A stretch of 64,000 nucleotides of DNA from Takakia lepidozioides (GCA_030704615.1 CM060731.1:71982001-72046000); one strand, 5' to 3'. Counted from the first letter of the stretch, positions 1 to 64,000 are shown. Numbers and translations: made by a program. The notes: generated by a model from the sequence alone, not told the origin.

Positions 1-12252: not shown

Positions 12253-15200
12253 GAAGTGTTCTGCTGCTACTAAACCACCTACCCATCCAAGTTTCTTGTA
12301 GCTATCAATCCACTGTGGCTCACCGGTACTCTTGTGCTTGAAATCCGGTCTTCTGGGATGGATCTGGACCCACGCTCCATCCGTGCCTCCTTCAGCTATC
12401 CCTGCTTCGGCAACAATAACACATAGATCCTCCCCCTTGCTGCTAACAGCTGAACAATGACAACCTGAGATTTATCTAGCAAAGACCCCAAACCCCCTTT
12501 CCACAGACTAGTTCCTTAGCTGAATTGCTGACAGACTTTAAAAATTTGTTGGGGAGCTTCTGTAGAAGAACAGACATTCACCTTTCTGCCTCGGTGGTCC
12601 CACCATTGACTGAAAGTTCGAAAAACAGTCCCTCCAAGTCTTCTCATCTTCTGTGTGTTTGGTTTTCAGATATTTGCCTGTCACCCCATGGGCAGTAACA
12701 TGTGAAAAACACTCGAAGCTACCATAGATCCACCTGACGAGGTAACTTACAAAAACTCAACGTGAGAAATTACTGCAATCTGAGAAGATGTCAAAACAAG
12801 CCCAAATCTGTTGAAGAGGAAGGTGCCTTCCTTGACCTTGTCTCGTGAAAGCAGCTAACTTTTCATTCCACCAAGGAGGATTCACCAAACCCTCAATCCA
12901 ACGGACCTCTTGTGTGCACTGCTTGTGTCTGTAGGCCGCTGGTGATCTTCTGATTGGTCTGTGAAAACCACAACGATGCAGCTGAAAAGACTGATTAGAA
13001 ACACAGCCTCCTAAGACCAAGGTGACCATCCCAAATACCCTCTAAACACCAGGAAATGCAAATAGAGCCTCCATTTCATGAACAACCACTAACACTGAGG
13101 GGAAGAGCTTTTTGCAGAACAGACAAACTTCTTCACATCATACATGGAGAAAGCCCCACCTTGTGATCGTGTTTGTCCCCAGGATTGCGAGGAATCTTCA
13201 AAGAACTTGTGCCAGAAGCTCCAAGATTGACCTGAGTGCCAGAAACTCCAAGGGCATCAACACTATGACACTTTCCTCTATGGAGGAGAGCTAATGTAGC
13301 TTTCAACAACATTCATGCAAGTCACTCAGGGCTCTTTCGCATGTAACAGATTGAGGAACAGAAGAAAAAATGTACAGATGCTCAACAGGCTTGTGCACGA
13401 TAAGGCCCCCTCTCTAGCTCACTGCGAGTCATACTCACTTTCATCTCCAAGTTTCGAACGGTCTCCACCATCCCCACCAGACTCAAAACCGCACACTGAT
13501 GTCTTTCCACCATCACTTGACTGTTCTCGATCTTGTGCCATGGCAATTAGCTTTCCTTTCACCCTAGGAAGATTAACCCAACCTTCACTCCCTACAGCCT
13601 GTCGTGTGCATTGCTTACGTCGGTAGTCTGGAGAGTTTGAATTAGTCTGTGGAAACCACCAGGGACCAGCTAAGCAGCCACACTTTTATGACCAAGCTAC
13701 AATCATCGACCCTCCCACATAATTTGCACACTCCATGGAAAAGATCTTGAGCATCCTACATACATTCATCCTTGCTCGGGAAGAAGCTGGATACAGACAG
13801 TAAGAGCAGTTCTTGCAGAACAAACCGACAATCTAACGTCACTCAACAACAATGCAGTCCACAACATTTTACGTACCATAATCGGTCAAACTCCCTCCAT
13901 AACAGAATCCTTCACTTCCTACATGAAGAAACCTCACTTTGTAAACGCTGTAGTCCCACCATTGTGAAATATCTTTCAAGAACTCCTGCTAGCGCTGTTC
14001 CATGCTCCAGCCTTGACCTGCGCACCAGACACACCGGTTGCAGCCCGTGTATGACTATGCTGTATGAGTTTAATCGCAAAACGATTTGTGTTATGTATAA
14101 CCTGAGTTCATTGGCATCCCCGACGATTTGGGACGTGCCATAACCTCCTCCACTATGCGCCACGGACTCTTTCAGCTTCCCAGCCCTTGACCTGCTGCAT
14201 TCTGCGATAAACAGAGAGACACAGAGCCTTTGCATCTGAAGCGGAAAGGTGCCCAGTCAAATCTTGGTCTCTTGTTAGACCGGCTCTTTGAGCTCTCGGC
14301 TGCAATAGCAGCGTATTGTGCGAGAACACTGCACATATTGAATGGATACTTTAATAGTTGTATCCAAGGCTTGTTTAGCGGCCTCTCATCTTCTTATATT
14401 CTTGAAATTTGCAGTAGCCGTCAGGCGAAGTGGCTCTTAGTTACGCCGGCTTTGGCCGGAGTCTCTCTCTCTCCCTCTTGGGGCACATGAGCAGTTCGCT
14501 GCATCCTTAGCAGCAGCTGGATGTGTGGGCCCGCAAGCGACTGCAGCCTGGGCGTTCCATGCTTCCAAGGGGGCAGCCCCAGGGGGTGGGCACATGGGGC
14601 GGTTGTGGAGGAAGAAGAGTTACTAATGAATGGCCCATTTAGTCAATAAAATATGGTGAGCTTGAGAATTACCTCCAAGCAAGCTAGCCTGGGCTTAAGA
14701 AGTGGCCACCATAGTGCCTCTAAAAAATAAAGGCCGAATTATTTTCACTAGCCAACCAGAATTACCTCCAAGCAAGCTAGGGTTTGAGGATTAGGGTATG
14801 GGGTTTTGGTTGGATGGTGGTTTACATCGGAGGCTAAGTTAATTTGAGAAGGATTTGTAGGTGATCATGGAGGATGTTGAACTTGTTATTGTACTTTGTG
14901 TTCTCTTTTTGTTCCACGAGGGTCTTTCCATCATTCCAAAAAAAGGAAAACAGCTCTTATACTTCCAAGGTCGGTCAAAATGGCCAGCCCTATACCAGGT
15001 GCTCACCACAAAAAGATATTTTACAATTCTTTCAAGTAGAGAGTGTTCATGATCAAGTTAGCTACAACCCATACCAACTACCCTCATTCAATTCCGACTT
15101 TGTGACAAAGATTGGCACCTATTTTTCCAATGAACACACAAATGGTTAGCATAGAGGTTGTTAAAAATGGCCAGCCCCATTTCAGGTGCTCCCATCTCAT

Positions 15201-15604
15201 TGGATTCCGACATCATGAGGAAAAATGGCAAGAGCATAGGGAGAATGAGAATCTTCATCGAGCATTTGCAAAAATGAGCTTGGCAAACTCTCATCACCCA
15301 TCTTGAGCACTTCCTCTTAATTGCAACCTCACACTTGTATGTAACAAGCACCTCCAAAAATTGATCCAAGCTTCTCCTCTTTTTTAGTACAGTGAAAACC
15401 CTTTCTAGCCATATGACCCTAAACTGCAACCACAGTACAAAGTCGGTGGCGCAGTAATAATTTTTTTTTTTACCAGGGTTTTAGGTGAAAACAGGGCCAT
15501 TAGCTACCGCAGGTGCTTCCGTGGGGGCGCATCCTTCCCAAGCGGCTCACCTGCCCCCGCGAGGCCCCACGTCCTTGGCTGCCCCCGTTTCTGCCCCCGT
15601 TTCT

Positions 15605-15649
<45 letters not shown>

Positions 15650-15925
15650 TCCCCCTCTCGCTCTCCCCCTCTCTCTCCCTCCCTCCCTCCCTTCCTCCCT
15701 TCCCCCCCTCCCTCTCCTCTCTCCCCCTCCGTCTCTCGCTCCCTCCCCTCGCTCGCTCGCTCCCTCTCCCGCTCTCCCTCCCCCTCGCTCCCTCTCCCTC
15801 CCCTCCCCCCCCTCGTTCCCTCTCCCTCCCTCTCTCCCCCCTCTCGCTCCCTCCTCTCGCTCGTTCCCTCCTTTCCTCCCTCCCTCCCTCCCTCCCTCCC
15901 TCGCTCCCGCTCTCACTCTCTCTTG
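15605..15925. repeat. (CT)n microsatellite and C/T-rich low-complexity tract
   Basis: Directly visible. Confidence 0.95.
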
Positions 15926-17911
15926 TTTTTCATCCTGAGAAGGATGAATGACGGGCCAGACAGGGGAAAACCTTGCACAACCCTAATGTCTTTCTTTTTG
16001 CGATGCAGGAGCGCGCGCGATGGCGGCTTGCGAGAAGCGATGGTGCTCGTGTTGCAGATACCTTGAGCTGCCAATCCTTGAGTGTTTATGGCTCCTGTGA
16101 GCGCCGCCTAGGCGGGCTCTTTAAGGCGATGGCGGCTGCTTAGAGATGAGGGAAGATTCACTGTCTCAGTTGTCTGTTTTGTTGCTGCACAAGGGAACCA
16201 CGGCAGTGATGGCGGAGGTACCACCTGCCTGCTTATGACGTTTCCCTAGGAGCCCTCCTCTAGATCTTTGATGAATGGCGGCGTTTTGGTAGAACAAGGA
16301 AATCTCTCTCCCTCCCTTTATAAACCCTAACTTTTGATACCAAGCTTTTTTTTCTTGTGCTTGGCAAGACTTTGCTTTGGTTAAGGTAGTTGTGTTGTGG
16401 TGCTGGCGGAGTCCTCCCTGCACGGTTAGCCTTGTGGAGAGATGGCGACTCTCCCCTAGACAGTAAAAAAGGTTTTTTTTTTTCTGTTTGTTTTGCTTCC
16501 CTGCTTTCTTTGGCATTCTCTGCGCTTAGATTGAAGTGTATTTGACCTCGATAGCAAGTGTGGAAGCTTGTTATTCACCTCGTGCATCCTCACTAACTCA
16601 CAATGCGTTATGGTTGTTTTTGGGACGGGCACAGGTGAGGGCTTCCACTTAATATTCTGATGTCTAGGTGTTGCTGGATGCCAAGTGGGATTGCAGAGCA
16701 GGGGAAGGAATCGCTTGCCAGGGACTCATCTTAAAATGTTGAAAAACTAAACTACTCTATGGTTTTTCTTGATCCTACCTCTTTCCTTCCTTATTTTTGA
16801 AGAACAAGTGTAATGCTTTCTACGATGGGCTATTTTCGGCCCAGTGAGAGGCTGCAAGGAACTGTTTGTTGCAGCTATTCGGGTACCCATGTTGGCCCCT
16901 GTTATGTTCCAACCCGGATAGCTTTGTTAGCTAGATGCTTAGGCCAGGGTATGGTGAAGATTCTGCCTGTGGATATTCGGCTGACAATGAAATATGGCAG
17001 CAATATATAATCGGTAACTGGTTCTTGAGGCAGCCAGGGTGGTCAAGTGGAAATACCCCCTGGACATGGTGTAATGACATGGTCAAATGTGGAATGATGT
17101 TAAGGGTGTACTGACAGTATCATATACTGTCACAGGATGTGTATGCAATCTTTTATCTTTACCTTGTTGTGTCATGAACTTTGATTTTCAGCTCTAGCAA
17201 GAAATAAAGGTATAGGGGTAGTCTGGAAAAATTACCAGACATATCCACCTCCCCTATGGGGACAAGCTGTGCTGCAGACCAGTCTAAACCAATACTGGTA
17301 GGGCAAGGTATTTAAAATCTGTGATGTCCAAGTGTTCTTTTTGTTCTCTCTGATTTCTTAAAAAAACCCTCCATGACACCCATGGGGTTTGAATAAGTAT
17401 GCTTGGATTACAGCTTGCGGACAGTAAATCTGTATGACCATTTGACTTGCAACACATCAAGGCCAAAATATGGCCAAGTACCCGCCATCCCACCCAGACC
17501 TCTGAATGTATATCCTGATCGTGACTGGTGGTCAATCAGCATCAGTGGCATACTCTTTGGGTTATGAATAATACTAACATGAACACATTACTGTGCATGG
17601 ATGTAATTCTGGATTTTCTAAGCTTGATGATTGATGGATGGTGCCACTGTTAAGTGGCTGATATGTCTGATTATTCTTCTTATTCATGACAACGACCCTA
17701 GGGGTCCTGTCTTTGTCTTGACTTGACAAAAAGTATCTTCCCTCTCTCTCCCTCCCTCTCTCCCTCCTCCACCATAACCACATCCTAAGAGAAAACCACC
17801 ATAGGGAGTCCACAAACCAAGCAAATTTCCATTCATCGCTAGAGGAATTCAACATAAAGCTTTATTGTCAAGGTCTTCTTAGGTGCCTTTAGAAAGATTG
17901 TAAGGAAATTA

Positions 17912-18110
17912 GCATATGACGAACTTCGAGAATTTGTTGCATTTCTGAGGCCCAAAGAGATTATCCCCACTATGGGCCTTGAAGGGGGAGGGATGGATGG
18001 CAAAGCAGCTGCTGCAATGCGGAAACATTTTCGCAACTTGGTAGATGAAACAGCCAGCAAGAGAAAGTTTTTGAAAGGGTTTAATCGCAGAATTATTGAT
18101 GGAACTGCTT
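17912..18110 (+). pseudogene. LIG6: Isolated fragment of a DNA ligase 6 / SNM1-type beta-CASP coding exon
   Basis: YDELREFVAFLRPKEIIPTMG...MRKHFRNLVDETASKRKFLKGF resembles the plant LIG6 DRMBL region as recalled; no other LIG6 exons seen. Confidence 0.65.
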
Positions 18111-19369
18111 CTCCAAAAACCATGCAGTCTGATTCTAAAAATGTCTCTCTTGAGCTAGCTATGGCACATGACCGTGGAGCTGGGCAGCAGTTGACTCACT
18201 GGCGCTGAACTTGTTACATAGCATCCCTGGCAAAACGTACCTTTCATCCCCTCCTTTGTCTCAATTCCTTCAGTCGGTTCTTCTTTAGCTCTATTATGGA
18301 GGCTTCTGTAAGGTGCTGATGTAGGATGCTATCCCATTTTGGTTACCGTCTATCCATTTCAAAGTAACTAAAGTTCTTACTATGTTTTAATCTTAAAGTA
18401 TTCCCTACCCAACGTCTCTTTTTTTCGTCCCATGAATCATCAATACCAACCTCATGTAGAATGTCAATTGCAAGTTGTAGGACCAGCAGCCAAGTTGGAG
18501 CAATGCTGAAATCATCTTTAGGCTTTTACTATGATGTCGATGCAGCCAGCCCACTAAGTAACACCCGGTTCCACCTAATCAGATTGCCTTCATGACTGTT
18601 TGAAGCCCCGAGCACGAAAAGTTGGGCTCATGAATCTCATTTACCAAGGTGTTTGATGAAGTCGTCATGACTAGGAATACGGAGTATTTTGTAGTACAAC
18701 AATTGTAAGAATGAAAATGTCGTTGCCTTGGTGACCTATGATACGTGACTACTCCATGACTTGTGGGTTTCGGATCAATTCACACCTTATACCATATCAC
18801 TAGGACAGCGATGTTTTCTTCTTGTAATTGTTGTACCATACCACCAAGATAAAGAAAAGTTCATATTGTGTACACATCAAACTCACGGAGGAGGATGGAG
18901 TAGATGTAGATGCCCGCCCATTAATAAACATTGGCCAGTTCCATCCAGTAATCAGGTATTTGTACTCTTCATGTGACCGTTTGAAGCCCCAAGCATGAAA
19001 AACTAGACCGGTTTCATTTATGAGGGTGGGCTGGCACCCAAAACTAGCTTGGTTAAAGGGTCGGTATCTCATAGGCTCTACTGCTACTACTTTATTTATC
19101 CATATACTGATCAAATCAAATAAGATAGTTCGTAGAGCATGTTTAAGTGTTTACTAAAGGGATTTTACATTGAATATGCCTTCAAGAGCATTTAAACTAA
19201 TTCTTCATGTCAAATCAAACATAGTTTATTTTGTCGTTAGAATACTTCTAAAAATATTTTTTGTTTTGTGGTGAGCACGTTTCTAATTATATTATTAATG
19301 TCTTTAAAGATAATATGAGTTAAATTATTTAAATATAAAGAGATTTATGTTATATATATATATATATAT

Positions 19370-19580
19370 GGGAGCAAGTGCCCACATTTCAGGCCCTTGA
19401 GGAGGGGAAAAATAAACCCCCGAGCCTTTCATTTATGGGCCATGAGACATAGAGGACGCACAACGCCTAGGCAGACCACCACAAACAATCCACACATGGG
19501 GCAGGGCAGCAGATTGGAACACCGAAACACTAGGGTGACACACTGTGCACTTACCATAACTGAGCTACCAGCCGACGTGC
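19370..19580 (-). mobile_element. tRNA-derived SINE (family A)
   Basis: Minus-strand head GCACGTCGGCTGGTAGCTCAGTT (A box); homologous to 45800-46010; (TA)n at the tail. Confidence 0.7.
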
Positions 19581-19639
19581 TTTAAAGGATTCTTTATTAA
19601 AAAAAAGATTAACAAACAGCTTATTACTGACCCAGTTTA

Positions 19640-21790
19640 ACCCCTAATAGACGACCAGAAATGGGTCGCATAAAAATCATCCATGTTGTTTAATCATCGG
19701 ATGAACTCGGATGAAAACCGTGTGTAAATGAAAGTTGTAGCGAGTGAAGATACATTCATACATGTCTTTATTGCACCCTAAATGGAATTTTTGTAGTGCA
19801 GAGGGGTACCCAAAATCTTGTGGTTTAGGGCCCGCTAGCACCATTGACCTAGCCACATGGCAGGTTGAATAGGTGACGGTGCCAAAAATGCCAGCGATTG
19901 GTGCAGGCAGGGTCTGCATGTCGCATGTGCGGACAAAGGTAGGCATCCCGCCATGGAATGAAAGGTGGTAGCAGATGGCGGGAGTGACGGGGTGTCTTAT
20001 AGCGCACAATGTCGAGCCTCCTTGGAGCCTGCTTACCTTCGATGCCATTTATGTTTTTGAGACACTCATTCTTGTTGTTTTGTTGCTTGTTGTTGGCTTC
20101 CGATGTGCAGGGAATGCTAGAACGTGTGAGTGTGGCCCCATGAGCGTGTGAGCCTAGGCTCACGCCACATAGGCTCAGAGCCACGTGGGCTCAGAATCAC
20201 TTTGTCTGTGTCATTTTAACGTGGGACCCGATGAATTTCACAATGTCAGCTATATGGGGTTTACTAAATCATTTTGTCTGTGTCGTTTTCACATTGCTTT
20301 TCATCCCATAAACAGATGTGGCTTTGTGCTCTTTTTATTGCTCAGCCAAAGCGTGTGGAGAAGGAGGCCCTATAGTTGAGGATGAGACAAGGTGGGCCTA
20401 TTTCCATGGAAACCACGGTTATAAGCCCAATCCACCATTCCCGAGATGGCCAAGTGGAATATGTAGAAAGTGAGGACAGCACAAGCATGACATATTTGAA
20501 ATGCAAAATGACTTCATACAGTGATTTAAATTCAAATTACAAAGAGTTCAACGATATGTTGTCGATCGCACCCACAAATTAGATGAAACACATATTGAAA
20601 TGTTCCAATGTGGCCTACTTGTAGTACTGAACATTCCTAATGGCCCCCAAGCTATAGGAACATGATCCCCAAGAGTACAAAGACAAACACATCAATAGGT
20701 TAGTAACCAGAAGAGTCTTCACTTCACCGAATCCAAACATGGCCTGGTGAAAGAACTGGTCTCTTTCGGGGTTGCAGTATATTCTCTCCAGATATAGGTA
20801 GAGATGCTGCAGGGGACCCACTTCCCTCTCGTCCCGAGACTACCCTCCCGCATTGTAACTATCTGGACATGTACAAGTAGGAAAAGTCCCCATCGTAACC
20901 TGAGATGCTCTGTCATGAATAACAGACCCTGAAGCGACCAATGTGTACACCCGACCATAGCCCGGGGCCGGGACTTCCATCATATCTATCACCCGCGCCT
21001 GCATAATTCTTGGTGACTCCATCTTGCAGTCGTGATGTGCACCACGAACTGTTTTCCCATTTCTCTTTGTTGAATCTGGAAACTGAGTTGACGGACTCAG
21101 ATTTAGGAACACGAGGGAAGAGAGAAGAAGGTGAGAGAAGATGGTGACACAAGAGCAACCGCTGCTTAGCTACTATTCATTAAGGAGCTTTTTTGTGAGT
21201 CTAGAAACTGAGTACGTTGACGCACTTAGTTTTAAGAGCACCAGGAAGAGAGAGAGAGAAGAAGGAGAACTCCTTTTAAGTCCATATTTTCTGTTGGAGC
21301 CCCTTTACATAGCTCCTTCATGAGTGAAGAAATTGGGTGCGTTGACGCACTCAGTTCTAGCCAAAATAAATAAATAAATATGCCTAGAACTGAGTGCGTC
21401 AACGCACCCAATTTTTGGGTTGACGATGATGATGAACAATGTCATATCTCCGCGGAAATAGGTGTTGAACCGCGGTAATAGGCCCTTCATCTTTGACCAC
21501 TTTGACGCTAGCTGGGCTGGGCTCACGCGGTGATAGGCCCTCTGTACCTATGGTGTCCGTGGTTATAGGCCCATCGGGTATAGGCACCATTTCTTTTGTA
21601 AGTGGGCCCAAGGTGATATGGTGGGAGTACATGATGATGTGGCACTGTTATATGTAGGCTCACGTTGACGTGGCATGAGCGTGGGCTCACACACTCACAC
21701 GCTACGCTCACGCCGTAGCGTCGCTGGCTTCCATGCCATCACAGGGGGTTCTATTTTGTGAGCTCATACGTTTTGGGTCGTCCATTGCTT
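19640..21790 (-). mobile_element. Degenerate DNA transposon carrying a SWIM zinc-finger fragment (MULE-like)
   Basis: Frameshifted VTMGTFPTCTCPD...KWVPC at ~20780-21110; inverted subterminal motifs at 20120-20190 and 21660-21720; boundaries uncertain. Confidence 0.5.
21330..21414. repeat. 31-bp perfect inverted repeat
   Basis: aaattgggtgcgttgacgcactcagttctag ... ctagaactgagtgcgtcaacgcacccaattt. Confidence 0.85.
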
Positions 21791-22840
21791 GGTGAAAGCA
21801 AGCTAGGGTGACTCAGTAAAACTGTAACATCATCATTTTTGCAGTACATACTTATTCTCTATTGACCCATACTCTTTGCATTCTATGAAAAAAATCAAAT
21901 GGGACTCATATAGTGTACTCTTACTACAACATATTTACCCACTTTAAAGCATCATCAGTCAATTCATAAATATGTGGAAGTATTGGACTTTTGAAAAAGT
22001 CGTGGCCAAATGCAATAGTACACAAATGTTATCGTTATGGACTTCTTTCTTTCATGTACTACAAGAGATGAGCGTTTTTAGGACTACGGATTTGGCAGAG
22101 TCATAAAAACGACACTAGGTATATGACTACAGAGCGCTGAAATGCATTGTAGTCATAGTTTTATCACTTTGCAGTAATAGATATCACTACATGACTCCGG
22201 AAAGTTAGGGAGCATTGGTCAAACATTGTTGACCATGATGACAGGGATGGTTTTATGACTAGTGTGATATGTTTGACTACACGTGGACGACGTTTCATGG
22301 AATCTTATGACTCCATGACTGAAGAAGGTTTTACAGCTCTATTTATACGACTACATCCCTACACGTGTCATTTTGAAAGCTCATACACGAATGTATTCAT
22401 CCATTGGATGAGTTTATCCATCGATGACATGGCATGTAAACTTATGAGTCTCTTACTGCAAATTGTTTCATAACTCTATATACATGACTACATCACTATA
22501 CGTGTCATTTAAAAGGCATATACATTAATGAATTCATCCAATGGATGGATGGGTTCATCCATCCGCCTATACAGTGTGTTGATTTGATATCTGTTCAATA
22601 AATTGGACCTGGATGGACGTGGCTTAACAAGCATCGCAAGATATATGAGATTAAAATACGCAATGGTCATGGTTGTATAAGGATAGATCATGTGATGGAA
22701 ATTATTTTGAATCGTTAGATTTTATAGGATCTAACGGTCTAGATTATTTAAGATCTAACGGTTTAAGATTACATCGCCGAACTTTACACCGGGCTGGGAC
22801 TTAGGCTTTTTTGTCTCTTGCATTTCACCATCTTCTATTT

Positions 22841-23170
22841 GATGTTGTGTCATGGAACGCGATGATTGCAAGATATGCAGGGGCGTGGGATGGAGGCTTT
22901 GCAGACCTTCCTACTCTTGAGCAAATGATGCAGGAAGGAGAAGAGGAGGAAGAGAGGAGACGAGGAGAAGATCCCAACATTCTTGCGAGCTCGCCGTTCT
23001 TGGGAGAGTCAGCTTGGTCTTAGCAGGCCGTGTTTCAATCTCTGCCTGCTCAGCTGCACCGTGGTGGTTCGATCTCACATACCAATCCGGCATTACCTGA
23101 CTACAGATACAAGCAGCACACACAAGTGGTCCTTTTGGGTTGATGGTCGGTCAAATCCTCCATGGGTCAT
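22841..23170 (+). pseudogene. Third remnant of the PPR-DYW family locus
   Basis: DVVSWNAMIARYA at 22841; 23010-23170 resembles the reverse complement of 12870-13021. Confidence 0.65.
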
Positions 23171-25949
23171 GACACAAGATAAAGGACAATGTGGTGAGGA
23201 TACCTTATTCTTCGACCTATTTCAGCCTGTTTTGCCCTCTCATCAGACTCGGCCCTGAGATGCATATTGAATTTTGTATAGTAGCTCGTTGGGTGGATCT
23301 GTGGTTGTTAAGAGTGACTTTGACAAGTTGCTGCTGATGTGGCAGCATGAAAGTATCCAAAAACAGGTAACAGAGATGAGGAGAAGCTTTGGAATGAACA
23401 CTTTTCCAATCCCAGTCAATGGCGAGACAATGGAGACAAAAATGTGAGTGCATGTTGGTTGATAACCGGATACTGAACCGCTGGAGGCCTCCTGACATAA
23501 ACTCCATTTGTCCATAACCACATGGGTTAAATTTTGTATTTGTTGCCAATTGGCAGGATATCAGAAACGGAGAATCTCCAAAACCCCGGAACCGGAGGAT
23601 GTGAACACAAAGTTCAAGTTAAGCATCCGTAATCGGCTGATATTTAGAAAACAAATAACCACACAACATTGGTGTCTATGTGCCATTGCATGCTATGCCC
23701 TAGCATTACATGCTACAAATGTCATAGTATGGCATATGTTATGGATGTATATATGCATCTCATTTTTGGACTGGGTCCGGGGTATGGCATTTTTTTTTTA
23801 GGGTGGAGAACATTTTTCGGACAACTGTGATTTAGGACTCTTGTTAACTGACAATGGCGGCATGACATGGACTGCTTTGTAGTCATTTAAATAACCAGAC
23901 CGTAATCACTACTTGAACCTATTCTGCACCTGCTCCAAACTTATACTACAAAATTTGTTTAACATCCGAAATATTACCATTTATATTTTTTAAAGTGAAA
24001 TAAATTACCAAAACGTGGTCATTTGAATGACTAAATACACCAACATCTACTTGCCACCTAACACTTGTTGGATGACAACATTGGTTGAATAGGGACCACA
24101 TGTTGCTATCATGCAATTTCAAATCATATTGTCCTATATATATTAGAAATTGATTTAATTTGTGGGGATAGGAAATGTCCAGGCACTATTTGAATACATG
24201 TATGATGCTTGTATATTTAACCAAAGCATCATGATATTTCCTGTTTGCCTTGCCTTCAGCCTAGTCTGCTCAAATATTTGTGACCATACAACCACACGCA
24301 TATACTCAGTGAATTTCACCAAACCCAGATGAATGACAACAACACCACACGCACACGCACACATGTAATGAAACTTGCAGCATTCAAAAAATATGATACA
24401 TGCAAATGATCTTCTCAATTTATATATATATTGAATAAAATTCAATATAAATACAAATTTAAATGATTTTTATTAAATTTATTGTAGTAGATGTTTAGTA
24501 AATATTGTTGTTCCAAGAGAATCCATACCCTGATCACATCCCTAATATGAGTTGAAATCCTAGTTTTCTACAGTTTCACCGTCAGCTCGGGAGACCTCCT
24601 GTCAATCACAATTGCTTCATTTTTTTAATATTAGCCTACAAAAAAATGCCAAACATTGTCACTCTAGAAGTACAGGAGAATTATGACTGTTGTCCCAAGT
24701 TCGACATCTCCACTGAGGCAAGGGAGATCTCCCGATCTATGATTAGAACATAGTAAGATAGAAAGACATCCCGTCGAGATACGTCCCAAAATGTCCAGAG
24801 TAATTTATTAGAGCATCACCAAACCAAATTTGTACAACCATTGAGGTCCCTGGCTATGGGCACTAATCAACCATCACCATCCCATAGGACCCAAAACCAT
24901 AGTCTTCAACGCAAACCAATACTGAACATAGTCTCTATAGAAGCCAATTCATTCGAACAGTTCGGCTCCAATGCATCAGCCTTTCGACATGACTGTTTAT
25001 CTCCGTCTATCATCGTCCTCGAGTCTCAGACCGGTTCCTCAAGAGCGTCATCCATAAAATAAGAACCACCTAGCGGATTCCAAGGTCACAGGCAAGGCCG
25101 TGAACCGATTATTCTTCATTCATTTAAATCATAGCTCCACGCACAAAACACATGCAGACCAGGACAGACGGGAGGTCTCCCCTCCCAATTAGCGATACAC
25201 ATAAGGCATAGTCAAATTAAATTGGGGGATAAACATGGACAGGATACAACAACCCACCAAAGCCATAAGAGAATGAGGAGTCTGACAGGAACAAGCACAA
25301 ATAGAAAGGCAAAGAGGACGGGAGGTCTCCCGTCCTTACTCACGCTCTCTAGTCTAAAAGAGTCTGACGGGTGTGATGACGAAACCAAAACATGCACATA
25401 GTCAGGTAGGGGAGATCTCCCATGGTGATACCTCTCATATTGACATGAGTAATGAATTCCAAAACCGAACAAAGAGTACACAGAGAACACAGAGCACAAC
25501 CATGATATCCATCGCTCTGGACATGAAATGAATAAAAAACAATGAACCATTTGGATTCATAATTTGCGCTTAGAGAATAGTGTCATTGTCAATGTACATT
25601 ATTTACAATATCCCAACTGGTGGAAGACTGTCACCCGACTAGTAAGAACGGGTAACGGATTCTACTCTCATCCCAGATCTCCCCAGATGGACATTTCGTT
25701 GCCTTGCATCTGTTTGAGGGCGTTGTGCTCGCCAACAGATCTCCTCCTTAGAAATACTCATATACCTCCAGAGACCCTCCTGGCCTATTGGTGTGGTATG
25801 TCCATCCTTCTTCTTGTCGGATGTTGACTTTCATACGACGCTTGGCCTTGACTGGAACAAATAAACCAATCCATGAGACAAATCAGTATACTTTCCAGAT
25901 TCATGGTGCGCAGCAGGGACGGGAGACTTCCCGTGCTTACTGACCCATT

Positions 25950-26591
25950 CTAACCTCTTAACCTACTACTCCAAGACACATCGGTTGACATAAAAAGAAG
26001 AAGTTGAAAGTAAAGAGGTGGGAACATACCTAAAAACACACAAGGGTCAGTAATCCCTAGGGGACTTGCATATCTCGCTAGCCAAATCCAATCAGGGTGA
26101 GAGCTATCGACAGGCATCTGAACATTTGCACACTTCCCGTAATTCTCCTCCATGTACTCTTGAACTGTCGGAGATGACATCATGCCAGAAAAGAATGGCC
26201 ATAAAGCCTCAACAAGATCCTCAACAAAAGAATCTCGCCCCTCCTTGACGATCGGCATTAGAGTGCCATCAAAGGATCTCGGGTAAAAACCAGTGTTCAA
26301 AGGGTTCCTCAGGGCTTTGGTGGGCTCATCATCAATCAAAAGCGTTTGGCCTTTTAGGCCGTAGGGCTTACAACTTCTCCCGAAGTGTTCCCAAAGACCA
26401 ACAATGTCTTTAACGTAGAACGGATGTGTTGAGGCAATGTAGGCAGGAAGCTTGGTGCAAGTATCCCGACACCAGATAAAGCAAAATTTCCTGACCATAT
26501 CCTTCGGGAAGAAGAGCCTCACGACGTCTTCCTCTTGAAGCACCTTTTTTGCCACCTTCCTCCCATCGGACTTCATCATTGTGAAGTTCAA
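25950..26591 (-). CDS. FCP1/NIF-like HAD phosphatase domain ORF (partial, probably TE-borne or a pseudogene)
   Basis: FIWCRDTC..KDIVGLW..QTLLIDDEPTKALRNPLNTGFYP; the N-terminal DxDxT motif is not seen. Confidence 0.55.
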   Translation of the reverse strand: MNFTMMKSDGRKVAKKVLQEEDVVRLFFPKDMVRKFCFIWCRDTCTKLPAYIASTHPFYVKDIVGLWEHFGRSCKPYGLKGQTLLIDDEPTKALRNPLNTGFYPRSFDGTLMPIVKEGRDSFVEDLVEALWPFFSGMMSSPTVQEYMEENYGKCANVQMPVDSSHPDWIWLARYASPLGITDPCVFLGMFPPLYFQLLLFMSTDVSWSSRLRG

Positions 26592-26685
26592 ATCCTCCTG
26601 CTCTGAGGCAGAAGTGGTGGACTCCGACGCCGCACACTACAAGGAATCGCCGAAATAACCACTCAAAAAACAACTGGAAACCCAG

Positions 26686-26756
26686 TGTCGTGCGCATACG
26701 TTCTAGCTAGTTTCACACTGTGCTTATTTAACTTGACAGCTGTCGTGCGCATACGT
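26686..26756. repeat. 3' terminal A-B-A repeat block
   Basis: A=tgtcgtgcgcatacgt at 26686-26701 and 26741-26756; B=38 bp at 26701-26738. Confidence 0.92.
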
Positions 26757-27085
26757 ATCGTTACACAACTACATCACTGTCCAAACCACACCACACATAT
26801 ATGCACAATAAAGTAGTCTGCCACAATCGCCCCCCTAGCTGGTGGATAGGTCCCTCTAACTCCAGATAGCTACAAGATGTAATAGCCACAGCCGTACTAA
26901 GTCCTCTATCACTGTCCCTATCGTGCTCAAACTCTATCAACCAAGAGGCCGGGTACAAGAGTAGCCCCATCGTTAGTCGTCGTCTTGCAATCTGTGAACT
27001 TGAGCCAAGATCTCGTGTGTTCAAGGTCTCCTAGTAGCTTGGCCTTGCATTTCTTGTTAGCCTTCTATGGTTGTATCCACTCCCA

Positions 27086-29071
27086 TTATCCAATGCAATG
27101 TGGACATAACCAATCCCCATCCGGAACCATCTCAAGAGGTGGAGTCAAGCATCCCATATGCCAACCTCTAGAGCATCGATCACACACCAGCATGGTGGCT
27201 GCCCCTTTAGCAGACCCACACAACATGCACCTCAAACCTGCAGATATCACTGCCAGGTTTGGGTCAATCCTGCCATCGACATTCGGAAGGTGACATGGAG
27301 CACAATTACGCACATGGTCCTTCCAAGTTATGCCATCCCGACCCTCCAAGACCAAGACGCCTGAGGGCAAGACCTCTCGAACCCTCAAAATAACACGTCC
27401 TGCAGTCACATCCAGGGTCGTAGGAGCAGTCTGCTGCAGATAGACATAGTCACCAGGGTTGAATCTCCGAACCCCAAGACGATAGCCCCCACCACGTATG
27501 GTAGCATACCTCAACGTATCACGGTGTTGTGCAATGGCAAGGTTCTCGAAAGCCATGGGCATGACTCTCTTGAACAACTCTGCACACTGCTCACATGCAC
27601 GTGCCCACACGTCCGGATCGTCAAGGTTAAGAACTGTAGCAGCTTCTCTGCGAATGGATGTAGGCAAATCCGGCTCTCGGCCAAAGAGAAGAAAGTATGG
27701 TGAGAAGGAGGCAAGTGATGCTTGCTTGCTGAACCTGTAGCCCATGGCTAACCAGGGTAACTGAAGGTCCCAATCTCCTAGGTGTCCCTCCTGCAAGCCA
27801 TACTTGCGCAAACCCCTCTTTACTGTCTGAACAACTCTCTCTGCCAAGCCATCGGCCTCAGGATGATCCCGAGAAGTGGTGCGGTGGTCTATCAAGGCCT
27901 TGTCACACAAAGCCTGAAACTCCCCCAAGAACTCTCTCCCTTGGTCCGTGAGTACCTCAGCTGGAGCACCGAATCAGCTAAGCACACAATCCAAGAATGC
28001 ATACGCAGCTCCCTCACTAGCCTTATCAGGCAATGGAACCAACTCAATCCATTTGGAGAAGTGCTCCACCATCACCAACACGTACTTGTTGTGACGCATG
28101 GTTTGTGGCAACGGCCCTGCGAAGTCAAGACTCCACCTGTAGCCCAATCCCATGATCGGAAGAGGGTGCAATTGTGGAGTAGGGGCGTTGAATGAAGCAC
28201 GCACCCTGTCACACACCATGCACCTAGCCACAAATTGTTGCACCTCTGTGTGCATACCACGCCACCAATACTGCCCCTGCAGTAGGCTATAGGTGCATCG
28301 CACCCCAAAATGCCCCAACTCCTCGTGGGCATGCCGCACTAACCGTGCCCGCTGTGTTGGGTGAGGCACTATCCTCACTTGACCATCCTCCCACACTCGG
28401 AGCAGGTGTGTCCCCTCCCACTTGAACCTCTTGGCTCGTTGTAGGATCCGATCCCTCTCCTTGGCAGTCACAGTGGCTGCAGTGTCTCCAGTGCGGAGGT
28501 AGTCCAACACAACTGAATCCTCATGTATATCTTTGGCGCCACCTTGCTCATTGCTGGCCTCAGGGTCCTCAGACACTTGATCTACAGTCATCCCTGTTGC
28601 AGGTCCAACCTGGCCTTCCGCTGCCAAGATACACAGAAATGCAGATGCATGCCATCCGGGCACCATCTCCTCGTCCGTCTCACCATGCCACCGAGCTCCA
28701 GTGTCATCCTGCTGGCTCATGCATGGATTGCGACTCAACCCATCTGCATTGCGATTGACCAAACCCGGTCGATGCACCACCTGAAAGTCATACTCTTGAA
28801 GGATGAGTGCCCACCGTGCAAGCTTCCCCGTAAGCTTGTCTGACTCCATCAACCACTTGAGTGGTTGGTGATCCGTGACAAGGGTGAAGAGATTGCCGTA
28901 TAGATAGCACCTGAAGTGTGCCACGGCCCACACTGCAGCTAAGCATTCTCCCTCATATGAGCTATACTTAGACTCTGCAGCATTTTTCGAGCGGCTAGCA
29001 TAAGCCACTACGAACTCTCTTCCCTCATCATCCACCTGTGTGAGCACCACACAAGCCCCAGCATGCTCCAA
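27086..29071 (-). pseudogene. Gypsy RNase H + integrase (HHCC, DDE) with C-terminal PHD finger
   Basis: VVAYASR/YEGECLA/TDHQPL; HAHEELGH..CMVC; WSLDFAG, TDQGREF, ADGLAER; CMLC..CDRC..WHMGC..WLCPHC; one in-frame TGA at 27974. Confidence 0.93.
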
Positions 29072-29163
29072 TCTGTATGCAGCTGAAAAGGTCGTCTCAA
29101 GATGGGCGCCGAGGTCAACCTCGCCTTGAGCTCTTGAAAAGCTTGTTCTTGCTCATCTTCCCA

Positions 29164-30045
29164 CTACCACTCCTGGTCTACCTTGGTCAGCTTGGTTAGA
29201 GCCTTTGCAATGGCACTAAATCCCTTAACAAACCGTCTGTAATAGTTTGCTAACCCCATGAAAGCTCGAACTCGGCTCACATCCGTGGGGCGTGGAACCT
29301 GTGCAATGGACTCTACCTTAGTCTGCTGTACCCCCAATCCTCCAGGATATATCATGTGACCCAGATACTCAATCTGGTTGTGGAAAAACTTGCACTTGCC
29401 CGGATGCAACTTCAATCCGTGCGTCCTTAAGCTCTCAAATACCCCCTGAAGGTGTCTCTCATGCTCCTCCACCGTAGCACTAAAGATGATGATGTCATCT
29501 ATGTAGCACCGAGCAAACTCCACCCCTGCTAGAATCCTGTCCATGACTCTTTGAAACTCAGCGGGAGCGTTTTTAAGTCCAAATGGTAAGAACCGCCACT
29601 GGTATAGGCAATCCTTCCCGTGCTCATTGATCCCCCAGAATGCCGTCTTTTGCTTATCCGCCTCCTTGATCGGCAACTGGTGATATCCGGATCGTAAATC
29701 CAACGTGCTAAAGACCTTGGAATGCCCAATGGCATCAAATATCTCCTCTGGTGTCGGCATGGCATACCTATCGGACTTGGTCTGACGATTTACAGGCCGG
29801 TAATCACCGCACATACGTCTCTCCGTCCAATTGCCATAGACATCTTTCTTGGCTGGCATCACTGTGGCTGAAGCATACTCTCCACCATAGAGCTCCACCA
29901 AACCTGCCTCCCAGAGATCTTGAGTCCTCATCTGAATCAAAGACCTCTCCATGTCACTGTATCTATAGGGTCTCCGAAAGATTGGCGTGTCAGTGGCCAA
30001 CTCAATACGGATCTCTTGACCCTTCAGTGCTCCCAAGTCCTTCAA
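29164..30045 (-). CDS. Gypsy reverse transcriptase
   Basis: RRMCGDYRPVN, FSTLDLRSGYHQ, LPFGLKNAP, CYIDD, KCKF..YLGH. Confidence 0.95.
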   Translation of the reverse strand: MKDLGALKGQEIRIELATDTPIFRRPYRYSDMERSLIQMRTQDLWEAGLVELYGGEYASATVMPAKKDVYGNWTERRMCGDYRPVNRQTKSDRYAMPTPEEIFDAIGHSKVFSTLDLRSGYHQLPIKEADKQKTAFWGINEHGKDCLYQWRFLPFGLKNAPAEFQRVMDRILAGVEFARCYIDDIIIFSATVEEHERHLQGVFESLRTHGLKLHPGKCKFFHNQIEYLGHMIYPGGLGVQQTKVESIAQVPRPTDVSRVRAFMGLANYYRRFVKGFSAIAKALTKLTKVDQEW

Positions 30046-30204
30046 ACTGAAGGCAAAGCAATTCCTGTAAGCCCTCAGGAACCGCCGTATACGTCGTCTC
30101 TCTCCTCCGGTGACAATGGGTCCAATGTCAGGCTCCCAATTGTCCTCCGTAACTGCAACCTTAAGTCCAGTGGGCTTAGAGGTAGAGGACGCGTCCCATG
30201 GTTG

Positions 30205-31581
30205 CTATGCTGCAACCTCTTGAGCAGTACTCCCTTCCTGCTCAGTCAATGACAAGGCCTCATCCTGCCCCATCATCTCATCATTGAGAACCTCCTCATC
30301 CCGAGAAGAATCCCCAACCTCATCCATCACAGCTGCCTTGGCTGCCAACTCCCTCTGAACCTCGAGCACCTCCCACGTGTGCCATGGATGTCTACACCTC
30401 GTGGTCCTCACCGGCTCGCCCCCACTCGCTGCCTGTACCATCTCGGTAGGCAGAGAGACCGTCAAGGGAAGTGCACTCCGCACTCTACGTTGCTCAGCCA
30501 TAGCCAAGCTGATAATCCAGGTCAAGCAATTGAGATCCATTGCTTGCCCCAACACCTGACGACGTGATGCCTCAGAAAGAGAAGGCACCGTCGTGGTCCC
30601 AGTGGAAAATCCCATAGCCCGCTCTCGCTCGTCGGCAATAGGCTCCACTAACTGTTGCAACTGGCTATCCCACAAGAGGCCAGGTCCACCATCCCGAAAA
30701 GCATGGGATCCTGGGAAGCTGAGCAGTGTAGGTAATGCTGCTCGTGGTTGACCCACCCTGTTGACCACTGCCAAAGGCGAACGGTCATCATGTCTCACAC
30801 GTTGAGACTGCCTCCCTGTGTCCAAAATGCCATCCACGGTGAGGTGTGCTGGCCGCTGCACTCCATCAAATGCACGCTTGAGCAGTGCGGGTGGCATCAA
30901 GTTAGTCCACCAAAGCCGTGGACGATGAGCCCGTGATCCCACTGCAGCTGCATCCAGCAGCACTGCTGACCCAAGCCACGACCGGACTTGATGCACACTG
31001 GCCATCACCCTGGCCCGAGAATCACCCATCAGTGGCACATTCTCCAAGATGTATGCTGGAGATACAGCTTGATGAAGCTGCAAGTGGCGCAAAACCCGCA
31101 CCATCTCCCAAAACAGACCCGTCATCGAGTCTCGCAATCCATTGCCATGCCCGGCTGATGAATGCCCTTGGCAGGGCCATCCTGCCACTATCAGATCAAT
31201 GGAGCCAACCTGCTCCAAATCTTGCGCCCCCAACAAGGAAATGTCTGCTGGCAAGGCTTGTTGGTATCCACGAACTGCAGACACAGGCAACAAGTCAGGG
31301 TACTGCTGTACCAACTGAGCCACATGGCGCAGTGAGACGCGTCGTGCAGTCTCATCCCTCTCCACATACAGGTAACGCCTTACCCGCACACCTGCCTGTA
31401 GCACAGCAGCCAATCCGGTGCTGATCCCGCCAAAAAAGTCTAGAAGGCAAATGCCTTCATCCATATACTGCCACACAATAGGTGTGGTATCCAATGGTGA
31501 CAACTGAGGTGGTCCTGGTGCAATACCCGCACTCTTTTCCTCTCCTGACGGTACAAAAGCCTCTACCCAGGCTTGTTGCAC
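30205..31581 (-). CDS. C5-cytosine DNA methyltransferase domain (DNMT3-like), in frame within pol
   Basis: Motif I LLDFFGGISTG, II YVERDE, IV AGWPCQGHS, VI YILENV, VIII SRAHRPRLWWTN, IX ERERAMGF, X RRQVLGQAM. Confidence 0.92.
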   Translation of the reverse strand: MQQAWVEAFVPSGEEKSAGIAPGPPQLSPLDTTPIVWQYMDEGICLLDFFGGISTGLAAVLQAGVRVRRYLYVERDETARRVSLRHVAQLVQQYPDLLPVSAVRGYQQALPADISLLGAQDLEQVGSIDLIVAGWPCQGHSSAGHGNGLRDSMTGLFWEMVRVLRHLQLHQAVSPAYILENVPLMGDSRARVMASVHQVRSWLGSAVLLDAAAVGSRAHRPRLWWTNLMPPALLKRAFDGVQRPAHLTVDGILDTGRQSQRVRHDDRSPLAVVNRVGQPRAALPTLLSFPGSHAFRDGGPGLLWDSQLQQLVEPIADERERAMGFSTGTTTVPSLSEASRRQVLGQAMDLNCLTWIISLAMAEQRRVRSALPLTVSLPTEMVQAASGGEPVRTTRCRHPWHTWEVLEVQRELAAKAAVMDEVGDSSRDEEVLNDEMMGQDEALSLTEQEGSTAQEVAA

Positions 31582-31599
31582 CCGTCGATCAGCAACCTG

Positions 31600-32958
31600 C
31601 TACAAATCCTTGCTCGTACCCCACAATGGAGTGTGAGCAACCATGGTAGGCAACTCCACCATACCATGCATGTCATTCTGCTCTGCTGGAGGTGGCACAT
31701 CCTCTGCATGGGCATTGCCTTCCAGCAACTCTCCAGACCAACTAACTGTAGCTGTAAAGGCGGCTAGTGTTGGCATCTTGCCCCGTTGGGCAGCCGCAAT
31801 ACCCCCAATGAATGTCACAGGGAGCTGTGCACGACGACCATCCTCTGACTGCCATCCAGGCCTGTAGAATGCTGACTCCTCCCAAAAGTCCAGGGTGAAG
31901 CCCATGGGGTATAACACTGCCCTACCAACGAGGACATCGTAAGAGACCGCGTCTGTCACAATGGCCTTGGCTTGCATCACTGAGCCATCTATAGGGTGAT
32001 CCGGCTGCAGTCTAATGGCCAACTGATGCCGTGTCATGCCCCGAGCCTGCTGTGATCCTCCCAGAGATGTCTGTATCTGGAAAGGACAAGGCTCCATATC
32101 CGCCTCCATGAGGCCCAAACCTACAATAGCAGCCCTGCCCAACATCAATGGCTGAGCTCTCGAGTCCAACAAGACCCGCAGTGGCCGGTACTTCTTGCCT
32201 GCCGGTCCACTCAAAGAGAAAATGCCATCCTGGTTGTCTAACAAGACAACTCCAGGTGTCACCATGGCGCGCTCAAAGACTGGCCTAGCTGGCAGCTCCG
32301 TCAACCTGACAGCTGCAGCTTGCCAGGGCGCAGCCGTGGCAGTCTTGACCCTCAAATCCGAGGATCCCTCTACCACTACACCTTCCACTAACTCCGCAGA
32401 AGATGAAGTGACCTCCCCACTCTCACAGAGTGTTGCTGCTAGTCTGAACACTGCAGCTGGCCTTACCCCCGGCGTCGCAATCATGGTTGCCGAGAACAGT
32501 GGGGCTTGACACACAGAGGTGGCTGCCCCCAATAACACACCGGCTGCACTAGCCTTGATAGCAGGTGTCAGTGCTGCACGTGTAGCTCTCCCCAATGGCA
32601 TAGTAACCTCCGCCTCGGTAACAGTCGGGCGAGAACTAGGTGCCATGGATGGCGTCGACACAGTCTCCGCCAATGTGAATGACTGAGGAAGCCTCGCCTG
32701 ACGGCTTGCCTCCCCACGTTGTGGATCCAACTCCACCTCTGCACCTCGTGGCTCAGGAACTCGTGCTGCTCCTCGAGTCACGGCTGCAACAGACTCCACC
32801 TGCTCTAGTGGTAGTGCTGCTCCGCACATAAAGCCCATGCCTCCCATATTTCTATCCTCAGGAGCAGGGGGTGGACCATCCCGCTTGGGAGCCGGTACCG
32901 CCTGAGCTATAGCCATGGCAGCGAGCCTTTGCTCTAGCTGCTGAAGCCGATTGGCCAT
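31600..32958 (-). CDS. Gag-pol linker and aspartic protease
   Basis: RVLLDSRAQ (DSG mutated to DSR) and YDVLVG motifs. Confidence 0.75.
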   Translation of the reverse strand: MANRLQQLEQRLAAMAIAQAVPAPKRDGPPPAPEDRNMGGMGFMCGAALPLEQVESVAAVTRGAARVPEPRGAEVELDPQRGEASRQARLPQSFTLAETVSTPSMAPSSRPTVTEAEVTMPLGRATRAALTPAIKASAAGVLLGAATSVCQAPLFSATMIATPGVRPAAVFRLAATLCESGEVTSSSAELVEGVVVEGSSDLRVKTATAAPWQAAAVRLTELPARPVFERAMVTPGVVLLDNQDGIFSLSGPAGKKYRPLRVLLDSRAQPLMLGRAAIVGLGLMEADMEPCPFQIQTSLGGSQQARGMTRHQLAIRLQPDHPIDGSVMQAKAIVTDAVSYDVLVGRAVLYPMGFTLDFWEESAFYRPGWQSEDGRRAQLPVTFIGGIAAAQRGKMPTLAAFTATVSWSGELLEGNAHAEDVPPPAEQNDMHGMVELPTMVAHTPLWGTSKDL

Positions 32959-33036
32959 GCCTTGGTCAACACCCTGACCTCCGCGTCCTTGGCCATGTTG
33001 AGCTTGCCCTTGGCCTGCACCTCGTGCCCGACCACC

Positions 33037-34407
33037 TCATCCTCTCTGGGCAGGTCCACCTCGCCCCCGGCCACCATTGTTCCCTTGGAACTGGCCTGGG
33101 GGCAACTCAGGGTGCAAGTCATAACACTGAGCATCTCCATGTCCATACTTGCCACAATGCCCACACTGCAACTGTGCAGGCTGTGCTTGTGCCGGCCTTC
33201 TGCCATTCTCTGGGCAATCTTTCTTGACATGGGGTCCTCCACATGTCCAACATACCACCCCTGGTTGCAGTTGGCCTGCAAAAGATGCCACGGGCCTCTG
33301 CACCTGAGGTCCCCTGTAAACTCCATGGAACTTGGGTTGGGAAACCTTGCCCCCCTGACCACGCCGCTGGGCAGTACCTTGTGCCTGTGGGCTGGCAGCT
33401 GCGCCTCGTGTAGGCATGTCCTCGCCAAATCCAATGGTGACAACTCGCTCCTCCACCATGTTGAGCTCAATCCACTCAGCCAGCAGAAACACATCTGCTA
33501 ATGTGGGTTGGGCTGCTTGTAACAGGGTTGCATCCCGCACCCTTCTCCTGAGCTCCTTGTCCAAAATGCCATACCAGAACTGGATTGCCCGAGCTTCAGT
33601 AACCCCTTGGGTCATAGTTATCAAGCGCCTCATACGAGTGTACGCCTCTCACAGGCTCTCATTGGGTTTGCGCTGGAAGTCTTGCAAACTTCGCAGCTTC
33701 TCTGTCCGTACACCTTGGTAGTTCCTCCGCAACTCCTGGAAGAACTCCACCACCGGGTTGAATCTAGGCACATGTGTTGTTGTCGTGGCAGGAGGAGTAG
33801 TAGCACCTTTTGAACTGGTACCACCTGCAGAAGTACCGGCACTACTTGTTCCACTACTAGTGCTGGCAGTGGGAGATATTGGTACTAATGTCGCTACTGG
33901 TCGTGTTGTTCCTCGAGTAATGGAGACGTAGTCAGGTGACCAATACATCCTCCACTCTTCAATTTCTGCTTCATGTCCTCGCCTGAACTCGTGGTAATCG
34001 TCCGTAGGCGGGCCCTCCAAATGCTGGAACAGTCCCTTCCACGCCATGAATTGGGTGAATAGCTGTGGATTGCGCATCTGCTGCAAATCACACCAGCTCT
34101 CAAACTCCTGGATAAAATCATCCAACTCGATTGTGCCCACAGCTCCAGAGTACCTACGAGGCCCCTTGGTAGCTCCATACATCTCCTCCATGTCGTCCCA
34201 CAACAATGGCGAATGAAACGGCACACCTGTTGATGAAGCCTCCGAGTCTGTGTCTGACTTTGCACTAGTTGAGGGTGGAGGTGAAGGTGGTCTGAAACGA
34301 ACACCTCGTCTGGTGAACCCACTCTCACTGCTACTGCCTGTAGCCGTACTCCCCTCAGAACCCCTGGGTAACTCCGTGATGACACTCACAATGTGCACCT
34401 CCCCCAC
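33037..34407 (-). pseudogene. Gag with two CCHC zinc knuckles
   Basis: FQRKPNESL*EAYTRMRRL; CWTCGGPHVKKDC and CGHCGKYGHGDAQC; in-frame stop at 33649. Confidence 0.85.
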
Positions 34408-34925
34408 GTGACATTATAAGGCTCTATTACTAATTCTAATAGTGACACGGGTAGGCACCTGTTGCAGTTTAAGGGTCATATCCCAGTGGCTCAGGGCACC
34501 TACACCTGCATCCACCGCAAGAACTCATGTGGTTGGCTGGTCATCAACCCAGTCTCACCACAGAAGAAACACTGGTGGTCTTGCTGGTCATCACTCCAGC
34601 CTCACCACCGACAGCATACTCTAGGATTGACCGGTGATCAAATCCGGCCTAATCCCTATGAAAGCAAGCGCCCACACAAAACCACATGGCGCACAGTCAA
34701 GCATGCAAGTGTTGGGGGGGATCCAAACACAAGAAATCAAAACATCAACACCCCCACACCAAAATCCATCTGCAGTGCTGACTTGCAGAATATCCCAGCC
34801 CAAAACCCCGGACTGACTGGCCTCCACCAAGAGAGGCTTTGGCAACTACAAGTACAAGGTAATGAAACTAGTACAGAGATGGAGGGGAAGAATAGAAGCC
34901 CGACCAAGCAAGATCTAATCCTGAT

Positions 34926-35675
34926 CTATGCTATCAACTGCCAGACTTCTCTCAAACTGCCTCGCTCTACATGATGGTAAGGTGTAGGAGGTATATCTAT
35001 GTCCAGAAACTTGCCACTAACCTTGTCCCAAGCTACAGTAGCTCGCTCTAACCAACCCTCCTCCTCTTTCTGCCAGGTAGAGACAAAGCAATACTCCCCT
35101 ATCTCCCGCTCACTGAACACTAAAGAAAACAAAGGTAGGGTCTGATAGTCTCTCAACTCGAAAGCTTTGAGACGGTTGCGGGTGTCCTCATTGCGAATGA
35201 CTGCATCTCCTTCACGCACAACAAACATGTCATTGCTAATGAACCCCCGCTCGTGGTTGCCCTGTGTAGAGCGTATCCGGCTGCAACCATGTCTGATTGC
35301 ACAAACTTGTGTAGCTCCTGCTCCTCTGCTCCAGTACACCACGGCCTTGTGGCTGAACACCTTGGTCCCCAGGGCTGTCTTTGGCTGTGTTCCAAGCCTA
35401 GCTTTCACCCACTTTGGTATTTCACCTACAGCTGCAGAACTGCTGGCTCCAACAGAGTTCTGACTGTCCAAGGCGATATTGAGGCCCTCAATGCCAACTA
35501 CAGCAGTCTGTTGTCTACTGCTAATGCCTGACTCCCAGTATGCAATCAACTCGTCCAATTGTTCTCCACTCAAATCAGTCTGAGTTCCTTGGGAAACATA
35601 AATCTTGTCCCCTTGTGTGCACAGGCTAAGAGAAGAGACCTGGCCTTCAATTACGTCCTCATTTCCCCCAGCCAT
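34926..35675 (-). CDS. Accessory ORF of the retroelement, unknown function (249 aa)
   Basis: ATG-initiated, uninterrupted ORF upstream of gag on the same strand, inside the TSD-bounded element. Confidence 0.55.
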   Translation of the reverse strand: MAGGNEDVIEGQVSSLSLCTQGDKIYVSQGTQTDLSGEQLDELIAYWESGISSRQQTAVVGIEGLNIALDSQNSVGASSSAAVGEIPKWVKARLGTQPKTALGTKVFSHKAVVYWSRGAGATQVCAIRHGCSRIRSTQGNHERGFISNDMFVVREGDAVIRNEDTRNRLKAFELRDYQTLPLFSLVFSEREIGEYCFVSTWQKEEEGWLERATVAWDKVSGKFLDIDIPPTPYHHVERGSLREVWQLIA

Positions 35676-35926
35676 ACAAGGAGTACATCCCCAGATTTAT
35701 CTCTCATGTAGACCAGAACAGGTTCTAGAAACAGAATTGTGGATCTTTCATAGCACACTCACACTCTAAAAAATCCATAGATTTCTAGCAGAGTCCCAAA
35801 AACAAAAACCAGGTCTACATAGGTAGATATTCCCTTTCTGCAGCTATCCCCCCAAAAACTGAGTCAAACGGAGCTCATTTGACAAAGATATGGCCAACCA
35901 GGCTCTAAATCATTTAAATTAGATCA

Positions 35927-35964
<38 letters not shown>

Positions 35965-36137
35965 CCAAAATGTTCTCGCCATTAAAAACCGTTCCCAGGT
36001 TTCATTTGTAGTTACAGGTGCACCACCACAGGCTTGTCGCTCTAGCTCGCAGGTCTTGCACAGATCTTTGCACACAGCGCCCGTCTCTGAAGCTTCGCCT
36101 ACAGTTTGTGCAGATTTTGATACGGTTTGCTTCAATA

Positions 36138-36604
36138 ATGGCTGCCTGTGCTGCATCTTCCTGGGTGGCCACTGGCATTCCCACTCTGTCCGGAAGCAAG
36201 AAGGTTGCAAGAGTGGCCTCCGTCCATGCCAGCTTCCCCGGCCTGCGATCTGGCAACCGACTGGATTCCCTGGCAATGAGCAACTGGTCGTTTTCGAGCC
36301 AACTAGAATCGCCAAGTCCTCGGCGAAGACCACATGCAATGCAGCGGTTGTGATCTCCTTGAGCACCGGAGCTCTTTTGTTTCTGGGACGATTTGTGTTC
36401 CTCCCCTTCCAGAGAGACAATGTTGCAAGGCAAGGACTCCCTGTACAAAATGGCGTTACTCACTTCGAGGCCGGTGATATCCGGGCACAGGAGGTCGTTG
36501 GCTTTTTGAAGATGAATGACCCTGCTGGTTTAACCCTCGTCGATGTGCTTGCTTGGGGAGCTCTGGGTCATGCCATTGGTTTCGCCATCCTGGCCATTGG
36601 TTGA
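36138..36604 (+). pseudogene. PsaG: Photosystem I subunit G pseudogene (frameshifted, 3'-truncated)
   Basis: Transit peptide MAACAASSW..; then, in another frame, [60 protein letters not shown]. Confidence 0.88.
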
Positions 36605-36623
36605 GAGAGAGCAGGCAGGAGCC

Positions 36624-36818
36624 ATGAGTTTTTGGTTTCACTAGTACCAGGTGGTGGGGCGAGCACTGCCTACCCCAACCGATGAGCAGCCGAAGGCGTA
36701 CCGCATGACGTTGTGGGCGACCAACGAAGTGCGGGCAAAGTCCAAGTTTTGGTACTTCCTCAGGAAGTTGAAGAAGGTGAAGAGGTCACACGGGCAGATT
36801 CTTGCCATCAATGAGATC
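36624..36818 (+). pseudogene. RPL18A: 60S ribosomal protein L18a (eL20) 5' fragment
   Basis: [52 protein letters not shown]. Confidence 0.9.
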
Positions 36819-36911
36819 TCCGTCTCTCCGTGTCTCTCTCCATCCGTCAGCGACAGCAGAGATTTGTTGCCGATGCAGGAAAGAACTTGGGTGTGAGGAA
36901 AGCAGAGCAAA

Positions 36912-37185
36912 ATGCCGCACTCGAGGCTATCAGCGAGAGTTCACTCTCCCACTATAGATGTGCTGGTGGACTTGGGCCATCCTTTTCTGAACTACACTTT
37001 GGACGGCTTCATCAAGATTGGAGGGGTGGAAGCTGCTCATGGAACATTGCTAGAGGCCTTCTCAATGTTGAAGAACGAAAGGGTGACAAAGCGTGATCAC
37101 TTTTAATCACGACAAGATGATTCGCACGGCAATCACTGGTGGCGCCATAGCCACTGCTTCAGAGTTGATTCGGTACCTCACCTAG
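36912..37185 (+). pseudogene. OEP16: OEP16 (plastid outer envelope pore, Tim17 family), internally deleted
   Basis: SPTIDVLVDLGHPFLNYTLDGFIKIG joined directly to C-terminal AITGGAIATASELIRYLT*. Confidence 0.8.
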
Positions 37186-38173
37186 GTTGCCATTGTATGG
37201 ATTAAATTCTCCGGGCCTTTACGGAAACCCCTCCGAGAAGCAGATGAGGCTCTCGGCAGATTGCCCGTCAGATTCTGCTTGTAAATCAATCTTGTTAGCC
37301 AGCGATTGCAGGGCCTGCACCTGAAGCTCCAGGAACATCAATAATCAGCAATCTCCTCCAGCAAAATGGTTTTAAGCGGAACTCACTAGCTCAATGAGTT
37401 CCAGATCAATAACCTTTCCAAACCTGCCTTCAAATGCTCACCTCTGAGATCAGAACTCCTGCCAAACACAACTGTCAGATGCTCAATCTGCACAGTTGAT
37501 GAGAACACCTGTGCCACATGTCCTCAGACATCATCTTTTGATTAAATCGCTCAAAGCACTCGCTTGCATGTGACGTTCCTACACATATCCGCCACTTCAC
37601 CATAGCGTAACCATCACCTCGTCCTCAACGAGGTTGTGTGAAGTCGCCAGCAATTGCAGAATGAAGGCAGAACAGGTCAAGCTGCCAAGGGAGCCGGAAG
37701 ACGTGAAGTTCCGTCTTAAAATACGCTGCGTTTGCCCATTAAAGTTGCACTATCAACTAACACCTCCATCCGTTTCTCACTTTCAAAACAAAAACCACAA
37801 GTGCTAAAACTAAACTCACCTCTGGCACTCACAGATGCAAGCTCATCTCTCTCTCGAGTGATTGACAAGCTAAGAGACACACTGTTCACACTAGAAACAA
37901 CATGAATCCATCGCTATCACTCTTAAAACAGAAGTCGAGCCAGGGGCACCCCAAGCTATGGGGACTCCACCCCACAACAACCTATACTCCCATCATAAGC
38001 ACACTCAGTCCTAAACGATGCAGGAGCTCGGTCGCGCAGGCTCAACTCGAGAGAGATGAGCTGCGCGACTGCCGCTCTCGTGAAGATAAGACGGGTCAGG
38101 TGTCAAACTAAACTTGACACCTGATTTAACACTTGACCTAAATCCAAGTGTTAAATACAAATAACTAGCTTTA

Positions 38174-38211
38174 TTCTAGCTAGTTTCACACTGTGCTTAT
38201 TTAACTTGACA
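38174..38211. repeat. 5' terminal repeat B of the retroelement
   Basis: Identical 38-bp copy of 26701-26738. Confidence 0.95.
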
Positions 38212-39707
38212 CCAGTCGTTTCAGTCAAAAAACGACTGGGCGACTATGAGTCCGAAAGGACAAGACCTATCGGACAGCCCTGTCGTTCCGGTCATTCGGA
38301 GTCGTTCCAGTCAGTCGTGACGCCGACTGGGGGGTAATTTTTAAGGTGTGGCCACCTGGCGTTGCCATGCGCAACGTTGACTGAATCTTGGACCTTGACC
38401 ACAATGACTTTTGACCGGGGGGTGTGACTTCCCCACGGTCTACATGCCGGGCATACAGCCGTGTGGCTGTGTGTCGGTACTCCACGTGTTTTCTGCCGTG
38501 ACATTCCGGATGTGGCCACGTGCAGGCCAGAAGCCACACCACGTGGCGCGATGAGTTGTCTGCTGGTTGCCTTTACGACTTGCAAGTAGAGTCGACAACT
38601 AGAGTGTTAAGTGACAAATGCAACTGGAGGTTTGAAATGCACTACTTCGTTAGTGATATACATTGACTGTGGGTTGGATACCAGGCACTTCTAGTGGTCG
38701 CAGTGACTTGGGGGCTGCGACTTGTGGTTCATACATGTGCAATACTATTTCTACTGTCTCCGAATAGCAACACAGATGCTACGATGGCCCTACTACAACA
38801 TTACAACCAACACAATCCCCTGCACACTACCACTAATCATCCCATTGCGGATGTGATTGAGACTGGAGAACATATAGGCCATCCATCAAAGCACGAAAAG
38901 AAATAACATGATGAAGAGCACGTGACATTGTATTAAGACAATACCTCAAAACCATCCCATACAATGCACAAACTCATGAGTCCGTAACGACAATGATTAG
39001 ATTTAAAAAAAATGAAATGAGTGTGACTTATTCTCAAGTGGTGGAACCTGGCAACTGCAGGCAGTGTTTAGACTGGCGTGGGACAATGAGGGCAAGCTGA
39101 GGAGAAGACACAAGCATGACGTTGTGTCATTTGAGTCGGGGAATATCACTACACTGGTACAAAGTAGCAAGCAGGTGAGTTGATTGCTAGTAATTCTGCT
39201 AAGCATTTGCTTGATGGCCCTCCTATACCCCTTTTCTGGTCTGACCTGCGCATCTCTATGAGCATCCCTATCTTTCTTGTTTCTTGTCTTGTCTTTGAGC
39301 TTCCCATGGACATAATAAAGTTTATTTCCTTTCTTTCTTTCTTTCTCTCTACATGTCAGGAGAATTTGGAAGCTACCCAATCTCACAACAAAGCTCCATT
39401 TCTATTGAGAGACATTCCAGCTTCATGAATTTTTTGGGTCTCGTGATGTTGTGTGTTTCAGACATTTTGTGTCCCTCCAAAATTTTGTAATAAAATTTGT
39501 GCCTGTTCGTGGTAATGTCGTTAAAAGATGGTTTCTCATTTTCATGGCGTGTATGCATTTACAACAGTGGCTTCTATGCACTTCATACAGTGAACAATTC
39601 CTGGCTTGTAGGCTATGATTGTAATGTACAGTAAACAGCTGTTTGTTTGAGTATCTCATTCGCATCATTCTGGCAATCTGCATGAGCAAAGGGTTTAAGG
39701 TGCAAGC

Positions 39708-40355
39708 CTAGGGGGTGATGTATGTATTGACTCTCGGGTTCAGTGCAAGTTCAAGGACAGCCTCCTGATGCCTAACATTGGTTATGGGTCAAACAAGAAG
39801 ACAAAGCACCTAGGGGATGATTTATGGACTCTCGGGTTCAGCGCAAGTTCAAGGGCAACATCCTGATGCCTAACATTGGTTATGGTTCAAACAAGAAGAC
39901 AATGCACCTAGGGGATGATGTATGGACTCTCAGGTTCAGCGCAAGTTCAAGGGCAGCATCCCGATGCCTAACATTGGTTATGGGTCAAACAAGAAGACAA
40001 GGCAGTCGTTTCGTCAATTTCTGTTACATAATATGGAAGACCCGGAACTCCTCCTCATGCATAAGTTACAAGGGCCAAATTCATTTCCTATGTTGTTGTC
40101 TAATGGGTCGGATGAAAAACCTTGAAAGTTGCAGTGTTGTCATAAGACAGATGAGGACATTTCTACCTCATTGGCAGGGGCAGCAGGACACATTAGAATC
40201 TAAACCATGTTTAGCGTGGTCATGTGGTGCGTTGCAGGAAGTATAGTGTTGAAATGACTCACAATGTGTTGACACTGAAGAGGAAAGCTAAAGAGGAGCG
40301 TGCTGCACACCAGAATGCTGTAGTAAGCAGAGGGACAAAGTCGCAGAATGAAAGA
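39708..40355 (+). pseudogene. RPL32: 60S ribosomal protein L32 pseudogene with a triplicated ~98-bp segment
   Basis: [23 protein letters not shown] occurs 3 times, followed by F..FLLHN..LLLMH, a probable intron and [18 protein letters not shown]. Confidence 0.85.
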
Positions 40356-41199
40356 TCTGTCTCACATCTATTGTGTTGTCTTATTCTATGTTGCTATCAT
40401 CGGTCTACCTTTCCCCAAATGACAGACATTCATTAAATCTTATCATGTGCTTCATGAGGGATTTTCTATAATTTCTGATGTTTGTGCAAACGACATTGAT
40501 CGTTGTGCTTTGTTTACATAAATGTTAGAATGACATCTTCGCTCAACATTCATCCACTCTCTCATTCATTCACGATATTTCATCCACATTTGTCCACAGC
40601 TTTTCATCCCCATTCATCCATACTCGCAGCGTCCCATCCACATTGGCTCTGCTTCATCCTCATTAATTCATCCACAACCATTGTAGACTGATGACAACAA
40701 CGTAGAATACCAACACTCAGCTCTCTTCTGCACTTCGCCTCGTCGCCCACACATGGTTCCCTGTCTGCCGAATGCGCAATCCACGGCTATAGGCCCCCTT
40801 TTGCCTGTTCAGTCCGTGCGGTCATAGGCCCATGCCTATGAAAATGACGTGGCATGACGTGACGTGGCGTCGACCACACTGGCGAGCTCGGCTGACGTGG
40901 CATCAGACCCGTCAGCCAACGTGGCAAGAACTGCTGATGTGGCGTGAGCCTGTTTGTGCTCACGCGCTCACACGCTCACGCTCACGCGGAAACATCCCCC
41001 CAACCGGGCATGTAGCTGCAGTGAAGGCTATAAGACAATGGGCGCTTGGCAGGGAGCATCACTGCACTCTCGAGCACTGCAAGGTAATTCTTGGGTGTCT
41101 TTGTCCCGAGTTCCTATAAAGTACTTTGCCTCCACCGCCGCTTGCCAATCGGTGGCTTGACCGCTACCCTCGCCCTCACAATTTTTGTTTTTGGTACTG

Positions 41200-44100
41200 G
41201 AGACATCAAATCATAGTGGTTCTTCGTTAAAGAGACATAAGAGAGGACTCAAACAGTTGGCTCGTGCAAAGAGACCACTTCCTACAAGTGAGACATCACC
41301 TCCCACTTGGGTTTGTGAGGAGAAGAAGTAGTGGTGGAGAGAATGTGCCAAATGAGAGACAGTGTGGTGGTCCTGGCTTCAATGTGGGGTGTTATGGCAG
41401 TTTTTTGAGTCATGCGAAGGTGATTCCCATCGCGGGCTTCTTTATAAACACACATATACCAATCCAAGCTTTGAGCTCAAGTATCGTCAAGTCCTTCTAC
41501 CGAGGCCCCCCCATGAGTGCCTCTACCCAAGGCTTCAAAGGTATACCGGTTGGACTCCCTACATATCCGCTACAGTCACTTTGCCTCCAAACCGATAAAA
41601 GAACCAAATTGGAGCAGAGCCCTACATGTCCGGGAGGCAGGGACTAGGTCCAGGCCCAGTGAAAACATCTCTATCATTAATAAAATCAGTGTCAAATTTA
41701 GTTTCCCACGTCTTAGGCTTGAACATGAAATTCACAAAATCTAGGTTTGTTTCTTCATTACATTCCATGTCAAACAGGTCAGTGTCCCAATCGGCCTCGT
41801 CATCCGAGTCCCCACCATACCCATCATCATCCTTAAAGAAGTCGTGAAAATCGTCAACCTCATCATGCTGCTGATATGAATAGAACAGGAACAAGCATAA
41901 TTGACCAAAGCATATGTGTTGGGTTGCAAGTCCCCCAAAGCACACTACCCGGAACTCGATGTTACTGGCAACACTCTGAAGTGTTTTTCTCTTGCCTTGC
42001 CATCCGCAAAGTAATGACCCGAGATAAGAATGAGGCCATACTCCGATGTTTTGCATCTTGTGGACAAAGCCACTTTGGTGGTGGATCAAAGCAGTGCCAA
42101 TTTTCATAAGCTTGGAAAGATTAGGTGGGCTTGTGATGAAACAGTTGATAGGTGCAAGAGCCGGAATCTTCAAAAAATGTTGATGGTTGATGAGGTCATG
42201 ATCCGTTACAAGGGGAAGTACTATTTGTGCGATTAGGATGTGCATGCCTAAGAAACCATGCAAGTGTGGCATAAAGGTACTATGTGCCTTGGCCGACTTG
42301 GATACTTCATATGTCTATGACTTTCGGTTTACTGTGGCAATACTGAAGGGGGGTCTGAGGGAGAAAAGTGAGGGTTATGATGTTGTGACCATGCTTGGCA
42401 CATGATTTCATGGTTTGGGGCATGTCATTGTCACTGACAATTACTTCACCTCAGTTCAGCTTTTGTATGGCTTGGCCAAACTTGGCACTTGGGCCACTAG
42501 CACAGTAAGACTAAACAGAAAGTAGAGACGCTAATCCGTGAGCGGTGAGCTGGAAATCGTGAGCCCATAATATAAATTATATATGATTATGAGCATGGAT
42601 GGGTCGTCAAAACATTAAAAATGGGGACGTATTTCCGCGGATTACTGTATAGCGACCCTATATCCGAGGAAGCCAAAAAATGACAATTCAACAATGACAA
42701 AAGTGTACTTCAAACTATACCAAAAGATTGGAACAGATGTACAAATGGAACACATCGAGATCAATGAATGCATTTGGTTGACACTCATGTAAAGACAACA
42801 AATTGGTCATAAAAAGCAATGAATCAAAATATTAGAAGAGTCTTCCACTCCTTTCATAGTTCTGAAGGATAAGATTTCTGGAGAAGATATGAATTGTTAG
42901 AGCACTATGTGTACAACCTAGAGGGCTATGTACAATATATCATGATAACAAACACACCGCCACAGACTCATCAATAGCACTACAAAAGAAGAATATTATG
43001 AAGTCATCGTATTTAATTTTTACACATCCCATATCATCATTCTAACTTTGATGATTAAAATCCAAATAAAAACTCATACCCATATAGTGGACCAGAAAGA
43101 CTAAATATTTATTTTATTTAGTTTTAAAATATCATTTTATCTCATTTCAATAAAAAAATTATTAAACTGATATGAAGATATAAATATAAATATCAATATA
43201 TGATAGTATATATTCAAATTTAATCCTGATATCAGTATATATTATTCCAAAATATATCATATTCTTATACCCAGAATGAACACTGAGGGCACTGTTGTCT
43301 GAGATTCATGTTATCATGAAAACCTATATGCATCTGCTTATACCCGAAATGAACACACTGAGGGCACTGTTGTCTGAGATTCATTTCGCCATGAAAATCC
43401 GTATGCGTTTGCTTATACCCGAAAGGAACACACTCATGTCAGATACTAGAGCTTCTCTAAAACTGATGCGCCTACGCATACCCTAGATGAAGGCATTTCG
43501 AACTGTATGCGCCTGTTCATACACTAAATGGTCAAACCCCAGTTTTATTTAACATGATCATCCTAAACTCTATGCGTATGGTCCACAACCTGCAGTGGCT
43601 ACACTTGATAGTTCTACTCAGGCTTCGGGACAGATGACCATTTTGCCTCAACCACCTACTGGTGTTAAGTCAACAAAACATCCTTTCGGGGCAGTATCGT
43701 TTCCATCTCTCATACTGGGCCCTACCACATGAAGAATGTTCCAACTCATTTCATTGAGATGGTCATGGCCTCCTCCATTGAGCAACATCCGGCCCTTGTA
43801 GGATTTGCTTGCAATCATCTCAAGGTGTACGGTTGTAGACCTCTTATGTCACTCAAAAAATGTCCGCGGGAATAGGGGGTTCTTCTGTCGGAAGGCTACA
43901 CGGTTATAGGTCATCCGATATTCAATATGTAATCCGTGGGAATAGGGGGTTATTCCATTCGTGAGCCTATGCTCACGAATACAAGCTCACACATCTAGGC
44001 TCACGGAATAGCATTCCTGAACAGAAAAGGTCTCCCTCCCTCTTTGGTATCCATGCAAAAATGTAAGATAGTCTACAAACAAGGTCAGTCATGGTGCAAG

Positions 44101-44450
44101 ATACATGCTTCCAGGGAGTTAGTTGCAGTGTTGTGGTCATGGGACAAAAAAGGGATTTCTATTAGGCCAACTTGTACGCCTTCCTCTCCAATGAATGTGA
44201 GATGTTTTGTGGGACATCAGAGAGAGTTAGCTTGCAGCTTCGTACAAAGAAGTGGTCGCATCTGTTGTTGTGTTGTGTTTTTTTTTTTTTTTTTTTTTTC
44301 CCTTTCCCCCTTATGGACACAGCAATGGTGAATGCATATATCTCGCATTCAGCCTATGTCACCAAGATGGGTCGGAGGGCCATGAGCCATTTAAAATTTC
44401 AATTTGGCATTGGCATATGCATTGATAGTAGAAACCTGTACTAACAACAT
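41200..44450. mobile_element. Degenerate, rearranged piggyBac-like transposase
   Basis: Plus strand: VMTRD..ILRC, VDEVMIRYKG, MPKKPCKCGIK, VIVTDNYFTS, TSTVRLNRK/GLP, KKWSH..DTAMVNAYI. Minus strand 41200-41880: acidic N-terminus, FTGPGP, ELKAWIGI and a Cys-rich tail. Confidence 0.8.
42523..44019. mobile_element. Non-autonomous TIR element nested in the piggyBac ORF
   Basis: 21-bp imperfect TIRs (tagagacgctaatccgtgagc / caggaatgctattccgtgagc); 9-bp near-TSD aacagaaag/aacagaaaa; internal ~70-bp tandem repeats at 43260-43480. Confidence 0.8.
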
Positions 44451-45799
44451 GGACACCAGCAAGGATGTCTCTTGCACGTCTCTGTGTTGTATGCCATGTC
44501 TATGCTCACTATTACTGCCTTAGATGTGACGGCAACCATGTCTGCCTTGGTGCGTGCACACCGCAATGGATCGAGGTGACTTAATTATATTTTTGTGGTG
44601 TCTTCTTATGTTTCTCTTGCTTGTGTGTGTCAGTGTTCACTGAGATGGTGGGTTGTGTTGACAGATGTGGTGGTCGTGGTTGTGGAGTGCGTGTACGTGT
44701 GTGGCATGGGGTGTTTGTCTATGCTCTGTCAATTGTGTTGCTGCTTGAAGGGGTCGTGTTCAGTGTGTTTCCTTGCTGGTTGCCAAGCTGTGGTGCTCAT
44801 GGGTGTGTACGGTACATGTTTTTGTGTTTTTTGTGGGTGGTTGAAATTTTTTGGGACTGGGGCTAGTGCAGCTACTCGTGGTCTTGTTTTTGGGGTGATG
44901 CTTGCCGCTTTGGGGGGGACTGTATGCACAAAGGGTAGATTAGGGGGTTCAACTCCTCCTCAGTCGTGGGAAGTCGTTGCTAGCTTGGGGGTGGTGTAGG
45001 TGCTCACGACAAGCAAACATATACCCAAGAAGCAAGCAAGACGGTTGGCAGTTGGAGGTGGTAGGTTGCTGGTGGGTTGAAAGTGCTTGTGGGTTGAAAC
45101 AACAAAACAAAGGGTTTCCTGGGGCCTTCTTTGGGGTGAACGGTTCCGGGCCCCCATCATTTATCCATAAAATGATGACGTGGTCCTTTTTTTTGGGCCG
45201 GAAGTGTCTGTTGGCTACGACAATTTTTGGCCTCATGAGCTGGGATTCAAGGAAGGAATTCCCAGTAATGGAAATCTGTTTCAAGGTAGTGAGTAACCTA
45301 ATCTGTATCTCTAATCTCTAATCTGTATCTGTAATGTATAGTATTTTTTACACCCCTATTTTTCCATACAAAGCAACCATTCTGAGATTTTGGAATTCGG
45401 CTCTGAAATTTTGGGCCAACATGCTCTAGATGCCACATGATCAGAATTGGGATGGCCTGTATGAATGAAAAATGAATGAAAAATCATCTTGGTAGGCCAA
45501 ATGCTTGGTCAAACCATTTTTTGACTCAGAATTGGAGTACAGTAGAAATTTTGGGCTTGGATTTTTGTTATAATCTTCCTAATCACAGTCATACCACTTG
45601 AAATTTTTACAGCAGGTGCATGAAGTAGGTAAGTTAGGGTGACTTTCATAACAGTTCCTCCCTGTGGATGTTTGTCAACTGAGAAATATACCCTCATCCA
45701 CGAGGGTATATTCCGTTTTGTAGTGGGTCCACCAAAAACGGGCTCGTCCAAATTTAATGAGTTTTTTTTAATATTTTTTTAAATTTAAATTATTAAAGG

Positions 45800-46010
45800 A
45801 AACCTGGGAGCGACTGCTCAATTCAGGCCCTTGAGGAGGGGGAAAAATTAACCCCCTTTCAGATAAGCCATCAGGCACACAGGTGGGAAACCTCACCACC
45901 AGACCAGCCGGTCACGAACAATCCACACACCAGGCAAGGCAGCGGGTTTGAACCCCAAACCACCAGGGCGACACACTGTGCACTTACCAGCTGAGCTACC
46001 AGCTGATGTG
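45800..46010 (-). mobile_element. tRNA-derived SINE (family A)
   Basis: A box TGGTAGCTCAGCTGG, B box GGTTCAAACC; atgagttt on both flanks is a possible TSD. Confidence 0.75.
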
Positions 46011-46887
46011 CATGAGTTTCATTGGCGCGATTATGCTTTTAAACGAAAATTATTGTATGAAAATTCTTAAGATTAATTATAGTAATCTATTATAAGCAAA
46101 AATGATGAATGTTTGTCGGATGAGGACGTGGATGAACAGTGTTTGACTGACATTCCAGACGTTCGTCCGGTAGTATGTAACTGCGAGGCGGGCTCACGAG
46201 TGACGACACCTGTCAGGCCGAGCGTGGATACAGTGGCACATGACCGTTGTGTTTGAATGCCAGAGTTATGACATTCCATCAATGCCTGCCACAGCCCAGG
46301 CGCATGGATTCATCTGCTTGCCAGTCTGAGAACCTCCAGCGATGGATTGTGGCAGTGTGTTGTTTCCCGAGCATTTAGACAGTTTATTAGTTCCATAGCG
46401 TAAGGATTTTGTCTCTCTCTCTTGTCGTGATCGATCAGAGTCACTCTTGTTTCCTTCTCTTGCGGATGGCAAGCACTGACTTGATAGTCTTCCTCATCTG
46501 GTGAGAGCATGCACAAAGAGTTTATAGTGAAGGAGAAGACAGGAAATTGCGATGGCCGTGCACCCATCTCCACTACTGGTGCAGGCTGTTGGCAAGGTAC
46601 CCATCCTCTTTTTTACACACTCGGTCTTTGCAACGTGTCTCTCTTTTGTTTTGAATCGAGAAAGTGGGATGCACTGGTGCGATCTCCCATCAGACTCCCA
46701 CGATTAATTCCTCCGGGTTAAGCTATCACTGAACAGATTCGTAAAAGCAGGTCTGTTGTACACCAGAGTATCCAAGCGCAATTAGTTTCAGCTTGAACAG
46801 CGGTTTCCTCGGAATGGAAACAAGAACACATTCTTGAACAATGCGGGGCGGGACATCCAAGAAGGCATTGGGTTTGGGAGGGTGCAG

Positions 46888-49350
46888 GTGGAACAGGTGG
46901 TTGCCCGCCTGCAGGAGATGCAGTACACTATCGCAGGGCTGCACGTCAGCCCTCGCTCCATGCAACGCACCCGCTACTGCCACCGTGATTCCATCACCAG
47001 GTCTCGCTTCTTTCCTGTATCAAATAAAGAGTTCTGCAGGACGTGCAGAATGGTTGATGTACGAGCGTTCACAAATAGTGCGCCTGAATGGGATGAGTAG
47101 AGGAACCATTTCTGTGTGTCCAGTGCTACTGCACGACATAACGTGTCTTCCGAACCTGGCCCATAGTTTTGAAAAGCTTCACATTTGTGTTATGTTTGTG
47201 CATTGCTTGGAGGGATCTCTGAAATTGCAGACATACGGAACATGCAGAATGTCAGCTCCTCCGGCCTCCTAACTCTGCGCTGTAGTTTCCTGAGGATTTG
47301 AAGCAACTGGATTCAAGAGATGTTGGCCTTGCCTCAATTTTGTGGTTAGGATGGCTTGAGTGAAACTCAGTTAAACTCAATTACCAACAGCTTGTTAGCT
47401 GTATCCTTTCGGGGGTTGTGGCCATCGTGTAGCGCATGACGTACAAGTTAGGGGTTTGACAATTTATCTGCTGTACAGGATGCACAAGCCATCCGACTTT
47501 ACTCCCAATAGGAGCTGCGTTTCCATGGAACGTCGAGGTATTGTTCTTTTGGCCAATGGTATGTCTCATTTGTGAAGACATAACTTTCTCTATCGAGGGA
47601 CTAAGAAACTGACTTGACCTGCAGAATCAATCTCACAGCCAAAGAAAGTTTTTATCATGTATCGGTCTTGGAGGAGATGGGGGAAAAGTGTTTGGGTGGT
47701 TATCTAAAGAGGGTGCTGTCTGAGGAGGGTGTGGGGCGTATGGTAGGTGGATGGAGTCATTGGTCTTCGCCAGCCAAAGAAGTTCATGAAGTCGTTTCTG
47801 AGATTTTGATGGCCAGTAAGTTTGCCAAGGAGATCGCCACAGTACTAGCAAGCTCTCTCCAAGATACCCCTGACGCTAGGCCCCCTGTAAACATTGCACA
47901 GAAACCAGTCATGATGGGCTGCAAAGATGCAAGAAGAAAGGACACTCCATATCCAAGCAAGGCACTCTTAAGCAAAACCATGAGTGCCAAAAGAATTCCG
48001 GAAAAGGCCGTAAACAAATTCAGGGAAAGTCCTGCTGCCAACGCTAATGAAGCTGGCAATTATGGTGAGGCAAGGGAGACAAACAAGCGCAGCTATCAGT
48101 CCCCTTTATACAAGCGGAGAGCTATTGTAAATGTGGTGAGAGCATCGCCAGCACCAAATCAGATCACCCCAAGACCCAAGTACCGGTCTCCACCTGGCTG
48201 CAGTGTGATATCATGTAGCACAGACAAGAGGGCAAGATCTCAACATGTTTTGGAGAAGGAACAGGCTGTTCCAAAGGGATCCTCTGCGAAAATTGCCCGC
48301 GCACATGAATTTACTGATAAGCCAGTTGCACCCCGCAGGATATCCATGGAGGCAACAGAGATCAGGAGCCTGCGAAAACCATGGAGGCTTACAAGTGCCA
48401 ATGCTAGCAAGGCTGTCCTATTCACAAATCCAGTGTTTACTTCATCACCATCCCAGTCGCCTGCCAAGCCCTCTCGGCTGGCTTCGTCTGCTAAGACTCC
48501 CAAGCTTAAGGAATCGACAAGGAGGACAAAGAGCTGGCTAACTCGCCGAGTCTCCATGGTAAGACCTGCGTCTGGAGAGATCACCCGGAAGCTTCTCTCG
48601 ACTAGTCTTGCACCGGCCAAGTCCCTTCCCTCTCTCATTTCTAGGCTTCCTTCCAGGGGAAAAAGGATCGCAAGAGCTGTTGGGAACACTCCGCAGACGG
48701 ACTCTGGTCCTCTGGTCACCAAGTCTCACATCAAATCAGGAGGGCCTTTACCACCACCACCTGCCCGATATGCAGAGGTTGCATCACTGAACAGAACCAC
48801 CGGCAACACACTGATGCCTCTGAAGACTAAGAAAAATGTTGGATCAGCCCCTGTGAGTGACAACGTCACCCAAGTGAGACAGGGCAGCAGGCATCTGAAA
48901 CTAGTAGACAGTAACATCAAGTTGGGGCATTACAGTGAAAGACAGCACGCCAAAGAGATAGACAGTAGGGTGCAGAGTAATCTAGCCCCCAGTTGCAACA
49001 GTTCTGTTGACGTGAATGTGGAGCTTGGGCACGCAAAAGCCCCAGCTCCCTTCAACGCTGCACGGGAAAGCGCTGGCAAGGAAAACGATCATGTATCTAG
49101 CTGTGCACCTGCTCGCATGTTTCGCTCGGGTGTTGGAGGCGTGGGGCTGCGGCAGAGATCTCTAGCTTCCTTTAAGGGGGAGGGGGCAGGGGCTGGCGAG
49201 ACCCATGAGCAGACGCCTGGCTGTACACCTGCGGTTATGTTCCTGCGCAGCAAGTCTGCTGGACATGATCACTTAATCGCAACCAAAAGCAACACAGGTA
49301 TGCACAGAGTACTCGACAGACCAGTGTACTTTACTGCCTTTGGTTGCTGA
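46888..49350 (+). CDS. TAN1: TANGLED-like microtubule-binding division-plane protein (multi-exon; start and final exon uncertain)
   Basis: VEQVVARLQEMQYTIAG..VSPRS, VSEILMASKFAKEI, VLFTNPVF; large basic Ser/Pro-rich exon 47614-49350. Confidence 0.65.
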
Positions 49351-52300
49351 TTCCCAGATGTAGTGTTCAGCTCCATAACCAGATACAACCACTCGGCTGA
49401 ATTATAATCACACAGAAGTGCTTGAGGACGCGAGAGAGGGAGCCTTCGCTCATGCATATGAGCCTTTTCTGCAGGGGCTATGTGACTTACTACATCATGA
49501 TTTCCAGTATTCGTGTAATTGAATCACGGTGTGGTTTGCAGCAGGTTTATCCATCTTGAAGCGTGCAAAGGGGTGGGTAAGTGCTCAGACCAACAGAGAA
49601 AAGGCAGGGAGAGGACGCGACAAGACCGATGGAGGCACTACCGCCCGAGTTGTTGAAAGAGAGGAGAGAAGGGAGTTGGTGGACGTGAAATACATACGAG
49701 GAAGGCGACTTCTAAGGCACACACAGGTTGGGAGCGGTGTAGTAGAGAAGCCGGAGGGGGTGGACCTCGCTCAACTTCATCTCGTTGAGCAAGTGCTAAT
49801 TACCACCAGACCAGAGCAGCAAACGTGATTGAATGAGATGTGGAGGGTTTCAACCTTTCCTCCCAAACCCGGAACCCTGAAAACAAAGACCAAGTAAGGT
49901 GATGGGATGACAGTACAGTTGTCCATAGACAGCAAAACCAAGTGAGATAAAGAGTTGAAAGGGGTGGGGTCCTGACTCCTGACCCATCAAATGATTTCAT
50001 ATATAATTTCTGAAAGAGATTCCGGTGGACGAAGGGGCTTAAGTGATTGGAAAGGGAGCCATAGGCTGCTTTTGCATTACAAACGCACCATGCATTTGGT
50101 GCAATTGGCAAAGCCTATATCTCCGTGAAGAGAAAGGAATTGGTCTGGAACTGTCACTGCATTTCTATAGACTGAATTTATCAGGGCACCATGGAGAGGA
50201 TATCCAATGGGCACCACAACAACGTGGAGTTTGTAAAATCTTCACTCATGTTCATCTCTGCAAGCCTAATGAGCAATTGAGATGTTTGCTGTGATGTCCG
50301 TGCTCTGTGCACCTGAAGCTACATGGGGAATGGATTGTGGGTATTCTGCGGAGGAGGATCAAAAAGGGGGAGAGAAGAAAGGGAAGGAGCAACTGGAGGA
50401 TTGAAGGGGTGAGATGTGGTTTTAATGAGCGCAAGGTTCAGAGTGTAATTTGATATTGGTTAGAAAAGGGATGGAATGATGGAGGTTAGCCTGGCTAAAG
50501 GTACGCAGCAGAAGCTCCAGGCTCAAGATGACCAGTATGCCAAGCAAGTGCATGATGTTTTCTGCTGAAATGATCTTGCTGTACTGTCCGGAGCATGCCA
50601 CAGTGAATCTCTTCTTGCAGTCCTGCACCAATAGTGAATAAGCTGAAGTCAGCTTACTGTAAGTGGATGATTGTGGATGACATCTCGAGTGACAATCTTG
50701 GTGCTCACAAATGTACCTATATCATTAAATGGGTCATGTTTGCTGAAGACACCCTCGCAAGGTTAACCTCAGTTTTGGCCAAACAATGTTGCTTTTTCAA
50801 TCGAGTCAAGCTGAGAAAATAAGACAACCCACCAAGGTTCATGGTTGTGAATTCCATGCCACAAGGTGGAACATAATGGGTACTTTTGGCAAAATGAATC
50901 CTCAAGTGAACGCAGTGTGCAGAGCGATGATCATTGTATCCAATGAAAGATACTTTTCCCATAGAGCTACTAGTCACTTCACCTCCTAAACCACGTCAAT
51001 ATATCCCAAAAGTGGAACTGCACAGGACGTCCATTAATCTACCACATTCCCTTGTTGATAACATGAGGACTACCTTGAAATTCTTGCTTGAAGTACTCCA
51101 TTTCAATAGTTTCCTTGGGGGTCTCCACTCGTCCAAAAATGATGCGCAAATTGACGATCCCAGCCATATCCTGAGGCTTCTGTAGCCCCATCAGGCAAAA
51201 TCTGCATCACCAACAGAAAAAAATCAGCCAAATTGCAGCTGTAGTACAAAACAATTTAACTCTCATTTGCAGCACATCATGGTTGTACAATCCTCATAAC
51301 AGGCATAGCATATTAGGGAAATAACACAACCAAGTTAAAAGAAAGGAAGTATGCAAATATCGGGGCCTAAAGCAACATATAAAAAGAGCCACTTCCCCTA
51401 CTGAGGGTAGGGTCAATGAAGAAAACTTTAATTCTTCTAAGTATGGTGGCTTTCAAGTTTGTGATGCAAACTGTGAAGCCAGTATCGTTTCAATCACTAC
51501 TGTGTCCAGTGCCTTAATAGTGCTCATTAGGATACCAAAGCTTTGTCAACTTCCCAGTGCTATCAGGAAGTTCTTGGACACTCACACAATACAGGGAAAA
51601 AACATAATATGACTGCAAGCTCCCAAATGATATTAAGCATGGAGCGATTAAAGATAAAAAAAGAAAGAACCAAACCAAAGGTTACGTAGTGTCCATAAGG
51701 GCCCCGACGGCCAGTGGAAAAAAGTAGAACAACAAGAAACCAGCTCAAACCTATGACAGTGGTGGAAATTAAACAGTTGAGCTGAGTTAGAGAGACATTC
51801 TCTCTGTCTCAGGTAACTTTCCTAAGCCAGATTTAACTACCACATTCACATGCATCTCATTCCAGCCCTGACCTGGAATATGTCTTCAATTGTTCATGTC
51901 AAGGCTTAGAACTTGCACTCGTTAGTAGAAGGGGAAGAATATGCTTTAGAGACTGGTTGGTAACTAGAGGGGATAGCTGTCTAGCATGATCAATCATAAA
52001 GCTTGTTTCAACACTTTTGCTTTGGAAATTGCTTCCAAGACAATAGAGGATGCAATTAGCTAATAGGTAGAAGACAATTCTTCAGAAAGAACACTGTAAC
52101 TTTGCGCCATATCTCAAACTGTAGGATATAATTTGATGTTCTCACCTGTCACCTTTGGTTCAATCTCAGGGGAGCAGCAGCTGTTGCACGACTGGCGAAA
52201 ACCAACTCTCAGTGGGATGATATGCCCCTACTCAGCACTGATGATCACAGGCTGCAAAATGTGGCCCTCAACATGGTGACATTTCAGGCAAAAGCAGATA

Positions 52301-52565
52301 AGAAGAAAGAAAGGAGATAGAGAGAAAGGATGTCAGATCTACAGAGAGAAACTTGTGCAGCCACATCTTGAGACCTTCACCACCATGAGTGGGTCTCCAA
52401 TGACCCTCAGGTGACCCTCTCCTTTGGAGAGGCTTGCAATGTGCTCTGTCCTGGCTCATCTTGCTTTTGCCACTTGTGGCATTTGTGAAGATGGATGAGC
52501 AGTCTGCCCCTTCCAAGCCTCGTGTCTGTAAGGAATCCCCACCATCACTCCTGGTGATGAAGGGA

Positions 52566-55500
52566 TTAACTTGCAGGTTTCGCTTGCACTGGCTCATCCC
52601 CCTCAGGCGGAAAGCTACGCACAACATCAATGCAGTTCGTCTCAGCAAAATCCTCACAACGTTCACCCCTCCCTCGATTGCTGCCAAATTCAGCATCATA
52701 TCGAAGAGAAAAAGAAGAGCCTTTCGTGGAAGCCAGACCCTTCAGGCATTTGTGATAGCTGAAATCAGAGACACTCCCATCCTTGCGAACCACAAAGAAG
52801 CAGCGTGATGTGGGATGGTTGGCATGGTGGTCCACCTGCCATGTCCCACATCAGCTGACTCCCTAACAAATTCTACTGAACCCATAATAGCTTGAGGCAG
52901 AAGATGTCTGTTAAAATGATACATCCACATTCATGCATTCTATCTTCTCGGAGGCCAGATGATCCCTGCTTCCAATCCACATGGTGGCTGCTAGGATTTA
53001 GTGGCATTCAAAAACATCTTGTGCACTTCTGTACCAAGTTTAGGGAGCAAAAGGTCACCTAAAATGATTTCACTTAAAAGGATGTCCATGACTCGTTTAC
53101 ACAGGATGCACACTCATCTTATTCCACTCAAATATTCACCGCAGTCATGTTTTCTCTTTAACTAGCATTACAACAAAAACAACACATCCCTCCATACACC
53201 AAAACAAGGAACAACAGTAAAGATCAGAGAAGGAAAGAAACTTTATAACATCCACAAGGAAAGTATGGCAAATAAAGCAGCAGCCCAGCTATGTATCCCC
53301 GCAGTTTGAGGGGATTGGATAAATCACAACAAAGAGGAAAATGACATGGTCTGGAAGACTAGAAGGACAGGGCAGCCCACCTTTATGTAGTGCACACCAC
53401 AACCCCTTTTGGCGGCACTGTCTGGATGATAGCACAAAACCTTGTCCAGGATCAGCCTTTGATGCTCTGCTACAAGCCTTTCCCCTACTTGGTACCTTGC
53501 ATAAGTAATCATTTAAGTCCTTCAGTATGTAATCTTACACTCCAATCTGTCACAATCTTTATGACACGGAACACTACATAAGAGCAATTAAGCTCCATAA
53601 TCTGGCTGCTGACTATTCAACACAATGCACAGATGTTCAAGAGAGGACGGATAAAATGCACACACCTTGAATGCAAAATATGTTGTACAGTGCGAACAAG
53701 GCTCGCCAAACTCTCCCATTCTTCACTTTGTCTTAGATGAACCCGTGAAGGCACAGCATGAGAGGCATCCCTCCTGGGTTTTCTGTTGGAAGAGACATCT
53801 GATAGGTTTACTGACAGCTGCAATTTCTGCTTTGACATCAAGCCTGACAAGGGTTGCAGGAAAGGTGACAGCCTGTGTATTGCTTCTTCAGTCACAGGCT
53901 TTTCACATTCAACTTCACTTTGTGAGCTTCGAATGGAAGGACCAAAATGAGGAGGGGTTGATTGGTCACAAGATGCAGGAGAAGCACGATCGTTTGTAGC
54001 CTGGAACGTTTTCCCCGTCAAACTATTTCCACATGTAGCTCCTGTGGAGCTTTGGACATGAGCTGAGGATAGAGAAGGCCAACCAATAGTCTCTAATTTA
54101 CTCCTCTCGCAAGGAGCTGCTTTGCCTGGATGCTCTGAAAAGCTAGAGCAAGGACTGGAGGAGCCACTGCAAGCTTCTAATGTGGCTGTTGGTGTGTGGA
54201 ATGATGAACAGCTTTCCTCAGGTGTGCCCGGTCTGAGCTCTGGTGCATTGCACACTTGCAACGAGGAACAAGGTTCTTGGAGGATTGTTGTCTCTTCTAC
54301 ACCATGTGGTGGGGATGCAGGGGTGGCACAATTTTGCCGGCCCAGGCGTTCAGAGACCGGAGTTCGTACGTGGCCAACCTTTACGTCCCATCCACTTACC
54401 CTCCTCTTACTGTTCTTCTTTCCAACTTCAGTGACATCATGAGAGTTCATGGTGGTTTTCCTTCTCTTCATGGGTACAGCTGCAGACAATGAACACCTAC
54501 GATCAGCAGCAAACACTTTGGAGCCCAGAGACACATGTGGTGTAGAGCGAACGCCAAGAGCAAGGGACTCGCATGAGGCTGAGCGAAAACCCCTCTCAAT
54601 CAGCATTTCAATTGGGCCAGGTACCAGTCCAGCATCGCATCTGCTTGGGAAAAGCATTTTCACCATCCTATCAGCATCAGCTTCTGAATGGTGGCCCTCT
54701 TCCTCCGAATCCCTGTGATCCAGGACAGGTGAAGACTCGGTAGTCCCGGATGGTGATTGGCACAGCGCGTCACTGACTTCACTGTGGTAGTCCAGATCTG
54801 GCATTGAAGCTGATGATGTACCGGGACATGTATGTGTCACTGGCCTACTGCTCAAACCAGAGAGATAATCATGAAGGTCTACTCCCTTTTGTGATTGCAA
54901 GCAAGAATCGGCGGCGACCTGCAATCAACCAGCCCTTCACCTTTAATAGCTCAGAGACAAGGCTGCAAATTTGAATTAGATTATACAGAAACTGACATGG
55001 AGGGTCCCATCTGCACCAGATGGATCGGCTTACCCGTTCCTGCCAGAGAAGTTTGAAATCTGCTCCAGTTCCAACGAGAGCATTTTTACCCCAAACACAT
55101 GCAGTCATCGCCCCTTTCATACTTTCACATGCACCCTCCTGTGCTGCCTCTACAAACATATTTTTAGAGTCCTGCACATTAACAAAGAAATTTAGACATT
55201 TCGATCCTTCGTCATGCTTTCCACCAAACACACTTGGGTCACTCTTTTCTTTGCTATTGATCACAAAGTGACAACAGGAACCACAGCGATGAAGTTGCCA
55301 GGCATTGGGCAGAGAGCAAACCCGAAATGCAGCCTTTGCAAATGGTGTGGAGATTGAGGTGCTTCGGCAGAATTTCTTATATCCTGCAAAGGTTGACCCG
55401 TTGAACTCTCCAGAGTAAGCCATCCTGTCTGCTATTAGCTTCAGATGCTCCAACTGTATGGGCTTGCCCATGCCATCTGCAGCTAATCTGAGTCTCTGTC

Positions 55501-58500
55501 ATAGGATCAAAGAGGCCTTTTTAGACCAGCATTACATGCAAGGTAACTATGTGAAAAGTGACTGAGACCTACTCTCTCTGTTGCCTTCCATGAATATCAT
55601 AACCACTAGGACGAACAGACAAAGCTGTACCTGTAGGAGAACTTGGTAGGCAGCCTCGACACCCAAGCTTCGGTTGATTTCCTGAATGCTGTAGGGCATG
55701 CACCGCTGCCAGTCCAGTGTCTCCATGATGGGTAGGCATGCCTCTTTCACAATTTCCCATGCCTTGCCCCATGTTCTGCATCCAGCATTTCTGATAGAAA
55801 CCGCAACTACTAGCTCACCCTTCATTGGCTTCCATTGTCGACCAGAGGAACAAATCACGGTGGAACTGGGGTCCCATGCGCTATCTTCCCATGTAATACA
55901 TACAGATTGGATTCTTTCATCGCCTGCTGGGACAGCGAATCTGTCAAGTGCAGAATGACAAGACAGCTTGACTTGGACATTGAGCCCAAACAAAAACAAT
56001 AATGACTAGAGCTGAATCAGTTCGGGTTTCATATGATAGGCGAGAAGAGGGGATGGAACAAGTTAACTGGAAGGCCATCCACAACCAAGAAACTTGTGTT
56101 ACATGATCACAATCAATGGTACCCAACCACATTCTAGCACGGAGGTAAATGAATGCAAGCCCAAAACAAAACTATCAAGAAACTATGTAAACCATCCTTC
56201 AGATGTAGAATATATGACCATCAGGAGCAGGCAGCTGGTGCTTCCTGGGGTCCAAGAACTTAATATTTTCAATAAGGGGCCTCTCAGATCAAGCTGTGAA
56301 ATAGTGATTAGTTGATTAATTGCATCAGATAGACCGGTCTCCTTAAACACACACCTTTGACAGTGGTCTGAAGAATGATTGGGAGCATAATATTTTTCAT
56401 TGACTCCAGCACAGTTGACATGTGCTCCTCGTACTCTTTATCATCATAAGAAGCCACAGAGCTTGGCAAGTCTGAGAAAAAACGGATGCATGGCCCCAGC
56501 TTTTCTACTTCGGTAGAAGGGGGCGTCAAGTGACATTTATCACTGTAGAACCACATAGTAACAAAGGTCAGTTATTCACTGTTTTCTGCTCCCAGCAGTA
56601 ACACCCACCATGCTATGCTTTATGCAAATACTCTCTGATAAGCTTTTCGTGCTACTTGGTGTGGCACATAACACCATTGTAAGGACAGAAATCAACATGC
56701 TTTGATCCAAGTATGAGCAACCGAGGTAATGTGCGAGTGAAGCAGACATGATGAGAGGACAAAAAATGAAGCATAGTTGACCTAGAGGAGAAGATGAGGC
56801 AATGAAAGGCCTCTTTCGCAGAGAATTTTCGCTCAAGTCGATGGAGGATCATCGCTACCGATATTTGCTCTTGTCTCAGTTCCTCCTGCACAAGCAACTA
56901 GCAAATGATGAGCACCCAAAATATTTGTAGTACACAATAACAAATGAGACACTGAAAGCCACCACTTTCTAGAAGGTTGACTCCTGCTGAAGCAAGTGTA
57001 ACTTATGGTGTCACTTCATCCCCAAGGGCTACTGCCTTCCGTTTGGAAGTTGGACACCTTCTAATGGCTGTAACTGGGGCAAACCTCCCCCAAGGACTCC
57101 CGAGGTACCCACATCTTCCGTGTCTGGTTGACCCAGCGACCCCCTTTTTATAGCTGGGTTGGCTATGATGGGTGACATCCAACATACACCTGCTTTCAAC
57201 TGCCCTAACCACTGGGCCATCTGTTGGATGCTGCCACTTTCTATATTTACAGCCAATGTGAAGATTTCTTGCAAATTCTAATCTGCACAGCGGCAGGATT
57301 ACCTCAGAGAGGTGTATATGACCAACCCACGGTGAGCTTCTCTTTGTCATCCCAATGCCCCGCCCTTTGCTCTTGACCTTCTGGTACCTACATGGTAGGC
57401 AAATATGAGTTAGTCATTGCACATTGCTCAAAATTAATATGTTTGAAGTGAAACAGCAAAGTCATTCAGATCGAGAAGACACAGATCAAACCTTCCTAAG
57501 GGAACCTTTCCAGACATCCCGTTCCACTGCCGCAGGGCTGTTTCTGTTGCTTCTACAGCTTTAGAAGTGATAGAGACAAGCTAGCCTTCTAAATAAGGAG
57601 AGCAACATATATGGAATGTAGTAAGCCACCATACTCAATTATAGTGGTCAAGGTAACCCTGTCAAGAGTGACTGCCTTCAAATGCTCTTTTACTTTGATG
57701 GCTCCTCGCTCTTGGCCATTTTGCCTATTGCAGAGTCCAGGAGGTAGTCTCAGGAGGATCCGTCGGTCAACAGACTGCATTGTTGCATGTGACCTGAGGC
57801 TTTCCTGCCAATAAACAAATTGAACCCCAAATAAGAGAGAATATTCTGGCCAGCAAGAAAAGATGCTTCTGCTATTTCCTCCCTCCTATACATACTATAC
57901 TAAAGCACTATGCTGACAGGAAGACCAAAGCTCAGGAACACGCTTGGGGAGCAATACTTCATGGGCCTGCTTAGGTGCATGTTATCACTATCACGCCTAG
58001 ATGTTATCTTACATACTATCACCATTCATACAGATGAAACTCACATCAGCTCAACGACTAGCTACCTTCCCATATTCACATGTAATCAAGACACATAATC
58101 TTGACAGACTGTCAATTGGCATGGAGATCAGCAGAACTTGATGAAGAAAATAACATTCGTACTTTTAAGAGCTGCAGGGGCCCAATTTCCTTGGCCCCAA
58201 TCATATGCGGCGAGTCCAATTTGAGCTGATAGGCTGGCTCAGCTATAGCAGTAGCAGCTAATACCCCAACAGCTTCACCTGCTGGGGCCTGTGGAGTCTC
58301 AGAGCCAACCCTTAAGCCACCATATTGAAACTGGATAATGTGACGTCCTTGTAGGTCACGGATAGTCCCATCATAGCCCACATGCAGGTCTCGCATGAAT
58401 AACAAAAGATTATTCAGTAGAGCATTGGGTTCCTCAACACCTGCACGTTGTATACCATACCGTGAAGCAATTGCATGTATGAAGAACTGTAGAGGGCTCA

Positions 58501-61500
58501 GGCCATCCACGTAAGATTTCGAAATTATTCCTCTTGATTCCCAGTATCCAGATAGAGGCACTCCATGGGCTTCATGCCAGAGTAAGTCAGTAATAGTGCA
58601 ACTTTCCAAATTCCTTAATGGCATTTGACAGTTAAGAAGCTTGTCACCAGAGGCCAGTAACTCCTCCCCCTTGTACAGTTGGAGTCCCAAGCATACAGTT
58701 TGCTGGACCAATTTATTGAAAGACCCTTTACTTCCCGCCTTGATCATCACAAGAAGAGAGTTATCATGGACCCTATAATCTTTAGCCAAGTCCTCAATCC
58801 TTCGACTAAAAATACTGTTAAATCCTGATATGGCCACTTTTTGCAAGGCTTTCACTTGCTTCTGGCTTCTATTATTCCCTAGAAACAGACCCAAGCTTCC
58901 TTGACACACGGTGTCCACTGAAAATCCTCTTCTGCCCATTGGATGACTCCAGAGTTCCTGCTTCTGAACCTGTGGATCTAATATAAGCACTTTTAGTAGT
59001 GCTTCTCGATTGGCTCTAATGAGCTCTTCCTGCATCCTCTTCAGCATCTGTTGTCGAGAGTACACGTCTCTAGCTAACTGAAAATCCAATAGCCCCACAC
59101 TAAAACCATGTGCAAACAGCCACTGATTTGAGAGTGCTTGAGCACAGTTAAGATGATTTAGGGCTGCACTTGGACCTGCAATGTCACTTATAGAGCACAC
59201 AATTCCATCTGTTGAGTTGTCAAGCCAGTCAGATACACCACTACAGACTAAAAGCTCACCATTGCTAACTAGGACACCCTTGTCCGAATGCTTTGGATGT
59301 TTTCGATGTGCCAGTCTGTAATTTATACCCGCCGGTAGCGTCATGCTGAAAAGCTGTGCTCCTGTCCAGAATGGCCCTCGCCCACTTGGTGACTTGACAA
59401 TGGCTGGGATGGGCAATAGCTTGGACAACCACATCCTGTGCTGGCACATTTCAATCTTATCCAAGAAGACGTGTGAACTAGTCATAAGATGCACCCCAAG
59501 CCGACTGTCCTCCGTCAGACTACTGTTGGCTTGCCCACTTTGTGGAGAGATCAGTTGGTCAGGTACATTCATAAGCTCGCGAAGTTCAGCCATGGCCTCA
59601 GCAGATTGAGGAACAAACACATGCATTGCATCCCCATCAAAGTCAGCTTGGAATGGAGCACAAATGAGAGGGTTGATAGCAAACGTTGAGCTTGAGTGCA
59701 TACGCACGCGTAGAGCCATTAACGAATGCTTATGAAGTGAGGGTGGCCTGTTGACAATGACCAAGTCGCCCTCTTTGAGATGACGATGAACCAAGTCACC
59801 AATCTCGAGAGACATCTCTTCAGAAGTGGTTCTGAGCTCAACTTTCATACTTCCTCTGACATACCTGACTGCACCTGTTCTCATAAAATGTGGATGAGGA
59901 CCATTTTTCACGTAGTGCTGCAAACGGTTGTGATTCCTGTGAGTCACTCTCTCAGGAATCGTCAGATGACCCACCATATCCAGAGGAATAGATATTTCTT
60001 CGATCAGAATGGAAGGATCACCAATTATCACACAACGTGCAGATGCATCATTGCGTTTCGCAAGAACAAGACCCTTCATCAGTTTCTCTTCTTTCAGTGG
60101 CCCCTGGTCAGGATTCATTGTTTGCAGGCCTCTCTCCATCTGCAGTCAGAAGAGCATAGATCAAAAGCAGCATTCGTTCCCGTCACTATATTTTCATGTT
60201 TCCTGCTGACAAAAAGTCACCACAAATACTCTACTTAATTAAACAAACCATTGGCCTGCATTTGAAGGGTACATTTCTGTGTTCATGTCTGGCCATACCT
60301 TACAACCCATGAAGTAGCGTGCAACCAAAGATTGGAGCTCCATGACTTCACTCTTAGAAGCTGCAAAGTGTGGCTTGCCAGCCCTCCCACTCTGAATGGC
60401 TCTGATCTTCACTGACAGTGCCTCAAGTCGTTTATGCTGATCATCCTGATTGCATAAAAACCACTGGTTAATTACAAGGATAAGGGATACTGAAGTAGCA
60501 CAAAAGCATCAACCCACCTCCTCAGAACAAGTGGAACCCACTCAATATTTGTAGCTCATAAAGCCTCAGGCCATCTGACGAAGGTGGCCTGCAAGCTTCT
60601 CCTAAGAATTTAAGGTGTGGAATTTGTCCTGCATAGTTCTGAGAGCACTCTCATACTTTGCACAATGGGAAAAAAATGAAGGAAGCGGAGATTTCAAGGG
60701 TGTGAAAAGAAGGGGCTGCTTTCGAATTGAGACACACGTAGCAGTCTGATTAATGCTGTTCCCAAGGGGCTTACGTGAGAAAGATTTCAAAGCAGAATCA
60801 AGCCCACAGGTTGCCACAGACACCTTTAGTCCACTTTGACAAGTCTCCAAAAGTGGCCATACTATTTAAGACTTACCCAGATGTGAACTGGGGCACTCTT
60901 CCTAAGTCTGTACATAAACAATCATCACAGCCTGATCTGACATGTACACTGGGGAAATTTCTAGATGCTGTGAACATACCGATTGGAATTCTTGGAGGGA
61001 GACGAGCTTTGAATCTCTCTCCTTCACACGGAGACAGCTGGGTGGTACAGGCAGACTGCGAAGAATAAGAGCCTCTGGCCGTGCCACCAGCTCATGCATG
61101 CCTAGCCTCCTTATCACTTCTGCCGGAATTCGCTCCAGAATCTTGTAAGCCTTTTAGAAGAATTTTAGAGGTTAGTCTTCTTTCAAAACGTCCACTAGGT
61201 AAAACACTTGATAGTTCTCCCAACAAAAAAAAAAGTCTATGCCCCACTTCATTCCCACCTGTGACATACAAAACAGCACTGACATGGTGTAAGAAGGAAG
61301 ACTCTTGCCGAAGCAAGCGTAACTTATGATCTCACTTCACCCCAAAGGGCTATTGCCTTCCGTTTGGAAGGGGGACATCTTCTATTGGCAGTAACCGCGG
61401 CAACGCGGTTGCCCAACCCTCCCCCAAGGACTCGGAAGTCCCTGGGTACCCACACACAATGTAACCGGTTGACCCAGGTACTCTCCTTTTATGGCTGGGT

Positions 61501-63446
61501 TGGCCATTATGGGTGACATCCAACATACACCTATGTGGCTTTGAACCCATGACCACTTGTAAGGCGGCATTGTGCCCTAACCACTCGGCCATCTGTTGGA
61601 TGCTGACATGGTGTCTATACAGAAAAACAATTGCAAGAGGATTAGAAACACAACCTCAAAGGGAAATAGGAACCTAGTTTCTTTGTGGCCTCCGGGGTGT
61701 CCATCCACGAAATTCCAGTAATCTGATGGAAGTGTGTCATCCTTGATGTCAACTATCATCTCAATTGTCTCAGACCTCTCCTGATCCTCCTTCTTGATCA
61801 ACTTTAGGATCAAACCTGGATAGCGACCATCGGGATCCTTGATATTTGCCTGCCACAACACAAACCCCACTTCTGATTAGGTTTATTGAGCTTGCTTGAC
61901 ATCGACTTTTTACAATGTTCATAAAAGCTCCCAACAGCAAGACATGGACTCAACAAAACCTAAGTAACCAGGTCGCAAACTTTGACCTACAAATATCACC
62001 ACTTACTACAGGAACCAAGAGCTTTTGATCAACTCACTCCACAATATTTGCAGCCATCTTCAAGGTTGTCTGAAGTGTCAGATGTGCCACAGGTGCTTGG
62101 CACAGACGTCATATATTTGGCTGTCTTTGATTTGGCAGCCTGCGCAACAGGTGCCAATCTGTATTAGAGATGGAATTCTTGCAGTTGCCCGCCCCATGCA
62201 GCTTTTATTCTCTTCATACACATGAATCAATGACTTTCTGCTTCAGCTCTTCAAATACAGTAGGCAGCATACCTTTTGGTGTTTCGCATCAGGGGTAAGT
62301 TTATCAGCAGATTTCACTTTCAGCCGAGACCTCCTCTTTAGCCTCGAAAACATCAGAGGAGTGTCCTCGTCAGAAGATATATCAATGACAGCTGTGACAT
62401 GGGTTTTGCGTTCTATTCTTTTGACTTGATGGTTGTTTTGATGAAGATTCTCAGCTTGTTCATGTGTGCTGCCACTCTTTACTCGATCCGTTCCTTTGAT
62501 GATTGGCACATATCCCTCATCCAAATCAAGTAGACACTTGGGCCCCTACAGTTTAACCACATTCCTTGTTAATCACGACTGCATGAGAAAATGCTGTTGA
62601 GTGTTTTAGATTGTGCACAGATTCTTAGTGTTAACTGCATGGATCCATTACTCTCACACTTCAGCAATTAAAAAACAAGTCAGCCTCCTTTGATATGACA
62701 GACGATGCAGTCCAAGATGCTTCCTGCCTCCATAAAGTTCTATTACTCAAATCTCAGCACGGAGTGCGGTACAACAAAAGCAACATTTCAAATGTCCTAT
62801 GTCTTTTAGCTGATATAGCCAACAGTACCATTGCCCTTCTAGTTGTTTTTGAGAATAAAGAGGGACTCCATTGTGTTTTTAAGGGTAAAGGGCAACAGAA
62901 TGAAGGGAAGACAAGCACCTTCTTCTCCTTGTATCTGTAGCATGCAACACATATTTGTGACAGAATCTTATGTACAAGGCGTACATGAAGTGGGTGATAT
63001 ACTGGCATCGGAAGAGTTATGTGTCCAAAATGTCCTGGGTCAGCAATGCAATAGTGTGAGAGGAAATGCAAGCTGGGTAACCCGGTACAGCAGAGGAAAA
63101 ATATGAGTACATCAGCACACCTTGAGCTTCTCTAAATTAAATTTGTCAGGTGGCCAATGTGTGAAGAAGAAAGCATATGCTGGGCATGTCAACATCAAGT
63201 ATATAAAAGTCAGATTATTCAATCAAAGTCTCAATTGAAGACTTGGGATGTGCAGACAAACTGAACAAGCAATAGAAGACAGTCAACTATTAGACCTGCA
63301 TACCTTCACAGTTGCCAGGCTTCCCAGCACTGCAAGTGCCACACCGAGCCACATTGCCTAGTACTGCATGCAACCCAAGCCGAGGATCCCAGAGATCCTT
63401 TCTTCTTTCTATAGACTGGCTCCTCTCAAACACCGACACCTTCAGC
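52566..63446 (-). CDS. NRPD1: DNA-directed RNA polymerase IV largest subunit (multi-exon; start not resolved, probably ~63.6-63.9 kb)
   Basis: DPRLG..CGTC..CEGHFGHI; YPGLIL and LPSDYW; NRPPSLH; CAPFQADFDGDAMH; KAGSKG..KLVQQ..CLGLQ; HLKLIADRM; C-terminal DeCL domain (YHPD..KRGCG, SRCFFVVRKDG..DFSYHKC). Confidence 0.88.
57010..57235 (-). mobile_element. tRNA-derived SINE (family B), intronic
   Basis: Homologous to 61330-61606; head CAGCATCCAACAGATGGCCCAGTGGTTAGG. Confidence 0.7.
61330..61606 (-). mobile_element. tRNA-derived SINE (family B), intronic
   Basis: A box TGGCCGAGTGG and B box GGTTCAAAGCC on the minus strand. Confidence 0.72.
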
Positions 63447-64000
63447 TGCAGCAAAGTAGCAATGTACAGGGCATCAACAGCTGTCCACATCTTCCACTTT
63501 TTGTGGCTGGCTTGAGGCAACATTATCAACAAACCCCCCCAACCCCCACACAGTCTCTTTCCTTTAAAAGTGTTTCAAGTGGCCAAAAAAGAGTTGACAC
63601 CCAACACATTCCCAGGTTTCATCCACTAGTAGCATCGATTGAGAAGATGATCCATTCAACATGAGCGAAAAACTTGGCAGCTCTCCGAACCAGAGCCTTT
63701 GATTTCAGACATCCTACAAAACAATCCGGAATACTCTTACTTGCGGAAAATTCGTCACAGCACAGCATATAGACGACACGGATGAGCTTTCAGCCCTGTA
63801 GAACATTCACACCCCTCACCTTGAAAGCATCGTAAACGAAACAGGACAAGTTTGGCTGCTTACAATGTCCTCGTTGGTCATTAGCCCAAACTGAATTCCA
63901 GTCAAATCCGCCAGTGGTGGCTCTCCAGCCCCCGGCTCCGAAAGCTCCATGAGCCCGAAAACTCACCAACGTACCCAATTCAATACGCCACACTACCCAA

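Follow-up and report, generated by a model that had tools for sequence, protein, structure and literature searches.

A DNMT3-like methyltransferase ahead of a conserved stop codon in a decayed Ty3/Gypsy retrotransposon of Takakia lepidozioides

The closest described system is KnitGypsy-Dnmt3 of Klebsormidium nitens, which combines Gypsy domains with a non-permuted Dnmt3-like domain under purifying selection (de Mendoza et al. 2018, PMC5890265). Its methyltransferase shares one ORF with reverse transcriptase (RT) and RNase H, and its acquisition was placed in the K. nitens lineage (PMC5890265). When assayed in yeast, the Klebsormidium enzyme did not methylate, a result deemed inconclusive by its authors, and the enzymes of SymbioDIRS-Dnmt3 elements methylate CG in yeast (PMC5890265). 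Why retrotransposons retain a host-silencing enzyme is an open question according to the accessible text of the same account (PMC5890265). A 2026 preprint refers to 'streptophytes (Gypsy-DNMT3)', in its accessible part without naming bryophytes or land plants (10.64898/2026.05.21.726589), and bryophyte element-borne DNMTs are not mentioned in the accessible text of PMC9516144, PMC11982613, PMC10952607 and PMC5784723. In the searchable literature, outside which most subscription papers lie, we found no paper describing the bryophyte elements, the stop or the mechanism of the ends treated below.

Here, we describe a decayed Ty3/Gypsy retrotransposon of about 11.5 kb on the minus strand of a Takakia lepidozioides sequence (the window, i.e. 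the whole stretch of 64,000 nucleotides that was analysed). As far as the published description of KnitGypsy-Dnmt3 reaches, the element is of the same kind, known until now from one alga, and differs in the arrangement of a conserved stop. Like its algal counterpart, it represents a Dnmt3-like Gypsy lineage with an A-coding-B-A-B structure under purifying selection. A single open frame joining the DNMT to RT and RNase H was found in remoter relatives, among them L067, L079 and P0187, and not in the window.

Anatomy and decay of the window element

The order Gag-protease-RT-RNase H-integrase, the Ty3-like RT and the DDE integrase place the element in Ty3/Gypsy, and its TG..CA ends and target duplication agree with the 4-5 bp expected of this group (Table 1). 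A continuous minus-strand frame runs from 34413 to 29164, interrupted by stops at 33649, 33037, 31600 and 30205. A preliminary description of the locus had reported a Gypsy element with a methyltransferase (MTase) in frame with the protease upstream and the RT downstream, and the shared phase was confirmed on the minus strand. Its placement of the MTase inside Pol has to be revised, as the domain instead closes the Gag-protease frame, ahead of a conserved TAG-CAA-CCA.

Table 1 Features of the element and other sequences in the window. Positions are counted from the first letter of the window.
Feature	Position	Strand	Remarks
Whole element, TG...CA ends	26686..38211	-	4-bp target duplication CTGG on both sides; same ends in related loci
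Target duplication CTGG	38212-38215 and 26682-26685		from the sequence
5' repeat A1, 353 nt	37859..38211	-	first 38 nt repeated at 26701-26738; end set by analogy with L044/L070
Likely self-priming pair	37840..38062	-	37840-37858, just past A1, complementary to 38046-38062 within A1
Extra leader sequence, approximate limits	34900..37700	.	poly(A) run at about 35932-35960
Gag, two zinc-knuckle-like motifs	33037..34413	-	homologous to N-termini of Mp4g09160/Mp8g17980
Gag-breaking stops	33649-33651 and 33037-33039	-	window copy
End of Gag, then aspartic protease with its core at about 31780-32290	31603..33036	-	phmmer homology
DNMT3-like C5-MTase domain, 327 aa	30490..31470	-	Pfam, profile, AlphaFold, Foldseek
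Catalytic Cys codon; motif VI Glu codon	31171-31173; 31042-31044	-	MTase domain
Acidic, variable tail closing the Gag-protease-MTase frame (94 aa)	30208..30489	-
Stop TAG (30205-30207) followed by CAA CCA (30199-30204)	30199..30207	-	likely programmed readthrough signal
Ty3-like reverse transcriptase	29167..30204	-	RVT_1 E 1.4e-32; Ty3 RT nearest solved, E 2e-46
RNase H and N-terminal half of integrase	27977..29152	-	RT_RNaseH E 2.1e-30; Integrase_H2C2 E 2.3e-16; rve
Decay stop inside integrase	27974-27976	-	stop in 0/30 related loci
C-terminal half of integrase, PHD finger at end (about 27095-27229)	27086..27973	-	PHD E 1.2e-10
Polypurine tract (26827-26836) and repeat B1 (26741-26826)	26741..26836	-	same in related loci
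Palindromic B/A joint GACA-GC-TGTC	26734..26745	-
3' A2-B2 remnant: 38 nt of A and last 15 nt of B	26686..26738	-
PPR-E-E+-DYW protein, intact-looking	9754-12471	-	303-nt tandem repeats; diverged partial copies at about 1600-2950
Second reverse transcriptase ORF	6781-8487	-	RVT_1 E 1.6e-29; probably LINE-type
Ribosomal protein L32 fragment	39722-40015		three tandem 98-nt copies
Rpb1-family fragment, 677 aa, single exon	58112-60145	-

Pfam gave no match for the protease region of the window copy, and Asp_protease_2 is present in homologs of this region. The frames of homologs end 57-182 aa past the MTase. The nearest solved relatives of the PHD finger are those of CHD4, PHF12, KDM5B/5A and ATXR5. 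Downstream of the MTase, the RT of the window copy is broken by a stop (29164-29166), and a frameshift lies near 29050-29150, between RT and RNase H. With several stops and this frameshift, the window copy is dead. The family as such is very repetitive: 84,627 contigs of the host run X1 align over 8.5 kb and cover 30 of 30 bins, a figure that does not equal the copy number.

The leader measures 3.4 kb in the window copy compared to about 1.3 kb in L044 and L070, and read-contig depth drops in the bin 34736-35000. Roughly 2-3 kb of it are seemingly without counterpart in sister elements, and gene capture inside the element is possible. Two fragments resemble what we take to be decayed host mRNAs, one ribosomal protein L18a-like (+, 36645-36896) and one O-methyltransferase-like (-, 36002-36529), and Pfam indicated no significant family for the leader ORFs.

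The land-plant host with a PPR-DYW gene nearby, as stated in the preliminary description, is in line with the PPR protein with E, E+ and DYW domains that the window encodes. Matches of the Rpb1-like ORF reach 52-65% identity, a cluster with a Sphagnum member 43% and Riccia 39%; the fragment would likely represent a fast-evolving Pol IV/V-type subunit. No significant Pfam family was detected for the long ORFs at 47605-49350 (+, 581 aa), 53617-54924 (-, 435 aa) and 25950-26636 (-, 228 aa).

The methyltransferase and its relatives

The MTase ORF comprises 464 aa between stops (30205-31599, minus strand). In the HMM search that had been suggested for it, DNA_methylase (PF00145; E 2.5e-12; score 47.3 bits, cut-off 22) was matched as the only Pfam domain, without PWWP or ADD. 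Motifs I, IV (PC), VI (ENV), VIII (RxR), IX and X were found in non-permuted order, and this motif reading bears out the full C5-MTase set noticed beforehand. The resemblance to DNMT3, likewise part of the preliminary description, was recovered at the levels of sequence, profile and fold. The closest solved structures by sequence are those of DNMT3A (E 6.8e-10), and a profile of 25 homologs scored DNMT3A at 82.8 bits, DNMT3B/C at 77-79, DRM-type enzymes at 46-36, M.HaeIII and M.HhaI at 34 and 31 and DNMT2 at 25. The AlphaFold model (pLDDT 80.2, pTM 0.85) is of low confidence at the target-recognition region (residues 227-256), and the matches listed by Foldseek were DNMT3A/B/C throughout (best E 5e-17, TM 0.67/0.79, 21% identity).

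Of 172 full-length homologs, 166 retain the catalytic Cys, the Glu and the two Arg. To estimate selection, dN/dS was calculated by NG86 for 861 MTase pairs, which are non-independent and of which 379 were saturated at synonymous sites. The 109 MTase pairs with dS 1-3 gave a median of 0.20; the values to compare were 0.30 in 61 protease pairs, 0.35 in nine Gag pairs and 0.05 in six RT pairs. The dN/dS check named in the preliminary description thus indicates purifying selection on the MTase, at about 0.2 in deep pairs. Young MTase pairs showed a higher value (0.65), as expected for decaying copies, and between the MTase of the window and those of the main family dN is 0.21-0.26, with dS near or at saturation. 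As far as can be told from sequence, the enzyme is very probably catalytically active in active copies. The element displays no excess CpG loss (observed/expected 0.49; adjacent ORFs 0.34-0.45, window as a whole 0.48); CpG/CHG depletion is non-diagnostic here, and no compositional trace of self-methylation was detected in the window element. A further observation concerns the residue preceding the catalytic Cys, where Glu replaces Pro in 67 of the 172 homologs.

Homologs of the MTase comprise 178 proteins of similar length and 58 longer ones. The named close hosts are Marchantia polymorpha, M. paleacea, Calypogeia, Riccia and Sphagnum, with identities of up to 74%, and the remoter ones Chromochloris, Monoraphidium and Scenedesmus. 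A protein library clustered at 50% contained 257 MTase homologs at E up to 1e-30. From a metagenome scan with 273 related stretches, 80 loci were retained, most of which also carry protease, RT or integrase matches in unchanged order; the family with the most members shares about 90% identity with an annotated protein of Sphagnum troendelagicum. Two architectures occur, namely protease-MTase-RT, as in the window, and RT-RNase H-MTase-integrase-PHD, whose full order is present in 39 proteins including Scenedesmus. A large green-algal group with the MTase between RNase H and integrase plus PHD includes P0156, P0158, P0160, P0183, P0191 (Scenedesmus) and P0174 (Chromochloris). By the sequences compared, the MTase domain has moved its position within one lineage.

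The MTase and RT trees of 70 elements are congruent, and the distances in the two domains are correlated (rho 0.68, 0 of 999 permutations). Both trees took in element-borne domains only, and the affinity to DNMT3 rests on the profile, sequence and fold scores. The protease-MTase-RT group received a UFBoot value of 98 in the RT tree and only 52 in the MTase tree. It might be supposed that the element picked up the MTase once or recently from a host, a bacterium or a virus and that the gene plays no part in transposition, and the neighbours suggested by a protein language model do include phage MTase clusters. We give next to no weight to this explanation, against which stand the 257 homolog clusters, the congruent trees and the purifying selection. 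Moreover, viral contigs yielded partial matches only (57 loci, E 8e-14 or weaker) and prokaryote genomes one partial match besides the contig L138, which is the element itself, with no close source in either. The MTase is retained in sister copies, and of the possibilities that the preliminary description had named as contrary to its view, a one-off insertion and a recent capture are both contradicted by these results. L138 (CADCWO010000201.1), from a genome labelled as cyanobacterium, is a plant-type retrotransposon with the junction TAG CAATCA; together with P0022, a protein labelled as belonging to a bacterial MAG, it likely reflects eukaryotic contamination.

The conserved stop and the split terminal repeats

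Both anchors needed to score the junction between MTase and RT were present in 58 of 81 cases (loci plus window), and 48 distinct junctions remained after dropping 23 loci and 10 duplicates. Junctions were scored via an anchor on the RT match, as tblastn aligned the stop region in one locus only. TAG or TAA stands at the RT start in all 40 distinct junctions with an MTase identity of at least 46%. It is followed by CAR-YY(A/C) in 36 of them and by strict CAR-YYA in nine, and the remaining four deviate at the first base only (CAACCC 27, CAACCA 3, CAATCA 3, CAGTTA 2, CAACTA 1, first-base variants 4). The 27 junctions with CAACCC, one base off the strict motif, belong to one family and are non-independent, and the independent lineages number about seven. 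Among 617 other in-frame stops, only nine carry such a context. Hexamer variation alters the encoded residues while the nucleotide pattern is maintained. In 28 of the 40 junctions RT continues in the phase of the MTase despite linkers of differing length; the other 12 are frameshifted (11 in the L001-type family, and L053), which we read as decay.

The host's own runs contain no variant of at least 2% on the nine bases (789 X1 contigs), and five positions nearby vary, including 30197, 30198, 30210 and 30211. The stop at 33649 was found as a stop in 0 of 33 related loci, that at 33037 in 0 of 27 and that at 31600-31602 in 4 of 43; position 31602 carries another letter in 99.7% of the summed X1 depth. 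Since the stop at 30205-30207 is conserved in relatives and host copies and the other four stops are mostly absent, it is a conserved family feature and not decay. The stop at 31600-31602 is decay. The earlier statement that only C-to-T-type stops separate the domains therefore fails for 30205-30207, conserved in 40 of 40 junctions.

Stop-bearing elements form one clade (UFBoot 91 for MTase, 97 for RT) and single-frame elements fall outside it; the stop thus likely arose once. L061 sits within this clade, and its junction was not scorable. Eight remoter loci (MTase identity of 41% or less) are without the stop signal, and P0187 holds the MTase within one open Gag-Pol frame, so that a high MTase stoichiometry is not required across the lineage. 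In Marchantia, the intact homologs Mp4g09160 (1278 aa) and Mp8g17980 (1248 aa) carry Gag at the N-terminus and extend 77 aa beyond the MTase; Gag-protease-MTase homologs of 1230-1440 aa that end soon after the MTase further include P0137-P0140, P0142-P0144 and P0147-P0149.

Tobacco mosaic virus is described as having no readthrough signal other than CAR-YYA 3' of the stop (PMC2194720), with a readthrough of about 10% in vivo and a functional UAA (PMC2754532). UAG CAA CCA of the window fits this type I signal (UAG-CAR-YYA), and the downstream frame is open and in phase. In contrast to the viral figure, obtained in vivo, readthrough in the window family is predicted from sequence context. We consider it probable that RT-RNase H-integrase-PHD is produced by readthrough of the stop, and by analogy with the virus the MTase would exceed RT about tenfold, at a ratio near 10:1. 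With a real stop and the MTase still linked to Gag, RT-integrase could also derive from reinitiation at a nearby ATG or from splicing. In the L001-type family an in-frame ATG immediately follows TAG/TAA CAA CCC (in nearly all 27 junctions), and the Marchantia gene models P0126, P0127, P0131 and P0135 join MTase to RT. However, the window copy, L002, L058, L026, L030, L073 and L138 are without an in-frame ATG after the hexamer, the out-of-frame ATG of the window overlaps base 30198, which is different in 99% of the host depth, and the frame is preserved across linkers of varied length. We regard both routes as distinctly improbable and prefer readthrough.

The ends of the element are likewise unusual for Ty3/Gypsy in that two complete identical LTRs are missing in the window element and its relatives, where the repeats are split as A-ORFs-B-A-B or A-ORFs-B. 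An ordinary LTR pair in the window was considered and rejected, since only a 46-nt repeat turned up, which is explained as the A2 remnant. The longer arrangement occurs in L044 and L070 and partly in L014 and L019, with A of about 340 nt and B of about 115 nt; A begins with TGTCA, and B comes after the polypurine tract and finishes with CACGACA. Full A2-B2 is present in L044, L070 and L019 and mostly deleted in the window copy. The inner palindrome GACA-GC-TGTC was found in 9 of 20 loci with sufficient 3' sequence, including the window, down to 40% MTase identity, and eight of the 11 loci without it terminate directly after B. Target duplications are exact over 4 bp in four of five loci complete at both ends, and the fifth matches in 3 of 4 positions.

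Complementarity between the bases after A1 and a stretch within A1 spans 10-17 nt. It was one of the two best inverted matches in 12 of 32 loci, and many loci extend too little upstream to show the pairing. The pairing sequences of the window and of the L001-type main family differ, and the pairing is kept in both; in the latter, a TATA-like box precedes the partner by about 30 nt. By standard rules of reverse transcription, polypurine tract and primer site would enclose the unit B-GC-A. Self-primed reverse transcription would yield a B-A-ORFs-B-A cDNA, the ends of which would be joined to a circle, and the integrase would open the palindromic CA-GC-TG joint to give A-ORFs-B-A-B. Split repeats, palindromic joint and likely self-primer suggest integration from a circle, with a DDE integrase predicted to act on the circle joint. 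For the complete course of self-primed cDNA, end joining and circle opening, the sequence features leave us at about even odds, and the short A-ORFs-B form is accounted for equally well by B-B recombination.

Possible role of the enzyme and known systems

Our overall reading, to which we assign a probability of roughly 0.55, is that the MTase at the end of Gag-protease would, through low-rate readthrough, be packaged at capsid level and methylate the cDNA before integration. The main product would be Gag-protease-MTase, with readthrough supplying RT-RNase H-integrase-PHD. As the MTase lies on the Gag side of a leaky stop, the enzyme is predicted to be physically linked to Gag, far above RT, and would be present in the particle at many copies, at about capsid level, where it would methylate the element's own cDNA. 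We lean towards the cDNA as its main substrate. The most likely purpose would be a pre-methylated arrival, by which a new copy resembles host heterochromatin. PHD fingers of the CHD4/PHF12/KDM5/ATXR5 type read H3 tails unmethylated at K4, and the finger of the integrase may direct insertion into silent chromatin, a setting suited to a methylated copy.

The main rival to cDNA marking is that Gag-protease-MTase acts in the nucleus in trans, where methylation of the element's genomic copies or of other transposons would hold the element itself in check. The predicted MTase abundance is above the need of two cDNA molecules, and many Marchantia gene models belong to the MTase-element family. In Marchantia met mutants many TEs are derepressed and TE non-CG methylation rises strongly, and 'methyltransferase activity' is enriched among up-regulated genes while host enzymes hardly change (bioRxiv 10.1101/363937). 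However, the authors of this preprint propose RdDM for the hypermethylation (bioRxiv 10.1101/363937), the element MTase is without a PWWP or ADD targeting module, and in the green-algal group it sits among the cDNA machinery, between RNase H and integrase. We therefore consider action in trans unlikely. DNMT3-type enzymes have short and loose target sites, which renders highly improbable a sequence-specific MTase that marks the B/A joint or the cDNA ends and thereby guides integrase cutting or blocks autointegration. Such marking would be in line with the conservation of CACGACA-GC-TGTCA(T/C)G down to 40% MTase identity and with the presence of the MTase domain alongside the split-repeat design both here and in Klebsormidium (PMC5890265).

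Methylation of the cDNA, our preferred reading, may be placed in a wider picture of an ancient green-plant Ty3 lineage with a capsid-level DNMT3-like enzyme made via readthrough, a circular pre-methylated cDNA that is opened at the palindromic joint and, when derepressed, a partial contribution to host TE non-CG methylation. As a whole this picture is quite unlikely; if it were true, the MTase of derepressed elements would account for the unexplained hypermethylation in the Marchantia met mutants. The lineage reaches a genetic model, since Gag-protease-MTase genes that look whole are annotated in Marchantia polymorpha, and Marchantia methylation mutants with active TEs exist. The published count of five Marchantia DNA methyltransferases excludes element-borne enzymes (PMC5784723), and bryophyte methylome studies may thus overlook a methylation writer.

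In comparison to known enzymes, the catalytic domain of human DNMT3A/3B is the best sequence and fold match of the element MTase and shares its motif order and catalytic residues. The element MTase is about 21% identical to it, is without PWWP/ADD, and has a longer insert past motif II and a different target-recognition region. DIRS/Ngaro elements share the split direct repeats and, in SymbioDIRS-Dnmt3, the Dnmt3-like domain. However, they are characterised by a tyrosine recombinase and no target duplication, whereas the window element possesses a DDE integrase with zinc-binding domain and PHD finger, TG..CA ends and 4-bp duplications. Tf1/Sushi and the plant element Tcn1 resemble it in the complementarity between the bases after the 5' repeat and the predicted 5' end of the element. 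They are chromoviruses with ordinary LTR pairs, and the window element instead has a PHD finger, the MTase and split repeats. Tf1/Sushi and Tcn1 are described as self-priming Ty3 elements (PMC6317226). In-frame stops are described for the retroelements SIRE1, MuLV and Tca2 (PMC2754532, PMC2194720); the stop separates gag from pol in MuLV and Tca2 and pol from env in SIRE1, whereas it divides Gag-protease-MTase from RT in the window element.

Likened through its published description, KnitGypsy-Dnmt3 shares with the window element the Gypsy domains, the catalytic residues, purifying selection and the DIRS-like A-coding-B-A-B repeats. The accessible account of it makes no mention of a PHD finger, self-priming, a palindromic joint or a target duplication (PMC5890265). 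In the window element, by contrast, a conserved stop follows the MTase at the close of the Gag-protease frame and the host is a land plant; the lineage described here spans bryophytes and green algae.
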